Shown here: positions 1-43,199 of the stretch, one piece after another
How the letters are laid out: each line of letters opens with the position of its first letter
Numbering within the stretch: position 1 is the first letter of the stretch
From: a virus
DNA length: 43,199 nt
Virus record (IMG/VR): IMGVR_UViG_3300042756_000102
Reading direction: 5' to 3' (one strand)
The notes under the pieces: generated by a model
Seen by the model: only the letters and a program-made list of their open reading frames with translations
What the model was told of the DNA's origin: nothing
Database searches by the model: none
Program-made: the position numbers and the translations under genes

Positions 1-127
1 GAGCAGACCACCGATGCCTCCTACCCCAGACTTACTGGAAGTGCTGTTGCGTTCAAGAACCGCAAGGCTATCTTGTTTGATGTCGAGACCAAGATTAAGG
101 CTGACGGCACATTCTACACGCTCTTCC
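1..127. repeat. Terminal redundancy, copy 1. It is identical to 43073-43199 and is probably an assembly overlap of a circular or circularly permuted genome.
   Basis: Direct comparison: GAGCAGACCACCGATGCC...CACGCTCTTCC occurs at both window ends. It is 127 nt long and lies inside an open reading frame. Confidence 0.95.
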
Positions 128-3100
128 ACACGCTTGACTTGGCTGTCATCGAGCAAGAGGCTAACCGCCTTTTCCAGAACACGGAATATAGAAAACTGTT
201 TGACGGAGACAGAGGCGTAATGGAAGCCGACTTCTTCAAGTACCTCAGCAACGCTTCCAAGGCTTCTACAGACCCTAAGAAATTAGACTCTGCTATCCTT
301 CTTGATAAGGGTGACGGACTTGGAGCACAGCGTAGAGATGTCCTTCATCAGATGGGTCGTATGGCTCTCCAGACTGGCGATGCCTATAAGCATCAGCCTA
401 TCGCTGTTATCCCAGAAGGATTCAGACATAGCGTAACTTCCTTTAATATCGATGGTATGACTACCCCCCGTGTCGAGGGTGGTGCTAGGTACGACATCGA
501 CATGAAGAACGCTCACAAGTTCATCCGTGAGAACTGGCAACCCGATGATATGAGACAAGAGAAGACTCCTATTGGCAGAGTCCTTACCCATGATTCTGGA
601 TTCAAGTTTACTCAAGATGCCAGCGGAAGAGTTTCTGCTTACACTAACGATGGTTCTAAGGTAGGTACATTTAGTTCTATCAAGGAAGCCACAACAGCGT
701 CCAAGAACCTTTACAACAAGGCTCAAGAGAACATCCGCAAGATTGCTCAAGTAGCCAAGCAGAAAGAAATTGAGAACAGAAAGAACCTTCAGCCGTTAGA
801 CGAGGCTTTCTACGAGGAAGCGTTCCGTGTTGGTGATATGTTCAAGACCAAGCGGATGCAGGAGATTGTCGGCAACTCTAGGTTAGTCCGTCAGACCTTT
901 GACGAACTGCTTGGTCAGAAAGTTGAAGAAATAAGTAGCGGAAAAAATGAAGCAGAAAAAGGTGCTATTTTAGAACGAATGTTTAACTCTGAATTTAAGG
1001 AGTTAATTGACTTAGAAGCAGAATTACAAAAAGAATATGAACCTCTTCAATTAGAATCAAGACAACTTCAAGAACAAGAAAAAGAAATAATTGGTAGACT
1101 TGCAGAGTTTAGTCAAGAAAAGAAAAGACTTCAACAGTTTAGCGACCCAGATGCTAGAGTTGATGTAGGCATTCTTGAGATGTTTGAGCGTAATTACAGG
1201 AGAAAAGAAGAAGTTAATAAGCGTGTTTCTGAAATAGTAAAAAAACAACATGATGCGGGAATCACAGATTATAGTTCGCATTATTATATGACTAAGCGTT
1301 TCCTTCAAATGTTTAACGAAACAGGAAAACTTAGCGAAGAGGCTATTGCCTTTGCATTAAAGCCGTCATTGATTAAGGCTTACGAGGCTAACTTTGAAAC
1401 AGGAAAGGCTGTTACATTATTGGCTAATCACGGAACGCCTAACCATGAACTCATGGTCAGCAAGACTTTCAACACGGCATTCCTTGGAAGAAACACAGGC
1501 TCTATGTCTGCGTTTAATGCTACCTTCTTTGCTGGCTCTAAAGAGACTTCTCTTGCCTTTGTTGGTGTTCCTTTAGAAAAAACATGGGTCAGAGATTTTA
1601 TACAGGCAAGACCGCATTATGTAAAAGACTTTTCTCCAGAACTTGTGGCTAAGTTAGAATCAATGCTTTCCTCAGACACATCTAAAGGTGTTGTTCAGAA
1701 GGTAAAGTATTTACTGAACAATGCTCACATCGAGTTCCCAGATGATTTCAAGTTAAAAGATACACATAGAAAGACAAAAGAAGGAGAACCTATAATTGCG
1801 TCTCGTCCAGAATCAACACTAGGATATGATATTGATGGATTATTAGACAGGATGCTAGAAAATGCTCAAGACGAAGGTGCTGTGTTTGGCGGCGTAGAAA
1901 CCTACTGGGAAGAAGCAGGAAGAGAACCCTACCTACTTCGTAACATTGTCAAGATGGATAACCCGTATGTCCACGAATACGCTAAGGCTGACTACAGAGA
2001 CGAGACCTTTGCCTCTGTTATTCAGAGGGCTAAAGATGCTGGTCACGATGGTGTTATCTTTAAGAACACCAAGGATGGCGGTGGCTTAGATACAATCTTT
2101 GCTTCCTTCGCCAAGAACGAGGACAACAAGATTTTCACACTTGAGACAACTGAAGACACAAGGTTTGCCCCCAGAGGCAATGACGAGGCTGGCAACAAGG
2201 TCAAGGGAGGCTCTGAGATTGAAGGCAGAAATTTCCAGCCAGACGAACCTATGCCACCCTCTAGAGACCAAGGTTTTAATCGTGTGTATCGCCAGATTTC
2301 TAGAAGCAAGAAAGCGGCTACTCGTAGCATCAAACAATCGTACCTTGATAAATGGGGTATTGATTTAGGAGATTTTGAAAAGTATAAGCAACTTACAGAC
2401 TCTCTTGATAGATTAGAAAGAGATGCAGAAGACGGAAAAGATATTCCAGATTTCATATCTGAAAGAAGAGATTTAAAAAGCGAAATAAGCGACCTCGAAG
2501 ATTTTATGACGGGTCGTATTCAAGAAACTCAAGGTGAGTATGCTCATCAATTTACTGACCAACTTGATGAACTTGAGATTGGAATCAGAAAAATTGATTC
2601 TGTTATTTCTACAATTTCAGAACAGCCGTTAAGCAAAGTTGGAACTTGGTCTGGCACAAACAGACTAGAAGCAGTTCTTACGAGAGAATTAGGTAGTGGT
2701 TTTGCAAGAGAAATAAGTGGAGATGATATAGTTATTGCTGATTCTTTCCGTGAATACGCTCTTGTTAAATATGAACAGGATTATCTTGGTGCGGCTTTTG
2801 AGTCTGAACTCTACAGTTCTGATTACATAATTCCTCAAAAGGGAAATCATCATTACACTATTCCAGCATCTGAAGGTTCTAATAAAAAAGGAATCCTTGT
2901 AGATGTTCTTAGGTCTGAAAATAAACTTACAGAAAAAGGACTTCCTCAAGGTGAGGTTAATCCTCGCAGAATAATCAACGCTCTCAAAAACAAGTCTGGT
3001 GGCGATTCTAAGGTTTACGCTGAGGCTAAGGCTATGGGTCTTATCGACTGGCTTGAATCCAAGCAAGATGGTCAAAAACAAAAGAAAGTCACAACTAAAG

Positions 3101-6100
3101 AATTAATTGATTTCGTTGAGAACAACAAAATGGGACTAGTAATCGACCCGCAGTTAGTTCAATCCGCAGATTTTGGAGACACAAGAGGATATGTCAGCGG
3201 AGGAGAAACACAATCTAGAAACGGATATAGAGTTTTTGTAGTTAGAATGATGAATCAAAAACATCAACATGGCGTTGAAGGACATTTTAATGGTGCTGTT
3301 GTTCACATTAGAGTAACAACCAGAAAATCAAAAGACGGAAAAAAGGTTTTCCACATTGAAGAGATACAGGCTAATAATACGGCTACTGATGTGTTGTCTG
3401 ATAGTCAAAGAGCAGTTGTTACTAAAGAAGTTGAACAACTTAAATTATTTAAAAAAGACTACGAAGCCGCCCTTCTTTATACACAAGCAGAATCATCGGC
3501 ATTAAAATCTCGATTTGGAGCAGGAACAGCAGATTATGCAATTGCTGAAACCGCAAGAGTTAGTAGATGGCAAGTAAACAGAGATAAAATAGCAGGAAAA
3601 TATGCAGAAATTTTGTACGATTTAAATCCAGAACCTCACCAAGAAAGATATGTAGGAATAGGCAGCAAAACAAGAGATGGATATATTTCTGCATTGGCTA
3701 AATCGCTTCCCAATATGCAAATTGATATGTTGGTTTCAGAAAAGACAACAAAACTCAACGCTAAGAAAAACAATGCTCCGCTTCAAGACCCTAAAGAATG
3801 GGTCAAGATTGCTTTTAGAACTGTTCTTCGCAAGGCTTTTGTTGAAGGCGTAGACAGAATTACAATTACTCCGTGGTCTGAGACTCCTTTACAAGTAGGA
3901 ATGAAAAGTAAGTCTGCCGAAAGGTTTTATGGCAAGACCATTACAGATGCGTTTAATTCAGAGTTAGCAAAAATGAACTCTGTTCTTGAGGCTAAAAATA
4001 GTTCTGTTTCAGACAGGCAAAGAAAGATTACTGAAGCAAATGTTAAACTAAACGATTCTATTCAAGAAGTTGCTACGGCTGTTGATGTCAATGCTAATAA
4101 CAATGGTGCTGATATTAAAGTATTGTTTGAATATCTTCATATGTCTGATGCAGACCTTGATAACAGGTTTGGAAGTCAGATGAATACATATATGTCTTCG
4201 CCTTATGAGTTTTTAAAATGGGCTAATTTTGAAACAGAAAAACTTCCTCCAAACTATAAAGGTAAAGATGCTTTAGAAAAAGCAATTTCCAGAAGAGAAG
4301 AAAAACTTCGTTTGTTTGTAGAAGACCAAGGTGCTAACGAAGGATTAAAGACTCCAAGCGGAAGAGATGTTGCGGCTGGTTCTATGTCTGAATCTGAATA
4401 TCTTGTTGACCGAAGCCTTGGTTTTGACCTTACGCCAGAAATGAAAAAGAAGGGGGCTAGACCTCAGCGTATGTTCCAGCCTTCTGAGGGCGGTGCTGAG
4501 GGTGGTCGTGTCTATGACCAGAACAGCCGTGAGTTTAAAACAGGTTTTATTGGCAAATATGCCGAGGAAAACCCAGAGCGTCTTAAAAATAAGAACATAG
4601 AGTTCGTCAAACGCAAAGACGGCTCTTATAGGATTACGCTTACAGATAACTTTGGTACAACTAAAAAGATTGGACACATAACTGCTGACCTTGATATGTC
4701 TGTTAAGGGAGAAGGTGTTGCAGAAATATCCTCCAACATTGACCCAAAATTCAGAGGCAATAAATTGGCTAATGTTTTGTATAGCGAGATGGCAGAACGC
4801 CTTCGTGCGATGGGAGTCAAGTATGTTGATGGCACTATTGTTAACAAAGACGGGATTCCAGTCCAAGTTAGAAACACAATTATTGGTCAGACTTACTTTA
4901 AAGGAAGCAATAAGCCAGCCTCCATGCAGGAAACTGCAAGCAAGGTTCAAGCAGTTCAGTCTGTATATCCAAACAAAGGCATCGGAGTTTACAACGAACT
5001 AGACCCCAAGGCTCGCTATATGCCAGCGGAGGGTGTCAACGCTCCAGTCAACGAAGCAAACAGAAGTTTTATATTAGATACAATAACAGGCAACGACAAC
5101 AGCCGTCGTGCCTTGGAGGAAGGCATGAAGCAAGCCAAGGACAGAAAGCAGAACTTCATAACAATAGATAACATCAACCCAGAGTTGCTTCGTGGCGAGG
5201 CTGTGGTCATGCACTCACCCGACAACGCTGGTGTTGAGCCTGTCCAGATTGGTAGGTTTACTGTCAACCCTAGGGGCGGTATGCGGTTTCCGTCAGAAAA
5301 CCCGACATTAGGTTGGGCTGGCGTTAAGGCTGGTCTTGGTAAACAAATCAACGACAACGGAAACTTTAACGCTGACAGGGGCAAGGGCTGGAGTTCTGGC
5401 GTTGGTCTTATCAAGGGTGACAATGCCAAGATGAAGGGTACGCACATCGGTCTAGAGGTGTTCTTAAGAAACCTCCAGAACTTTACGGACAACGGAGTGC
5501 TTACCGAATCTCAGACAAAGCAGATTCTCAAGAAGGGTCTTGGAGACATTGGTGATATTAAGAGACCCCTTGATACTATCGTTGAAGACATCCTTGTTAA
5601 GAGTTCTAAGCACGAAGGAAGATACACTATTGACGGAAGAAGAAAGGCTGTAGAAAGCATGACGAAAACCGATGGTCACGCTTCCTTGTGGAAGTACCTT
5701 CAGTCTGACCTCACAAAGTTAGAACCTCTTGTTGAAGGGTTTTCCTCTCAAGGTGTCACTAACGCCAATCAGTTCATCAAGGCTATGCTAGAGCCTATGT
5801 ATGAGGCTGTCTCTGACCCGCTCACACGACACGCTAAGGTTGGAGAGGTGTACGGGTATCTGATGTTCAGAAGCCCCGTGACAGAGCCTCCGTCTGATGT
5901 TCACCCTTCATATAAGTATGCCGTCCAGTCAGAAGATGGAGGCAGTCCTGTGCAGTTAGACATCCTATCTACGCCCATGAGTCCTAGGAAGGCATTTACA
6001 AACAGGATTACTGCTGGCGAGGTTTCCCCTCTGCCAGAATCTGAGGCTGGGTTTAAGGTCTCCACGGGTCAAAAACATATCCCTACAATGCGTGGTACAT

Positions 6101-6297
6101 TCATGCCAGCGGAGTTCACGGAGTTCAAGTCTGAGCAGTCTGCCACGGGTCGCATCATGCGTAACGCCAAGGGCTATGTTATCATGTTAGCCAACAATAA
6201 GTTTAGAGTCTATAATCCTTCCAAGGCTATCATCGGTGTCTACGGCAATGAGGAAGAAGCCAAAAAGAGAATCTACAAGGAAATCCCTAAGCGATGA
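1..6297 (+). CDS. C-terminal 2,098 aa of a giant wrap-around ORF (continues from 39836-43072; 3,177 aa in total). Putative ejected internal-virion polyvalent protein, in the position of T7 gp16.
   Basis: Frame 1 is open from base 1, so the TTG 'start' at 73 in the ORF track is an artefact. After removing the 127-nt overlap it is in phase with the ORF that opens at 39836. It is the last and largest of three consecutive internal-protein-like genes after the tail genes, and ends at TGA 6295-6297. Confidence 0.85.
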   Translation, partial: EQTTDASYPRLTGSAVAFKNRKAILFDVETKIKADGTFYTLFHTLDLAVIEQEANRLFQNTEYRKLFDGDRGVMEADFFKYLSNASKASTDPKKLDSAILLDKGDGLGAQRRDVLHQMGRMALQTGDAYKHQPIAVIPEGFRHSVTSFNIDGMTTPRVEGGARYDIDMKNAHKFIRENWQPDDMRQEKTPIGRVLTHDSGFKFTQDASGRVSAYTNDGSKVGTFSSIKEATTASKNLYNKAQENIRKIAQVAKQKEIENRKNLQPLDEAFYEEAFRVGDMFKTKRMQEIVGNSRLVRQTFDELLGQKVEEISSGKNEAEKGAILERMFNSEFKELIDLEAELQKEYEPLQLESRQLQEQEKEIIGRLAEFSQEKKRLQQFSDPDARVDVGILEMFERNYRRKEEVNKRVSEIVKKQHDAGITDYSSHYYMTKRFLQMFNETGKLSEEAIAFALKPSLIKAYEANFETGKAVTLLANHGTPNHELMVSKTFNTAFLGRNTGSMSAFNATFFAGSKETSLAFVGVPLEKTWVRDFIQARPHYVKDFSPELVAKLESMLSSDTSKGVVQKVKYLLNNAHIEFPDDFKLKDTHRKTKEGEPIIASRPESTLGYDIDGLLDRMLENAQDEGAVFGGVETYWEEAGREPYLLRNIVKMDNPYVHEYAKADYRDETFASVIQRAKDAGHDGVIFKNTKDGGGLDTIFASFAKNEDNKIFTLETTEDTRFAPRGNDEAGNKVKGGSEIEGRNFQPDEPMPPSRDQGFNRVYRQISRSKKAATRSIKQSYLDKWGIDLGDFEKYKQLTDSLDRLERDAEDGKDIPDFISERRDLKSEISDLEDFMTGRIQETQGEYAHQFTDQLDELEIGIRKIDSVISTISEQPLSKVGTWSGTNRLEAVLTRELGSGFAREISGDDIVIADSFREYALVKYEQDYLGAAFESELYSSDYIIPQKGNHHYTIPASEGSNKKGILVDVLRSENKLTEKGLPQGEVNPRRIINALKNKSGGDSKVYAEAKAMGLIDWLESKQDGQKQKKVTTKELIDFVENNKMGLVIDPQLVQSADFGDTRGYVSGGETQSRNGYRVFVVRMMNQKHQHGVEGHFNGAVVHIRVTTRKSKDGKKVFHIEEIQANNTATDVLSDSQRAVVTKEVEQLKLFKKDYEAALLYTQAESSALKSRFGAGTADYAIAETARVSRWQVNRDKIAGKYAEILYDLNPEPHQERYVGIGSKTRDGYISALAKSLPNMQIDMLVSEKTTKLNAKKNNAPLQDPKEWVKIAFRTVLRKAFVEGVDRITITPWSETPLQVGMKSKSAERFYGKTITDAFNSELAKMNSVLEAKNSSVSDRQRKITEANVKLNDSIQEVATAVDVNANNNGADIKVLFEYLHMSDADLDNRFGSQMNTYMSSPYEFLKWANFETEKLPPNYKGKDALEKAISRREEKLRLFVEDQGANEGLKTPSGRDVAAGSMSESEYLVDRSLGFDLTPEMKKKGARPQRMFQPSEGGAEGGRVYDQNSREFKTGFIGKYAEENPERLKNKNIEFVKRKDGSYRITLTDNFGTTKKIGHITADLDMSVKGEGVAEISSNIDPKFRGNKLANVLYSEMAERLRAMGVKYVDGTIVNKDGIPVQVRNTIIGQTYFKGSNKPASMQETASKVQAVQSVYPNKGIGVYNELDPKARYMPAEGVNAPVNEANRSFILDTITGNDNSRRALEEGMKQAKDRKQNFITIDNINPELLRGEAVVMHSPDNAGVEPVQIGRFTVNPRGGMRFPSENPTLGWAGVKAGLGKQINDNGNFNADRGKGWSSGVGLIKGDNAKMKGTHIGLEVFLRNLQNFTDNGVLTESQTKQILKKGLGDIGDIKRPLDTIVEDILVKSSKHEGRYTIDGRRKAVESMTKTDGHASLWKYLQSDLTKLEPLVEGFSSQGVTNANQFIKAMLEPMYEAVSDPLTRHAKVGEVYGYLMFRSPVTEPPSDVHPSYKYAVQSEDGGSPVQLDILSTPMSPRKAFTNRITAGEVSPLPESEAGFKVSTGQKHIPTMRGTFMPAEFTEFKSEQSATGRIMRNAKGYVIMLANNKFRVYNPSKAIIGVYGNEEEAKKRIYKEIPKR

Positions 6298-6599
6298 GCC
6301 AAGACCCACAGTCCCTCGATGTCATCGCAGAAGAATTCAAGAAGACAGGCTGGCTGTTTGCCGTCCTTGGTGCTCTTGGTATGCTTGCTAGGCTTATACT
6401 TACTGACGAGAAGTACGAAATTATGCGATGGACTAGGATGGTTCTGGCTGGTGCTATCGTTGGGGTGGTCTGCTACTTCGCCCTTGCTAACGCTGACATA
6501 GACCCTTTCTACAAGAGCGTTTTGTGCAGTATCTCTGGCTCTATTGCTCCAGAGGTGTTCAACTGGGCTAGACGCAAGTTCCTACAGAAAACTAAATGA
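6294..6599 (+). CDS. Putative holin (small membrane protein, 101 aa).
   Basis: ATGA overlap with the giant ORF stop. There are 2-3 hydrophobic helices (WLFAVLGALGMLARLIL, MVLAGAIVGVVCYFALA) and a basic C-terminal tail RRKFLQKTK. It lies at the end of the late operon. Confidence 0.6.
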   Translation: MSQDPQSLDVIAEEFKKTGWLFAVLGALGMLARLILTDEKYEIMRWTRMVLAGAIVGVVCYFALANADIDPFYKSVLCSISGSIAPEVFNWARRKFLQKTK

Positions 6600-7300
6600 G
6601 ATTCCTAATCCCTGTCCTGTTACTCTGCGGTTGTTCTACTGCACCCATCCCTATTACCCACAATCCCATTGAGCCGCAAAACAAAGAGAAGGACACCTAC
6701 ATCCAGAAAGTCGAGTCAGTCGTTTCTGACTCTGCTTCTGCCCTTACTGCTGTCGTTCCTGTCCTCGATAAAGGAACTGTCAGAGAAGTTGTCGAAGCCC
6801 AAGTGACCCGTCTGTCTGGCATCTCTAAGCCCTCTGTTGCCAAGGTGGAGGAGTTCACCCGCATCATCAAACAGAATGACACCAAGGCTGTCCAGAAGGA
6901 CAAGGACGAGGCATCTAAGGTAGACGCTGAGACCTCAGCCCTGTACGCTATGGTAGAGCAGAAGGACTGGGAGATACAGGAGGCTCACGCTAGGGCTGAC
7001 GGTGAGTTCAAGCAGAAGGTCTTGTGGCAGTTCAGCACCGCTGGGCTAGGGCTGTTCGTGGCTGGAGTTCTTGTGGTAGCCTTCTCCCCGTTTAAGACTA
7101 AGGGTATTACCTTGATGGGTGGTGGTGCTTTGGCTATGGCTTCCCTTTGGATATTCGATAGCCAATGGTTCACTTGGATTGCTGGAGGCTCAGTCGGGAT
7201 GGTCTGCCTGTCCCTGCTTGCCGTGATGATTAAGAAACTTACTTCCAAAACTCCTCTGGCACAACATCCACAAAAATCGGATTCCGCTGAGGGGCTTTAG
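6596..7300 (+). CDS. Lipobox-bearing envelope protein with C-terminal transmembrane helices; spanin-like candidate.
   Basis: The N-terminus MRFLIPVLLLCGCS is a signal peptide plus a lipobox-like Cys. The middle is a charged, coiled segment and the C-terminus has three hydrophobic helices. It overlaps the holin-like gene stop. Confidence 0.5.
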   Translation: MRFLIPVLLLCGCSTAPIPITHNPIEPQNKEKDTYIQKVESVVSDSASALTAVVPVLDKGTVREVVEAQVTRLSGISKPSVAKVEEFTRIIKQNDTKAVQKDKDEASKVDAETSALYAMVEQKDWEIQEAHARADGEFKQKVLWQFSTAGLGLFVAGVLVVAFSPFKTKGITLMGGGALAMASLWIFDSQWFTWIAGGSVGMVCLSLLAVMIKKLTSKTPLAQHPQKSDSAEGL

Positions 7301-7523
7301 CACTAAGGATGTTGAAGTGCATATACTCTTCAGCAGTATCGAAGTCCATCATGTCCTGCTCCATAAGGTGAGCCATGATACGCTCCGTAGAGTAAACGGC
7401 AACCGTACCCTCATCAGTTACAGAGAGTCCAATGAAGGCGTGGGAGATGCCGTCTGCTACCACGATTTCTTCATCGATGTCGGCTAGGAATTCCTTGAGC
7501 AGTTGGTCGTTAGTCTTGGTCAT
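7239..7523 (-). CDS. Hypothetical protein (94 aa, acidic).
   Basis: ORF with an ATGA-type overlap to the upstream gene. It is the last gene of the minus-strand block, and its 3' end overlaps the plus-strand gene 6596-7300 by 62 nt. Confidence 0.6.
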   Translation of the reverse strand: MTKTNDQLLKEFLADIDEEIVVADGISHAFIGLSVTDEGTVAVYSTERIMAHLMEQDMMDFDTAEEYMHFNILSAKAPQRNPIFVDVVPEEFWK

Positions 7524-7753
7524 TTGATTCGGTAGTGCGGGATTGGTCTAACAACCTGTCCAGACCTAACCTTGAAATATTTTAACTCAATTAAACCAGA
7601 GGCAACAAATCTTTTAAGTTTCCTGTTCGCAGTTTGTTCTGTAACTCCCCACGCTTTTGAATACTTAGCCCGTGTAAAGAATCCTTTAGGCGGTTTAACA
7701 ATTTCCCTGTTTAGGAAAATGTCTTCTAGTTCTTTAAGTTTGGTGGCGTTCAT
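7520..7753 (-). CDS. Small winged-helix/HTH-like DNA-binding protein (77 aa).
   Basis: Basic protein. The segment WGVTEQTANRKLKRFVASGLIE resembles an HTH recognition helix. It is translationally coupled on both sides. Confidence 0.5.
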   Translation of the reverse strand: MNATKLKELEDIFLNREIVKPPKGFFTRAKYSKAWGVTEQTANRKLKRFVASGLIELKYFKVRSGQVVRPIPHYRIK

Positions 7754-8487
7754 AGTCCTTTGATAGAGTAGATAAATTCTTTACCAACACGGTGGGCTTG
7801 CCAGACCTTCCAGTCGTTTCCTTGAGTGAACCCGTAAGTCCATCCGCTACCCCACTTGCTGGTCGCTAGGCGGTTCTTAGCGTAGTCGGGGGACTTACCA
7901 CATAGGCAACCGCCAGAGAAGCCTACAGCCCCCCCGTGCTTGCGAGCGTTGACCTGCTGGATAGAGTGCAGGTGACCCATGATGACAGCACCTTGGGGTT
8001 CGGCATAATGGATTGCGTGTTCCTCCACGGCACGGACACCGCAGGTATATCCGTGTACGAAGGCAACTTTTCCTAATCTGTGTACGCCCTCCTCAGCGTG
8101 GTAATCGTAAATCTTCTTGCAACCGTTCTTCTTGAGGTGGTTACGGATATCGTTCTTGAGGTCGTGGCAATAGTCTACCATCATACCGCTAGTCGAGCCG
8201 TTGATAATCTGGTCTAGGCGGTCATCGTGATTTCCGTTTAAGAAAATAGAGGGTTGGACACGGGTGATGAATTCTTTGCCAGCCTTGACATCGGCAACCA
8301 GAGACTCGTCTTCCTCCTTGCGTCCTGCACCCCTGCGGATGGAACGGAAGTCGAAGTTATCTCCTAGGTGGACTACCTCGTCTGGGTTGAACCATTTTAG
8401 GAATTTGTAAAACTGCTTGGCAACATCCTCATCGATGTGGTCTCCGTGGTTGTCACCTACGGCTACGAACTTAATTAGTTTGCTCAT
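7750..8487 (-). CDS. Calcineurin-like metallophosphoesterase (245 aa counted from the internal ATG).
   Basis: Motifs appear in canonical order: VGDNHGDH, HLGDNFD, GNHDD, FVHGY, GHLHS. The start is moved to ATG 8487 (MSKLIKFVAVGDNHG) because the upstream extension overlaps the preceding gene and looks non-protein-like. Confidence 0.85.
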   Translation of the reverse strand: MSKLIKFVAVGDNHGDHIDEDVAKQFYKFLKWFNPDEVVHLGDNFDFRSIRRGAGRKEEDESLVADVKAGKEFITRVQPSIFLNGNHDDRLDQIINGSTSGMMVDYCHDLKNDIRNHLKKNGCKKIYDYHAEEGVHRLGKVAFVHGYTCGVRAVEEHAIHYAEPQGAVIMGHLHSIQQVNARKHGGAVGFSGGCLCGKSPDYAKNRLATSKWGSGWTYGFTQGNDWKVWQAHRVGKEFIYSIKGL

Positions 8488-8677
8488 TGGAAATATCAAA
8501 TGTGTCGTTACGCAAGACCTTGAACTGGTCTGTACGCATATGACGGATAACCCCATCCTTCTCAAAGACAACAGCAAAGATATCGTTAGACCAAGTCCCG
8601 CCATCCCGCACATACATCAGCCAGCCGTAACCGATGTCGGTGCTGACTGGGATGGGGTTGCGGAATTCGTGAATCAT
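8471..8677 (-). CDS. Hypothetical protein (68 aa).
   Basis: ORF in the operon, with short overlaps to its neighbours. Confidence 0.5.
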   Translation of the reverse strand: MIHEFRNPIPVSTDIGYGWLMYVRDGGTWSNDIFAVVFEKDGVIRHMRTDQFKVLRNDTFDISNEQTN

Positions 8678-8952
8678 TTTAAATTACGAAGATGTTCTAG
8701 GTCTTCAAGGCAACGCAACCAGCGTCCGTGGTCGCACTCAGCCTCAATTTTCCAGTAGTTAACTCTGCCCTTGAGAACCTCTACCTCAGCCTTGAGGCGT
8801 GTGTTCTCCTCTGCCAAGGCACGGCACTCGATGCCTAAGTTCAGTACGCTCTTGGCTAGGCTAGTCTTGATTGGGTCTTCAAAACTATGTTCGTAGAAGA
8901 CTAACTTAGGGGTGTCCATTTGTTCAAAGGTTTTGACATCAAGGTTTCCCAT
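8674..8952 (-). CDS. Hypothetical coiled-coil protein (92 aa).
   Basis: ORF with a heptad-like stretch, LAEENTRLKAEVEVLKGRV. Confidence 0.5.
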   Translation of the reverse strand: MGNLDVKTFEQMDTPKLVFYEHSFEDPIKTSLAKSVLNLGIECRALAEENTRLKAEVEVLKGRVNYWKIEAECDHGRWLRCLEDLEHLRNLK

Positions 8953-9089
8953 CGTGCTTTGTCGCTTTGTAGTTGCTTGTTCGCTACAGCGTAAGCATCT
9001 TTGAATCTTCCTACGAGCGGGATGCGTCTGCTCACAGGTTCTTTACCTGTAGAACGAACTCCCTTAATCATAGAGCGGGTGTTGGTCAT
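8901..9089 (-). CDS. Hypothetical basic protein (62 aa from the internal ATG).
   Basis: ATG 9089-9087 forms an ATGA overlap with the stop of 9086-9379. The 3' end overlaps the next gene, so the boundaries are uncertain. Confidence 0.35.
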   Translation of the reverse strand: MTNTRSMIKGVRSTGKEPVSRRIPLVGRFKDAYAVANKQLQSDKARWETLMSKPLNKWTPLS

Positions 9090-9379
9090 TGCGGTTGAAG
9101 CCTTCGCTTCTGTAGTAGCATCTTGCATACAGAGAACTCACGGGCTGACCTATTGTTCTTCGGGATAAGAAGCAGGTTATAATACTTGAGCAACTGGAGG
9201 TCGTTGAGTTTTCCTAACTGCTCTTCGTAGCCAGCCTCCCACTCGTTCTTGAGGGTGGGAAGACCGTAGCGGGTTTTGCACTTAGCAATAGAGGTGTGGT
9301 TGAGGTTGAACCTAGCACCCGCTTGCTTGGCGGTAAGTCCTTCGACTAAGGCGATTCGGTAAGCGTCTAGAGATTTCAT
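9086..9379 (-). CDS. HTH DNA-binding protein (97 aa).
   Basis: N-terminal segment LTAKQAGARFNLNHTSIAKCK is a typical helix-turn-helix. Confidence 0.55.
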   Translation of the reverse strand: MKSLDAYRIALVEGLTAKQAGARFNLNHTSIAKCKTRYGLPTLKNEWEAGYEEQLGKLNDLQLLKYYNLLLIPKNNRSAREFSVCKMLLQKRRLQPQ

Positions 9380-9630
9380 TTCACCTTGTATCCGATGTTT
9401 TCAATTTCTGAATTAGCAATTTCAAGGAATGACTTAACCTTGCCCCACTTATCCGTGGGGAAGATGAGGGTTTCAAAGCCAAGGTCTGACTCGACTACCC
9501 ATTCGTGTCCCTTTAGTGGAGGGTCTAATCGAAACAGGGTTGCTTCTCCACGGAACTTGCGGAGGTTCTTGTAGATAGCCCTGCTGTAATCTGGGATGGT
9601 AGCGGTCATAGAGCCTTGGTTCGTACCCAC
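9376..9630 (-). CDS. Hypothetical protein (84 aa).
   Basis: ORF coupled to its neighbours. Confidence 0.5.
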   Translation of the reverse strand: MGTNQGSMTATIPDYSRAIYKNLRKFRGEATLFRLDPPLKGHEWVVESDLGFETLIFPTDKWGKVKSFLEIANSEIENIGYKVK

Positions 9631-9998
9631 GCCTTAATGGATTCGCTGTTTAACTTTCCGTGAACAAGGTTGTCACCTGCTTCTTGCAGTTCCTTAATCT
9701 TGCAACGAGCCTCAGCCAAGTCGCTGAGAACCTTGGATGGCGTAGGACTGTTCAGACGCTCAAGGAGTTCCTTAGCATCCATAGCAAGCACCACAGCCGC
9801 ACCCTTGAGGGAGTTACTCCGTAGAGTATACTCTCCCTGCGTGGGTTGGAAGCCTTGAGATGCGTCTAGGATTTCTTGTGCTTTGTCCATAGGAATAGTT
9901 ACATATTTCAGTTTCTTGCTTCCGTGGCGTAGAGCGTGGCGTAGGTAGGTAAGCCCGTGGGACTTAATACTGTACGCCATTCTGGTCTGCTTCAGCAA
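9606..9998 (-). CDS. Hypothetical protein (130 aa, or 124 aa if it starts at ATG 9980).
   Basis: ORF in the operon; the start is ambiguous. Confidence 0.5.
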   Translation of the reverse strand: MLKQTRMAYSIKSHGLTYLRHALRHGSKKLKYVTIPMDKAQEILDASQGFQPTQGEYTLRSNSLKGAAVVLAMDAKELLERLNSPTPSKVLSDLAEARCKIKELQEAGDNLVHGKLNSESIKAWVRTKAL

Positions 9999-10164
9999 AC
10001 ATCTTCGTCAGTTCCTGCGTGTTCACCCGCTTCATCTTCTTGTCGATAATGAAGTTGATGTAGGTCTGCTGATGAATCTTGGTCGGCTTGAGGAGGCGAG
10101 CAACACGACCATCGCTGAGGATGATGTAGTTGGTATTCAAATACTGTTTGGCTTCTAGGTTCAT
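9964..10164 (-). CDS. Hypothetical protein (66 aa).
   Basis: ORF immediately downstream of the ERF gene. Confidence 0.5.
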   Translation of the reverse strand: MNLEAKQYLNTNYIILSDGRVARLLKPTKIHQQTYINFIIDKKMKRVNTQELTKMFAEADQNGVQY

Positions 10165-10183
10165 ATAATTTATTGGTTAGAGA

Positions 10184-10960
10184 TTAGAACGGAACTTCGT
10201 CTTGAGTTACGGCTGGTGCTTCGATTTCACCGTTGGCGATAGCCCAGAGGCGTTCAGCCTCAGCCTTGACACGGAGGTCACGGGGACTGATTTCGGTGTT
10301 GTCACCAAAGGGCTTGGGCTTCCAGACATTAGCGAAGTAGTTGAGGTCTCCGAACTTGACGGTACGGTCAGCGGACTTCAACGGGAGTTGAGAGAGGGGA
10401 GTTCCCTTGAGGTCTCCAAAAGGAGCAACGGCTTCTCCTCCAGCAACAGGCTTGGCTGTGGGGTTAGGAATGAACTTTGTCCCAGAAGCAGTCGGCTTGC
10501 TGACAGGCGTGATGTATTCCTTCTTAGGAGCAGTCTTAACCACTCGGTCGGATTCCGCATCATCATCATCAGTTGCAACTCCAGCAATGGAAGCAAGGCT
10601 GTATCTACGCACATAAGAATACAGGCTACCCGCTTGCTGTCCAGACATACCCTTCTCAGCAGGGACGAGAGCGTTGCACGAAAGCATACCACCGTCTTCG
10701 TGGATGATAAGGTTACGGATACCAACGGCATCGATGTCACCGATTGGCATCTGGATGATAGCGAGTCCGTGCTTCTTGGCGAGGGGTTTAAGTGCGAGGA
10801 GGTGGGCTTGGAGGCTGGCATAGCGTGACTTGTGGAATGGATTGTTGCTGTCAGCGTGGACATCTTGGGCTTCAGACACGAAGGCTACTAGAGCCTTAGC
10901 GAGACTGACCTGTTGTTCGGGTGTGTTCATGTTAGGGGATGAGTGAGAGAAGAATTCCAT
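10184..10960 (-). CDS. erf: ERF-family single-strand annealing protein.
   Basis: The N-terminal region NNPFHKSRYASLQAHLLALKPLAKKHGLAIIQMP matches the ERF core pattern (K-x-x-YA-x-L ... HGL). The C-terminal tail is low-complexity and ends in an acidic tip, DEVPF. Confidence 0.85.
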   Translation of the reverse strand: MEFFSHSSPNMNTPEQQVSLAKALVAFVSEAQDVHADSNNPFHKSRYASLQAHLLALKPLAKKHGLAIIQMPIGDIDAVGIRNLIIHEDGGMLSCNALVPAEKGMSGQQAGSLYSYVRRYSLASIAGVATDDDDAESDRVVKTAPKKEYITPVSKPTASGTKFIPNPTAKPVAGGEAVAPFGDLKGTPLSQLPLKSADRTVKFGDLNYFANVWKPKPFGDNTEISPRDLRVKAEAERLWAIANGEIEAPAVTQDEVPF

Positions 10961-10974
10961 AGGTGATAGTAGTA

Positions 10975-11151
10975 TTACGAGAGGGGATGTGTGTCAACAT
11001 CTCTTTGCAAAATAGTTCGGACATAATCTGAACGAGTCATAGAGATTCTTGTTGACACGGTGTTGAGGGATTTGAACAGGGTCTTAGATACACGGAGTGT
11101 AAGCATAAGTTCGTGGTGGCGTGTTCGTTTCTTGGTAGTTGTTTTCTTCAT
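10975..11151 (-). CDS. Ribbon-helix-helix (CopG/Arc-like) DNA-binding protein (58 aa).
   Basis: MKKTTTKKRTRHHELMLTLRVSKTLFKSLNTVSTRISMTRSDYVRTILQ has a basic N-terminus, a beta strand and two helices. ATG 11151 forms an ATGA overlap with the upstream stop. Confidence 0.6.
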   Translation of the reverse strand: MKKTTTKKRTRHHELMLTLRVSKTLFKSLNTVSTRISMTRSDYVRTILQRDVDTHPLS

Positions 11152-11627
11152 CGGGAAAGGATTTGGTTGGCTCTGGCAAGGATGCTTTTGCGTTTGTTGT
11201 CGAGCCAAAGATATGTGTGACTAAAATTGTTATTGTATGCACCACGGAAGCCCATATTGTAAGCCATATATAAGCCAATAGGGGTGACCTTGATTTTTGC
11301 TTTTAACATTTGTTTCTCTAGAATTTGGAGATAGGTTCTGCTGATAAGACGGCTGATGTCTGGGTCTTTAGCAAAAATCTTGTGGTTGTCTGAGACTTCC
11401 TCCCAAGAATAAACACAGGCATAATTATTGCGGTCTAGGTATTGGCAAGCCTCACGCCAACTGGCTTCGTGCATCTGCCAAGCCCCGATAGCCTTGCCTT
11501 TGTCCCCAACGGCTTCGTAGTTATAGTTAGATTCAATAATTGCCACAAGGTCAACGAGGTCTTCGGTGACAATAGATTTAGCCTCAACAGAGGCACAGCC
11601 AAGCAGGAAGGCAAGTAGTCGTTTCAT
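11148..11627 (-). CDS. Secreted or lipoprotein lytic transglycosylase (SLT-like), a possible endolysin.
   Basis: Signal peptide with a lipobox-like LLGC. A catalytic-Glu context IIESNYNYEAVGDKGKAIGAWQM resembles the SLT ES...G-x-x-Q motif. Confidence 0.7.
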   Translation of the reverse strand: MKRLLAFLLGCASVEAKSIVTEDLVDLVAIIESNYNYEAVGDKGKAIGAWQMHEASWREACQYLDRNNYACVYSWEEVSDNHKIFAKDPDISRLISRTYLQILEKQMLKAKIKVTPIGLYMAYNMGFRGAYNNNFSHTYLWLDNKRKSILARANQILSR

Positions 11628-11672
11628 AGGAGGGTGATAGAAAGAAATGGTATTACTTGGTCAAGAAGAAAA

Positions 11673-12341
11673 TCAACCTACCCCGACAGCCCTGTAGTAA
11701 TCCTTGAGTCTGCGAATTAGGGCAACGCCTGTCTCCTTGTCACGGTTGTCGAATCTGTCAAGCAGGGTCGAGCCGTTGAAGTTAGTGCTGATAATGGTAG
11801 CCCTACGGCTGGTGCTACGCTCGTCTACGATGGCGAACAGGTCGGAAGCCATACGCTGAGTGAGACGCTCCTTGCCGAAGTCATCGAGGATGAGCAAGGG
11901 GCAGTTGATGAGGTAGTCGATGGCAGAGCCGTGTTTCTGTTCCTTAAATCCAGACTCAATCGTAGTTTCTAATTTACGCATCGTGAGGAATTCAAACTTC
12001 AGTTGCTTGTCCTTCTTTGTTTCCTCAGCCCAGAGACGCTTGATGATTTCCCAGATGCCACGGGTCTTGCCCACGCCTGTCGTGCCGTGTAATAGTAATC
12101 CAGATACATCACCCTGTGGCATCCAGTCTAGTGCGGTTTGAATCTTAGGATGGAGGCGAGTCACATCCGTATCTAGAAAAATTTGGGGGATAGCAGGGGG
12201 TACGGTAGAGTCTACCAGACCAGCCAGCGTCACACGCTCCCTGTCCAGATGCTCACGGCAATGATGCCAGCGGACAAGGGAATGGTCAGCCTTAGCGAAC
12301 AACGCACCCCTACGACCACAATGACAGGCGATGTCGCTCAC
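11673..12341 (-). CDS. DnaC/IstB-like AAA+ ATPase (helicase-loader type).
   Basis: Walker A is LHGTTGVGKT, Walker B is LLILDDFG, and sensor I is IISTNF. The size is 222 aa. Confidence 0.85.
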   Translation of the reverse strand: MSDIACHCGRRGALFAKADHSLVRWHHCREHLDRERVTLAGLVDSTVPPAIPQIFLDTDVTRLHPKIQTALDWMPQGDVSGLLLHGTTGVGKTRGIWEIIKRLWAEETKKDKQLKFEFLTMRKLETTIESGFKEQKHGSAIDYLINCPLLILDDFGKERLTQRMASDLFAIVDERSTSRRATIISTNFNGSTLLDRFDNRDKETGVALIRRLKDYYRAVGVG

Positions 12342-12547
12342 GATTTGCCCCCGTCTAGTTCCTCGTCAAGTTTAGTGTCGAGGTAAGCGACATTGTTCTT
12401 CAGACGCTCGACCTCGCTCTTGAGGAATGCGACCTCTTGGCAATGGTCAGCAAAGGAAACCCAAGCATCTGGTTCGGCTGACGAACAGGAGATGAGTTGG
12501 CTCTTACAGGCGATGCCCGTGAGTTTGTAGACAATGAAGTTGCTCAT
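12338..12547 (-). CDS. Hypothetical protein (69 aa).
   Basis: ORF with ATGA-type coupling to the DnaC-like gene. Confidence 0.5.
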   Translation of the reverse strand: MSNFIVYKLTGIACKSQLISCSSAEPDAWVSFADHCQEVAFLKSEVERLKNNVAYLDTKLDEELDGGKS

Positions 12548-12552
12548 AGGAG

Positions 12553-13224
12553 TTAGAATGCTTCGTGGTCTCTGGCGGTCAAGACATTTGTATTACCTTT
12601 GCCAAATACTTGCTTGGGTTCAAAGAGACCCTGCCAGCCCTGCTTGATGGACTGCTCGATGCTGGCGATGGACTTGGCTTCACCCCACAGGACGAACTCC
12701 TTGAACTGAGCCTGTACGCTGGAGTCGGTGAGTTTCTTCTTCATCTCCTTGCGATAGGCTACCCAAGACTTCCAAGAAGCAATGAAAGCCTCAGAACCAA
12801 AGGGCAAACATACAATCCATCCGAGTTCTTTCCCTGTATCTTTATCTCCTTTATTATCTTCTTTGTTATATGTAGGCAATTTATTGCCACCCCCCGTGGC
12901 AATATTTTTCCTCCCCCCTAGGCAATTTACTTCCTCCCCAAGAGCCTTTACAACCGCAGTCTTCTCGACAGTTCGGATGACCCTGCGACCATCGACATCG
13001 ACACGGGTAATCAGATTAGCCTCATCGAGTTCCTGTAGGATGTTGCGGATTTGCCTCTCCCCTAGCCCAAGGTGGCGAGATAGGTAGGCGTTAGAGGCAA
13101 AGCACCCGTCATCGTTGTCAAGGGCTTCTACGACCCCGTAGACCACCTTAGCGGTGATGCTGACCTTGGTGGTCTGGAAGACCCCAGCAGGAATCCAGAC
13201 TCCCGTGAATTTAGGTTCGCTCAC
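12553..13224 (-). CDS. Replication initiator/organizer-like protein (winged HTH plus a DnaD-like C-terminus).
   Basis: The wHTH segment is SNAYLSRHLGLGERQIRNILQELDEANLITRV. The C-terminus is W/K-rich (WKSWVAYRKEMKKKL). The start is set at GTG 13224, which forms a GTGA overlap with the exonuclease stop; ATG 13281 is the alternative. Confidence 0.55.
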   Translation of the reverse strand: MSEPKFTGVWIPAGVFQTTKVSITAKVVYGVVEALDNDDGCFASNAYLSRHLGLGERQIRNILQELDEANLITRVDVDGRRVIRTVEKTAVVKALGEEVNCLGGRKNIATGGGNKLPTYNKEDNKGDKDTGKELGWIVCLPFGSEAFIASWKSWVAYRKEMKKKLTDSSVQAQFKEFVLWGEAKSIASIEQSIKQGWQGLFEPKQVFGKGNTNVLTARDHEAF

Positions 13225-14072
13225 AGGGATAGTTCGATGACCTCGTCCGAGTACGCCTTCCAGATTCCAGAGGAGGTACACGCACCGAACTCGATGACCA
13301 AGTCTTCCCAGCGTCCAGCGGACTTCAGCAGGGACTCAGCGGAAATAGAATAACAAGCCACGGCAAAGGGTGGCTTCTTCTCCACACAGATAAAATTAAA
13401 CTGATTTACAGGCTTGCCAGCGTTCTGGAGCAACCAGCCATATTGCACATCTTGGAAATCATAACGCCTGTCCCAGATTGCTCGCTTGAAGCCTTCGGGA
13501 CTAGCATCTTCACAGGTCTTGATGTCGTTTACGAAACCACGCTTGGAATCGTAAGCATCAATTAATCCCTTCAGACGCACATCGCCATAGGGCGTGGGGT
13601 AAGTGCCGAACACAGGCAACTCTTTGTAATCAGACTCAGCCAGCAGGACGCAAGCCTTGGGGTGGGCGATGACGCTGGAACGCATCGAGAACAGTTGGGC
13701 TTCCTGTTCCACATTGATAATGAACTTGCCAGCGTTCTCGATAGCGAACTGCTCATTGTAGGTCTTTCCCTCTTTAGACCGACCATCCACTTTGAGTTTA
13801 ACAGCGTAGAGTTCCTTAGCCTTGTCGGGCTGGAGCAAGAGAGCGTGGAAAACAGAACCCAGAATCATTGCGTCCGTGGGTTCGTGCTGTTCCTCCGTGG
13901 AGGCGAGGTAGTGGGCTGGAGACTTGTGGAAAATCTTCAGCGAGGACTGCGAGAGTCCGATTGCTTTGCGGTAGTCGGCTTCAGTCATTCCTGCACAGAA
14001 TGCAGGGTCAGAGCCTTGAGCGAGGTTGTGGTTCATCCCCGACACAGAATCAAATGGTAATACGCCTGTCAA
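13221..14072 (-). CDS. PD-(D/E)XK exonuclease (RecE/YqaJ/Cas4-like recombination nuclease).
   Basis: Core motif GLIDAYDSKRGFVNDIKTCED is followed by YDFQDVQY (D ... D-x-K ... Q-x-x-Y). It lies in the same operon as the ERF annealase. Confidence 0.8.
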   Translation of the reverse strand: MTGVLPFDSVSGMNHNLAQGSDPAFCAGMTEADYRKAIGLSQSSLKIFHKSPAHYLASTEEQHEPTDAMILGSVFHALLLQPDKAKELYAVKLKVDGRSKEGKTYNEQFAIENAGKFIINVEQEAQLFSMRSSVIAHPKACVLLAESDYKELPVFGTYPTPYGDVRLKGLIDAYDSKRGFVNDIKTCEDASPEGFKRAIWDRRYDFQDVQYGWLLQNAGKPVNQFNFICVEKKPPFAVACYSISAESLLKSAGRWEDLVIEFGACTSSGIWKAYSDEVIELSL

Positions 14073-14434
14073 CTCTTCTTTCGTCTGGCTCTCGCTTTTT
14101 TATTCCGTCTCAATCGTTTCTCATCTGTGGTTTTATGCGTAGGGTGGATTTCCTTACGCTGACAGGCTGAAAAGTGATTCCAATAAGACAGAACCCTATT
14201 CACAAACTCATACCTCGTCTTATCACGCTTCGCTCTGTTTGCTAAGTTTGAAATCTTACCCTCAATCCCATTACAGTTTCCGCAAAGCACCCCACGGATA
14301 TGCCCCGTCTGGTGATTGTGGTCTAGGCAGGGGACTACAGTTTTTAAGTCAATATCGCACAGCCAGCACTTGCCAGCCTGTTCAGAGATTATCTTTTCCC
14401 GCATAGCAGGGATGTCTGAATTCTTAATTCTCAT
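14069..14434 (-). CDS. Recombination endonuclease VII-type (HNH/zinc) Holliday-junction resolvase.
   Basis: CWLCDIDL...LDHNHQTGHIRGVLCGNCNGIEGK matches the endonuclease VII family signature. Confidence 0.85.
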   Translation of the reverse strand: MRIKNSDIPAMREKIISEQAGKCWLCDIDLKTVVPCLDHNHQTGHIRGVLCGNCNGIEGKISNLANRAKRDKTRYEFVNRVLSYWNHFSACQRKEIHPTHKTTDEKRLRRNKKARARRKKS

Positions 14435-14452
14435 TTGTTCTTACCAAAGAGC

Positions 14453-14472
14453 AATGTAAATAGAATTGTAAA
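14453..14472 (-). promoter_or_regulatory. Bipartite TTTACAAT-N4-TTTACATT motif, about 20 nt upstream of the endonuclease VII start.
   Basis: The minus strand reads TTTACAATTCTATTTACATT. The same architecture occurs at 18235-18253 (minus) and 21432-21452 (plus). The adjacent palindrome GCTTAC-N7-GTAAGC lies at 14476-14494. Confidence 0.5.
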
Positions 14473-14602
14473 CACGCTTACACCTGTAGTAAGCAGGGCG
14501 AAGCACAGGGCGAATAATGCAAGAATAATGATAACTTCCATATCAAGTATAGTCTTTATGCTTGCTTTCGTGCTGTCAACACGGATAATGACAAATAATT
14601 TT

Positions 14603-15070
14603 ATGGATTACGAGTCAAGCCCAGAACGCCTTTCCACCAACCCTAGCCACAAGCGGACGGGCAAGCAACTGCCCAAGGAGACGCAGGAGAAGGTACAGGA
14701 GATGCTCAAGGACGGCTCTGGTGCTACGGAGATTAACCTAGCCACGGGGGTCAACCGTACAACCGTGATTGCGATGCGTCAGAACATGGAGTCCAATTCT
14801 GAGTTTCAGTTAGGCACTTGGAAAAAGCAAACTGCCTCCTTGATGTCACAAATCGTAAGCAGGGGTTCGACCCGTTTGTTAGAGGAAATTGAAAACATCC
14901 CCGCTGGTCAGTTGCCCCTAGCCATCGCCATTATGACCGACAAGGTGCTGGCTCTACAGGACGCTCCCACGGTCATCGTGGAGCATCGCCTACGGGTCAG
15001 CCACGAAGACATCAACTCGATGTTAAAGGGCGAGGTCATTGATTTGCCCCCTGCCAGAGAATCCCCTTGA
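14603..15070 (+). CDS. HTH protein on the opposite strand (155 aa from ATG 14603): a regulator or small-terminase-like protein.
   Basis: KQLPKETQEKVQEMLKDGSGATEINLATGVNRTTVIAMRQ is a clear HTH. The upstream 56 codons of the tracked ORF (14435 onward) cover the divergent promoter region and look non-coding. Confidence 0.6.
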   Translation: MDYESSPERLSTNPSHKRTGKQLPKETQEKVQEMLKDGSGATEINLATGVNRTTVIAMRQNMESNSEFQLGTWKKQTASLMSQIVSRGSTRLLEEIENIPAGQLPLAIAIMTDKVLALQDAPTVIVEHRLRVSHEDINSMLKGEVIDLPPARESP

Positions 15071-15105
15071 CAAAGTAATACTGCTTTGTTTATTGGGTAT
15101 TCTGT

Positions 15106-15372
15106 ATGTATCAATACAGATTCAAAAACCTAAACATCAAGCACGATGGTCTTGACCTTTTGGTCAATGGCTCTGCTGGATACACTATCGAAGATTACGA
15201 GGAGGACGGCAAGCAAGCCCTCTTTGAGACTGCTGAATTAATGGACGCTCTCGGCAAGGACGGCTATATCACCTCAAAAGAAGTTTTAGGATATATGGCA
15301 GACAGCGTGGTTGAGACCTTAAACAAGGATTCCTACCTGTGTCGCACCCTAGGCGGTAAGGTAATTTACTAA
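15106..15372 (+). CDS. Hypothetical protein (88 aa), a distant paralog of 15997-16266.
   Basis: Shared pattern with the minus-strand gene: NG-x-A-x-Y-x-x-E near the N-terminus and DS-x-x-(E/D)-x-LN-x-D-x-x-LC-x-x-L-x-G near the C-terminus. The lengths are similar. Confidence 0.55.
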   Translation: MYQYRFKNLNIKHDGLDLLVNGSAGYTIEDYEEDGKQALFETAELMDALGKDGYITSKEVLGYMADSVVETLNKDSYLCRTLGGKVIY

Positions 15373-15380
15373 ATAACAAA

Positions 15381-15404
15381 GCCCACCAGCCATATCTGGT
15401 GAGC
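15381..15404 (-). terminator. Hairpin between convergent genes; an intrinsic terminator for the minus-strand early operon, possibly bidirectional.
   Basis: CACCAG-CCATAT-CTGGTG stem with an outer GC extension. On the minus strand it is followed by TTTGTTATTTA. Confidence 0.6.
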
Positions 15405-15443
15405 CTTGTGAACTCTGACTTTATATGGGAAGTTAGTTCAGTA

Positions 15444-15674
15444 TCATTTGGGTTCTTGGGATTCGATGTAGGAGACTCGCTCAAGGTTGGCTTTGAGGAA
15501 TCGCACGACCTCTTCGCAAGCGTAGGATTCGTTGCCAGCCTCTTCAAGCAGGTTTTCCCACTCCCACTCTTCATTGGTGTGTGGGTTGTTTTTGATTTCG
15601 TTGAACTCCCTGCGAGCGACCTTGAGGTTAGCCTCAGCGATTTTAATCAGCAACTTAATGGTCTTGGTGTCCAT
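15444..15674 (-). CDS. Hypothetical protein (76 aa).
   Basis: The internal ATG 15674 lies 1 nt after the stop of 15676-15978. The longer tracked ORF overlaps that gene. Confidence 0.5.
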   Translation of the reverse strand: MDTKTIKLLIKIAEANLKVARREFNEIKNNPHTNEEWEWENLLEEAGNESYACEEVVRFLKANLERVSYIESQEPK

Positions 15675-15675
15675 G

Positions 15676-15978
15676 TTAGGGCTTGTTGGCATCGATGAGT
15701 TCCTGTTCCTTGCTGGCGTAGAACTCAAGGAGTTCCTCCGTGGGGTAAGTGCCAACAGACCACATCTTATTAGAACCAAAAACAAAAACTTGCATTAGGT
15801 GAAAAGACATAGTCACGCTTCTGGCTTCGTCTTTAGCCCACTCCCTGCGTTCTCTTAGGAGTTCCAGCATATCAATACTGCTGGTGTGTTGGTAACAGGA
15901 GTGACCGATGAGACTGCCGTCTTTGCTTGTCATCGTGCTGTGCAGAAGCCAGCCAGCGTGGGATTCGTTGATTTGCAT
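15676..15978 (-). CDS. Hypothetical protein (100 aa).
   Basis: ORF in the early operon. Confidence 0.5.
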   Translation of the reverse strand: MQINESHAGWLLHSTMTSKDGSLIGHSCYQHTSSIDMLELLRERREWAKDEARSVTMSFHLMQVFVFGSNKMWSVGTYPTEELLEFYASKEQELIDANKP

Positions 15979-15996
15979 TTGGGTTTTTATTGTGGG

Positions 15997-16266
15997 TTAG
16001 GAAAGGTATTCTCCAGCGAGGTAGTCGCAGAGTTCGTAGTTATCGTTTAGGTTATCTAGGATAGAATCCTGTAGAGCCTTGATGTCATCTTTTGTTAATC
16101 CCGTTTCGACCTTGGGGTCAAAGGGCGTTGCGATGAAACTCCAATCAAGGATTTTTACCTTGGTGAAGCGAGCGAAACTGCCTTCGACTTCGTAGGTAGC
16201 GAAGCCGTTGATTTTTACGGAGCGTTCTCCGAGGTCGATTTCTTGATTCTCTAGTGGATATCTCAT
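15997..16266 (-). CDS. Hypothetical protein (89 aa), a distant paralog of 15106-15372.
   Basis: See 15106-15372. Confidence 0.55.
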   Translation of the reverse strand: MRYPLENQEIDLGERSVKINGFATYEVEGSFARFTKVKILDWSFIATPFDPKVETGLTKDDIKALQDSILDNLNDNYELCDYLAGEYLS

Positions 16267-16321
16267 TCTTTTAGTGTGGAGTGTTTTTTAAGTATTACAA
16301 GAAGTTTTTTAAGGAAAGTTC

Positions 16322-16349
16322 GGGGGGAGATTACAACCTCCCCCTTTTT
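16322..16349 (+). terminator. GC hairpin with a T-run (plus-strand sense) inside the minus-strand early region.
   Basis: GGGGGAG-ATTACAAC-CTCCCCC followed by TTTTTA. On the minus strand it sits about 55 nt upstream of the 16266 start. Confidence 0.5.
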
Positions 16350-16560
16350 ATTATGGGTTGGTGCATTATGAAATTGAATTGCCCACGACAGCACCCATCT
16401 GTAACCGCATTTGATGATTCAGAAAACAGCGGACTTCGTTGCCTATAATCCGTACTGTCGTGAGCAAAGTTAATTAGGAAACGCAGAGCGTAATTACCTG
16501 TTTCTTTTATTATTGGGCAACAACTCCCTCAAGAAACAGAACCTAAAGTTTCCCGCATAA

Positions 16561-16576
16561 AGGGGAGTTACCCCCT
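16561..16576. promoter_or_regulatory. G/C hairpin with an AGTTAC loop (family member 1).
   Basis: AGGGG-AGTTAC-CCCCT, 13 nt beyond the stop of 16589-16783. Confidence 0.55.
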
Positions 16577-16588
16577 GCCTTTTACTAA

Positions 16589-16783
16589 TTACTTATTTCC
16601 GAGGATGTAACCAGCGAGGGCTTCGTCCAAGGTTTTCTTGTTTCCGTTATGCTCAGCCAAGGCTTGCAGTACCTTACGCTCTACGAGGCGGTCTAGGGCT
16701 TCTAGGAAGCCTTTGCCAGCCCGTTTGCCGTGGGTGTTAGCGAGTTTCTTGACTGCGGATGTCTTGATGTAGTGTAGGCTCAT
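16589..16783 (-). CDS. Histone-fold-like small DNA-binding protein (64 aa), putative.
   Basis: MSLHYIKTSAVKKLANTHGKRAGKGFLEALDRLVERKVLQALAEHNGNKKTLDEALAGYILGNK has a helix-loop-long helix-loop-helix layout. HNGNKKTLDEAL resembles the archaeal histone L2/alpha3 signature [12 protein letters not shown]. The start is set at ATG 16783 because the upstream 12 codons fall in a leader that is conserved with the non-coding leader of the neighbouring gene. Confidence 0.55.
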   Translation of the reverse strand: MSLHYIKTSAVKKLANTHGKRAGKGFLEALDRLVERKVLQALAEHNGNKKTLDEALAGYILGNK

Positions 16784-16821
16784 ATGCGGGATGTGAAAGA
16801 ACAGAAAGTGAATCCGCAAAT

Positions 16822-16837
16822 GGGGGAGTTACCCCCC
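16822..16837. promoter_or_regulatory. G/C hairpin with an AGTTA loop (family member 2).
   Basis: GGGGG-AGTTA-CCCCC(C), between genes 16842-17045 and 16589-16783. Confidence 0.55.
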
Positions 16838-16841
16838 GTGA

Positions 16842-17045
16842 CTACTGCCTTGCGTTGTAGTGAGAGACGCACTCATCGAGCCAGAAATCATTAGGGAGGT
16901 TATGAGCCTCCTTGTATTTCTGAACCACGATTGTGTTGAGTTCTTCCCACTTCTGCTTCAGCCCAACTCCGTGGCACGGGATGACCCCGTTCACAGCGTT
17001 GACAGCGTCAAGCAGTCGCTTGTCGGCTTCTTGTTGTTTAGTCAT
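16842..17045 (-). CDS. Hypothetical protein (67 aa).
   Basis: ORF preceded by the conserved leader TTTCTGTTCTCTGACATCCGCATATG. Confidence 0.55.
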   Translation of the reverse strand: MTKQQEADKRLLDAVNAVNGVIPCHGVGLKQKWEELNTIVVQKYKEAHNLPNDFWLDECVSHYNARQ

Positions 17046-17107
17046 ATGCGGATGTCAGAGAACAGAAAGGATTCAGTCTACTGTAATACCAGAGTCAAAC
17101 AAAAAGA

Positions 17108-17127
17108 AGGGGTTAGTAACTTCCCCC
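17108..17127. promoter_or_regulatory. G-run/C-run element with an AGTAAC core (family member 3, weaker stem).
   Basis: GGGG-TTAGTAACTT-CCCCCC, just beyond the stop of 17134-17544. Confidence 0.4.
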
Positions 17128-17133
17128 CTCGCA

Positions 17134-17544
17134 TTACTCGACCTTGAACTTGAGGGTCTTCAGCACCTTGATGACGATAGCCTTGAGTTCCTCCGTGTCA
17201 CCGAAGGAAGCCTTGTCCATATCGTCAACGACCTCCTTGACCTTTTCGGTCAAGTCGATGTCTTCGACAGCGGACTCGACAGCGTCAGAAACCTTGCTTT
17301 CGATTTCGTCATCCACATAGGACTGAGTGGCGATATCGTTGTCGTTAATGTAGGATTCGATTCGGTCGTTAACATCATCCTCACGGACGAAGTCATCGGC
17401 ATCGAAATCGGGAATCTCCATTTCATCGACCTTCTCAGTCAGTTCAGCGAGGGACTTTTTCAGTTCCTCGTTTTCCTTCTTGAGACGCACGACCTCAGCG
17501 ACCAGCGTGTTCAGACCCAGCAGTTTCATAATCCAGTTTTTCAT
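17134..17544 (-). CDS. Highly acidic coiled-coil protein (136 aa), the first gene of the leftward early operon.
   Basis: By my count about 38 of 136 residues are D/E against about 18 K/R. The N-terminus is a leucine-zipper-like helix (LVAEVVRLKKENEELKKSLAELTEKV). The start is set at ATG 17544, behind a CA-rich leader. Confidence 0.65.
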   Translation of the reverse strand: MKNWIMKLLGLNTLVAEVVRLKKENEELKKSLAELTEKVDEMEIPDFDADDFVREDDVNDRIESYINDNDIATQSYVDDEIESKVSDAVESAVEDIDLTEKVKEVVDDMDKASFGDTEELKAIVIKVLKTLKFKVE

Positions 17545-17579
17545 ATCGGTTTTTTGTTTTTGGTTTTTGGTATCCCCCT

Positions 17580-17595
17580 CCCGCAAGATTGCGGG
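17580..17595 (-). promoter_or_regulatory. Hairpin at the 5' side of the leftward leader.
   Basis: CCCGC-AAGATT-GCGGG, followed on the minus strand by GAGGGGGATACCAAAAACCAAAAACAAAAAACCGATATG. Confidence 0.5.
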
Positions 17596-17740
17596 TTTAG
17601 GGAAAGTAGACTAAGAAAGAGCGAGCGAGGTCTGTCACACCCTGCACCTATGAATGAATAGACTTTTTACAGAAGAGCAACGCCTTTTATCAAGACCCTA
17701 TACGCAGTAGCATTGCTAATACCATATATAAGTTTCTCTC

Positions 17741-17775
17741 AGATTATAATATTATAATAGAATTATAAAAGAGAC
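17741..17775. repeat. AT-rich tandem ATTATAAT/ATTATAAA triplet.
   Basis: GATTATAATATTATAATAGAATTATAAAAG: multiple TATAAT-like hexamers, which could be a DNA-unwinding or promoter element. Confidence 0.6.
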
Positions 17776-17816
17776 GCTCGGATTCCTGTTTTGAATTCCC
17801 GAATCCTGTTAACCTA

Positions 17817-17826
17817 ACCTATGATT
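17817..17826. repeat. Inverted copy of the AATCATAGGT 10-mer.
   Basis: ACCTATGATT is the reverse complement of the 10-mer repeated at 18118, 18150 and 18190. Confidence 0.7.
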
Positions 17827-17875
17827 CCGTAATTAGAAAACAGGTAGCAGGCAGCGTGCCAAGTCCCTATACATA

Positions 17876-17902
17876 ATTGTAAATAAAGTGTAAAAATGTA
17901 AA
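17876..17902 (-). promoter_or_regulatory. Cluster of TTTACA boxes (the minus strand reads TTTACATT-TTTACAC-N5-TTTACAAT).
   Basis: The plus strand reads ATTGTAAATAAAGTGTAAAAATGTAAA. Confidence 0.45.
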
Positions 17903-17914
17903 GAGCCTCTACAA

Positions 17915-17949
17915 TCGATTCTAAGGGGGGTATGGCAAGACCCTATACC
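17915..17949 (+). repeat. 35-bp direct repeat, copy A.
   Basis: TCGATTCTAAGGGGGGTATGGCAAGACCCTATACC, against copy B at 18277-18311: 32 of 35 identical, with the first 20 nt exact. It has internal dyad symmetry, GGTAT...ATACC. Confidence 0.85.
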
Positions 17950-18000
17950 TTCCCCTAGGCTGACCCTTGCAAGAGCCTTGTAGGGCAACTGTGCAAGAAG

Positions 18001-18017
18001 TTGTAAAGCGTTGTAAA
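18001..18017 (-). promoter_or_regulatory. Tandem TTTACAA boxes.
   Basis: The plus strand reads TTGTAAAGCGTTGTAAA (10-nt period). Confidence 0.4.
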
Positions 18018-18117
18018 TCAACGACTTACAGAGGTAGGTGAACAGATGTTCAATCAAGCACAAAACAGGGGGTCAGATACTGGTATAAGCAATCCTAATG
18101 ACCCGTGTAGAATCTCT

Positions 18118-18199
18118 AATCATAGGTCTGTCAAGGGGTATTCGGGTCGAATCATAGGTCGCTCGCCTCGGATTCAAATCCAATCTTGTAATCATAGGT
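18118..18199 (+). repeat. Three direct copies of the 10-mer AATCATAGGT (iteron-like).
   Basis: Exact copies at 18118-18127, 18150-18159 and 18190-18199. Confidence 0.8.
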
Positions 18200-18234
18200 A
18201 AGGATATAATGTATCAACCATATACCAATCATAT

Positions 18235-18253
18235 AATGTAAAACAATTGTAAA
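18235..18253 (-). promoter_or_regulatory. Bipartite TTTACAAT-N3-TTTACATT motif.
   Basis: The minus strand reads TTTACAATTGTTTTACATT. Confidence 0.5.
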
Positions 18254-18276
18254 AATGCGATTAGACCCCTCTGGCT

Positions 18277-18311
18277 TCGATTCTAAGGGGGGTATGTAAA
18301 GAGCCTATACC
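18277..18311 (+). repeat. 35-bp direct repeat, copy B.
   Basis: TCGATTCTAAGGGGGGTATGTAAAGAGCCTATACC. Confidence 0.85.
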
Positions 18312-18823
18312 GTAGCATGGACTTTCGTGGATTCGGGCATATGCCTATAAATGTGCAAAGAATCTTGGCACGCTCTCTGCTATGCGTGGGCGTGCGTTCA
18401 CTCCCAAGGCGAAGGGTCGCTGGATAAAATGCAGATTCCCGAAAATAGTTCTTGAATCAGTAATACGCTGGTCTACCTTCTAGGTCTGTTCTTCGTCACT
18501 CGGTTCTCTCCTCCCGCCCTGCGGGATGGTCGCACCAGATGCTGGCAACTCGCCAGCCAGCCAGATGCGTAAAGATTCGATACAGAACTCGGTTCATTGA
18601 AATTCTACTGTAGGAAGCCCCAGCCCCAGAAGGGCATCGGCATTAATTCCTAAACGACAATCCAGCGTGTGCTAGGCTGATATATTCCCCGCACGATGGC
18701 AGACATTCAGAAACCTAGAAACCTACGGGTCAGAGATTCTAGATTCGTGAATCAACAAAAGGACGAAACACGGGGGTAGGTGAAAATCCCACCCCCTTGT
18801 CTAGTGGTTATACCACTACTGAC

Positions 18824-18843
18824 GAGTCCGCAGTTACGGACTC
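18824..18843 (+). promoter_or_regulatory. Hairpin with a CAGTTA loop at the 5' side of the rightward CA-rich leader.
   Basis: GAGTCCG-CAGTTA-CGGACTC (7-bp stem). Two further hairpins precede it: GGGGGT...ACCCCC at about 18772-18796 and TAGTGG-TTATA-CCACTA at 18801-18817. Confidence 0.6.
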
Positions 18844-18881
18844 AAAACCCAAAACCAAAATACCAAATACCAAAACCGCAT

Positions 18882-19748
18882 ATGAAAAATCAAACCGCAG
18901 AAATCACGGAGGGCAAGGTGACGAACAATCCCTTCTACCTCGTCACGCAGGAACGCCTCCACCTCCCCGATGGTACGCCCACCCCGTTCTACGGCAATGT
19001 CCGCAAGGACACGGGTGTGTGCCTCAAGGCTGTCACGGAACGCTACACCATCGTGCAGAACCAAGACCTCATCGAGAAGGCTGAATCCATCTTCGACACG
19101 AAGGGGATGAAGTTCACTCGCAATTGCGAAATCACGCAGGACGGCTCTCGGATGTACGCCAACTACACCTTCGCCAATCACGGCTTCAAGGTGCAGAAGG
19201 ATGACTTCCAGATGCGTGTCTCGCTTCGTAATTCGTTCGACGGCTCGATGAAAATCTCGCTGGTCGTGGGATTGATGCGGGTCGTGTGCAGTAACGGAGC
19301 GTGGTCGATGGATGGCGGTATCGACTTGATGCGTAAGCATACTGCTTCCGTGGATGTCGAGTTCGCCTCCAACGCAGTCGATGTCGCTTGCCGTAGTTTC
19401 CAGTCGCAGTACGAAACGCTCGACCTGTTCAGTCGCACGAAACTCAATCAGCAGGAAGGTCACGAACTGCTGAACGGGCTGGTGAAGCGTAGCGTTCTCG
19501 CTGACCGTGTCGCTGACAAGGTTCGTGAAATCTGGGAGAAGCCGACCTACGAGGAAGACCGCACTCGCAATGTGTACAACCTCTGGAACGCCATCACCCA
19601 GCACACCACGCACGACATCGCTGGTGAACGCAGGAAGGTGGAACTCGCCACCCGCCTGTCCACCAACGCCACGATGACGCTGGCTGACTTCGCCCGCAAG
19701 GGACGCATCAGCGACCTGTTCGTCAAGGAACTCCAGAAGAACAACTAA
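18882..19748 (+). CDS. DUF932-family protein (288 aa from ATG 18882).
   Basis: MRVSLRNSFDGSMKISLVVGLMRVVCSNGA matches the DUF932 core (N-S-x-D-G-S ... G-x-x-R-x-V-C-x-N-G). The upstream 34 codons of the tracked ORF cover the hairpins and the CA-rich leader. Confidence 0.8.
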   Translation: MKNQTAEITEGKVTNNPFYLVTQERLHLPDGTPTPFYGNVRKDTGVCLKAVTERYTIVQNQDLIEKAESIFDTKGMKFTRNCEITQDGSRMYANYTFANHGFKVQKDDFQMRVSLRNSFDGSMKISLVVGLMRVVCSNGAWSMDGGIDLMRKHTASVDVEFASNAVDVACRSFQSQYETLDLFSRTKLNQQEGHELLNGLVKRSVLADRVADKVREIWEKPTYEEDRTRNVYNLWNAITQHTTHDIAGERRKVELATRLSTNATMTLADFARKGRISDLFVKELQKNN

Positions 19749-19767
19749 ACCAACCGACAACGGGGAA

Positions 19768-19785
19768 GGGCAGACAACTCTGCCC
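19768..19785 (+). other. Hairpin after the DUF932 stop, with no T-run.
   Basis: GGGCAGA-CAAC-TCTGCCC. Confidence 0.5.
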
Positions 19786-19800
19786 GACCCCAGCGTCACC

Positions 19801-19816
19801 AAATCCTAACTACAAA
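19801..19816 (+). promoter_or_regulatory. Gene-junction motif, copy 1 (AAATCCTAACTACAAA).
   Basis: Ends 4 nt before ATG 19821. Confidence 0.7.
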
Positions 19817-19820
19817 TCCT

Positions 19821-20519
19821 ATGAAACCTGCTATCGTTATTCAGTTCACCCTCCACAACGGAGACAAAGTCTCCAGCACCTTCGCAGACCACACGGCACT
19901 CGTCCAGCGTGTCGCTGAACTCAAGGAGGCTCTCGCCAACACGCCCAGCACCTACACGGGGACTATCACCCTGAACCAAGGTCACGAACTCCGTGCCTTG
20001 GAAGAATTCAGAGCGTTGCCGTCCAATGCTGGCGAGGTCATCGACCTGTGCGTCCAGCACGGGTATCCCATCGTGAAGATTGCGGACGCTGACTTCTACG
20101 GACTCCCGATGGAAGCCAAGTTCGCCAAGACCCAAGCCTACATCGATTTGATTAAGGCAGAGGTCGCTGAAAAGAAGGCTGTAGAACTTCAGAAGAAATT
20201 GGACGCACAGTTCACGATTGATGAGTTCACCACCAAGTTCGCCCGTGATGTCTTCGCTGGCAACGCTCGCTGGGTTAATGTCTACGAGACCAGCGAGTGC
20301 TACGGAGGTTCTGAAGAGGGTGGATGGAACTACACCTGCTACACGCTGGTGGCTTGCTTCCCCCTCTCGCTGTTCCAGCACTACACGCCCGTGTCCCTTG
20401 CTGATATCACCAAGGGTGCTACCGACCTTGTGGAGAAGATGGGTCTGGAATCCGACCTCATCCTGCTGGAAGACCTCCCAGCCAAGTCTGTGACCCTCAC
20501 CCGCCCCCACTACGAGTAA
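19821..20519 (+). CDS. Hypothetical protein (232 aa) with a YGGSEEGGW motif.
   Basis: The plus-strand translation is protein-like and is preceded by the junction motif. The antisense ORF 19806-20510 is rejected. Confidence 0.7.
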   Translation: MKPAIVIQFTLHNGDKVSSTFADHTALVQRVAELKEALANTPSTYTGTITLNQGHELRALEEFRALPSNAGEVIDLCVQHGYPIVKIADADFYGLPMEAKFAKTQAYIDLIKAEVAEKKAVELQKKLDAQFTIDEFTTKFARDVFAGNARWVNVYETSECYGGSEEGGWNYTCYTLVACFPLSLFQHYTPVSLADITKGATDLVEKMGLESDLILLEDLPAKSVTLTRPHYE

Positions 20520-20522
20520 TCC

Positions 20523-20546
20523 CCGTATCTAAATCCTAACTACAAA
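20523..20546 (+). promoter_or_regulatory. Gene-junction motif, copy 2 (CCGTATCTAAATCCTAACTACAAA).
   Basis: An exact 24-mer shared with 21074-21097. Ends 5 nt before ATG 20552. Confidence 0.75.
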
Positions 20547-20551
20547 ATAAT

Positions 20552-20890
20552 ATGCATACGCTCATCAACGAGTCCTATCAGTCCATCAAGACCGCTCTGC
20601 ACTTCGCCCTCAAGGGCGAGGAGATTCTCTATCTCCTGTGCGAAGAGAAATACGATGCTCTGAAGGATGTAAAATCCCAATCAGAAGAAGTCACGCTCCT
20701 GCTGGAGCAATGGAGACTCCAGAAAGTAATCTGCGAGCGTCTGGCAAAGACCTTGCACGATATGAATCCGTGGTACACGAACGAAGCCTTCCATCCTGCC
20801 ACGATGGATGGACAGGGAATCGGATTCCTCAAACGAGTCCCAGAACGACAGGCGAACGGGACGAACATCCTGCCTGTGCGTAAAGACTAA
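20552..20890 (+). CDS. Hypothetical protein (112 aa).
   Basis: ORF preceded by the junction motif. Confidence 0.6.
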   Translation: MHTLINESYQSIKTALHFALKGEEILYLLCEEKYDALKDVKSQSEEVTLLLEQWRLQKVICERLAKTLHDMNPWYTNEAFHPATMDGQGIGFLKRVPERQANGTNILPVRKD

Positions 20891-20897
20891 CTACAAA
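20887..20897 (+). promoter_or_regulatory. Gene-junction motif, copy 3 (short form, CTAACTACAAA).
   Basis: Overlaps the stop of the previous gene. Ends 1 nt before ATG 20899. Confidence 0.55.
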
Positions 20898-20898
20898 A

Positions 20899-21090
20899 AT
20901 GAGATTCCAAATCTACGCTCACCGAATCAGCGACAACGAGTCCAAGCAACTCTGGTACGACATCAGCCTTCGACTCTGGCAGGGCTGGGTCATCGACAAC
21001 GAAGGTAACCAGATTGGTAACTCAGAATACTTCCCGTCATCCCGCAAGGCTCACGCCTTCGGGTGGCTGGAGTCCGTATCTAAATCCTAA
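20899..21090 (+). CDS. Hypothetical protein (63 aa).
   Basis: ORF preceded by the junction motif. Its last codons are themselves part of motif copy 4. Confidence 0.55.
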   Translation: MRFQIYAHRISDNESKQLWYDISLRLWQGWVIDNEGNQIGNSEYFPSSRKAHAFGWLESVSKS

Positions 21091-21097
21091 CTACAAA
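21074..21097 (+). promoter_or_regulatory. Gene-junction motif, copy 4 (CCGTATCTAAATCCTAACTACAAA).
   Basis: Exact 24-mer. Ends 6 nt before ATG 21104. Confidence 0.75.
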
Positions 21098-21103
21098 TAT
21101 CCT

Positions 21104-21196
21104 ATGCACCAAATCCTAGTCGCTGTTGCTCTGCTCTGCGTTGCTGTCGCTGGTCTCGCCTGTGTGGTCGGCTTCCTAGCCTTCTGCACACGCTGA
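21104..21196 (+). CDS. 30-aa hydrophobic peptide (MHQILVAVALLCVAVAGLACVVGFLAFCTR).
   Basis: The start is chosen by the junction motif. It has a single transmembrane-like helix. The tracked 60-aa ORF (from 21014) overlaps the previous gene. Confidence 0.45.
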   Translation: MHQILVAVALLCVAVAGLACVVGFLAFCTR

Positions 21197-21225
21197 CCAC
21201 CCCGTGTAGCGTCCTTGCCCCCTCA

Positions 21226-21268
21226 AGCCCACCCTGTGCCTAACCAGCCTTGGTGGGCTTTCTTGTTT
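21226..21268 (+). terminator. Intrinsic terminator ending the 18882-21196 module.
   Basis: AGCCCACC (21226-21233) pairs with GGTGGGCT (21252-21259), followed by TTCTTGTTT. Confidence 0.6.
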
Positions 21269-21431
21269 AGTGATTAGCCCGCCTCCACGCCCCTCTGAGC
21301 CTGTATTAATCCTTTGCCTATACCCTAGCCTACCCCAGCCCATCAAAGGGCTTCCTAGGGCATCCCAGACCCCTTCCCCGACTACTGAACACCCGTTCAC
21401 CTACCTGTTCCAGCCAATCCAATCCCCTGCT

Positions 21432-21452
21432 TTTACAATCCTTTTACATTTG
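21432..21452 (+). promoter_or_regulatory. Bipartite TTTACAAT-N3-TTTACATTTG motif oriented rightward (toward the tRNAs and late genes).
   Basis: TTTACAATCCTTTTACATTTG. Its 3' half, TACATTTG, fits the Bacteroidota -7 consensus TAnnTTTG. Confidence 0.5.
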
Positions 21453-21532
21453 TGAATCAATTGTTAATTTCTTTTACTTCGGATGGGTAACCACCTACAG
21501 GCTACATTCTATAAGAAGGCTTATATAATATT

Positions 21533-21595
21533 CTTTTAGGTTTATATAATAATCTTTTTACCTTTTATAATAAAGTCTTTTAGGTTTATAATAAT
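21533..21595 (+). repeat. AT-rich direct repeat CTTTTAGGTTTATA(TA)ATAAT, two copies.
   Basis: Copies at 21533-21553 and 21577-21595, differing by a TA indel, embedded in TATAAT-rich sequence. Confidence 0.75.
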
Positions 21596-21824
21596 CCCCT
21601 TCCCCTACGGGGGGGCGGGGGTCTTTATCTTTTCGCTAGACTCCTATTTATACCCATCCAGACAGATACTTTTTTTATACTAAAAAGCATCACTAAGACT
21701 TGAAGCGACTACTGGTAGGAGCGTCAGGGGGTTATTAGGGGGTTTCAAAGGTCTTCAGTCAAGGAGCAACTTGTGAACGATACTGTTTACCTACGAAGAG
21801 TTAGTGCTTGACACAAGGATAAGT

Positions 21825-21890
21825 AAATCCCTTAACAATCCCTGCTGTTCACCCCCTCAGTCCCCCAATTCTGGGGGAAGGGATTTTTTA
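21825..21890 (+). terminator. Nested hairpin with a T-run upstream of the tRNA cluster.
   Basis: Inner stem TCCCCCA-ATTC-TGGGGGA (21861-21878). The outer stem pairs AAATCCCT (21825-21832) with AGGGATTT (21879-21886), followed by TTTTATTT. Confidence 0.5.
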
Positions 21891-21946
21891 TTTCTCTGTT
21901 GACTCTGGTTCTCTCTGGGAAGATAACAAGTGCGTTCTTTGACTTT

Positions 21947-22018
21947 GCCTTGTTAGCACAGCGGTAGTGCGTCTGTTTTGTAAACAGAAGGTCGTTGGTT
22001 CAATCCCAACACAAGGCT
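21947..22018 (+). tRNA. trnT: tRNA-Thr (anticodon TGT).
   Basis: Hand-folded cloverleaf: acceptor GCCTTGT/ACAAGGC, D stem GCAC/GTGC, anticodon stem TCTGT/ACAGA with loop TTTGTAA, T arm GTTGG-TTCAATC-CCAAC. Confidence 0.9.
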
Positions 22019-22136
22019 TTCTTTGAGTGCAGTCTGGTCACAGGCTGAGTATAATAAGTTGATAGGTTCATCACATGGCTCACAGCGTAAACTAATGGCA
22101 ACGATATTTATACTGGTCAACCCCACTCTCCCTTTA

Positions 22137-22208
22137 CAACCCGTAGTTCAACGGATAGAACCCCTGCCTTCTAAGCAGGTTATCTAGGTTCGATTCCTAG
22201 CGGGTTGA
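22137..22208 (+). tRNA. trnR: tRNA-Arg (anticodon TCT).
   Basis: Acceptor CAACCCG/CGGGTTG, D stem GTTC/GAAC, anticodon stem CCTGC/GCAGG with loop CTTCTAA, T arm CTAGG-TTCGATT-CCTAG. Confidence 0.9.
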
Positions 22209-22213
22209 TTCAC

Positions 22214-22284
22214 AGACTTATGGTGTAATGGTAGCACAGGAGTTTTTGGTTCTCCTTGTCGGGGTTCAAATCCCTGTAAGTCTA
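22214..22284 (+). tRNA. trnQ: tRNA-Gln (anticodon TTG).
   Basis: Acceptor AGACTTA/TAAGTCT, D stem GTGT/GCAC, anticodon stem GGAGT/TCTCC (one T-T mismatch at the loop-closing pair) with loop TTTTGGT, T arm CGGGG-TTCAAAT-CCCTG. Confidence 0.75.
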
Positions 22285-22290
22285 TTTACA

Positions 22291-22371
22291 GTAAGAGTGG
22301 TGGAACGGTATACACGACTGACTTAAAATCAGTTGCCATACGGCTTGCGGGTTCAAGTCCCGCCTCTTGCA
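22291..22371 (+). tRNA. trnL: tRNA-Leu (anticodon TAA), with a long variable arm.
   Basis: Acceptor GTAAGAG/CTCTTGC (one G-T pair), anticodon stem ACTGA/TCAGT with loop CTTAAAA, variable arm GCC-ATAC-GGC, T arm GCGGG-TTCAAGT-CCCGC. Confidence 0.85.
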
Positions 22372-22378
22372 CATTCAC

Positions 22379-22451
22379 GGGGGTGTAACTCAGCGGTTAG
22401 AGTGGACTCTTTATAAGGGTTAAGCCGAGGGTTCGACTCCCTCCACCCCTA
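22379..22451 (+). tRNA. trnI: tRNA-Ile (anticodon TAT, reads ATA).
   Basis: Acceptor GGGGGTG/CACCCCT, D stem ACTC/GAGT, anticodon stem GACTC/GGGTT (two G-T pairs) with loop TTTATAA, T arm GAGGG-TTCGACT-CCCTC. Confidence 0.8.
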
Positions 22452-22494
22452 CCTTTACAGTTGACAGTATTTATTATTCGTAGATAAACAGCAC

Positions 22495-22893
22495 ATGAAA
22501 GAAAAAGCCTTGTCGCTCGCTCTTGGTCTCTCTAGGGACTTGCTCAAAGAACTCCGTACCTCCTACGAGGAAGGTCTTCATTGGTCTCGCATCGAGTCCC
22601 GCAAGCCCCAGACGCTCTGGGAAGTCGAGTGGTCTGACATCGGTGTCTCTCTCCTCCGTGAGAACCTAGGCATCAAGCCAGAAGAGGTCGTTACGCCCCC
22701 CGCCCAGAAGCGTGGCACGGTGTTCTGCAAGTATAAGAACCCCCGTGTCATCGGTGTTATGATTGAGGGTAAACAGGAGACCGCCCTCTGCCGTGAATCC
22801 TTGAAGTTCGGCATCGGTATGCCTGTCGATGTCCGCTGGGATGGAGCACGATGGGTGGTCGTGCGACATCCGAGGTTCAACGGAAAGTACTAA
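22495..22893 (+). CDS. Hypothetical protein (132 aa), first gene of the late operon; possibly a small terminase or DNA-binding protein.
   Basis: Called mainly from its position upstream of the large terminase. The N-terminal segment ALSLALGLSRDLLKELR is HTH-like. Confidence 0.4.
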   Translation: MKEKALSLALGLSRDLLKELRTSYEEGLHWSRIESRKPQTLWEVEWSDIGVSLLRENLGIKPEEVVTPPAQKRGTVFCKYKNPRVIGVMIEGKQETALCRESLKFGIGMPVDVRWDGARWVVVRHPRFNGKY

Positions 22894-22915
22894 AATAAAA
22901 AAATTTTAAAACTTT

Positions 22916-23158
22916 ATGGCAACTTACAAAGGAAGGAAGGTAACGCTGAACAAGCCGTTCAGAACTCCTAGTGCGGCTAAGAAATCCGCTGTTTATGTTA
23001 AGTCTGGTAGCAAGGTCAAGATTGTGCGTTTTGGCGACCCCAAGATGAGCATCAAAAAAGACCAGCCAGCCAGACGAAAGTCTTTCCGTGCAAGGCACAA
23101 GTGTGCCACGGCTAAGGACAAGACCTCCCCCCGCTACTGGAGTTGCAAGGCTTGGTAA
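22916..23158 (+). CDS. Small, very basic conserved phage protein (80 aa).
   Basis: KGRKVTLNKPFR...FGDPKM...RRKSFRARHKC...YWS is a pattern I recognise from small basic proteins of diverse phages and large viruses. Its function is unknown. Confidence 0.6.
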   Translation: MATYKGRKVTLNKPFRTPSAAKKSAVYVKSGSKVKIVRFGDPKMSIKKDQPARRKSFRARHKCATAKDKTSPRYWSCKAW

Positions 23159-23221
23159 TGCAACAATGGAATCTCCAGATGACATTGAAGACGAAGACGA
23201 GATTCCCTTCCAAGAACTAAT

Positions 23222-24829
23222 ATGGCTTTCTCTCCGACACCGCATCCGATACTTGTTACTCCTTCCGAGGATGACATCAAGAGGCTTGCGGAGAAGGTGG
23301 GTTCAGAGAAGGTCGCTGAGATTCTCAATTTAAGAGAGGACAAAATCCTCGCAGAAAAACTTGACCCGTATAGGCACGGGTTCGACCTCCCGCATTGGAA
23401 AGAAGCCGACCAGTTGCTAAAGGAGAACAACGAAGTTCTCATCCTTGGCGGCAACCGAGCGTCCAAAACTGAATGGGCGGCTAAACGCATTGTCCAGACT
23501 CTTATCAATATCAAGGATGCTAGGGTGTGGTGTCTGCATACTACGAACCAGTCCAGCATCCAGATGCAACAGCCTGTGATATTCAAGTACCTGCCTTCTG
23601 AGTTCAAAGACCTCAAGAAGAACAAGGTGCAGAATGTTCAGTATACCCAGAAGAACGGGTTCTCTGACAACACATTTATTCTACCGAACAAGAGCCAATG
23701 TTTCTTTATGAACTACGCTCAGAAGCGGGATGTCATCGAAGGCGGTGAGGTTGACCTCATCTGGTGCGATGAATTAGTACCTTTGGATTGGATTGAAACG
23801 CTGAGATATCGTATCGTTACTCGTTTCGGTAAGTTAATCACAACCTTCACTCCAATCACGGGTTACAGTAGCGTTGTAAAGGAGTATGTAAGCGGAGCAA
23901 AGATTCTGGAGAACAAGCCCTCTCCCCTTCTGCCCGACAACATAAATGTAAACGGATGCCCCAGAGGGACGATGCCATACAAGGCTAAGTCTTTTGTCCG
24001 TCCTGCCGCAGTAATGTGGTTTCATAGCGAACTGAACCCGTACAACCCTTTCGAGCAGTTAAAAAAGACGCTCGCTGGGAAGAAGCCTTATGAAGTCAAA
24101 ATCCGAGCGTATGGCTGGGCTGATAACATCAGCGGAAGCCAGTTCCCCCGCTTCACCGAAAGCGTCAATGTCGTTAAGGCAGAACAAGTCCCAGAAGAAG
24201 GAACTAACTACATGGTCGTTGACCCAGCAGGGGCGAGAAACTGGTTCATGCTTTGGATGCGAGTTGATAAGTCTGGAGATATGTATGTATACCGTGAGTT
24301 CCCAGATTCATCGGATGGCGAGTGGGCTTTACCTGCTTCTGAGCCAGACGGCAGGGCTGGTACTGCCCAGCGTAACGGTGCTGGACGCTCTCTTGCGGAA
24401 TACAAGGCACTTATACTTGAACTAGAGAAGGGCGAAGAAATTTGGGAGCGTTACATTGACCCTAGGGCTGGTGGCTCTAAGGCTGTAACCGAAGACGGTG
24501 GCACTACCCTCATCGATATGCTTGATGATGGGGAGACCCCTATGCACTTTCAGCCAGCCGCAGGAATCAGAATTGAACAGGGCGTTGCCTTAATCAATGA
24601 CGGCTTCTCCTACGATATGAATCAAGATATAACCCCTTTGAACAAACCTAAACTCTACATCAGCGAATCATGTCAAAACTTAATATACTGCCTCAAGGAG
24701 TGGACGGGAGCAGACGGAGAGAAGGGGGCGACCAAAGACCCAATCGACTGCCTTCGGTACTTGATGGTTATGAATCCAATTTACCAAGGTGGGGACGCAA
24801 TGCAATCATGGGGTGGAGGAAGTTACTAA
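23222..24829 (+). CDS. terL: Terminase large subunit.
   Basis: Walker A-like ILGGNRASKT, Walker B DLIWCDE, and a C-terminal nuclease-like segment VVDPAGARNW...DPIDCLRY. It is 535 aa and lies upstream of the portal gene. Confidence 0.9.
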   Translation: MAFSPTPHPILVTPSEDDIKRLAEKVGSEKVAEILNLREDKILAEKLDPYRHGFDLPHWKEADQLLKENNEVLILGGNRASKTEWAAKRIVQTLINIKDARVWCLHTTNQSSIQMQQPVIFKYLPSEFKDLKKNKVQNVQYTQKNGFSDNTFILPNKSQCFFMNYAQKRDVIEGGEVDLIWCDELVPLDWIETLRYRIVTRFGKLITTFTPITGYSSVVKEYVSGAKILENKPSPLLPDNINVNGCPRGTMPYKAKSFVRPAAVMWFHSELNPYNPFEQLKKTLAGKKPYEVKIRAYGWADNISGSQFPRFTESVNVVKAEQVPEEGTNYMVVDPAGARNWFMLWMRVDKSGDMYVYREFPDSSDGEWALPASEPDGRAGTAQRNGAGRSLAEYKALILELEKGEEIWERYIDPRAGGSKAVTEDGGTTLIDMLDDGETPMHFQPAAGIRIEQGVALINDGFSYDMNQDITPLNKPKLYISESCQNLIYCLKEWTGADGEKGATKDPIDCLRYLMVMNPIYQGGDAMQSWGGGSY

Positions 24830-25014
24830 TGGAAATCTTCTTCCCAGCCCTCTTGTCTCGTCAGAAAGCGATGCTCTTTACTGGTTTCGGACGGAAAAGG
24901 CTTGAGTCCCTTGCCAAGAAGGGTCAAGTACGCACATTTACCACCAGCGGTGGTCACAAACGGTACTTCCGAAATGACCTCACTAAATTTTTAAATGAAA
25001 TCTTACAAAAATAA
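24829..25014 (+). CDS. Small excisionase/MerR-type HTH protein (61 aa).
   Basis: TAATG overlap with the terL stop. LLSRQKAMLFTGFGRKRLESLAKKGQVRTFTTSGGHKRYFRNDLTKFL fits the excisionase-family HTH pattern. Confidence 0.5.
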   Translation: MEIFFPALLSRQKAMLFTGFGRKRLESLAKKGQVRTFTTSGGHKRYFRNDLTKFLNEILQK

Positions 25015-27187
25015 CGAGGACGAACTGGTTTTTGCCAGCGATACCCCGAATATCCCTTATCTTTACAAGGAATACCAGCGTTCTACCCAGAATGGTGGAA
25101 ACACAGCAAATATCGCTGAAAACGATGATATTCGCCTTGCTAGATGGGCTGGTCAGACGGATGACGGCAAGAAGCACAGCGAAGACCGCATGAACGGTGA
25201 CGGGGCTTTCCCGTTTGAAGGTGCGTCTGATGTGCGTTGCCGACTGGTTGACCGCACTATTAACGACCTTGTGTCGATGATGGTCACTACTTTCGACAGA
25301 TGCCAGATTAAGGTCAAGGGTACTGAGTTCTCTGATTCCGAAAACTCCGCCACCGCTAATGTGCTGATGTCTTGGCTTTTAGAGTCTCGCATCCGCTCTG
25401 AAGTCCGCAAGGAAGCGGAACTCCTCGCCCAGTACGGTACGCAGTACGGTTGGGCTGGACTCCATGTTATCTGGGAGCAGGAAATGGGTACAAGATTCCA
25501 GAACATCCGTATGGATGACCTCGTTGCTATGGTTCAGCAAGCAGTTCAGCAGAACCCAGAAGCCACCATCAAGGACTTGCCAGCCGCCATTATGAATCCA
25601 GAGCAGGAAGACTATGCTGTGGATTTAATCATGCAGTATCTGAAAACTGTTGAGCCAAAGGCAGTTAAGAAGGCTGTCCGTGAACTCCGAAAGGATGGTT
25701 ACGCTAACATCCCAGAAACCTTTATCGCAAAGAACCAGCCCCTCATTGTCGCCCTCAAGCCCTATGATGAAATCTCGTTCCCGCCAGAAACTATTGAGAT
25801 TCAGAAGGCTAGGGTTGTCTTCCGCAGAACCTATGTGACCGAAGTTGAACTTCGTTCTATGGCTCAGATGGAAGGCTGGTCTGACTCGTTCGTTGAGCAA
25901 GCCATTAACACAATGGGATTGCAGTCGCAGTTCAACGACCCAAATCTTCTCCCAGCCGCCGCCTTAATTAACTTTCAAGTCAGCCGACAGGATAACCTCA
26001 TTGAACTAGTTTATGCCTATTCCCGCCTCATTGACGAAAATAACATCCAAGGAGTCTACCAGACAATCTTCTGCCCTCAATCCAAGAGCGAAGAGTACGC
26101 CTCGCACGGCTTGCTGGGATATGCACATAACAAATATCCTTTCGTTATCTATCGAAGAGAACGCACTCGTAGAGCGATTATGGAGTCTAGAGGAGTTCCA
26201 GAAATTGCTCAGACCGACCAAGAAGAAATCAAGGCACAGCACGATGCCATCCGTGACCGAACAGCGTTCACGACCCTGCCACCTATTCTTGTTAAGAAGC
26301 GACTTGGTGGTATAAATAAAATTGCCCCAGGAATTCATCTTCCTGTTACAAGTGCGGATGACTACAAGTTCATGCCCACTCCCACAGGGGATTCTGTTAC
26401 TGCGTTCACGCTGATTGACCGTGTTGAAATGAACCACGCTTCGTACTTCGGACTCCCGCATCCGAACATCATGCCTCAGAAGACGCAAACCACACAACAG
26501 TTCATCATCAACAACTGGCTGGATGTCTGGAGCGAATCCTTTGCGATGACCTTCAGTCTGATGTTACAGTATATGCAACCCGATGAAATCGAAAGCATTA
26601 CTGGTAAGGCTCTCCCTCAGAATATGTCCAGCGTGAGCAATATGTTCGACTTCCAAGTGAAGTACGATGTGCGAGAACTCGACACAAACTTCGTCATCGA
26701 GAAACTCAAGGCTATCACGCAGTTCGTCCTTCCTCTGGATGCTGGTGGTGTCATCGACAAGAACAAGTTGGTCAAGGCGGCTATCGAGGCTATCGACCCC
26801 GACAAGGCAAAGGAACTCATCATCAACACAGGCACAGCCTCGCAGTTGCTGTATAAGAACATCCAGTCTGACCTAGGCTTGATGATGCTTGGCAACGAAG
26901 CCCAGTATGTTGAGAACGACCCGTCTGCGGCTTCCAAGATGCAGTACCTGCAAGATATCATGGGTAAGAACCCCAAGGCTCAACAGGCTATGCAACAAGA
27001 CCCGCACTTCCGTGCTATGCTGGAGAACTATATGAAAAACCTTCAGATGTCCATCAGCCAGCAACAAAACAAGCAGATTGGTCGTACTGGCGTTACCCCT
27101 GTTGCAGAACAGGCTGGTAACCAGATGCAACAGCAGATTCAACAGGCTAACGATATGCAGGGTGAACAAGAGCAACAGATGCAATGA
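24995..27187 (+). CDS. Portal protein (730 aa).
   Basis: Called from its size, its position between terL and scaffold/capsid, and its Gln-rich C-terminal tail. Confidence 0.8.
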   Translation: MKSYKNNEDELVFASDTPNIPYLYKEYQRSTQNGGNTANIAENDDIRLARWAGQTDDGKKHSEDRMNGDGAFPFEGASDVRCRLVDRTINDLVSMMVTTFDRCQIKVKGTEFSDSENSATANVLMSWLLESRIRSEVRKEAELLAQYGTQYGWAGLHVIWEQEMGTRFQNIRMDDLVAMVQQAVQQNPEATIKDLPAAIMNPEQEDYAVDLIMQYLKTVEPKAVKKAVRELRKDGYANIPETFIAKNQPLIVALKPYDEISFPPETIEIQKARVVFRRTYVTEVELRSMAQMEGWSDSFVEQAINTMGLQSQFNDPNLLPAAALINFQVSRQDNLIELVYAYSRLIDENNIQGVYQTIFCPQSKSEEYASHGLLGYAHNKYPFVIYRRERTRRAIMESRGVPEIAQTDQEEIKAQHDAIRDRTAFTTLPPILVKKRLGGINKIAPGIHLPVTSADDYKFMPTPTGDSVTAFTLIDRVEMNHASYFGLPHPNIMPQKTQTTQQFIINNWLDVWSESFAMTFSLMLQYMQPDEIESITGKALPQNMSSVSNMFDFQVKYDVRELDTNFVIEKLKAITQFVLPLDAGGVIDKNKLVKAAIEAIDPDKAKELIINTGTASQLLYKNIQSDLGLMMLGNEAQYVENDPSAASKMQYLQDIMGKNPKAQQAMQQDPHFRAMLENYMKNLQMSISQQQNKQIGRTGVTPVAEQAGNQMQQQIQQANDMQGEQEQQMQ

Positions 27188-27456
27188 GTTATCCACAACA
27201 AATCATTGTAGGCTTCTCCTTTGAAAAACAGAATGAACTCTGGAAAGCCGTCCATCTCCTACTCGATGCTTCTATTGATTCTGAAGTTGCAAATGCTGTC
27301 TCTAAAGAAAATAAGGGCGAAGACCGTGCTTGGCATTGCGGCAGAGCCGATGCCCTTACCGCCTTTAAAGAAATCCTTGTGAACACACGCAACGATGTCC
27401 TACGAGACCAAGGAAGACCCTCAGAAGACCATTCCCCATCGGAAAACGGTATCTGA
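27184..27456 (+). CDS. Hypothetical protein (90 aa).
   Basis: ATGA overlap with the portal stop. Confidence 0.55.
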   Translation: MSYPQQIIVGFSFEKQNELWKAVHLLLDASIDSEVANAVSKENKGEDRAWHCGRADALTAFKEILVNTRNDVLRDQGRPSEDHSPSENGI

Positions 27457-27557
27457 CATAGTAAGTTCTTGCTTACAAACAAATTTAGCCGTAACTGGCT
27501 GGTAGTTCTGGGACTATAACACCCTGCCTAAATATATAGGACTTTAGACCTTATCTA

Positions 27558-28565
27558 ATGAATACAGACAATCAAGCCGACCTTAGCACGGCACAAAATA
27601 ACGCTATGACTCCCGAAGGAACATCCACTCCCTTCGATATTCAAAAACTCGCTGACATAGTTAGCGATTCGTTCCTAGGTGGTAAGGAATCGAGTGCGGA
27701 GTCACCCGCAGACGAAAACGGTGATTCGGAGGCTCAAGCGACCTCTGAGGACGATGTTCATTCACAAGAAACCGAAACAACTAACGACCAAAATCAAGTC
27801 GAGGACTCCGAGGAAACCGAAGAAACCAAGTCCGAAGATGATGAAATTGACCGTGGGTTGCCCAAGGGAGTCAAGAAACGCATTGACAAACTCTCCGCTA
27901 AACGCAGAGAGGCTGAAGCAGAAGTAGAAAGATTAAGGTCAGAAGTGGAAAGATTGTCGCAAGAGGCTACCAAGCCAGCACAAATTCCTACTGCCGAAAA
28001 TCCGTATGCCAACCTGTCTACGCTTGAGGAAGTCAGCCGTGAGGCAGACCAAGCCAAGCAAATCAGACGCTGGTGCGAAATGAATCCCGATGGTGCAGTA
28101 GTTACGGGAAAAGATGGTTCTGAAACCGAGTATACCGCTGAAGAAGTCCGCAATATCAAGATTAAAGCCCTTGATGCCCTTGAGGAACACCTTCCGAAGC
28201 GAATGCAGTATCTGCAAAACTTCAATCAGATGGAGCAGGTTGCTTCCAAGGAATACCCTTGGTGGAAGGACAAGTCAGCAAAGGAAAGACAAATTGCTGA
28301 ATCCTTTATTAAGCACTTCCCAGAAATCCAGAAATTCCCAGACTATAAGATGGTGGTAGGAGATTATATCCGTGGCGTAAATGCCCGTGAAGCCAAAGGC
28401 AAGTCCTCTGGTGCTCCAATCAAAGCCCCATCCCAGCCGAGACCTTCAGCCGCTCCCGCTCGTATTCCTGCAAAGGATGCGAACAGCCAAGCCGCTCAGA
28501 AGCGTTTTACTGTTTCTGGTAACCGAGATGACCTATCTTCTATAATCGCTAACCGATTCCTGTAA
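27558..28565 (+). CDS. Scaffolding protein.
   Basis: The N-terminus is acidic and low-complexity, the centre is coiled-coil (RREAEAEVERLRSEVERLSQE), and it lies immediately upstream of the capsid gene. Confidence 0.7.
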   Translation: MNTDNQADLSTAQNNAMTPEGTSTPFDIQKLADIVSDSFLGGKESSAESPADENGDSEAQATSEDDVHSQETETTNDQNQVEDSEETEETKSEDDEIDRGLPKGVKKRIDKLSAKRREAEAEVERLRSEVERLSQEATKPAQIPTAENPYANLSTLEEVSREADQAKQIRRWCEMNPDGAVVTGKDGSETEYTAEEVRNIKIKALDALEEHLPKRMQYLQNFNQMEQVASKEYPWWKDKSAKERQIAESFIKHFPEIQKFPDYKMVVGDYIRGVNAREAKGKSSGAPIKAPSQPRPSAAPARIPAKDANSQAAQKRFTVSGNRDDLSSIIANRFL

Positions 28566-28588
28566 CCCCCTAAAAACTATATACAAAT

Positions 28589-29617
28589 ATGGCAAATCTA
28601 ACAGAACCCTCCTTCTCGTCTGGTAAGAGAGAAGAACTCGCTGACCTCATCGCACTTGTCGATGCCAAAGATACCCCCTTCACCTCTATGGCGAAGAAGG
28701 GTAGCAAACCTGGAAATACCCTTTTCAGATGGCAAGCCGACTCTCTGCCTACTCCTAAGCAGACTGGTACAGTCGATGGTACGGATGTCTCCTCCTATGA
28801 CAACTATGTCAAGGATGGTGCTACCCAATACCGTGCTGAACTCAGCAACTACATCCAAATCTTCCGCAGAGCCGTCCGTGTGTCCCCGCTTACGCAGGAC
28901 ATCTCGACTGTCGCTGGTGTGAGAGACGAACTCGCTAACAATGTCGCTAAGGGCATCCAAGCCTTGAAGCGTGACATGGAAGCCACCTTCTGCTCCAACG
29001 GTGGTGCTCAAGCCGACAACGGTACGAACGCCTACCTCACCCGTGGTCTCCACAAGTGGTTACAGCCTATCGCTACAAAGGACTCCGTCCTCCCTGTCAT
29101 CGACCAGTTCTGCACCCCTACTGCTAACCGTTCGACAGTTGGTACAGCCGCCCTCACGGAAACGGTTGTCCAGAATGTCCTCACAGGCATCTACTCCCAG
29201 ACAGGTCAATACAAGGATTATGACGCTCTTGTCGGCACAGCCCTCAAGAGAGCGTTCACAAACCTCGTCTTCACGACTGCCTCTTCGGGTAGCACAAACA
29301 CCCAGACCGCCATCCGCACCTTCAATCGTGACTCTGACGCTTCGGCTTATGTTGCTTCGGTTGATGTTTTCGAGGGCGATTTCGGTAAGTTACGCCTCCA
29401 CCCCTCCCACTACCTCAATGCTACCGCTGGCGTTGGTTCGACCTTCACAGGTTACATCATCCCCTTCGACCAAGTTGAAGTGCGTTATGGTGGCAATGTC
29501 GCTGGTGTCACAGCCCTCACCAACAACGGTGGTGGCGAAGCCCGAATGATTGAAGCGGTTGCTGGACTTTGCGTCTACAACCCCCTCGCCTTCGGTGTCT
29601 TTGACTTCACAGCCTAA
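28589..29617 (+). CDS. Major capsid protein (HK97 fold).
   Basis: N-terminal pattern ELADLIALVDAKDTPFTSMAKKGSKPGNTLFRWQADSL is typical of one HK97-type capsid family. It is 342 aa and follows the scaffold gene. Confidence 0.85.
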   Translation: MANLTEPSFSSGKREELADLIALVDAKDTPFTSMAKKGSKPGNTLFRWQADSLPTPKQTGTVDGTDVSSYDNYVKDGATQYRAELSNYIQIFRRAVRVSPLTQDISTVAGVRDELANNVAKGIQALKRDMEATFCSNGGAQADNGTNAYLTRGLHKWLQPIATKDSVLPVIDQFCTPTANRSTVGTAALTETVVQNVLTGIYSQTGQYKDYDALVGTALKRAFTNLVFTTASSGSTNTQTAIRTFNRDSDASAYVASVDVFEGDFGKLRLHPSHYLNATAGVGSTFTGYIIPFDQVEVRYGGNVAGVTALTNNGGGEARMIEAVAGLCVYNPLAFGVFDFTA

Positions 29618-29625
29618 TAACTGAG

Positions 29626-29988
29626 GTGTCAGACATAATCCAAAGTCTGGCTGATGCAATCCCCTCCCACCTTAGAAATAGGGTGGAGAGGGAACTCATC
29701 AATGGCTGGAGGATGGATGAAGTCAAGGCAAGGAGCACAGCGAAGCAATCCGCTGTTTTTCGTCACTCTAACGAGGCTAATAACATCGAAGGAGTTGGAC
29801 GGTTGAAAGCACAGATTCCTATTCAAGCGTGGCACTACTGGGGTCAGCGTCTTGGGTATGAGTGCTGGGAAGACAATGCATTCCTAAACGAATTCCTACG
29901 GGACAACCCAGAAACAGCCGTTACCAATTATGCCAAGCGTACTTGTGTTAACGGTGCAATTTTCACAGGTGACGGATATCTCACATAA
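29626..29988 (+). CDS. Hypothetical virion-module protein (120 aa, GTG start).
   Basis: ORF directly after the capsid gene. The start codon is uncertain. Confidence 0.5.
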   Translation: MSDIIQSLADAIPSHLRNRVERELINGWRMDEVKARSTAKQSAVFRHSNEANNIEGVGRLKAQIPIQAWHYWGQRLGYECWEDNAFLNEFLRDNPETAVTNYAKRTCVNGAIFTGDGYLT

Positions 29989-30755
29989 TGAGAACATCGA
30001 ACTACTCGCAAATCCTATTTGACGCTCTCCAGTATTCTGGAAACGACAGACACAACATCACAAATGAGACATTCTCTCAGTTCCGTGATTTCAGTTCTGC
30101 TCGTATTCGTGAGGCTTGGGAATCTAACCAATGGGCAGATATCTGCCGACTGGTTGAGTTTACCACGACAACGGATGCAAATGGCGTTGTCTCGTTTACG
30201 CCCGTTACAGAGGCTGATGAGATTCTTGGCGTGTTCTCTAAGAACCCGCAAGAAACGACAAAGGCTGTGCAGTTGGCGTATCAGATTTACGACAGCGGTA
30301 CGGAGCGAAAGGTCATAGTCGGAAACGGTATCAGCGGTGGTTACTATCTCTATCGTAAGGACTGCATTGCCCTAGAAGGCGATTTATACAGCCCTACGGT
30401 TGTCTACTACCAAGGAGTCCAAGTCTATTTTGACTCTGGCTCTGGTACAGGCTCTTATGTTCCAGTCTTGGGTAAGCCCCACGCTGGCAATTTCTATACT
30501 TGCACCGTGGCTTCCACGACTGCTGGTCAAAACCCAAACACTCACCCAGCCTACTGGACAAAGACTGATATCCCGTATATCTTCTCTTCCTTTATGTCTT
30601 GGGGTTCTGCCGCCAATTGGTTTGTCTCTGAAGGTCAGATTCAAGAGGCGGCTACCATCGAAGCCAAGGCTAACCAAGTCCTTGAGCAAGAATACGACAA
30701 GTTCCTGCGTCAACAGGGGCAGTTCGGCAAAATCAACATGACAAACACTTACTAA
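29988..30755 (+). CDS. Virion structural protein (255 aa), head-tail adaptor or tubular-A-like.
   Basis: TAATG coupling; the assignment is from position only. Confidence 0.45.
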   Translation: MRTSNYSQILFDALQYSGNDRHNITNETFSQFRDFSSARIREAWESNQWADICRLVEFTTTTDANGVVSFTPVTEADEILGVFSKNPQETTKAVQLAYQIYDSGTERKVIVGNGISGGYYLYRKDCIALEGDLYSPTVVYYQGVQVYFDSGSGTGSYVPVLGKPHAGNFYTCTVASTTAGQNPNTHPAYWTKTDIPYIFSSFMSWGSAANWFVSEGQIQEAATIEAKANQVLEQEYDKFLRQQGQFGKINMTNTY

Positions 30756-30759
30756 TACA

Positions 30760-31059
30760 ATGGCTAACATCTCATTCTCCTCCCCCTTCCTCCGTGGTTT
30801 TACCCACGCTACCGTGACTGTTGGCACTTCTGCCAGCACCGCCCTTGTGGTTGCCCCTACCCCCGAAAGGCGTTGTAGCGTTATCATCCAGAACCAACAC
30901 GCTACGGCTGTTGTGACTGTTATCTTTGCTGATACTGGCTCTGTTGGCTTGAAGGTCAAGGCTGGCGAAAGCATCTCCCTCGACAACTACAACGGCATCG
31001 TGCGTTGTGTTTCTGATACCGCCTCTACCCCTGTCCACATTGCTTACGCCACGGCTTAA
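30760..31059 (+). CDS. Hypothetical structural protein (99 aa).
   Basis: ORF in the structural operon. Confidence 0.5.
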   Translation: MANISFSSPFLRGFTHATVTVGTSASTALVVAPTPERRCSVIIQNQHATAVVTVIFADTGSVGLKVKAGESISLDNYNGIVRCVSDTASTPVHIAYATA

Positions 31060-31895
31060 TGAGCGTAGACCTACATCGGATAGGCACAGGCATCTCGTCT
31101 GGCTCTAGCCGTAACGGGTTCGGGAACATCGTGTCGTTTCCTAGCGTGTCGTTCCCTGCGTATGGGACTTTTAACAGTTGGCTGTTGGATGTTGAGTACC
31201 CAATCGCTAATGGTGGGGCATCAGTAACTGTTCTTTCAGTAGCCTACCCTAGTCAATTCTGTGATGTTCAAGTAGAGAACGATGGCTCTGGCGGGACTTA
31301 CACAGATTGGACAACTGCTACGGATGTTCAATATTATGCTAATGCAACTTTCTTCTATTTTGGCGAAACTCAAGTCCCAACTTCGGTAGAAGTGCCTACT
31401 GGCTCTGGCAATTCCTATACAGGTGGAAGCACTCAGACGAATTACTATTTTGATGGGGCTGGTTCGTTTTACACCACAGCAGTAAATCAATCTTGGTATT
31501 CTGCGGGTACTAGCAATAATCTTACGGGACTAAACGCACCTGCTACGGTTCAAGTTCCGTCTTCTGGTGGCACTTACTATAATGACGGCACATATACAGG
31601 TTACACTTGGAATGGTTCTGGTGGCTACAATTATCCTGTTAACGGTGGAAGTCTTTACAGCAACGGAACATTTATTGTCTTTATACCAGACAGCACATTT
31701 AGTCAAAGCACCGAAGTTCCTAGCGGTAGCGGGACTTATTATAATGCTAAGTTTAACGGAGATGATTATTTCTGGAATGGTAGCGGTGGTTATAACATTA
31801 CTTCGGGTTCTTATTTCTACACTTACGGAACATTTATTTACAACGATGGAAGTTCCAACTACTACTGGGATGGTGCTGGAGGCTACTATACATAA
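31059..31895 (+). CDS. Tyr/Gly/Ser/Thr/Asn-rich repeat protein (278 aa), a likely surface or tail appendage.
   Basis: Four copies of a Y-(Y/F/T)-(W/F)-x-G-x-G-(G/S)-(Y/F) motif: NYYFDGAGSFY, TGYTWNGSGGY, DDYFWNGSGGY, SNYYWDGAGGY. Confidence 0.6.
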   Translation: MSVDLHRIGTGISSGSSRNGFGNIVSFPSVSFPAYGTFNSWLLDVEYPIANGGASVTVLSVAYPSQFCDVQVENDGSGGTYTDWTTATDVQYYANATFFYFGETQVPTSVEVPTGSGNSYTGGSTQTNYYFDGAGSFYTTAVNQSWYSAGTSNNLTGLNAPATVQVPSSGGTYYNDGTYTGYTWNGSGGYNYPVNGGSLYSNGTFIVFIPDSTFSQSTEVPSGSGTYYNAKFNGDDYFWNGSGGYNITSGSYFYTYGTFIYNDGSSNYYWDGAGGYYT

Positions 31896-31900
31896 CACTT

Positions 31901-32086
31901 ATGGCTACTGAACCTATCACAATCGCAACTGGCTGGAACGCCTTCGTCAAGGACAAGACCTGTCTTGGACTCAGAGAGTTCCCAAAAGGCGGCAAGTACT
32001 GGGGTACTCTTACCCTCATCACCAAGCCCACCGAGGCTGAACTGAAGGCTGAACTCAAGCGTCTCAAAATCTCTCTTCCTGCCTAA
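31901..32086 (+). CDS. Hypothetical protein (61 aa).
   Basis: ORF in the operon. Confidence 0.45.
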   Translation: MATEPITIATGWNAFVKDKTCLGLREFPKGGKYWGTLTLITKPTEAELKAELKRLKISLPA

Positions 32087-32087
32087 T

Positions 32088-32195
32088 ATGATTACACTTC
32101 TCCTTTCTACTGTCACCTTTCTTGGTGGCGTTTATGTCGGCACTCGCTGGTCTGAAAAGATTAAGGCTGTCTACTTTTCTATTATCTCTCAGTAA
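32088..32195 (+). CDS. 35-aa single-pass membrane peptide (not in the ORF track).
   Basis: ATG 32088. The peptide is MITLLLSTVTFLGGVYVGTRWSEKIKAVYFSIISQ, and its stop overlaps ATG 32195 (TAATG). Confidence 0.4.
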   Translation: MITLLLSTVTFLGGVYVGTRWSEKIKAVYFSIISQ

Positions 32196-34492
32196 TGCCT
32201 AATGAATACCAAAAGGACGGGGACATAAGATTTGTCGGGCTTAACAGCCGTGACAACCCTAGTGCTCTGCCTAAAGGTATTCTTAGTCGTTCTCAGAATT
32301 TCAGACTAGACCGTGGTGTTGCCCAGACAAGAAAGGGGCTTCAAAGAAAGACTATTGGCTCTATTGTTGGTCAAGTAATTTACGCTACAGGTACTTACAT
32401 CCAGTCTTCTGGACAGGAGATAATTGTGTTGGTTGTAGCAAACGGACTTTACACATACAACCCGCAGACAGAACTTCTTTCTTCTAAGATTTATTTCCCT
32501 AATTTTATAACTGGGAAAACGCTGACCTCAACGGACTCTCTTAATGTAACCGTTACATCAGCGGCTCACGGTCTTATTGTAGGTGCTAAGGTGTATGTTG
32601 AAACCACATACGCAGGATACTCTGGGTTGTTTACTATTACAGCGGTAACAACTAACACATTCTCCTATCTGATGCCAGCGGTTGCATCTGTTGGTGCGGT
32701 CACGGGGGTTGCTTGTTCTTATAGTGCCTCAGAATTAATTACAACTCCAGAGGGTTGTGATGTCTGCAACGCTATGGATAAAATCTTCATAAGCAGAGGA
32801 TTTGACAAGCGTCCGTTGATGTGGGACTTAAATGTAACAATTACTGCTCTTCCTGCCACTACTACCGCAGGTCACGAATTTCCTAACTGCACTAATTTGA
32901 TGTATTATGGCAATAGGTTAATTGCTATTGGCAAATATCACGCTGAAACAAATCCCCTTAGAAACTACGACACGGTTTCGGTTAGCAATTTCTTAGACTA
33001 TACTGACTGGGATATTGCAGACGCATTCTCTGTAAACAACGGAAGCAATGACCAACTCGTTGGCGTTGCACCTTGGACGCTTAATGAGTTCCTTGTGTTC
33101 ATGCGTAACAGCATTTACTATGTTTCTATTGGCAATGACAGATATGCAACAGGTGCGGCTCTAGGTTCAGATTCTTACATCAAGACGCTTGCTACTGACA
33201 TCGGTTGCCTAGCCAAGAAGAGCGTGGTACAGGCTGGTGGTGGCGTGTTCTTCCTGTCCGACAATGGCGTTTACTTCCTCCAGCCTCAGCCAGCGTCCGC
33301 TGAGTCAATGAAGTTGCTGACTATGGCTGACCCTATCTCAGCCCCAATTGATGACATCATCCAGCGTATTAACAGAAACTACGCCAGCAACGCTGTTGCT
33401 ACCTACTGGAACAACAGGTACTATTTAGCCGTTCCGTTAGACGATTCGGTTGTTAATAACACAGTATTGGTTTATAACTTTATTTTAAAAAACTGGGAGT
33501 CTGTTGATACATACCCTACGCTTGTAACTACTGGCAGTAATCTTGTTGCCGATTCTTGGACTATCAATACATCTGCATCTGGGCTAACTGATTACATTTA
33601 CATTGTTATAACAAAATCCGCAGTACCGCAACACGGACTGGCTGTCGGAGATTATGTTAATGTAAACTTCACAGGTCAGTCTTGGACTGGTTCTGGATAT
33701 GTTGATTTGCTTCCCCCAAGCGGAACATACAAGGTTATAGACGATGCGTATTCCAGCCTTGATTCTTCATCCTTTTATATAAAGATTCCAAAGTCTTCCT
33801 TTCTAGTCCTTCCGTATACTGGGACTTACCCTACTTTAAGTTGGATTTATCAACTTGGGTATGGTGTCACATTTGCCAAGGCTGAGTCTGTCTCCCTCAA
33901 GGAATTTATTGTAGTTAAGAAAGATAACCAGAGACGGATGTTCTTAGTTGATAACTACCAAGGCATATTCCTTACAGAACAATTAGATGTCGATGAGTTC
34001 GGTGAATCTATTGGAAACCCTATTCTTCCTACGCCTATTGCTAGTTTAGATACACCAGCAAACATTGCTTTAGGATTGTACGGAAACCTTGTCTTAGTTG
34101 CGTTGTATGATTCGCTAGGCAATCCTAATGCAAATGTAATTGTGTTAGACCCTCTGTCGTTCCAGAAGAACAACATTACTGCTGTCCTTGAGACAAGACA
34201 GTATACAATAGATAACATTACTGACAAACGATTCAGTTCTTACGAAGCAAACATCTTGACATCTGGCGGGGAAAGAATTGAAACCTACGCTGAGGTCAGT
34301 AACCCAGATGTAAGAGTTAGGGTGGACTCTCTTGGCTCTTCCTCCTCAGAAGACTACAACAGAAGCAACCCCATCAGAAAAACTGGGTCTGGCTTAATCC
34401 TCAAATTTATTTCTTACTCTAAGCGTCCATCTATAAGGTCTGCCTTTATTTACGCAACTCAACAGAAAAAGAACAATATAAACAAACAATAA
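32195..34492 (+). CDS. Large tail protein (765 aa), tubular-B/nozzle-like, with inserted AHGL-type domains.
   Basis: Size and position are analogous to T7 gp12. It contains TVTSAAHGLIVGAKVYVETTYAGYSGLFTITAVTTNTFSY and a second copy, PQHGLAVGDYVNV. Confidence 0.55.
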   Translation: MPNEYQKDGDIRFVGLNSRDNPSALPKGILSRSQNFRLDRGVAQTRKGLQRKTIGSIVGQVIYATGTYIQSSGQEIIVLVVANGLYTYNPQTELLSSKIYFPNFITGKTLTSTDSLNVTVTSAAHGLIVGAKVYVETTYAGYSGLFTITAVTTNTFSYLMPAVASVGAVTGVACSYSASELITTPEGCDVCNAMDKIFISRGFDKRPLMWDLNVTITALPATTTAGHEFPNCTNLMYYGNRLIAIGKYHAETNPLRNYDTVSVSNFLDYTDWDIADAFSVNNGSNDQLVGVAPWTLNEFLVFMRNSIYYVSIGNDRYATGAALGSDSYIKTLATDIGCLAKKSVVQAGGGVFFLSDNGVYFLQPQPASAESMKLLTMADPISAPIDDIIQRINRNYASNAVATYWNNRYYLAVPLDDSVVNNTVLVYNFILKNWESVDTYPTLVTTGSNLVADSWTINTSASGLTDYIYIVITKSAVPQHGLAVGDYVNVNFTGQSWTGSGYVDLLPPSGTYKVIDDAYSSLDSSSFYIKIPKSSFLVLPYTGTYPTLSWIYQLGYGVTFAKAESVSLKEFIVVKKDNQRRMFLVDNYQGIFLTEQLDVDEFGESIGNPILPTPIASLDTPANIALGLYGNLVLVALYDSLGNPNANVIVLDPLSFQKNNITAVLETRQYTIDNITDKRFSSYEANILTSGGERIETYAEVSNPDVRVRVDSLGSSSSEDYNRSNPIRKTGSGLILKFISYSKRPSIRSAFIYATQQKKNNINKQ

Positions 34493-34493
34493 T

Positions 34494-35738
34494 ATGGCTC
34501 AACTTTCTAAAGGCGAAACATTTGCCGACTCTCAACAACTTACTGCCACACGGCTTAACCAACTGGTAGACTCTGCCACCATTCTTGTGGGTGCTATCAC
34601 CGACCAGCCTAGCATCACGGCTAACACGCTAGAGGCTACCGATACCACTATTGTCAACGATGGCGGGACGCTCAAGGAAGCCACCATCAGCGACTTCTTG
34701 AACAGCGGTCTGCCCGTTACAAGTGCTGTTATTAATGCCCCAGCAACCAAGGACATCGTAGTTACCCCTTATGATTCGGCTTCTGTTGCAGGAAGTAATT
34801 ATATCAGCGGTGATGGCTTGACTGTTGTTGTCACAACTCTTGCCGCCCACGGGCTTGCTGTAAACAATGTGGTATTAATTTCTGGTGCTGGCACGGGCTA
34901 TAATGGCACATTTAAGATTACGGCTGTTACTTCGTTAACATTTACATATGTTCTAGGGCTTCCTGCGGCTACTCCGACAGCCTCCGCTACCGCTTGCACA
35001 TATGTGAAAAAGGCTAGTGAGATTGTAAACGGAAACATAGTTGCCACTAAAAGTGCTTTTGTAACTGAAAACATCACTTGTGAAGGAAATGTTCTTATTA
35101 AGGGTCAAACTGAATTAACAAACGCTCCTACAATTGGAGGTAAAAGCCTTCCTCAGTTGTACGATGTAGTTGAAGTTACTGTTCCTGCTTACAGTTGGGG
35201 CAACGGCAATAGCAATACTGCGTACACCTATGACCAGATGTTCTTGTCTAATACCTATGTTAAGCCAGTAGATGAAATCTGGATTATTGAAGTCGATATG
35301 AAGATTATGTCGATGTCTGCCTCCTCTAGTGGTTATGGATTGGTTCGTGGTACTAACTGGAAAATGGAAACTGTGGCTACTACTGGTGGTGCAATTACAT
35401 TTGCAAATAATTGGGTTCAAAGAACGGATGCAATTGGTGGTTACATTAATGGCTCAAGCGGATATTCAAACATTTCCCTAGAACAGTTTTATTGGAAGTA
35501 TGTTATTCCTAAAACGGTTGCCTTTGATGGCAAGTTTAAGATTTCCGCAATGCAAAATATTCCTCAAGGCTGGGCTAATCAGACGGATGGTTTTACTGCC
35601 ATCAGTCCTACTTCCGCTGGGACTAATGTTAATCAAGCCTACTGGCAGGGTTTAGCAACTGTTGGAACTGCTGGCAACATTGCAACCAACTTCCCTTGGA
35701 GAACTACCTTCCGAATCTTTAAGCACAGAGTTACTTAA
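34494..35738 (+). CDS. Tail fibre or receptor-binding protein (414 aa).
   Basis: Shares the domain LTVVVTTLAAHGLAVNNVVLISGAGTGYNGTFKITAVTSLTFTY with the preceding gene. The N-terminus LSKGETFADSQQLTATRLNQLVD is typical of fibre N-termini. Confidence 0.6.
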   Translation: MAQLSKGETFADSQQLTATRLNQLVDSATILVGAITDQPSITANTLEATDTTIVNDGGTLKEATISDFLNSGLPVTSAVINAPATKDIVVTPYDSASVAGSNYISGDGLTVVVTTLAAHGLAVNNVVLISGAGTGYNGTFKITAVTSLTFTYVLGLPAATPTASATACTYVKKASEIVNGNIVATKSAFVTENITCEGNVLIKGQTELTNAPTIGGKSLPQLYDVVEVTVPAYSWGNGNSNTAYTYDQMFLSNTYVKPVDEIWIIEVDMKIMSMSASSSGYGLVRGTNWKMETVATTGGAITFANNWVQRTDAIGGYINGSSGYSNISLEQFYWKYVIPKTVAFDGKFKISAMQNIPQGWANQTDGFTAISPTSAGTNVNQAYWQGLATVGTAGNIATNFPWRTTFRIFKHRVT

Positions 35739-36163
35739 TGACACTTGGTGACCTCATCTCCTACATAAAGGCGAACCGTAACAAGGGTCGTGGGGAAGCC
35801 TTTGGCTGGACGGACGATGAGTTGATTACCTACATCCATTGGGCTGATACCTTCAGATACCTGTTTGTTGTATCGGATGAAAATGGCTTTGCTGGGTGTA
35901 CGGTTATGTATCCTGTTGCCAAGCCTGTTGCTGGAGAACCGCAGGAACTAATGACTTTTAAGGCAAATATCCCTCAATCCGAGGAAGGTACTGCCGACCT
36001 ATGTATAATGGATTTTGTGGCATCAAGCCCAGAGGCAAAGAAAAGCCTTGTAATCCAACTTAAGGAAAGATATCCAAACTGGAGCAATCAAGATAAGTGG
36101 GCTTTACGGTTTGGTAATATAAAGAAACTTTCTAATAACTACATTAACCTTTTAACTATATAA
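35738..36163 (+). CDS. Hypothetical protein (141 aa), in the position of T7 gp13.
   Basis: TAATG coupling; no motif recognised. Confidence 0.5.
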   Translation: MTLGDLISYIKANRNKGRGEAFGWTDDELITYIHWADTFRYLFVVSDENGFAGCTVMYPVAKPVAGEPQELMTFKANIPQSEEGTADLCIMDFVASSPEAKKSLVIQLKERYPNWSNQDKWALRFGNIKKLSNNYINLLTI

Positions 36164-36167
36164 CACA

Positions 36168-37142
36168 ATGGGAAAGAGAAAAATATCAGCACCAGCACCT
36201 CGTGACTACAAGCAAGAAATGCTTGATTCTATGGCTGGGCAGGAAGCCATCCAGCCACGCCTTCTAGAACTAGAACGCCAGTACCAGCCCCTGTACCAGA
36301 AACTCCAGCAGGAGATGATGGACAGGCAGATGGGGTATCAGATGGATTCCTACGAGAAGGCTCTGCCACGCTCTCAACAGATTGCGGGGATGGCTCAACA
36401 GGGGGCTATGTCAGCCTACAGGCAGGGCATGGGTGCAAACACAATGGGGCTGTACGACACCATGTTAGCATCGGCTCAGTCTGACCTTTCTGCTGGTCGA
36501 GGGCTTACCCCAGAGATGGAAAAGTACAGCCAACAGGCGGCTCGACAGGCTATGGCGGCTAGGGGTCTATCTGGCAACCAAGCGGTTGCCCAAGAGGTTC
36601 TTAACTCCTATCAATTAGGTGGACAGAGGGAAGACAGGTCTAGACAATTTGCTGGGATGATGTACGGGGCAGGACAGGGTAACCTCCAGAACGCTTTGGG
36701 CAACTACAGCCCGTATGCTCCCCAAACAATGTATGGCGGGGCGGCTTCAATGACTCAAGGTCTAGGTGCTCAAATCTTTAATCCCGAATCCCAGTATAAC
36801 GCTGGTCTTATTACTGCTAACCGTAAAGAGGCAATGGATGTCAAGATTGCTAACCAGCAAGCCAGCAACTCGTTTACCAATGGTCTTATTGGAGCGGCTG
36901 GTGCTGTCGGTGGTGCTTTCCTTGGCAATCCTGCGTTGTTTGCTGGAAGTCTTGGTGGCGGTGGTGGCATGAACCTTGGTGCTAATTCAAACATTTACTC
37001 GTCTCTTCCTTCTTATGGTTCTTCTATAACAGGAGCATCCCCATACAGCATGGGAAGTACTAATCTAGGAATGAGCATGAGTGGCTCGTCCTTTGGTTCT
37101 GGAGGACTAACAATGGGTGGATTTAACACAAGGGGTTACTAA
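36168..37142 (+). CDS. Internal virion protein, Gln/Gly/Met/Ser-rich low complexity (324 aa).
   Basis: Called from its composition and its position before two larger internal-protein genes (gp14-like position). Confidence 0.6.
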   Translation: MGKRKISAPAPRDYKQEMLDSMAGQEAIQPRLLELERQYQPLYQKLQQEMMDRQMGYQMDSYEKALPRSQQIAGMAQQGAMSAYRQGMGANTMGLYDTMLASAQSDLSAGRGLTPEMEKYSQQAARQAMAARGLSGNQAVAQEVLNSYQLGGQREDRSRQFAGMMYGAGQGNLQNALGNYSPYAPQTMYGGAASMTQGLGAQIFNPESQYNAGLITANRKEAMDVKIANQQASNSFTNGLIGAAGAVGGAFLGNPALFAGSLGGGGGMNLGANSNIYSSLPSYGSSITGASPYSMGSTNLGMSMSGSSFGSGGLTMGGFNTRGY

Positions 37143-37145
37143 TTT

Positions 37146-39830
37146 ATGGCATCTTCTTTTGGCAAATATCAAGGTGGTATTGAGGCTTCTACTGGAAATC
37201 TAGTTCCCGCATTTGGTCAGATGGCGGCTCAGACAGCCCAGACTATTGCTGGGTTTGGTCAGAACATTGCCCAAGGTCTTCAAGCGTACAACGAGAACTC
37301 TGCTAAGAATGATATTCTTACCGCTGAGGCTGAGGCTCTTGGTGGTCAGATTCAGCAGTATGCACAGATGTTTGGTGACAGCCCAGAACACGCTGAGTTC
37401 GCAAGGTCATTACAACCCTACATCGAGAAACTTTCTAAAGTCCCTTCTATGTCGCTTACCCAGAAGATGGGTACAGTCACAAGCGTAAAGGCTGGCTTTG
37501 CTAACATCGGTCAGCAGTTGCAGGTCTTTGAACTCATGCGTGGCGAGCGTATGAAGCGTGACATGAATGTCGCTAGAGACGGGGTCAAGGAATACGATGA
37601 AGTCACAGTCCCCACGGCTATTATTCCTTCTGGTAAGATGCCTTACTTCTACGACAAGTCCTACACAGAGAATGAGGCTGAGATTACTCGCCTTGCTACG
37701 GAGGCTCAAGGAAGAGGGGCTAATGTTGATATTGCTAAGGTTCTCAGCGATTGGAGAAGCCAGTTCAAGGCTTCTGCCATGTCCAGAACTGATATGCCTC
37801 CAGAAGTTAAGGAAGCACTTATCAAGCAGATTGATGCTGGCGAAGGTCTTGAAAGCAACATTCAAACCGATGACAGCGGTGTAACCGACTATGCCAAGGA
37901 AGCCGATATGTATGGTAGAACCAGCACATCAGTTAAGGAGCAACTCACTCCTGCTAAGGTTGAAGCCTCTGCTATTGCTCCATCTGTTTCAACTAAAGTT
38001 AATGAGTTAAGACAAAAATCTTTTGAAATAGAAAAAGCAATTGCTTCTCTTAATCAGAAAGGCAAAGTTCAAGAAACAATTTCTGACGCTGAGTTCAACA
38101 AACTTGTTGATAAAGACCCATCACCCAGCAGATTTACTAAGGTTTCTAACCTTGAAGAACAGGGCTGGAGGAAGTCTAAGGACGCTAAGGGCAATCAAGT
38201 TTGGTCTAGACAAACTTCCGACAAGCCCACCGCTGAGGCTCTTGCAAAATACAGAACCGAACTTGATTCTGTTAAGCAAGAAGAATATAGAATCAATGGC
38301 GAACAAATTGCCAAGGCTAAGACTCCTCAAGGTGAAATTGAGGCTCTTCAAGAGCGTAAAAGACTGCTTGAAAAAGACAAAAACAATCTAGATAGGATTG
38401 AAGGCTCTGTCCTTCCTACGCTGGCTGGTTGGACTTCTAGGCAGATTTCTGACGCTATGCAAAATCAACCTGCTTTCCAAGCCCTTGCTAGAAGCAGAAA
38501 AATGATTACTGGTGAACAAATCACACCAGAGGTTGCAAAAGAACTTGTTGAAGAATTTAGCAGTATGAAGCACATGGGCATTCCTCTTGTTGGAGGAAGC
38601 ATTAAGGCTTTATTTGATACAATTATTAATTTAGGTGGTGCTGAAAACCTTACCAAGAGAGATAAACAAAATATTGCTACAGCGGTAAATGACTATAAGT
38701 CAAAAATGAATTCGGATTCTGAATTTAGAAACACAGGAATTGATAAATCTCCAGAAAGAGAAATTGTAGATATTGACGAAAGAATTGAAAGACTCCAAAG
38801 AAAACTTCCTAGCACAGAGCCATCTCAAGGCACTCAATCTGCACAAGGTACGCAAGCAGGTAGTGTTGCAACGGGAACGCCACAAGTTGCCCAGCCAGAA
38901 AATGCATACACTTTAACTAATCAGAGAAACTTGTCGCTTGGTACAACTACCCAGCAGATGGCAACTTCTATTGAGAGCAAGCGTAATGACATGAAGACTT
39001 TCTTTACTCAGAAGTACGGGTACATCCCTGCCTCGTTTGAAGAGTCGTTCAAGGCTATCTACCCAGAAGCCAACTTCAAGACGATGGAAACCCCTTACGG
39101 TGCATTCATGCATGACGGCAAGGAATGGAAGCAGATTCAAATGCAACAACCCAAGGTCATGTCTCGCAAGGAGATGGCTGAAGAAAAGGCTGTTTCGTTC
39201 GGCAAGTTACAATCTGACGGAAGCATTGACATCAATGAATACGCAGAACTCACACCTAACTCTGGCGTGTTCGTCCGTGGCATCTTTGGAGGTTCTCCCT
39301 CTGACGCTTCTAAATTTAGAACACAAATGCTTGAAGGCTCTAACGCTAAGAGGGCTGTTGGCAGACTTATTGAAATCAATGAGATGGCTGGCGAATCTAT
39401 GCCTTGGAATGCTAAGTTGTGGGGCGAAGCCAAGGCTCTCCTTCCCCAAATCAAGGCTGGATTAAGAATTGACATCATTGGTGTTGGTACAGTTTCTAAC
39501 TACGAACAGCAACTCATCGAAGATGTTGTGGCTGACCCGACCAAGTTCTGGTCTCTTGAGTCTTCCGATAGGGCTAAGTTGCAGGTTATCATGGACAAGA
39601 TTAGCAACAAACTTATACAAGAACCTGCCAATCACGGACTTGATGTCAAGGTAGGCGGTAGAACTAACGCTCAAAGAGAGAAGGAAATCCGTATGAGTGC
39701 TCTTGGTTCTGGCAAATCTAAATTACAACTTGATTACGAGGCAAGAGGTGGTAAAACAGGTACATCGCTTGACTGGAAGAATAAGACTATCGCCCTCCCA
39801 GACGCATTCAAAAAAGCACTTACTGAATAA
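37146..39830 (+). CDS. Internal virion/ejection protein (894 aa).
   Basis: Gp15-like position. It has a Gly/Gln-rich N-terminus and an AT-rich coiled-coil insert at roughly 37960-38900. Confidence 0.6.
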   Translation: MASSFGKYQGGIEASTGNLVPAFGQMAAQTAQTIAGFGQNIAQGLQAYNENSAKNDILTAEAEALGGQIQQYAQMFGDSPEHAEFARSLQPYIEKLSKVPSMSLTQKMGTVTSVKAGFANIGQQLQVFELMRGERMKRDMNVARDGVKEYDEVTVPTAIIPSGKMPYFYDKSYTENEAEITRLATEAQGRGANVDIAKVLSDWRSQFKASAMSRTDMPPEVKEALIKQIDAGEGLESNIQTDDSGVTDYAKEADMYGRTSTSVKEQLTPAKVEASAIAPSVSTKVNELRQKSFEIEKAIASLNQKGKVQETISDAEFNKLVDKDPSPSRFTKVSNLEEQGWRKSKDAKGNQVWSRQTSDKPTAEALAKYRTELDSVKQEEYRINGEQIAKAKTPQGEIEALQERKRLLEKDKNNLDRIEGSVLPTLAGWTSRQISDAMQNQPAFQALARSRKMITGEQITPEVAKELVEEFSSMKHMGIPLVGGSIKALFDTIINLGGAENLTKRDKQNIATAVNDYKSKMNSDSEFRNTGIDKSPEREIVDIDERIERLQRKLPSTEPSQGTQSAQGTQAGSVATGTPQVAQPENAYTLTNQRNLSLGTTTQQMATSIESKRNDMKTFFTQKYGYIPASFEESFKAIYPEANFKTMETPYGAFMHDGKEWKQIQMQQPKVMSRKEMAEEKAVSFGKLQSDGSIDINEYAELTPNSGVFVRGIFGGSPSDASKFRTQMLEGSNAKRAVGRLIEINEMAGESMPWNAKLWGEAKALLPQIKAGLRIDIIGVGTVSNYEQQLIEDVVADPTKFWSLESSDRAKLQVIMDKISNKLIQEPANHGLDVKVGGRTNAQREKEIRMSALGSGKSKLQLDYEARGGKTGTSLDWKNKTIALPDAFKKALTE

Positions 39831-39835
39831 TTACA

Positions 39836-42800
39836 ATGGCTGAATTATACGCTAAACCTTTCGAGACTATCGATACGGGTTATAATCCTCAACAGCCACA
39901 GGGTGGCGGTCAGTCAAGTGAAACAGACGAGTATCTGTCCTCCCTTCCCCCAGAGGAAAGACAGGCGGCTATAGAACGCTTGAACGCCCCCTTAACTGGC
40001 GAGGAGTTGGCAACGCTGGCTAACTCTGGTCAGAGGCAACCATCTCTTGCTGAGTTTGCTGAGATTGAAAAGTTTCACAAGAACCACGAAATCTCTTTTA
40101 TTGATGGGCTTGGCAAGATAGCCGAAGGTGGTGAGCAGTTTATGACAGACATCTCTAAGGCGTTTGGGGCTATGTTAGATAACCCTTCTGATGTTGCGTC
40201 AAAAATGCCAGCCACAGCGGTTGAGGCGTTTGCTCAAGGTACAAGAAATTTCTACGGGATGTTGGCAGAGTCTAGCAACACGGACTCTATTTTATTTAAG
40301 GTTAAAGATTTTCTTAACGGCACAGGTTCTATTGAAGACAGATACAATCAATATCTTCAAGCCTTAAAATTTAACAAGGACTCTATGGAGTTACTGGAAG
40401 GCAAGCAGACAATGGTCATGGATGCCGACATGATTAACCACGAAGTTACTCAAGCAATGGCTTACATTGCTGACCCGACTCTTTTTATTCCGTTTGGCAA
40501 GGTTGCCTCTACGGGTCTTCGTGCGGTTGGTCTTGGCGAAAAACTTGCGATGGCTGGTGCTAGGTCTGCGGCTATTAAGAACGCTATCATTGGAAACACA
40601 ATTAAGTGGGGTGTTGGTCAGCCACTTGAGTTCCTTGGTGGTGCTGTTAGAAATACTATTGACTACGGATTAGACAAGGCTGGACAGGCTTTTGAAGCCA
40701 CTACTGGAATTGGGGCTAAGGAGTTCGGGCAGACCGCCAGAATGTCTGGGATAGGCTTTTCTGCCTCAGCAGTCGCTGGTTATTCTGTTCCCTTTGCCTC
40801 TACTGTCTCTGATGCCTATATCGTAGGTTCTTCTGCCAGAGGCTTTGGCGAGGCTCTGACCCTCATGGGTGAAACCATGTCTAAGAATAAGTTCGGGCGG
40901 GGCATCAATACTTGGGCAACCGAGGCTATGGAACAGGCTGAAAAGAACGGTATTGTCCTCAGTCCTCATGCCAAGGGTCTATTAAAGACTCTTAATGCCG
41001 TTGACCCGTTGTTTGCCTACGGATGGAACGGGCTTGAGGGTGCTTCGCAAGGTGCTTTTATTGGTGGCGGTCTGGGTTATCTTAACGCTGGAGAAGAGGG
41101 TATGTATAGTGGTATTGGTGCTGGTATTGCTATGGGTGCTGTTGGTGCTACTGCTGGCAAGATGGTGGCTGATGTGACTGGCGGTACTAATGTCGCTAGA
41201 CGAGCCGTTCAAGCCAAGATGGTTATTGAAGGTCACAAGGTAACCAACCCAGACAAGGCTATGTTCTTTCAAGCCATGCAGACTACTGCTGAGGCTAGAG
41301 GACAAGATGTAGACTTGGTTAACGGCATTATTGCTGGTATCGATAAGGTCGCTCCGAACTTTGAGTTCCATGCAATGACTCCAGAACAATTTGCAGTTGA
41401 GGCTGTCAAGAAAGGTTACAACCCGTACACAGGAAAGTTTGCAGAACGCTCTGCATTAGACCATGAATTCGGTGGAGACAGAGCCTCTAAGTCTAAGGCT
41501 ATGGGCATCCTTCGTGCTGTTGGTGGTGACTTTGTAGGCAACAGCAAGGCGTTTCTTGATGCCATTAAGAAGGCTTCTGCAAAAGACTCTGCTAATCCTA
41601 GCAAACCAGCGAGTAACATCCCTGCCAATTTAAGAAAATACACAGATATTGCTAAGACATTTGATAAACTCACCAAGACACAGCAAGACGCTATTCTTAG
41701 AGAAATTGATGGACAGGCTGACATTGCTAAAGACCTAGGTGGCAACACAAAACTTCGTGACTACTACGACACTCTTACATGGTCTGAAGGTTGGACTGAT
41801 GCGTTAGTCAAGAAATTTGAGTCTGACAGAGATGGTGCAAGAAAAGATATCACAGATATGCTTGCACAGGAAACCAAGAAGGACGGCAAGATGACAAACA
41901 AGGGTCGTGCTTTGGTGGACAAACTGCGTAACGAAGGGTTCTTAGACAAAGAAGGCAAGTTGCTCCGTGAGCGTAATCTGCTTCAAGCGGACATGACTCT
42001 GATGGAGTTCGCTACGGTCAAGGGTGGCGTGATGAGAAGAGAGGCTGACGGAAAGACTCATATGTATATCAATCTTAACAAGATGGGTAGCGAGACTTTC
42101 CCGCACGAACTCTTCCATACCATCATGCGTGAGTCTCCAATGAAAGACCATTTCACCAAGTCTCTCATTCAAAAACTTGTTGGCTCGTTTGATGAAAAGG
42201 GCAATCTTGTCAGAAACGGAGAAGTCAATATTAACCAAGTCCGCAAGTTTTTTAAGAAGTATATTAACCTTACTTCGTACAACGAAGACGGCACATTAAA
42301 TGCAGACAAGGCTGGAGAAACTATGAAGGCTGTTGAGGTCGCACTTGCCGAGTTTGAACAGTCTGGCAAAACCAAGAAGATTTCTGACAAGTCTAGAGCA
42401 CTCCTAGAGCACTACACAGAAGAGTTCGGTGCTTACTATTTCTCGCATTGGCTGATGGGTCGCAACAGAAACACCCTGTTTTTTGGTGGCGAACTCAAGG
42501 GCATCGAAGGTCTTGTCGAAAGAACAAAGGACGGCTTTATGGATTTCTGGCAGTCTAAGATTTCTAAGGCTAACCCAGAGTTTAATTTTGCTAAAGGTCT
42601 GAACGCCTCGTTTGACAGGTCTAAGGGTCTTGGTCGTATCTCCTCGATGGACTATTACATGAGGGACATGGTCAGAGCCGCTTCTAACGCTAATCAAAAT
42701 GCGTTCCGTCCCGACTCGATGACCCTTGAGAACCTCAGAGACTTTGAGCGTAGCAACGGACTTAGAAACCTCACCACGCCAGACGGCAACAGAAGACTCA

Positions 42801-43199
42801 ACCCCCGTGAACAGGTCACCCAGAACATCCGTCTCGGCAAGGAAGCCCACAAAATTATCAGCGGTCTGGACAAGAAACTACGCACATCAGTAGACACAGT
42901 TGACGATAAGGGTAAGCCAGTCATCACAGGCAGACTATCTGAAACAGAGTTAGACGCTCTTGTTAAGGGTGGTATTGTCCCTAGGGCTTGGGCTGACAAG
43001 GTCAACCAAGGCTATGCGATGCTTGACGGCACAGTTTCTAATGTGTTCTCCGCTGGTTACCTTGGCAAGACCGAGCAGACCACCGATGCCTCCTACCCCA
43101 GACTTACTGGAAGTGCTGTTGCGTTCAAGAACCGCAAGGCTATCTTGTTTGATGTCGAGACCAAGATTAAGGCTGACGGCACATTCTACACGCTCTTCC
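39836..43199 (+). CDS. N-terminal part of the giant ORF (1,079 unique codons to 43072, then continues at base 1). Contains Gly-rich hydrophobic segments and an HExxH motif.
   Basis: ATG at 39836, 5 nt after the stop of the 894-aa gene. I translated it by hand and found no stop through 43199. PHELFH is encoded at 42101-42118. GAFIGGGLGYLNAGEEGMYSGIGAGIAMGAVGATAG is a glycine-zipper-like segment. Confidence 0.85.
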   Translation, partial: MAELYAKPFETIDTGYNPQQPQGGGQSSETDEYLSSLPPEERQAAIERLNAPLTGEELATLANSGQRQPSLAEFAEIEKFHKNHEISFIDGLGKIAEGGEQFMTDISKAFGAMLDNPSDVASKMPATAVEAFAQGTRNFYGMLAESSNTDSILFKVKDFLNGTGSIEDRYNQYLQALKFNKDSMELLEGKQTMVMDADMINHEVTQAMAYIADPTLFIPFGKVASTGLRAVGLGEKLAMAGARSAAIKNAIIGNTIKWGVGQPLEFLGGAVRNTIDYGLDKAGQAFEATTGIGAKEFGQTARMSGIGFSASAVAGYSVPFASTVSDAYIVGSSARGFGEALTLMGETMSKNKFGRGINTWATEAMEQAEKNGIVLSPHAKGLLKTLNAVDPLFAYGWNGLEGASQGAFIGGGLGYLNAGEEGMYSGIGAGIAMGAVGATAGKMVADVTGGTNVARRAVQAKMVIEGHKVTNPDKAMFFQAMQTTAEARGQDVDLVNGIIAGIDKVAPNFEFHAMTPEQFAVEAVKKGYNPYTGKFAERSALDHEFGGDRASKSKAMGILRAVGGDFVGNSKAFLDAIKKASAKDSANPSKPASNIPANLRKYTDIAKTFDKLTKTQQDAILREIDGQADIAKDLGGNTKLRDYYDTLTWSEGWTDALVKKFESDRDGARKDITDMLAQETKKDGKMTNKGRALVDKLRNEGFLDKEGKLLRERNLLQADMTLMEFATVKGGVMRREADGKTHMYINLNKMGSETFPHELFHTIMRESPMKDHFTKSLIQKLVGSFDEKGNLVRNGEVNINQVRKFFKKYINLTSYNEDGTLNADKAGETMKAVEVALAEFEQSGKTKKISDKSRALLEHYTEEFGAYYFSHWLMGRNRNTLFFGGELKGIEGLVERTKDGFMDFWQSKISKANPEFNFAKGLNASFDRSKGLGRISSMDYYMRDMVRAASNANQNAFRPDSMTLENLRDFERSNGLRNLTTPDGNRRLNPREQVTQNIRLGKEAHKIISGLDKKLRTSVDTVDDKGKPVITGRLSETELDALVKGGIVPRAWADKVNQGYAMLDGTVSNVFSAGYLGKTEQTTDASYPRLTGSAVAFKNRKAILFDVETKIKADGTFYTLF
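43073..43199. repeat. Terminal redundancy, copy 2 (identical to 1-127).
   Basis: Same 127-nt string as the window start. Confidence 0.95.

What the first reader, a model, noticed from the sequence alone, without database searches (positions are those of the whole stretch)
17545..18881. A 1.3-kb ORF-free divergent control region holds at least five repeat families
In an otherwise tightly packed genome, 17545-18881 has no credible ORF. It contains:
1. A 35-bp direct repeat at 17915-17949 and 18277-18311, 32 of 35 identical, with an internal GGTAT...ATACC dyad.
2. The 10-mer AATCATAGGT, three times direct (18118, 18150, 18190) and once inverted (17817).
3. CCTATAC, five times on the plus strand in non-coding DNA: four here (about 17697, 17865, 17943, 18304) and a fifth in the other large non-coding region (about 21318).
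4. A tandem ATTATAAT triplet at 17741-17775.
5. By-eye counts of 16 GATTC/GAATC pentamers between 17781 and 18753, against roughly 2 expected. That is 18 GANTC sites in total across 17781-18845.
6. Direct repeats CCAGATGC (18534 and 18562), AAACCTA x2 and AGATTC x2 (18709-18746), plus several GC hairpins (CCCGC-CCT-GCGGG at about 18514, GCTGGC-AACTC-GCCAGC at about 18541).

This density suggests a replication origin with iterons and an unwinding element, a partition or packaging site, a multi-operator genetic switch, and/or a long structured RNA. The GANTC enrichment could mean methylation-sensitive control.
Basis: seen in the sequence. Interest (0 to 1): 0.7.

Follow-up and report, generated by a model that had tools for sequence, protein, structure and literature searches.

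The report
Phage control region with hammerhead ribozyme
The 1.3-kb gene-free gap is best read as the phage's two-way transcription control region: it holds two outward-facing sigma-54-type promoter motifs around repeat-rich DNA, and a well-supported self-cleaving hammerhead ribozyme that should cut the rightward transcript just before its first gene.

Summary
17545-18881 is non-coding, its repeat families are real, and GAWTC is enriched about six-fold (16 sites against 2.3-2.9 expected; 0 of 2000 shuffles reach 16).

1. A type II hammerhead ribozyme lies at 18761-18829 on the + strand, with predicted cleavage after C18801, 80 nt before the DUF932 gene. Its catalytic core is perfect. It is present in every relative with enough upstream sequence (18 distinct versions). 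Of the paired cells, 99.6% form standard pairs and 31 carry compensatory double changes. Rfam does not detect it.

2. The only two perfect TGGCAY-N5-YTGCW (sigma-54 -24/-12) matches in the 43-kb genome lie here. They face outward, at 17846-17861 (-) and 18366-18381 (+). The same pair recurs in relatives, 470-611 bp apart, with invariant cores and variable spacers. Most repeats lie between the two motifs, at enhancer-like distances.

A lambda-like iteron origin lies elsewhere, at 12842-12939 inside the initiator gene, so the origin reading is unlikely.

The hammerhead is near certain as a structure. The sigma-54 reading is a prediction: the host, the activator and the transcription starts are unknown.

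Verdict: a new combination of known kinds of element, moderately interesting.

The parts
17134..17544 (-). Left flanking gene pA (136 aa, coiled-coil-like, unknown function); first gene of the leftward operon
   Evidence: ORF with an ATG at 17544. Only weak ZapB-like coiled-coil hits. Homologs in L003-L009 keep the same position.
17545..17573 (-). C/A-rich translation leader of pA without a Shine-Dalgarno sequence; mirrors the pB leader
   Evidence: Inverted repeats I2/I7 with 18858-18889. TRF array 17548-17571. No gene in the window has a Shine-Dalgarno sequence.
17580..17595 (-). Conserved hairpin in the leftward leader (CCCGC-loop-GCGGG on the mRNA strand)
   Evidence: The third stem pair changes C-G to U-A to A-U in L007 and L009, and L008 has a different GC stem (alignment).
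17741..17775 (.). AT-rich near-palindrome (ATTATAAT x2 plus ATTATAAA) in the leftward leader, about 60-95 nt after the predicted start
   Evidence: (I5). Conserved in all relatives except L008, and duplicated in L002, L004 and L005. A related AT-rich tandem repeat lies at 21517-21595.
17846..17861 (-). P_L: sigma-54-type -24/-12 promoter motif TGGCACGCTGCCTGCT; predicted start near 17835, towards pA
   Evidence: One of only two zero-mismatch matches in the window. The motif is found in the relatives that hold this part of the gap, except L008, L023, L025 and L030, with a variable N5 spacer.
17906..17958 (.). Direct-repeat copy 1 with the dyad CTAAGGGGGGTAT-N11-ATACCTTCCCCTAG, centred about 100 bp upstream of the P_L start; candidate activator site
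   Evidence: D1-D3. A dyad is kept in a different sequence form in L021, L035 and L036. The role is inferred from position only.
18039..18052 (.). Palindrome TGAACA-GA-TGTTCA in the centre of the inter-promoter DNA
   Evidence: Present, with a one-base variant in four of them, in 10 of 16 aligned relatives; absent in the L007 group.
18118..18199 (.). Three direct AATCATAGGT repeats (18118, 18150, 18190); an inverted fourth copy at 17817-17826 lies in the leftward leader
   Evidence: the only four copies in the window. Conserved in the close group and replaced by AATCCTG-type repeats in others.
18204..18311 (.). Most conserved block of the inter-promoter DNA. It holds phased TGTAAA A-tracts, a short palindrome (18261-18274) and GATTCTAAGGGGGGTAT (direct-repeat copy 2), about 80-190 bp upstream of the P_R start; candidate enhancer
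   Evidence: GGGGGGTAT is invariant in all 16 aligned relatives, and the neighbouring TGTAAAAATG block is nearly so. TGTAAA occurs 8 times on + and once on - in the gap, at 8-11 bp spacing. The function is inferred.
18366..18381 (+). P_R: sigma-54-type -24/-12 promoter motif TGGCACGCTCTCTGCT; predicted start near 18392, towards the ribozyme and pB
   Evidence: In the L007 group the -12 element is the full consensus TTGCT.
18392..18744 (+). Rightward untranslated leader. It contains hairpins at 18513-18525 and 18541-18557, and a stretch (18560-18760) almost identical in 7 relatives
   Evidence: The distance from P_R to the ribozyme varies from 155 to 395 nt, and the leader is mosaic among relatives. 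Compensatory changes occur in the 18541-18557 hairpin. Fold z-score -1.8. No Rfam match.
18745..18839 (+). Type II hammerhead ribozyme domain. From 5' to 3':
- outer helix 18745-18750 with 18834-18839
- stem II GGAC 18761-18764 with GUCC 18826-18829
- G12-A14 (GAA) 18765-18767
- stem III hairpin 18768-18800
- cleavage after C18801
- stem I hairpin 18802-18818
- CUGACGA 18819-18825
18843..18881 (+). C/A-rich translation leader of pB without a Shine-Dalgarno sequence
   Evidence: TRF arrays 18843-18877; mirror image of the pA leader (I2/I7/I8).
18882..19748 (+). Right flanking gene pB (DUF932, 288 aa); first gene of the rightward operon
   Evidence: Pfam PF06067, E 2.5e-21. Homologs at 33-96% identity are always preceded by the hammerhead where upstream sequence exists.

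Best explanation
The gap is the divergent transcription control region of a roughly 43-kb phage whose genes lack Shine-Dalgarno sequences, which suggests, but does not show, a Bacteroidota-like host.

Two sigma-54-type (-24/-12) promoter motifs face outward. P_L (17846-17861, minus strand) would drive pA and the recombination/replication operon. P_R (18366-18381, plus strand) would drive the DUF932 operon.

The roughly 500 bp between them holds most of the repeat families: a duplicated unit of about 75 bp with dyads about 100 bp upstream of each predicted start, phased TGTAAA A-tracts, the AATCATAGGT repeats and a palindrome. I read this DNA as enhancer and architectural sites for an activator that is not encoded by the phage proteins scanned.

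Each promoter is followed by a long untranslated leader, about 290 nt leftward and about 490 nt rightward, and both leaders carry conserved GC hairpins.

The rightward leader ends in a type II hammerhead ribozyme. It should cleave itself after C18801. That would release a leader RNA of about 410 nt ending in a 2',3'-cyclic phosphate. It would leave the operon mRNA with a 5'-hydroxyl, a 5' hairpin (stem I) and an 80-nt C/A-rich leader.

What is shown: the non-coding status, the repeats, the ribozyme core and its helices with covariation, and the conservation pattern of the two promoter motifs.

What is inferred: actual cleavage, use of host sigma-54, the transcription starts, the enhancer role of the repeats, and what the processing does for the mRNA.
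For: Hammerhead
- All core positions are invariant in 18 distinct sequences: CUGANGA, GAA, the A15.1-U16.1 pair, and H17 as C (17 sequences) or A (1).
- For 13 pairs of stems I, II and III, 99.6% of cells form standard pairs, against 27-44% when the partners are slid.
- 31 cells carry changes on both sides; 0 of 500 shuffles reach this.
- The distal part of stem III differs in sequence between relatives but always folds as a hairpin.
- An outer helix between the flanks averages 5.1 bp against 3.9 in shuffles (0 of 200 shuffles reach it).
- The domain folds with z = -3.0.
- It sits at the same place, upstream of the DUF932 gene, in every relative with enough upstream sequence.
- 28 of 30 IMG/VR pattern hits are well-formed type II hammerheads of the same build in other phage contigs.

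Promoters
- The only two zero-mismatch matches in the window both lie in the gap and face the flanking genes. Shuffles give 0.30 matches on average, and 3 of 100 shuffles give two or more.
- Relatives carry the same divergent pair 470-611 bp apart.
- 35 distinct instances have invariant TTGGCA and TGCT with a variable spacer.
- The gap holds no Bacteroidetes-type TAnnTTTG box and only one weak sigma-70-like hit.

Origin lies elsewhere.

Sigma-54 is reported to drive chaperone genes in Bacteroidota (PMC12316311).
Against: - No enhancer-binding protein (Sigma54_activat domain) was found among the phage proteins scanned. Many small ORFs were not scanned.
- The host is unknown. Neither genome scan identified a host: the protein scan found no relative, and the hammerhead-pattern hits in bacterial genomes were unrelated. 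Some phyla lack sigma-54.
- The within-window statistic for the promoter motif is modest on its own (3 of 100 shuffles).
- Positions -36 to -26 upstream of both motifs are also conserved (TGTAAAGRGAC). This is not typical of sigma-54 promoters and could mean recognition by another factor.
- An activator-dependent promoter would be an unusual choice for the first genes a phage expresses.
- Rfam's Hammerhead_II model does not report this ribozyme even at E = 10. It also scores clear type II hammerheads in L083 below its own threshold (25.1 and 21.9 bits against 37).
- Self-cleavage was not tested.
Confidence: 0.6

Rival explanations
1. The two conserved motifs of about 30 nt (TGTAAAGRGAC-TTGGCAYG-N4-YTGCTA) are promoters or operators read by a phage-specific factor, such as a phage sigma factor, RNA polymerase or early regulator. 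They are not read by host sigma-54. The rest of the architecture (leaders, hammerhead) stays the same.
For: Conservation extends upstream of the -24 element, and related half-motifs (GTATAGGGNCTT, TGTAAAGAGCC) recur 4-5 times in the gap. No activator gene was found. A 2074-aa protein has no known family.
Against: Only two full copies exist in the genome, none of them before the late genes. The conserved positions are exactly the sigma-54 contact positions, at exact spacing. The 2074-aa protein lacks a DxDGD motif, and no polymerase or sigma domain was found.
Confidence: 0.15
2. The main product is a functional non-coding RNA. On this reading the rightward leader of about 410 nt, released by the hammerhead with a defined 3' end, acts in trans or as a sensor, and the ribozyme exists to make its 3' end rather than to trim the mRNA.
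For: 18560-18760 is nearly identical in 7 relatives that differ by 10-20% elsewhere. Hairpins with compensatory changes occur in the leader, and a loop motif GAUAUAUUCCCCG is shared with L033.
Against: The leader is replaced by unrelated sequence of 155-321 nt in other relatives that keep the promoter motif and the ribozyme. The fold z-score is only -1.8. There is no Rfam match.
Confidence: 0.12
3. The gap is, or contains, a replication origin with iterons and an AT-rich unwinding element (17741-17775).
For: Many repeats and an AT-rich near-palindrome. The cumulative GC skew peaks near 16-17.5 kb.
Against: A textbook lambda-type array (three 23-bp iterons at 12874-12939 next to an AT-rich 12-mer repeat) lies inside the O-like initiator gene, next to a DnaC-like loader gene. 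The repeats in the gap are dispersed, of several kinds and irregularly spaced. The skew change coincides with the switch in gene orientation.
Confidence: 0.06
4. The roughly 500-bp segment between the inverted TTGGCAC...CTGCT arms is an invertible switch, or the GANTC sites mediate methylation-dependent control.
For: A 37-nt imperfect inverted repeat flanks the segment (I1). GANTC is enriched.
Against: The arms share only the -24/-12 positions, and their spacers differ within each genome. All 16 distinct relatives have the segment in the same orientation. No recombinase or methyltransferase was found among the proteins scanned. L017 and L029 lack the GAWTC enrichment.
Confidence: 0.04

Closest known systems
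Type II hammerhead ribozymes of bacteria and phages (Perreault et al. 2011, PMC3088659; Rfam RF02276)
   Same: The catalytic core is identical. The cleavage triplet is GUC (or GUA). [quoted passage not shown] The element lies in phage DNA just upstream of a gene, which fits the proposal in that paper that phage transcripts are processed. Many IMG/VR phage contigs carry the same build.
   Different: There is no pseudoknot between loop I and the 3' tail, which that paper reports for most type II examples. Instead, an outer helix closes an internal loop beyond stem II. Stem III is long (24-33 nt). RF02276 does not report it. The site is fixed: downstream of a sigma-54-type motif and upstream of a DUF932 gene.
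Enhancer-dependent sigma-54 promoters (consensus TGGCAC-N5-TTGCW; e.g. glnAp2, pspA)
   Same: The -24 GG and -12 GC elements are present at exact spacing. The conservation pattern fits. Dyad and repeat elements lie about 80-190 bp upstream. Phased A-tracts could bend the DNA.
   Different: The context is a phage genome, with no activator gene nearby. Two promoters sit back to back around shared upstream DNA. There is extra conservation at -36 to -26. Nothing has been tested experimentally.
Lambda PL/PR early region with nutL/nutR leaders
   Same: Divergent promoters launch a recombination/replication arm and a second arm. Both have long leaders that carry similar hairpins.
   Different: The promoter type differs. 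About 500 bp of non-coding DNA separates the promoters, rather than repressor genes and operators. No N-like or repressor protein has been identified. A ribozyme sits in one leader.

Membership tests
Hammerhead ribozyme | Conserved core: C3 U4 G5 A6 N7 G8 A9, G12 A13 A14, the A15.1-U16.1 pair, and H17 not G | tested here: met
   Invariant in 18 of 18 distinct sequences. N7 is U, C or A. H17 is C (17) or A (1).
Hammerhead ribozyme | Three helices radiating from the core, supported by covariation | tested here: met
   99.6% of cells are paired. 6 pairs and 31 cells have changes on both sides; 0 of 500 shuffles reach this. Slid controls give 27-44% paired. The distal part of stem III always forms a hairpin.
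Hammerhead ribozyme, type II | Stems I and III closed by loops; stem II open (the permuted order GAAA - III - UH - I - CUGANGA) | tested here: met
   The order of elements at 18761-18829 and in all relatives.
Hammerhead ribozyme, type II | Pseudoknot between loop I and the 3' tail (common, not obligatory; about 40% of hammerheads overall, PMC3088659) | tested here: not met
   Best loop-to-tail helix is 3.2 bp against 3.3 bp in shuffles. An outer helix between the flanks is present instead.
Hammerhead ribozyme, type II | Match to the curated model RF02276 | tested here: not met
   No hit at E up to 10. The same model gives only 25.1 and 21.9 bits (threshold 37) to clear type II hammerheads in L083, so this test has low sensitivity here.
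Hammerhead ribozyme | Site-specific self-cleavage giving 2',3'-cyclic phosphate and 5'-OH ends | not testable with these tools
   Needs in vitro transcription or end-specific RNA sequencing.
Sigma-54-dependent promoter | -24 TGGCAC and -12 TTGCW elements with GG and GC at fixed spacing | tested here: met
   TGGCACGCTGCCTGCT on the minus strand and TGGCACGCTCTCTGCT on the plus strand. These are the only zero-mismatch hits in the window.
Sigma-54-dependent promoter | Conservation confined to the two elements, with a free spacer, across relatives | tested here: met
   35 distinct instances: TTGGCA and TGCT are invariant and the spacer varies. There is additional unexpected conservation at -36 to -26.
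Sigma-54-dependent promoter | Upstream activator sites and a cognate AAA+ enhancer-binding protein | tested here: inconclusive
   Dyads and repeats lie 80-190 bp upstream. No Sigma54_activat domain was found in the phage proteins scanned. A host activator cannot be examined.
Sigma-54-dependent promoter | The host encodes sigma-54; transcription starts about 12 nt after the GC and depends on rpoN | not testable with these tools
   The host was not identified. The leaders without Shine-Dalgarno sequences only suggest Bacteroidota.
Iteron-type replication origin | Tandem iterons of one kind at regular spacing, next to an AT-rich stretch and linked to the initiator | tested here: not met
   The repeats in the gap are dispersed and of several kinds. 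A proper array lies at 12842-12939 inside the initiator gene.
Invertible DNA switch | Near-identical inverted repeats, a recombinase, and both orientations observed | tested here: not met
   The arms are 73% complementary and share only the promoter positions. Only one orientation is seen in 16 relatives. No recombinase was found among the proteins scanned.

The most novel reading that the evidence does not exclude
Both early operons of this phage lineage are launched from enhancer-dependent sigma-54 promoters. The start of infection would then be gated by a host AAA+ activator, for example the sigma-54-driven chaperone/stress regulon reported in Bacteroidota. A hammerhead ribozyme then removes the long promoter-proximal leader to produce a translatable mRNA with a 5'-hydroxyl end. 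This would be a phage developmental switch built on sigma-54 plus a ribozyme, rather than on repressors and sigma-70 promoters.
Probability: 0.3. Interest if true: 0.75.

Novelty: new variant of a known kind. Interest (0 to 1): 0.55.

Why it matters
**Annotation.** The result turns an unexplained repeat-rich gap into a testable map: two predicted transcription starts, a candidate enhancer, and one exact RNA cleavage site.

**The ribozyme.** The hammerhead is a well-supported example with a fixed genetic context, the 5' UTR of a DUF932 operon. That makes the long-open question of what phage hammerheads do directly testable in one system. It also shows that the current Rfam type II model misses a whole clade.

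**The promoters.** If the sigma-54 reading holds, it would be an unusual case of a phage tying its main divergent promoters to an activator-dependent host sigma factor. My two literature searches on this point found no precedent, but they were narrow.

Tried and rejected
- **Stop-codon reassignment** as the reason for the missing ORFs: rejected, because every frame has all three stop types.
- **Similarity to known phages:** none by DNA. The capsid protein is at most 33% identical to cultured phages, which says nothing about the host.
- **Rfam,** at gathering and at relaxed thresholds: only tRNAs and chance hits.
- **Host identification through prophage relatives in 185,000 genomes:** no DUF932 relative. 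The hammerhead pattern found only unrelated type II hammerheads, in Actinomycetota and Sphingomonadaceae genomes.
- **A third sigma-54-like match in relatives:** it lies inside a tRNA gene and was discarded.
- **Bacteroidetes-type promoter boxes (TAnnTTTG):** none in the gap and no enrichment in the genome.
- **A sigma-70 scan:** one weak hit, fewer than in shuffles.
- **A phage-encoded activator, sigma factor or RNA polymerase:** not found in about 45 proteins scanned.
- **Small ORFs in the leader** (for example the 24-codon ORF at 18526): rejected because of a lost start codon and a frameshift in relatives.
- **A pseudoknot between loop I and the 3' tail:** not supported.
- **Literature searches** for phage sigma-54 promoters and for DUF932 with ribozymes: nothing relevant.
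Full report
**Setting.** The window looks like a complete phage genome of about 43 kb.
- It has an SU10-type capsid protein, a large terminase subunit and five tRNA genes.
- Its leftward arm encodes an endonuclease VII, an exonuclease, an O-like replication initiator, a DnaC-like loader and an Erf recombinase.
- It has no DNA match among 50,697 deposited phages.
- No gene is preceded by a Shine-Dalgarno sequence. Start codons follow A/C-rich leaders. This suggests, but does not show, a Bacteroidota-like host.
- The finding lies between two divergent genes: pA (17134-17544, minus strand, 136 aa, unknown function) and pB (18882-19748, plus strand, DUF932).

**The observation.** It is correct.
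- Only short ORFs overlap the gap. All six frames carry all three stop codon types. The short ORFs are not preserved in relatives.
- The 35-bp repeat is part of a duplicated unit of about 75 bp.
- All four AATCATAGGT copies in the genome are in the gap.
- GAWTC occurs 16 times in 1065 bp, against 2.3 in dinucleotide shuffles and 2.9 from the density of the rest of the genome. None of 2000 shuffles reaches 16.

**Relatives.** Searches with pA and pB recovered about 35 loci from IMG/VR and from freshwater, estuarine and other metagenomes.
- All those that span the junction keep a gap of 1.2-1.8 kb between the two genes, even where pB is only 33-43% identical.
- The gap is mosaic. Blocks at 80-93% identity alternate with replaced blocks.

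**A hammerhead ribozyme.** The alignment of the gaps showed the hammerhead core on the plus strand.
- The order of elements is GGAC-GAA-A...U-C, then a hairpin, then CUGACGA-GUCC, at 18761-18829. This is the type II arrangement: stems I and III closed by loops, stem II open.
- Eighteen distinct versions were collected. Every core position is invariant. N7 is U, C or A. The cleavage-site nucleotide is C in 17 and A in one.
- On an alignment of the 18 sequences, 13 pairs of stems I, II and III form standard pairs in 99.6% of cells, against 27-44% when the partners are slid. Six pairs and 31 cells carry changes on both sides, and none of 500 shuffles reaches that.
- The distal part of stem III differs in sequence and length but always folds as a hairpin.
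- The flanks form an additional outer helix of different sequence in different relatives (UCGUGA/UUACGG here; GAAUC/GAUUC, GGAAUC/GAUUCC or UCUAA/UUAGA elsewhere). It averages 5.1 bp against 3.9 in shuffles.
- The pseudoknot between loop I and the 3' tail, described for most type II hammerheads (PMC3088659), is not supported here.
- The 95-nt domain folds with a z-score of -3.0.
- Predicted cleavage is between C18801 and U18802, 80 nt before the pB start codon.
- In every relative the ribozyme lies between P_R and the first gene of the rightward operon. L003 and L004 have an extra small ORF after it.

**Why Rfam is silent.** Rfam 15 reports nothing here, even at E = 10 on a 111-nt stretch. The same library gives only 25.1 and 21.9 bits, against a threshold of 37, to two clear type II hammerheads in a Sphingomonadaceae genome. 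Its silence is therefore a sensitivity problem, not evidence against the ribozyme.

**How common this build is.** A pattern scan of IMG/VR returned 30 stretches. Twenty-eight are well-formed type II hammerheads of the same build, most of them in unrelated phage contigs with no DUF932 gene and no sigma-54 motif nearby. The ribozyme is therefore a new member of a common phage class. Its fixed context is specific to this lineage.

**Two sigma-54-type promoter motifs.**
- The 37-nt inverted repeat reported by the repeat finder (I1) is two copies of TTGGCACG-N4-CTGCTA facing outward.
- A scan with TGGCAY-N5-YTGCW finds exactly two zero-mismatch matches in the window, at 17846-17861 (minus strand) and 18366-18381 (plus strand). 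Shuffles give 0.30 on average, and 3 of 100 shuffles give two or more.
- That statistic is modest on its own. But both sites lie in the 3% of the genome that is this gap, and each points at a flanking gene.
- Relatives carry the same divergent pair 470-611 bp apart.
- In 35 distinct instances TTGGCA and TGCT are invariant, while the spacer between them varies. This is the pattern expected for the -24 and -12 contacts of sigma-54.
- A third match seen in some relatives lies inside a tRNA gene and was discarded.
- The predicted starts are near 17835 and 18392.
- The gap holds no Bacteroidetes-type TAnnTTTG box and only one weak sigma-70-like hit.
- Caveats:
  - Positions -36 to -26 are also conserved (TGTAAAGRGAC), which is not typical of sigma-54 promoters.
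  - No enhancer-binding protein was found in the phage proteins scanned.
  - The host is unknown.
- A 2025 survey reports sigma-54-dependent chaperone genes in Bacteroidota (PMC12316311). That makes such a host plausible but proves nothing here.

**Where the repeats fall on this map.** Most lie in the 504 bp between the two motifs.
- The two copies of the duplicated unit are centred about 100 bp upstream of each predicted start. Copy 1 is a dyad (CTAAGGGGGGTAT-N11-ATACCTTCCCCTAG).
- Block 18204-18311 is the most conserved part of the inter-promoter DNA in all 16 aligned relatives.
- TGTAAA occurs eight times on the plus strand at 8-11 bp spacing, which would give phased A-tracts.
- These positions and forms fit activator sites and bent DNA upstream of enhancer-dependent promoters. 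That is an inference from geometry only.
- The CCTATAC family is the reverse complement of GTATAGGGNCTT, the sequence just upstream of the P_L -24 element. Its other copies carry degenerate -24 boxes.
- The mirror-image G/T-rich and C/A-rich repeats at the two ends of the gap are the translation leaders of pA and pB.
- Several GAWTC sites lie in conserved DNA elements, and in relatives some form the outer helix of the ribozyme. Two relatives keep everything else without the enrichment. I leave the enrichment only partly explained.

**Leaders.** The leftward leader is about 290 nt. It carries the AT-rich near-palindrome and a hairpin with compensatory changes. The rightward leader before the ribozyme varies from 155 to 395 nt and is replaced wholesale in some relatives. 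One 200-nt stretch is nearly invariant in seven relatives, and some of the hairpins covary. Whole-leader folding is only modestly better than for shuffles.

**Rivals.**
- A replication origin is unlikely. Three 23-bp iterons next to an AT-rich repeat lie inside the O-like initiator gene at 12842-12939, as in lambda.
- An invertible switch is unlikely. The arms share only the promoter positions, and all relatives have the same orientation.
- Methylation control has no support beyond the enrichment itself.
- A phage-specific transcription factor reading the extended motif remains a real alternative (about 0.15).
- So does the idea that the released leader is itself the functional product (about 0.12).

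**Verdict.** The region is best explained as a divergent control region built from two sigma-54-type promoter motifs, enhancer-like repeats, long leaders and a hammerhead ribozyme that processes the rightward transcript.
- The ribozyme as a structure is close to certain. Its cleavage and its purpose are inferred.
- I put the sigma-54 reading at about 0.6.
- Each element is of a known kind. The combination and its phage context are new to me and were not found in the literature searches run here.

Noticed in passing
window 12842-12939: Three tandem 23-bp iterons (AGGCAATTTATTTCCTCCCCCCG) next to a 12-bp AT-rich repeat, inside the O-like replication initiator gene (12553-13281, minus strand). 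This is a lambda-type origin candidate.
   Followed up: partly
window 21200-21946: A second non-coding region shares motif families with the finding. It has CCTATACC...CCCTAG at 21318, three TTTTACA (reverse complement of TGTAAAA) at 21432-21480, a 3.6-copy 21-bp AT-rich tandem repeat (TTATATAATAATCTTTT) at 21517-21595, and one TAnnTTTG box at 21445. It has no sigma-54 motif and no hammerhead. It lies just upstream of the tRNA array and the late genes.
   Followed up: partly
window 73-6297: A 2074-aa ORF with clearly lower GC (0.37-0.40 against about 0.48), no Pfam or PHROG match and no DxDGD polymerase motif. It may run off the start of the window.
   Followed up: partly
L083 4778-4833 and 5017-5072; L076 7850-7906: Clear type II hammerheads in bacterial genomes: two in tandem in a Sphingomonadaceae MAG, and others in Actinomycetota MAGs. 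The two L083 copies score below Rfam RF02276's gathering threshold (25.1 and 21.9 bits against 37); L076 gave no match at gathering thresholds. The curated model misses this common build.
   Followed up: partly
L124-L149 (IMG/VR contigs): 28 of 30 pattern hits are well-formed type II hammerheads. Most of them are in phage contigs unrelated to this lineage, and some contigs carry two (L144; L132 with L149; L126 with L140).
   Followed up: no
L004 about 5660-5945 (also L003): An extra ORF of about 95 aa is inserted between the hammerhead and the DUF932 gene in this relative. The ribozyme stays at the head of the operon.
   Followed up: no
window 18261-18274 compared with L009-type relatives: A 14-bp near-palindrome just upstream of GATTCTAAGGGGGGTAT appears inverted between relatives (TTAGACCCCTCTGG against CCTAGGGGTCTAGG).
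   Followed up: no
L038-L074: Distant DUF932 homologs (20-32% identity) occur on contigs that include roughly 45-96-kb human-gut and rumen assemblies, possibly large gut phages. None has a convincing hammerhead.
   Followed up: no
L007-type relatives, centre of the inter-promoter region (aligned to window about 18080): An additional near-sigma-54 motif, TTGGCACGAAAGGTGCTTGC (-12 element GTGC), points rightward in the L007, L017, L018, L032 and L033 group. It is absent from the window.
   Followed up: no

What the first reader, a model, noticed from the sequence alone, without database searches (positions are those of the whole stretch)
18882..21196. High-GC rightward module headed by DUF932 has an identical junction motif before every gene
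A spot count at 18961-19020 gives about 63% GC, against about 47-55% elsewhere. Codon bias is strong enough to leave long antisense ORFs open.

The module encodes:
- a DUF932 protein;
- a 232-aa protein with a YGGSEEGGW motif;
- 112-aa and 63-aa proteins;
- a 30-aa hydrophobic peptide.

Every gene after DUF932 is preceded by AAATCCTAACTACAAA (19801), its exact 24-nt extended form CCGTATCTAAATCCTAACTACAAA (20523 and 21074), or the short form CTAACTACAAA (20887). Each copy ends 1-6 nt before the ATG. The module is bracketed by the repeat-rich region on the left and a terminator (21226-21268) on the right.

DUF932 genes are typical of the first-entering regions of conjugative elements and phages, near anti-restriction functions. 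This looks like a horizontally acquired immediate-early takeover or anti-defence cassette with a dedicated translation, processing or recombination signal.
Basis: partly seen in the sequence, partly recalled or inferred. Interest (0 to 1): 0.65.

Follow-up and report, generated by a model that had tools for sequence, protein, structure and literature searches.

The report
Shared junction motif in phage gene array
An uncultivated phage keeps one invariant 16-base, G-free sequence just before the start codon of every small gene in a swappable accessory-gene array, apparently serving as both a Shine-Dalgarno-free ribosome landing site and the seam at which related phages exchange genes.

Summary
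Window 18882-21196 is a rightward operon: DUF932, then proteins of 232, 112, 63 and 30 aa, then a terminator. Each gene after DUF932 is preceded by AAATCCTAACTACAAA (one variant), ending 1-6 nt before the ATG. GC is raised only modestly, 54% against 47%.

Thirteen related phage contigs are 66-92% identical in DNA. They keep the 16-mer almost unchanged at 34 of 39 junctions, but the genes between DUF932 and the terminal membrane peptide differ in number, identity and order. Homology breaks fall on the motif. Its internal TAA is often the upstream gene's stop.

The motif is G-free, predicted unpaired, always in the sense orientation, and confined to this operon. The phage has no Shine-Dalgarno sites and encodes Erf-like and exonuclease proteins.

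Best reading: a portable stop/start junction, acting as a translation initiation site and a recombination seam. It resembles start-associated sequences of Cluster K mycobacteriophages and PeSLs of T4-type phages, but differs from both. A sister lineage uses a different junction and an ArdC-like head gene.

A type II hammerhead ribozyme lies upstream of DUF932, supported by covariation but missed by Rfam. An anti-defence role is plausible but unproven.

The parts
18452..18466 (+). Promoter-like element TTGAATCAGTAATAC, candidate start region of the rightward module transcript (inferred)
   Evidence: Exact TTGACnnnGTAATAC copies lie 23-25 nt upstream of two other gene starts (11650-11664 minus strand, 15067-15081 plus strand). 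The 18452 copy is conserved at the same place in L002, L004, L015, L049 and L326. No sigma-70 consensus match was found here.
18761..18829 (+). Type II hammerhead ribozyme candidate. Stem II is open (GGAC 18761-18764 with GUCC 18826-18829); GAAA core; stem III hairpin 18769-18799; GUC 18799-18801 with predicted cleavage after C18801; stem I hairpin 18802-18818; CUGACGA 18819-18825.
   Evidence: In alignment A1 of 10 distinct relatives, the core nucleotides are invariant, stems I and II are 100% paired, and 6 pairs carry compensatory changes. Covariance model R1 finds exactly one copy per related genome at 76-97 bits. There was no Rfam match, even at E<=10.
18839..18881 (+). CA-rich, G-poor leader of DUF932 (CAAAACCCAAAACCAAAAUACCAAAUACCAAAACCGCAU-AUG)
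   Evidence: Sequence. Relatives carry similar (CAAAA)n leaders.
18882..19748 (+). DUF932 / TIGR03299-like protein, 288 aa; head gene of the module
   Evidence: Pfam PF06067 E=2.5e-21, 77 bits against a cutoff of 23. TIGR03299 E=3.7e-15. Relatives carry two alleles only about 40% identical in protein between conserved flanks.
19762..19791 (+). Conserved hairpin without a U-tract, between DUF932 and the first junction
   Evidence: Minimum free energy -25.4 kcal/mol, z=-5.6. Compensatory CAG/CTG to CTG/CAG changes appear in relatives. The 77-nt spacer 19740-19816 is 97% identical to L049 even though the DUF932 alleles differ.
19793..19816 (+). Junction 1: GCGTCACC + core AAATCCTAACTACAAA, 4 nt before the ATG
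19821..20519 (+). Cassette G, 232 aa. The C-terminal YGGxEEGGW...RPxYE domain belongs to a family of small stand-alone proteins; function unknown.
   Evidence: no Pfam, PDB or fold match
20523..20546 (+). Junction 2: CCGTATCT + core, 5 nt before the ATG
20552..20890 (+). Cassette E, 112 aa, function unknown. Its stop is the TAA inside junction 3.
   Evidence: Homologues sit in other positions in L057, L025 and L004.
20882..20897 (+). Junction 3: variant core AAAGACTAACTACAAA, 1 nt before the ATG
   Evidence: The two changes fall in the last codons of E: RKD* here, RKS* in L057.
20899..21090 (+). Cassette K, 63 aa, function unknown. Its C-terminal SVSKS* is encoded by junction 4.
21074..21097 (+). 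Junction 4: CCGTATCT + core, 6 nt before the ATG
21104..21196 (+). Terminal 30-aa hydrophobic peptide. Its first codons, ATGCACCAAATCCTA, are a partial copy of the junction.
   Evidence: Always the last gene of the array in relatives, in two forms (30 aa, or 24-25 aa).
21225..21268 (+). Intrinsic terminator ending the module
   Evidence: conserved in relatives
10184..10960 (-). Erf-like single-strand annealing protein; candidate enzyme for recombination at the short repeats (inferred)
   Evidence: PHROG 2324 E=1.9e-28
13221..14072 (-). Exonuclease VIII-like protein, partner of the annealing protein (inferred)
   Evidence: PHROG 412 E=2e-56

Best explanation
The 16-mer AAATCCTAACTACAAA, with a looser 5' extension CGT(A/C)(A/T)C(C/T) and often ATCCT before the ATG, is the conserved core of a portable stop/start junction. 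It sits inside one polycistronic accessory-gene operon.

**On the RNA.** It is a G-free, unstructured ribosome loading or re-initiation site that needs no Shine-Dalgarno sequence. It lies 1-6 nt before each ATG. Its TAA codons, in two frames, terminate whatever ORF comes from upstream.

**On the DNA.** The identical copies are the seams at which homologous recombination inserts, deletes and swaps small genes among co-infecting relatives. The phage's own Erf-like/exonuclease pair probably does this. Any cassette joined there keeps a working stop for its upstream neighbour and a working start for itself.

**The operon.** It is probably transcribed from the control region on its left. A type II hammerhead ribozyme likely trims its 5' end, and the terminator at 21225-21268 closes it.

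**What is shown and what is inferred.**
- Shown: the repeat, its placement and orientation, its conservation, the variable gene content, breakpoints at the motif, use of its stop codon, and covariation in the ribozyme.
- Inferred: translation function, recombination mechanism, ribozyme activity, early timing, and any anti-defence role.
For: **Placement**
- There are 4 of 4 copies in the window and 34 of 39 junctions in 13 non-redundant related contigs. All are on the coding strand, 1-6 nt upstream of an ATG.
- No copy lies elsewhere in the window except a minus-strand 11-mer inside the giant ORF.
- In three other near-complete genomes (contigs of 43.2, 42.8 and 40.6 kb), all exact copies fall in one locus.

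**Conservation**
- Only 8 deviations occur in 544 core positions, although the contigs are 66-92% identical to the window.
- This holds in L001-L004, which were found through the DUF932 protein and not through the motif.

**Shuffling**
- About 12 cassette families occur in 13 different arrays. The same family appears behind different neighbours.
- Homology blocks end at the motif. Examples: window versus L001 ends at 19816 and resumes at 21082; cassette E versus L057 spans 20517-20897, motif to motif.
- 24% of block ends lie within 10 nt of a motif, against 5% for random positions.
- Scars are visible: a chimeric MHQILV N-terminus on an E homologue in L004, a tandem CCTAACTACA duplication in L269, and an A1-A2 gene fusion in L008.

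**Stop function**
- The TAA inside the core is the upstream stop in 11 junctions. Unrelated families end in ...KS* encoded by AAATCCTAA.

**Fit with a translation initiation site**
- The motif RNA is predicted 0.88-0.98 unpaired, against 0.43 for the rest of the mRNA.
- The whole phage lacks Shine-Dalgarno sites: SD-like tetramers occur in 5 of 30 leaders, and G is 13% in leaders against 24% in the genome. The module is the extreme, at 3% G.

**Recombination enzymes**
- Erf-like and exonuclease VIII-like genes are present.

**Sister lineage**
- L331 and L333 have the same kind of array with a different repeated element before each gene. Repeated junctions are therefore a property of this locus.
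Against: - No experiment or transcript data exist, so translation function rests on position and predicted accessibility. Any G-free sequence would be predicted unpaired, so accessibility does not explain why the exact sequence is invariant.
- The host is unknown. Pairing with host rRNA, or use of the motif by host genes, could not be tested.
- Many related loci were found by searching for the exact 16-mer. This inflates apparent conservation for at least one copy per locus.
- Breakpoints at a conserved block are partly expected for any conserved island between unrelated genes, so they do not prove that the motif causes recombination.
- Five junctions work without the motif (L004, L008, L025 twice, L326).
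Confidence: 0.6

Rival explanations
1. The motif is a phage-specific promoter, or a DNA operator, placed before each gene. Each cassette would then be its own transcription unit with a leaderless or near-leaderless mRNA, recognised by a phage-encoded or modified RNA polymerase or by a repressor, as with stoperators.
For: - Invariant asymmetric motifs of 16-24 bp before genes are typical of single-subunit RNA polymerase promoters and of repressor sites.
- The sister lineage's junction contains an invariant TTGACA, so there each small gene seems to have its own promoter.
- The first junction follows a conserved hairpin, which recalls a terminator-promoter pair.
- The 2074-aa ORF has no identified function.
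Against: - No sigma-70-like hexamers lie in or around the motif.
- The motif is confined to one 1.3-kb operon. A phage promoter or stoperator would be expected genome-wide.
- No hairpins or terminators separate the other cassettes.
- Gaps between a stop and the next ATG are 8-33 nt, and the stop lies inside the motif. This fits a polycistronic message.
- No RNA polymerase domain was detected anywhere.
Confidence: 0.15
2. The motif is an RNA recognition site for a nuclease or translational repressor. A phage or host factor would cut or silence all accessory messages at once at the switch to late development, as RegB and RegA do in T4.
For: - Exact sequence invariance goes beyond what an unstructured leader needs.
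- The motif is single-stranded and accessible.
- It sits on every cistron of one operon only.
- The operon already uses RNA processing, through the hammerhead.
Against: - No candidate factor was identified.
- No complementary RNA is encoded in the window.
- This reading is compatible with, rather than exclusive of, a translation-initiation role.
Confidence: 0.12
3. The repeat has no expression role. It is only a recombination scar or a hitch-hiking mini-element: an integron-attC-like or site-specific recombination site, or microhomology left by repeated gene insertion.
For: - Arrays vary, with breakpoints at the repeat.
- There is a duplication scar in L269 and partial copies inside ORFs.
Against: - Strict orientation and a 1-6 nt distance to the ATG in 34 junctions.
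- Near-invariance across lineages that are 66-92% identical elsewhere argues for selection on the sequence itself.
- The motif has no inverted repeat and no folding potential, as an attC site would need.
- No integrase was found among the window proteins scanned, which included the genes flanking the module.
Confidence: 0.08

Closest known systems
Start-associated sequences (SAS/ESAS) of Cluster K mycobacteriophages (PMC3203893)
   Same: - A short asymmetric repeat, present in one orientation.
- It lies a few bases upstream of start codons, mostly ATG.
- It is limited to the non-structural part of the genome.
- It is attached to genes of different families.
- The upstream stop codon sometimes lies inside it.
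- It is rare outside the phage group, and its function is unproven but thought to be translational.
   Different: - The SAS consensus GGGATAGGAGCCC contains a Shine-Dalgarno core. The motif here is G-free and has none.
- SAS copies are scattered over half the genome (11-19 copies). This motif is confined to one operon.
- Half of SAS copies carry a 17-bp inverted-repeat extension. None is present here.
- SAS were not described as recombination boundaries of a variable array.
PeSL (promoter-early stem-loop) cassettes of T4-type phages (PMC2839356, PMC4122927)
   Same: Short conserved intergenic sequences between small, variable, mostly unknown early genes in hyperplastic regions. They serve as points of exchange between otherwise unrelated sequences.
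   Different: - A PeSL is a composite of a terminator stem-loop and an early sigma-70 promoter.
- The motif here has neither and abuts the start codon inside a polycistronic unit.
- The sister lineage's junction, with TTGACA, is closer to a PeSL.
Type II hammerhead ribozymes in bacteria and phages (PMC3088659)
   Same: - CUGANGA, GAAA and GUC cores, with stems I and III capped and stem II open.
- Located in phage DNA upstream of a gene block.
- The paper notes hammerheads flanking prophage genes and lying directly upstream of ardA in Legionella.
   Different: - No match to any Rfam hammerhead model, even at E<=10.
- No obvious pseudoknot between loop I and the 3' tail.
- Instead, the 3' tail can pair with the CUGAYG core, and this pairing covaries.
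- Activity is untested.
Stoperators of Cluster A mycobacteriophages (own knowledge; contrasted with SAS in PMC3203893)
   Same: Many copies of a 13-bp asymmetric site in short intergenic gaps, in one orientation relative to transcription.
   Different: - Stoperators are repressor-binding DNA sites spread over both genome arms and are not tied to start codons.
- No repressor was identified here, and the copies are limited to one operon.
Integron gene-cassette arrays (own knowledge)
   Same: A variable string of promoterless small genes, expressed from one end and separated by a recurring site.
   Different: - attC sites are imperfect inverted repeats that fold, and they are recombined by an adjacent integrase.
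- This motif is 16-24 nt, has no fold, and no integrase was found among the window proteins scanned.
G-free, CAA-rich, S1-dependent translational enhancers such as the TMV omega leader (own knowledge)
   Same: G-free, A/C-rich, unstructured leader that promotes initiation without a Shine-Dalgarno sequence.
   Different: Omega works through composition and repeats. Here a specific 16-mer is invariant, which suggests additional sequence-specific recognition.

Membership tests
Start-associated sequences (Cluster K mycobacteriophages) | Short asymmetric repeat 3-7 bp upstream of start codons, in one orientation | tested here: met
   34 junctions, all in the sense orientation, 1-6 nt before an ATG
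Start-associated sequences (Cluster K mycobacteriophages) | Attached to genes of different families and limited to non-structural genes | tested here: met
   About 12 cassette families; copies occur only in the accessory operon
Start-associated sequences (Cluster K mycobacteriophages) | Consensus GGGATAGGAGCCC containing the Shine-Dalgarno core AGGAG | tested here: not met
   The core AAATCCTAACTACAAA has no G and no Shine-Dalgarno sequence
Start-associated sequences (Cluster K mycobacteriophages) | Absent or very rare in the host genome | tested here: inconclusive
   The host is unknown. ATG-adjacent use in unrelated DNA is at about chance level.
PeSL (T4-type phages) | Lies between small variable ORFs of a hyperplastic region and marks indel and replacement boundaries | tested here: met
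PeSL (T4-type phages) | Composite of a stem-loop terminator and a sigma-70 early promoter | tested here: not met
   No promoter-like hexamers. The motif region is unstructured (z=-0.07 for 21060-21125).
Integron attC cassette array | Imperfect inverted repeat that folds, plus an adjacent tyrosine integrase | tested here: not met
   No inverted repeat at the junctions. No integrase among the proteins scanned.
Hammerhead ribozyme, type II | Conserved core CUGANGA ... GAAA ... NUH at a three-way junction | tested here: met
   Invariant CUGA(Y)GA, GAAA and GUC in 10 distinct sequences
Hammerhead ribozyme, type II | Stems I and III closed by loops, stem II open, and the stems supported by covariation | tested here: met
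   Stems I and II are 100% paired, with 6 pairs changed on both sides. 0 of 500 shuffles reached the covariation score, and slid controls gave 18-37% paired. The stem III register varies between sequences.
Hammerhead ribozyme, type II | Pseudoknot between loop I and the 3' tail (present in most, not all, type II examples) | tested here: not met
   None was seen by inspection of A1. Instead the tail pairs with the core.
Hammerhead ribozyme, type II | Match to the curated Rfam hammerhead models | tested here: not met
   No hit at the gathering score, nor at E<=10
Hammerhead ribozyme, type II | Self-cleavage after the NUH triplet | not testable with these tools
   Needs in vitro transcription or mapping of 5'-OH and 2',3'-cyclic phosphate ends. 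The predicted site is C18801/U18802.
DUF932 (PF06067) / TIGR03299 | Profile match above the curated threshold | tested here: met
   Pfam 77 bits against a cutoff of 23. TIGR03299 E=3.7e-15 but below its subfamily cutoff.
Anti-defence (anti-restriction) gene set | Homology to a characterised anti-defence protein, or a demonstrated activity | tested here: inconclusive
   None of the window's cassettes matches anything. An ArdC-like gene occupies the head position in sister lineage L331/L333. A single weak LPD16 hit (E=0.007, 1 of 38 members) was not reproducible.

The most novel reading that the evidence does not exclude
The invariant 16-mer is not just an open leader. It would be a sequence-specific 'private ribosome-binding site', read by a trans-acting partner: a non-Shine-Dalgarno contact with the host 30S subunit or protein S1, or a phage-encoded RNA-binding regulator.

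Together with the hammerhead-trimmed 5' end, it would form a dedicated expression platform. Any gene recombined into the array would then be translated and regulated as a block. The sister lineage's different junction would reflect co-evolution with a different partner.
Probability: 0.25. Interest if true: 0.8.

Novelty: new variant of a known kind. Interest (0 to 1): 0.6.

Why it matters
- **Translation without Shine-Dalgarno.** How ribosomes pick start sites in bacteria that do not use Shine-Dalgarno pairing is still open. A natural 16-nt element that phages keep unchanged in front of interchangeable genes is a ready-made probe for that question, and a candidate portable start signal for engineering such hosts.
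- **Phage accessory arrays.** It gives a clear case of how phages build and reshuffle accessory (possibly anti-defence) gene arrays. One short sequence acts as stop, start and recombination seam, so any swap stays functional.
- **Ribozyme detection.** The hammerhead found next to it is missed by current Rfam models. It also adds a second example of ribozyme processing just upstream of genes linked to anti-restriction.

Tried and rejected
- **Rfam** on the whole window and, at E<=10, on 17600-21600: only tRNAs were found, and no hammerhead. The ribozyme was found by eye and tested by covariation instead.
- **Exact 24-mer in viral contigs:** no hit.
- **14-mer of the sister-lineage junction in viral contigs:** chance hits only.
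- **blastn of the module against GenBank phages:** no match. The nearest terminase is Phage C75C1 at 33% identity, with no host given.
- **Function of the 232-aa protein:** Pfam, PHROG, NCBIfam and PDB sequence and profile searches gave nothing. The AlphaFold model was poor (pLDDT 61) and the Foldseek search of the PDB was empty. A weak LPD16 hit for one homologue did not hold for the family.
- **Search for an RNA complementary to the motif in the window:** only the antisense of the copies themselves, plus an 11-mer at 3235 with no extension.
- **Sigma-70 promoter scan:** nothing at the junctions.
- **Host identification** from sample names or papers failed.
- **Pairing of the extended motif with the 16S rRNA 790 loop:** considered and set aside. 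The GTATCT part is the variable part of the junction, and an 8-nt match to some rRNA loop is expected by chance.


Full report
**Setting.** The window looks like a complete tailed-phage genome of about 43 kb. Related IMG/VR contigs are 43.2, 42.8 and 40.6 kb.
- A giant 2074-aa ORF is at 73-6297.
- Leftward replication and recombination genes lie between about 7.7 and 17.6 kb. They include a replication initiator, a DnaC-like loader, an Erf-like annealing protein and an exonuclease VIII-like protein.
- A 1.2-kb non-coding, repeat-rich control region spans 17.6-18.9 kb.
- The module under study spans 18.9-21.3 kb.
- Five tRNA genes lie at 21947-22453, followed by the packaging and structural genes.
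- No GenBank phage resembles it in DNA.

**Check of the observation.**
- The core CTAACTACAAA occurs four times on the + strand, at 19806, 20536, 20887 and 21087. Otherwise it occurs only once, on the minus strand at 3235. With one mismatch allowed there are 6 matches against 0.85 expected.
- The 24-mer at 20523 and 21074 is identical.
- The copies end 4, 5, 1 and 6 nt before the ATGs at 19821, 20552, 20899 and 21104.
- The ORFs are as listed, and the long antisense ORFs are there.
- DUF932 is confirmed (Pfam E=2.5e-21; TIGR03299 E=3.7e-15).
- The terminator is a 9-bp stem followed by UUCUUGUUU.

The composition claim needs tempering. The quoted 63% is a local peak. The module is 54.4% GC against 46.6% for the rest, which still makes it the richest stretch of its size. 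Third-position GC is 0.65-0.76. This is the top of a gradient that runs from tail genes (0.38) through replication genes (about 0.57) to the genes on either side of the control region (0.66). That pattern fits expression-linked codon choice at least as well as foreign origin.

**Related phages.**
- Searching IMG/VR with the DUF932 protein gave four loci at 91-96% protein identity.
- Searching with the 16-mer, then filtering by similarity to the window, gave more. In total there are 13 non-redundant related contigs, 66-92% identical to the window in DNA.
- In all of them the same 16-mer sits before the genes that follow DUF932.
- Across 34 junctions only 8 of 544 core positions differ. The seven bases before the core are a looser CGT(A/C)(A/T)C(C/T).
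- Part of this conservation is ascertainment, because many loci were found through one exact copy. It also holds in L001-L004, which were found through the protein, and in the additional copies of the motif-seeded loci.
- Five junctions lack the motif.

**A variable array with fixed seams.** Between DUF932 and a terminal small membrane peptide the gene content differs in almost every contig:

| Contig(s) | Array after DUF932 |
|---|---|
| window | G-E-K-D |
| L326 | G-D |
| L001 | A1-A2-D |
| L002 | L-A1-H-D |
| L004 | G'-H-T-E'-D |
| L015 | A1-C |
| L025 | M-E-C |
| L028 | H-A2-C |
| L033 | P-C |
| L049 | Q-R-A2-C |
| L057 | S-E-C |
| L269 | A2-D |
| L008, L047, L087, L275 | A1/A2 fusion-C |

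- The same family appears behind different neighbours and at different ranks.
- Pairwise homology blocks stop and restart at the motif. Window versus L001 ends at 19816 and resumes at 21082. Cassette E aligns with L057 from 20517 to 20897, which is from one motif to the next. Window versus L326 ends at 20523.
- Overall, 24% of block ends lie within 10 nt of a motif against 5% of random positions. The ends are not independent, so only the enrichment is meaningful.
- DUF932 itself exists as two alleles only about 40% identical in protein. They are swapped between a conserved upstream ribozyme and a conserved 77-nt downstream spacer that is 97% identical between window and L049.
- Recombination scars are visible. 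The terminal peptide gene starts with ATGCACCAAATCCTA, a partial junction copy. In L004 this same start is fused to an E homologue. L269 has a tandem CCTAACTACA duplication. L008 carries an A1-A2 fusion.

**The junction is also a stop.**
- The TAA inside the core (CCTAAC) is the stop codon of the upstream ORF in 11 junctions. In most others a TAA 11-14 nt upstream of the core, or at -1 (TCTAAATCC), is used (the script may mis-assign a few).
- Unrelated families therefore share a C-terminal ...KS encoded by AAATCCTAA: K ends in SVSKS, H in PVSKS, M in VFKS, Q in SMKS, S in KLKS and E in VRKS.
- The one variant copy in the window, AAAGACTAACTACAAA, differs exactly in the last codons of E: RKD here and RKS in L057.
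- Distances from a stop to the next ATG are 8-33 nt, which fits a polycistronic message with coupled or re-initiating translation. This last point is an inference.

**Evidence for a role in initiation.**
- The phage does not use Shine-Dalgarno sites. Only 5 of 30 ATG-start genes have an SD-like tetramer in the 20 nt upstream. These leaders are G-poor (13% against 24% in the genome) and A-rich. The module leaders are the extreme, with 3% G and 49% A.
- In partition-function folding of the operon mRNA, the motif copies are 0.88-0.98 unpaired against 0.43 for the rest. The same holds in four relatives.
- All copies are in the sense orientation, tightly placed before an ATG, and confined to this operon.
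- These features fit an accessible Shine-Dalgarno-independent loading site. They do not explain why the exact sequence is invariant, since any G-free stretch would be open. I take the invariance as a sign of selection on the sequence: a specific partner, the recombination function, or both.
- No RNA complementary to the motif is encoded in the window.
- No sigma-70-like promoter lies at the junctions.

**Recombination.** The phage encodes an Erf-like single-strand annealing protein and an exonuclease VIII-like protein. From general knowledge, such pairs recombine short and imperfect homologies efficiently. Repeats of 16-40 nt would be suitable substrates. This step is inferred.

**A sister lineage.**
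- Homologues of the 232-aa protein at 60-68% identity lie in contigs L331-L333 at the same locus, upstream of the same 132-aa and 535-aa packaging genes.
- There the head gene is ArdC-like (ArdcN plus MPTase-PolyVal domains) instead of DUF932.
- Each small gene is preceded by a different conserved element of about 45 nt: TTGACA, a spacer, then CTGATTCATTACCTAYCTCCYACCACGCAT-ATG.
- Repeated junctions are thus a property of this locus, and the sequence is lineage-specific. The TTGACA suggests one promoter per gene there, which is closer to the PeSL design.

**Hammerhead ribozyme.** Directly upstream of DUF932, at 18761-18829, the sequence reads GGAC-GAAAC-[hairpin]-GUC-[hairpin]-CUGACGA-GUCC.
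- Ten distinct relatives keep CUGA(Y)GA, GAAA and GUC invariant, while the two hairpins and the open stem change by compensatory substitutions.
- RNAalifold recovers stems I and II.
- Counting pairs gives 100% pairing in stems I and II and 6 pairs changed on both sides. No shuffle out of 500 reached the covariation score, and slid controls gave 18-37% paired.
- A covariance model finds exactly one copy per related genome at 76-97 bits. It finds none in the sister lineage or in phage C75C1.
- This is the type II architecture of Perreault et al. (PMC3088659). That paper also reports hammerheads flanking prophage genes and lying immediately upstream of ardA.
- Rfam finds nothing here, even at E<=10.
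- I see no pseudoknot between loop I and the tail. Instead, the tail (CAUCAG or GUCAG) can pair with the CUGAUG or CUGAC core, and this pairing covaries. It may be an alternative fold of the cleaved mRNA.
- Activity is untested. The predicted cut is after C18801. It would leave the mRNA starting with a hairpin and a 5'-OH, followed by a CA-rich leader.
- A promoter-like element, TTGAATCAGTAATAC, lies at 18452. It is conserved in relatives and repeated exactly before two other genes, so it may start the transcript.
- A conserved hairpin without a U-tract follows DUF932.

**Function of the genes.**
- The four downstream proteins have no informative matches.
- The C-terminal YGGxEEGGW...RPxYE domain of the 232-aa protein defines a small family of mostly stand-alone proteins, with 51 cluster representatives at E<=0.001. 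It has no Pfam or PDB relative.
- The structure model was poor and its fold search was empty.
- An anti-defence role is supported only by association: DUF932, ArdC at the same position in the sister lineage, and the ardA precedent for ribozymes.
- No housekeeping function was found.

**Verdict.**
There is a dedicated junction signal in a cassette-like module. 'Acquired' is better described as continually reshuffled within a conserved frame. 'Anti-defence' remains a reasonable guess.
- The closest known things are the start-associated sequences of Cluster K mycobacteriophages and the PeSLs of T4-type phages. This element shares the placement of the former and the shuffling role of the latter. 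It fails a defining feature of each: it has no Shine-Dalgarno core, and it has no promoter or stem-loop.
- I rate it a new variant of a known kind, of moderate to high interest.

Noticed in passing
window 18761-18829 (+): Type II hammerhead ribozyme candidate just upstream of DUF932. The core is invariant, and stems I and II covary across 10 relatives. There is one copy per related genome. Rfam does not detect it.
   Followed up: yes
window 18819-18838 and alignment A1 columns 70-88: The sequence after the hammerhead (CAUCAG or GUCAG) can pair with the CUGAUG or CUGAC core, and it covaries with core position 7. This may be an alternative fold, either an off state or a protective hairpin on the cleaved mRNA. 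In the window a GAGUCC/GGACUC hairpin takes this place.
   Followed up: partly
L331 2700-7000; L333 2500-5520: A sister lineage has an ArdC-like head gene instead of DUF932. Before each small gene it carries a different repeated element of about 45 nt: TTGACA...CTGATTCATTACCTAYCTCCYACCACGCAT-ATG.
   Followed up: partly
window 11650-11664 (-), 15067-15081 (+), 18452-18466 (+): Repeated element TTGAC(N3)GTAATAC, 23-25 nt upstream of two gene starts, with a near copy upstream of the module. The copies are conserved in relatives. It may be a non-canonical promoter.
   Followed up: partly
window 19762-19791 (+): Strong conserved hairpin without a U-tract between DUF932 and the first junction (z=-5.6), with compensatory changes in relatives. 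The surrounding 77-nt spacer is more conserved than the DUF932 gene itself.
   Followed up: partly
window 17878-18311: Two copies, 362 nt apart, of a composite repeat (TGTAAA..TGTAAAAATG..AAGAGCCTMTAC..CGATTCTAAGGGGGGTATG) in the 1.2-kb non-coding control region. An inverted partner, TTTTACAATCCTTTTACA, lies at 21431-21450. They could be origin or regulator binding sites.
   Followed up: no
window 21521-21590; L002 3440-3600; L004 8500-8670: Tandem TATAAT-rich units of about 22 nt between the module terminator and the tRNA genes. They contain the only strong sigma-70-like promoter match in the region (21564-21592).
   Followed up: no
window 73-6297 (+): A 2074-aa ORF with low GC3 (0.38) and no Pfam or PHROG match. 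The distant relative Phage C75C1 also has a giant ORF spanning its record origin.
   Followed up: partly
window 21947-22453 (+): Cluster of five tRNA genes (Thr-TGT, Arg-TCT, Gln-TTG, Leu-TAA, Ile-TAT) directly after the module. All of them read A- or U-ending codons, whereas the module itself is rich in C-ending codons.
   Followed up: no
window 3235-3245 (-): Single reverse-strand copy of the 11-mer core inside the giant ORF. The complementarity does not extend further, so it is probably chance.
   Followed up: yes
L097, L099, L108, L173, L260, L325 (Prochlorococcus genomes and a metagenome): The same 16-mer directly abuts the ATG of a conserved 32-aa hydrophobic peptide (MLALLIILLINLSLFF...) in several Prochlorococcus genomes. 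This is a single locus and probably coincidence, but it also precedes a tiny membrane peptide.
   Followed up: no
window 20235-20516; P0011-P0060: The YGGxEEGGW...RPxYE domain forms a family of small proteins (80-200 aa, one of 1077 aa) that is not in Pfam or the PDB.
   Followed up: partly

Follow-up and report, generated by a model that had tools for sequence, protein, structure and literature searches.

A junction-spanning gene in a 43-kb phage genome encodes a 3,177-residue protein of probable polyvalent type with a recurrent motif at its module boundaries

The closest described systems are the phage polyvalent proteins of Iyer, Burroughs, Anand, de Souza and Aravind (2017, PMC5512222). 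That paper describes polyvalent ADP-ribosyltransferases (ARTs) of H-Y-D configuration, typically with an adjoining GNAT family, and predicts that polyvalent proteins are proteolytically processed. One such protein, the 2,811-amino-acid (aa) gp47 of podovirus phi24B, was detected in virions by mass spectrometry and has been put forward as an ejection protein (bioRxiv 10.64898/2026.04.10.717836). Here we describe a larger protein, the query below, encoded in a window of 43,199 nucleotides (nt), the whole stretch of viral DNA analyzed.

The window represents a tailed-phage genome of ~43.07 kb whose assembly closes into a circle, with genes for a terminase, an HK97-type capsid protein, tail proteins, a holin, and five tRNAs and an Erf/RepC/DnaC-type replication arm; neither a polymerase nor a prohead protease was detected in it, and its SLT transglycosylase is encoded by a separate gene elsewhere in the genome. 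The nearest named relatives of the capsid protein include many N4-like phages, at ~27% identity. Bases 1-127 are identical to bases 43073-43199, the longest exact terminal repeat being 127 nt. As the earlier note had claimed, the open reading frame (ORF) from the ATG at 39836 is free of stops to the window end, frame 1 reads through 2,098 codons from base 1 before the stop at 6295-6297, and a linear ORF list reports only a truncated 73-6297. Joined in phase, part 1 (39836-43072, aa 1-1079; 43073-43199 merely duplicate 1-127) and part 2 (1-6297, aa 1080-3177 plus the stop), on the + strand like every feature given below, form an ORF of 9,534 nt, a multiple of 3 with its sole stop at the end, and the translation bore out the predicted 3,177 codons (1,079 + 2,098), or 22.1% of the 43,072-bp unit. 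Independent contigs established continuity across the 127-nt junction, also as claimed: contig L006 is collinear with query aa 795-1828 at 88% identity and contigs L002-L004 with aa 1-1389/1603, all of them spanning aa 1079/1080, and ~45 IMG/VR loci hold an uninterrupted, syntenic orthologue of 2,300-3,400 aa in the interior of a contig. With such an orthologue in ~45 independent contigs, an assembly chimera at the junction is ruled out. In a 39-sequence alignment Met1 was invariant and Ala2 nearly so. These results demonstrate a single genuine gene, running from 39836 over the junction to 6297 and encoding 3,177 aa.

The gene comes last in the structural block, downstream of the tail genes and upstream of a holin gene (6294-6599; PHROG holin E = 9e-5) that encodes two transmembrane segments, is syntenic in related loci and marks where the block ends. 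The two ORFs of 324 and 894 aa reported immediately upstream (36168-39830) do exist, with synteny in 49-50 related loci. Their description as internal-virion-like held for position and synteny but found no significant match in Pfam, PHROGs or NCBIfam, the lone listed match for the pair being hflC (E = 0.036, 12.9 bits), far under the cut-off; we regard them as candidate ejection or tail-associated genes.

The protein has a variable middle flanked by a conserved N-terminal part (aa 1-1320) and a conserved C-terminal beta domain. The N-terminal part comprises a glycine-zipper region, an HExxH motif and a small beta domain. Region M1 (aa 1-530; nt 39836-41425), which was found in 114-120 of 120 relatives and has many Gly residues invariant among them, contains the glycine-zipper segment noticed beforehand (aa 398-448; nt 41027-41179). 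TraT-like matches obtained for M1 with single sequences were not reproduced by the family profile. The HExxH motif, likewise noticed beforehand, is HELFH (aa 757-761; nt 42104-42118) in the first part of the M2 core (aa 700-1079; nt 41933-43072) and is kept in 170/170 relatives covering the region. The same part carries EEFGAYY (aa 862-868; nt 42419-42439), of which E862, E863, F864, G865 and Y868 are invariant. In the AlphaFold2 model of M2 (pLDDT 72.9) and the alignment, the surroundings of HExxH have a strand-strand-helix layout, with EEFGAYY on a later helix. The predicted fold matched viral proteins in BFVD at E = 1e-8 to 1e-16, with the UniProt names "Large polyvalent protein associated domain-containing" and "ART-PolyVal-like", and hhalign gave a weak, in-register alignment (P = 0.0012) of the HExxH region with the MPTase region of N4-like virion RNA polymerases. 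The HExxH domain drew no match from Pfam, PHROG or NCBIfam models. Foldseek found no PDB relative of the M2 core, so the putative identity as a zincin peptidase is drawn from the motifs, the layout and one weak profile alignment. The second part of the core (aa 1080-1330; nt 1-753; alignment A2) includes the first small beta domain (aa 1246-1320; nt 499-723). The C-terminal small beta domain, M10 (aa 3098-3177; nt 6055-6294), is modeled as beta strands and then a helix; its profile matches 171/171 proteins, 163 of them twice, and matches aa 1246-1320 in the query and its relatives, so that the two domains are paralogous. A charged, Gly/Pro-poor helical linker (aa 1321-1491; nt 724-1236), recognized by a crude composition test, is probably a coiled coil; of the several coiled coils claimed earlier it is the one clear stretch that this test picked out.

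Coverage mapping and alignment breakpoints delimited the modules. The relatives reorder, duplicate and replace those of the middle, giving 28 module orders among 120 relatives, with the order of the query unique, and a scan of 58 related loci found no module beyond the giant ORF. M4 (aa 1507-1851; nt 1282-2316), which has a variable insert, is by profile, at marginal significance, and by hhalign an H-Y-D-type ART-like module. Its key residues are H1556 (in HGT), T1595, F1599, D1762, D1771 and D1776, the query alone having Phe at 1599 where relatives show a near-invariant Tyr. The best four matches of the M4 family profile in the PDB were cholix toxin/exotoxin A (E = 0.035-0.2, motifs aligned), and hhalign related M4 to the ART-PolyVal module of the family with a probability of 80% (P = 1.3e-5). 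The Pfam ART-PolyVal module itself (PF18760) is absent from the query and present in 31/171 relatives, at E = 7e-17 to 1e-14. M6 (aa 2082-2235; nt 3007-3468; invariant H, G, H, H, R, R, E, Q and N) and its partner M7 (aa 2318-2575; nt 3715-4488) nearly always co-occur; no PDB sequence match was found for M6 and no meaningful one for M7. M8 (aa 2561-2760; nt 4444-5043), present in 1-4 tandem copies in relatives, is GNAT acetyltransferase-like by Pfam (E = 0.14 in the query, E = 2.7e-6 in relative P0078) and by PDB profile, in which 11/11 matches were GNAT-type proteins (best E = 0.03); its P-loop, RGNKLA, departs from the usual GNAT pattern. M9 (aa 2771-3096; nt 5074-6051; invariant D, GG, WA, H and Y) was modeled at pLDDT ~80-95 across the domain, with no Foldseek fold match in the PDB. 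M6, M7 and M9 were recognized by no Pfam, PHROG or NCBIfam model.

The module boundaries are marked by a motif, [FWYM]-x-P-x-[ED], that is new; the word "linker" does not occur in PMC5512222, and the passages of it consulted here mention no boundary or cleavage motif. The query has five copies, every one at a module boundary and in the narrower form [FWYM]-[QKM]-P-x-[ED]: WQPDD (aa 1258-1262; nt 535-549) in a block of pLDDT ~56 in the M2 model, FQPDE (aa 1824-1828; nt 2233-2247) at a peak of alignment end-points (aa 1821-1840), FQPSE (aa 2571-2575; nt 4474-4488) among 140 alignment start-points (aa 2561-2580), YMPAE (aa 2752-2756; nt 5017-5031) at pLDDT < 50 in the M9+M10 model, and FMPAE (aa 3113-3117; nt 6100-6114) in a linker of pLDDT < 50. 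All three sites inside modeled regions (3/3) were in low-confidence linker (pLDDT ~56 or < 50). The five copies compare with 1.1 +/- 1.0 in shuffled sequences, and 162 relatives averaged 5.8 per protein versus 1.6 shuffled, a 3.6-fold enrichment. Against a background of 0.09 in both cases, the motif flanked GNAT copies at 184/239 starts and 216/239 ends and ART-PolyVal modules at 21/30 starts and 24/30 ends. An unbiased pattern count in relative P0002 gave YQP and QP.E as the two most over-represented gapped patterns. Elsewhere in the genome the motif occurs at chance level, with 0 copies in the neighboring genes. The five query sites use differing codons. Residue 2 was identical in 0.61 of pairs within one protein versus 0.29 pooled, a uniformity that could reflect shared ancestry or module duplication instead of co-evolution with a protease.

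Taken together, the above-described results make it likely that this real protein with shuffled modules is a polyvalent one, which would be packaged, be ejected and modify the host, and may be processed at its motif. The polyvalent reading proposed in the earlier note is supported by ART-PolyVal and GNAT domains in relatives and ART-like and GNAT-like modules in the query, and further by the universal HExxH, the shuffling and the BFVD matches. The Pfam search it had suggested for enzymatic modules gave a divided answer: ART-PolyVal and GNAT appeared in relatives, but the LPD and MPTase-PolyVal models matched neither the query nor 38 homologues of its core. The giant protein would be packed in the capsid and exit with the DNA, like N4 gp50, P1 DarB/DdrB and phi24B gp47, with the conserved ends serving packaging and passage; the modules would then ADP-ribosylate and acetylate host proteins, aiding takeover or countering defence. 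The motif may mark proteolytic processing sites, with Glu at P1 and modules released there, a tentative reading to which we give somewhat less than an even chance. The built-in HExxH metallopeptidase would be the most economical candidate protease. Several sub-lineages keep the HExxH core without motif enrichment, and therefore the peptidase cannot exist only for cutting the motif.

Rather doubtful, but a serious possibility, is that the motif is instead a short docking motif or structural cap, and no cleavage site, through which one partner binds every module. Conceivable partners are the small beta domains, a component of the capsid core or portal, and a host factor, and docking could compact the chain in the head or thread the modules out in order. 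The motif lies immediately upstream of both small beta domain copies, whose fold matches weakly resemble polo boxes, which bind peptides (probability <= 0.75, not significant); peptide-level conservation in low-confidence linker is as compatible with a short linear motif as with cleavage, and N4 gp50, according to PMC5512222, is packaged unprocessed despite its peptidase domain. However, AlphaFold2 showed no confident contact between the motif and an adjacent domain, and a polyprotein would need just such a motif, placed only between enzymatic modules that fold independently and probably have different targets.

That the whole protein is purely structural, an oversized T7 gp16 or tape-measure-like ejection or channel protein with the middle modules as mere spacers, is improbable. 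Its gene position between tail genes and holin, its glycine-zipper N terminus and charged helical segment, and the lack of known enzymatic relatives for M6, M7 and M9 would all fit, but M4 (H, T and three D), M8, M6 and M9 all keep invariant residues of catalytic type, relatives contain bona fide Pfam ART-PolyVal and GNAT domains, and free reordering and copy-number change are ill-suited to a length-determining or channel-forming structure. A diverged N4 virion RNA polymerase, with a hidden single-subunit enzyme transcribing early genes after ejection, is very improbable. It is suggested by the N4-like relatives of the capsid protein, the genome having no RNA polymerase gene of its own, the weak HExxH-region alignment and the MPTase domain that N4-like virion RNA polymerases always carry (PMC5512222). 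Yet phmmer searches of both halves against PDB chain sequences gave no RNA-polymerase match at E <= 1, none of the module profiles of the family matched N4 gp50, no unassigned conserved region of ~1,100 aa remains to house a polymerase, and the replication and recombination genes suggest dependence on host enzymes. Least credible, and refuted, is a chimeric ORF from unrelated contig ends: k-mer assemblers leave exact terminal repeats such as 127 nt, which alone do not prove circularity, but four independent IMG/VR contigs are collinear across the junction, ~45 contain the entire gene internally, and gene order is conserved on both sides.

The polyvalent reading can be set against several known systems. 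Viral polyproteins and processed phage head proteins likewise have a recurrent short Glu-ending motif in flexible linkers between folding units. T4 and phiKZ prohead-protease substrates are cut after Glu; their rules place Leu/Ile or Ser/Ala/Gly at P3, whereas the query motif has Pro, and, unlike in T4/phiKZ head processing, a prohead protease is not detected here and the other virion proteins lack the motif. T7 gp14/gp15/gp16 likewise close the structural block in a short-tailed phage of ~40 kb, with the last gene the largest, but no sequence or profile similarity to the three genes here was found, and the giant protein is ~2.4 times larger than gp16, has shuffled enzyme-like modules and leaves the SLT transglycosylase to a separate gene. 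N4 gp50 (3,500 aa) and other Schitoviridae virion RNA polymerases are also giant and are packaged and ejected, as the query would be, and N4-like phages have a distantly related capsid protein; the likeness is one HExxH (MPTase) domain, with a weak profile-profile alignment and no significant profile-to-sequence similarity, and gp50, unlike the query, has an RNA polymerase module and one boundary-motif copy, the chance level. phi24B gp47, compared by domain description only, is likewise a giant podovirus protein with polyvalent domains and a metallopeptidase, but its Pfam-recognizable LPD5, LPD1, LPD38 and Muf-C match nothing in the query. Phage-type polyvalent proteins, as described in PMC5512222, are similarly very large, multidomain and late or structural in gene location, and share with the query a zincin-type HExxH, an H-Y-D ART with adjoining GNAT, much reshuffling of domains, and the prediction that they are delivered along with the DNA and proteolytically processed. 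In contrast to the proteins described there, the HExxH domain, M6-M7 and M9 of the query are unrecognized by the Pfam MPTase-PolyVal/LPD models, its modules are enclosed by two conserved ends, both of which terminate in a copy of the small beta domain, and a boundary motif recurs. A 43-kb phage here devotes 22% of its genome to one modular protein, probably a form of the known polyvalent injected proteins.

The open reading frame (ORF) that begins with the ATG at 39836 contained no stop codon up to the end of the window, and frame 1 was open from base 1 for 2,098 codons to the stop at 6295-6297. The first 127 bases of the window were an exact copy of the last 127, with no longer repeat present; exact overlaps of this type are left by k-mer assemblers on circular or circularly permuted genomes. 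Joining 39836-43072 to 1-6297 gave 9,534 nt in phase, with a sole and terminal stop, and a protein of 3,177 amino acids (aa) whose gene takes up 22.1% of the 43,072-bp unit. The linear ORF list gives only 73-6297 for this gene. In four IMG/VR contigs the orthologue was collinear across aa 1079/1080, as in the related locus L006, which matched query aa 795-1828 with 88% identity, and in approximately 45 loci the gene was an unbroken ORF of 2,300 to 3,400 aa lying internal to its contig. Since independent contigs run collinearly across the junction and these ORFs are intact, the junction is not a chimera, and this is stronger proof than the overlap. The earlier note's claim of a giant ORF spanning the assembly junction was therefore confirmed. 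In the alignment of relatives, the initial Met did not vary and Ala2 hardly varied.

A search of 5.8 billion proteins yielded 188 relatives of the giant protein, which among the matches listed were 2,068 to 3,663 aa long and came mostly from contigs of 10 to 44 kb; UniProt holds members of the family under the name "NAT_SF domain containing protein." The borders of the units within the protein were set from the coverage of the query by its relatives and from the pile-up of alignment end-points. Three units were present in all relatives: M1 (aa 1-530, with a Gly-zipper at 398-448), M2 (aa 700-1330, which holds the HExxH core), and the small C-terminal beta domain M10 (aa 3098-3177). A variable linker occupies aa 530-700, and a charged, Gly/Pro-poor segment lies at aa 1321-1491. 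Modules M4 (aa 1507-1851), M6 (aa 2082-2235), M7 (aa 2318-2575), and M9 (aa 2771-3096) were variable, and M8 (aa 2561-2760) was near-universal, in one to four copies. Iterated profiles detected an M10-type domain a second time at aa 1246-1320 of the query, and a second copy was likewise found in 163 of 171 proteins; therefore, two paralogous small beta domains bracket the variable region. There were 28 module orders among 120 relatives, the query's order of M4, M6-M7, M8, and M9 being unique, and none of the modules was found as a separate gene in the 58 related loci scanned.

In the HExxH core of M2, HE[LIMVA][FYL]H was present in all 170 relatives covering the region, and the sequence EEFGAYY, approximately 100 residues downstream, was invariant. 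In an AlphaFold2 model of M2 (pLDDT 72.9), strands at 32-36 and 42-46 were followed by a helix at 56-67 carrying the HExxH motif (model numbering), and the invariant E862 and E863 of EEFGAYY, candidates for the third metal ligand, were placed on a later long helix (152-176). As modeled, the core shows a zincin layout in its minimal form, the two helices being separated by an insert; this is the arrangement that passages of Iyer et al. (PMC5512222) describe for the peptidases of polyvalent proteins. No significant Pfam match was obtained for 38 core homologues (one matched Tox-MPTase2 at E = 0.14, and the other weak matches were unrelated), the M2 profile found nothing among PDB sequences, and Foldseek found nothing in the PDB below E = 0.25 for the M2 model; the likeness of the small beta domain to a polo box in the PDB search was also nonsignificant. 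When M2 was aligned by hhalign with the MPTase region of ten N4-like virion polymerases, the HExxH motifs were in register, at a weak score (probability 20%, P = 0.0012). Among predicted viral structures, the core matched proteins of uncultured phages with a Foldseek probability of 1.0 (E = 8e-16 to 1e-10, 14 to 27% identity), and UniProt names these proteins "Large polyvalent protein associated domain-containing" and "ART-PolyVal-like." The core was found in only 93 clusters among 1.84 billion cluster representatives, at approximately residues 500 to 1500 of full-length proteins of up to 4,588 aa; the shorter matches listed seem to be fragments. Distant proteins with this core included giants of 2,500 to 4,588 aa (P0136, P0148, P0155-P0159, P0164, and P0186). 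For five distant giants of 2,436 to 4,588 aa (P0164, P0175, P0180, P0184, and P0186), Pfam gave no match at or above its curated cut-offs and one sub-threshold match to DUF7178.

Two of the remaining modules showed a possible likeness to known enzyme families. The best four PDB matches of the M4 family profile were the catalytic domains of cholix toxin and exotoxin A (E = 0.035 to 0.2), with the HGT and the G-x-F-x-A...Y segment aligned. In a local hhalign comparison, the short form of M4 matched the Pfam-verified ART-PolyVal module found elsewhere in the family over 108 columns (probability 80%, P = 1.3e-5), versus a probability of only 14% when an M4 alignment full of inserts was used. The true Pfam ART-PolyVal domain was a separate unit in 31 of 171 proteins (E = 1e-14 to 7e-17 in relatives), and the query itself had no match to it (PF18760). 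Within M4, H1556-G-T, T1595, and D1762/D1771/D1776 were invariant, and these residues fit the H-Y-D configuration of ADP-ribosyltransferases that is reported, in the passages of PMC5512222 on them, for the ARTs of polyvalent proteins. At a near-invariant aromatic position, 26 of 27 relatives had Tyr and only the query had Phe (F1599, window 1558-1560), a substitution that may alter the activity of its ART-like module. M8 matched the Pfam GNAT family (PF00583) at E = 0.14 in the query and 2.7e-6 in one relative, many relatives had precomputed GNAT matches, and all 11 PDB matches of the M8 family profile were GNAT-type (best E = 0.03). Its P-loop reads RGNKLA rather than R-x-x-G-x-G/A. A phage GNAT family typically adjoins this ART, according to passages of Iyer et al. 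(PMC5512222).

Both M6-M7 and M9 contained invariant His, Asp, Arg, or Glu residues. Profiles of M6, M7, and M9 gave nothing useful against PDB sequences, and although M9 was modeled confidently (pLDDT 80.4 for M9 plus M10), Foldseek of this model against the PDB gave no match below E = 0.15 and no fold match for M9. Three widespread domains, the HExxH core, M6-M7, and M9, were without recognizable relatives among solved structures. At the N terminus, aa 389-510 (window 41000-41365) gave weak single-sequence matches to TraT (PDB, 1.3e-3; NCBIfam, 1.2e-3; Pfam, 0.29), in the region of TraT that bears amphipathic outer-membrane helices. This likeness was below the cut-offs and was gone when a 36-sequence family profile was used, and we treated it as compositional or unproven; the stretch may be a glycine-zipper membrane-inserting segment or merely a compositional match.

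The genome is that of a tailed phage, with a large terminase (PHROG 2, E = 6e-14), a major head protein (PHROG 1328, E = 9e-51), a 765-aa virion or tail protein, and a holin (6294-6599, +) as structural genes. Its replication arm encodes Erf, a DnaC/IstB-like ATPase, a RepC-type initiator, a PD-(D/E)XK exonuclease, a metallophosphatase, and an SLT-type transglycosylase; neither polymerase genes (RNA or DNA) nor a prohead protease could be detected in the genome. The transglycosylase gene (11151-11627, -), which probably encodes the endolysin, belongs to the replication arm on the minus strand and is separated from the holin by several kilobases. Five tRNA genes (Thr-TGT, Arg-TCT, Gln-TTG, Leu-TAA, and Ile-TAT) are clustered at 21947-22453 (+), directly upstream of the packaging genes, and are preceded by approximately 1 kb (20890-21947) without an ORF of at least 80 aa. 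Mirror-image ORFs of 322 aa were present at 18780-19748 (+) and 18834-19802 (-), and the minus-strand one is probably a shadow ORF because a PHROG match (E = 3e-18) backs its plus-strand partner.

The giant gene lies among the late and structural genes, past the capsid and tail genes and ahead of the holin, and the gene order g765-g414-g141-g324-g894-giant-holin-g234 was kept in 40 to 50 related contigs. The nearest records to the capsid protein were those of the uncharacterized phage C75C1 (33% identity), other uncultured phages, pelagiphage HTVC106P, and many N4-like phages (approximately 27%). The head was much better conserved than the tail-proximal block: the capsid of related locus L019 was 98% identical, versus only 37 to 44% for g324 and the core of the giant protein. 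In a further locus, L009, the holin was identical, the C-terminal domain was 96% identical, and g141 was 31% identical. Judged from these identities, the head (28589-29617 compared) and the ejection block (36168-43072 and 1-6297) evolve separately.

The units of the giant protein were punctuated by a short motif, [FWYM]-x-P-x-[ED], of which the query has exactly five copies (WQPDD at aa 1258, FQPDE at 1824, FQPSE at 2571, YMPAE at 2752, and FMPAE at 3113) compared to 1.1 +/- 1.0 in shuffled sequences. Four of the sites fell inside breakpoint bins that had been set independently by the alignments, and the fifth stood ahead of the first small beta domain. Across 162 relatives there were on average 5.8 motifs per protein (1.6 after shuffling), with the consensus [RNK]-[FYW]-[QKM]-P-[ASDT]-E-[GM]. 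A motif lay within 25 residues of 184 of 239 GNAT starts and 216 of 239 GNAT ends, of 21 and 24 of 30 ART-PolyVal edges, of 84 of 98 M9 starts, and of 269 of 334 M10 starts, against a background of 0.09. An unbiased count of gapped patterns in the relative P0002 placed "YQP" first and "QP.E" second (8 observed, 0.28 expected). The second residue of the motif tended to be uniform within a protein, forming Q, K, M, or S/T lineages (same-residue pairs, 0.61, versus 0.29 pooled). Some sub-lineages that have the HExxH core showed no motif enrichment, and the same was true of most of the distant giants named above, such as P0136, P0148, and P0159.

We tentatively favor the reading that the boundary motif is a cleavage site, because it lies strictly between independently folding modules and its modeled sites are in low-confidence linker (pLDDT approximately 56 at the first site and below 50 at the fourth and fifth), and because it ends in Glu, is specific to the giant protein, and occurs alongside a metallopeptidase-like motif that every relative retains. 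The main rival, that the motif serves docking or structure, is helped by the packaging of N4 gp50 uncut, as described in a passage of PMC5512222; we consider it somewhat less likely than cleavage. Processing by a general virion maturation protease was rejected, since no protease gene was found in the genome and the pattern was at chance level in the other genes (0.45 versus 1.57 per 1,000 aa) and absent from the neighboring virion genes. The codons differ among the five query sites, so the motif is conserved at the peptide level, and a role as a DNA-level recombination site was rejected.

Taken together, these results show that the giant gene is real and that it has conserved ends, enzyme-like modules that can be swapped, and a motif that punctuates it. 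By analogy with other polyvalent or giant podovirus proteins, its product would be packaged and ejected; passages of PMC5512222 give N4 gp50 and P1 DdrB as precedents, and phi24B gp47 was found in virions by mass spectrometry (bioRxiv 10.64898/2026.04.10.717836). The conserved ends would then serve in packaging and in passage, the modules would act by modifying host proteins, and the motifs would be processing sites. Passages of the 2017 paper predicted that polyvalent proteins are cut into separate effectors after injection (PMC5512222), and with a motif at every module boundary, conservation at the peptide level, and low-confidence linker at three modeled sites, this family provides a concrete and testable candidate for the cleavage signal. 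A stronger proposal, which we regard as speculative and somewhat doubtful, is a programmable polyprotein in which [FWYM]-[QKM]-P-x-E serves as a dedicated signal for cleavage and is read after ejection by the protein's own putative metallopeptidase. If this were true, any motif-flanked module placed between the conserved beta domains would be packaged, injected, and freed as an enzyme, and the motif would represent the first processing code of polyvalent proteins to be defined by sequence, as well as a natural plug-and-play system of cargo delivery by a phage. Should processing hold, the conserved ends and the motif would together form a minimal blueprint for sending selected proteins into bacteria along with phage DNA. 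This family is also an example of how a single gene can give a 43-kb phage a changeable set of putative host-modifying enzymes.

It seems that giant genes have appeared at this genomic position, or have been exchanged there, on more than one occasion. Phage C75C1 (locus L001, OQ984151), whose capsid protein is the closest among deposited phages, carries a 2,769-aa gene after its tail genes, in the same position and also spanning the record origin (38751..7576). This gene was rejected as a relative: it had no HExxH, no similarity to the query, and no motif above chance. Pfam, PHROGs, and NCBIfam gave nothing significant for the whole giant protein or its halves, and neither half had a tblastn match among 50,697 phage records. 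Unlike the N4-like virion RNA polymerases, the query had no RNA polymerase match (phmmer, both halves, PDB chain sequences, E <= 1), and N4 gp50 was matched by none of the family's module profiles and had one motif copy. The comparison with T7 gp14, gp15, and gp16 drawn in the earlier note held for genomic position but not for sequence or profile similarity, as g324, g894 (both at 36168..39830, +), and the giant gene had no significant PHROG, Pfam, or NCBIfam match, TraT and hflC being far below the cut-offs; the SLT transglycosylase domain of this phage is in a separate gene at 11151-11627 (-). Position and synteny agree with the description of g324 and g894 as internal-virion-like, a label that, given the lack of a significant family match, comes from where these genes lie.

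The giant protein belongs to an already known kind, that of phage polyvalent proteins and podoviral giant virion proteins. The new elements are a defined, compact family whose HExxH core escapes current models, its layout of conserved ends and an intervening module array bracketed by paralogous beta domains, and the boundary motif; the word "linker" is absent from PMC5512222, and its passages on polyvalent proteins give no boundary motif or cleavage signal. The reading of the query as a polyvalent protein was supported. None of the domains LPD1-39, MPTase-PolyVal, or ART-PolyVal was matched in it by Pfam at E <= 1, but it carries several unrelated effector-type domains (the HExxH core, the ART-like M4, the GNAT-like M8, and M6-M7 and M9 with their invariant polar residues), and, like the phage-type polyvalent proteins of Iyer et al. 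(2017), it is multi-domain, encoded among late and structural genes, and mosaic in architecture.
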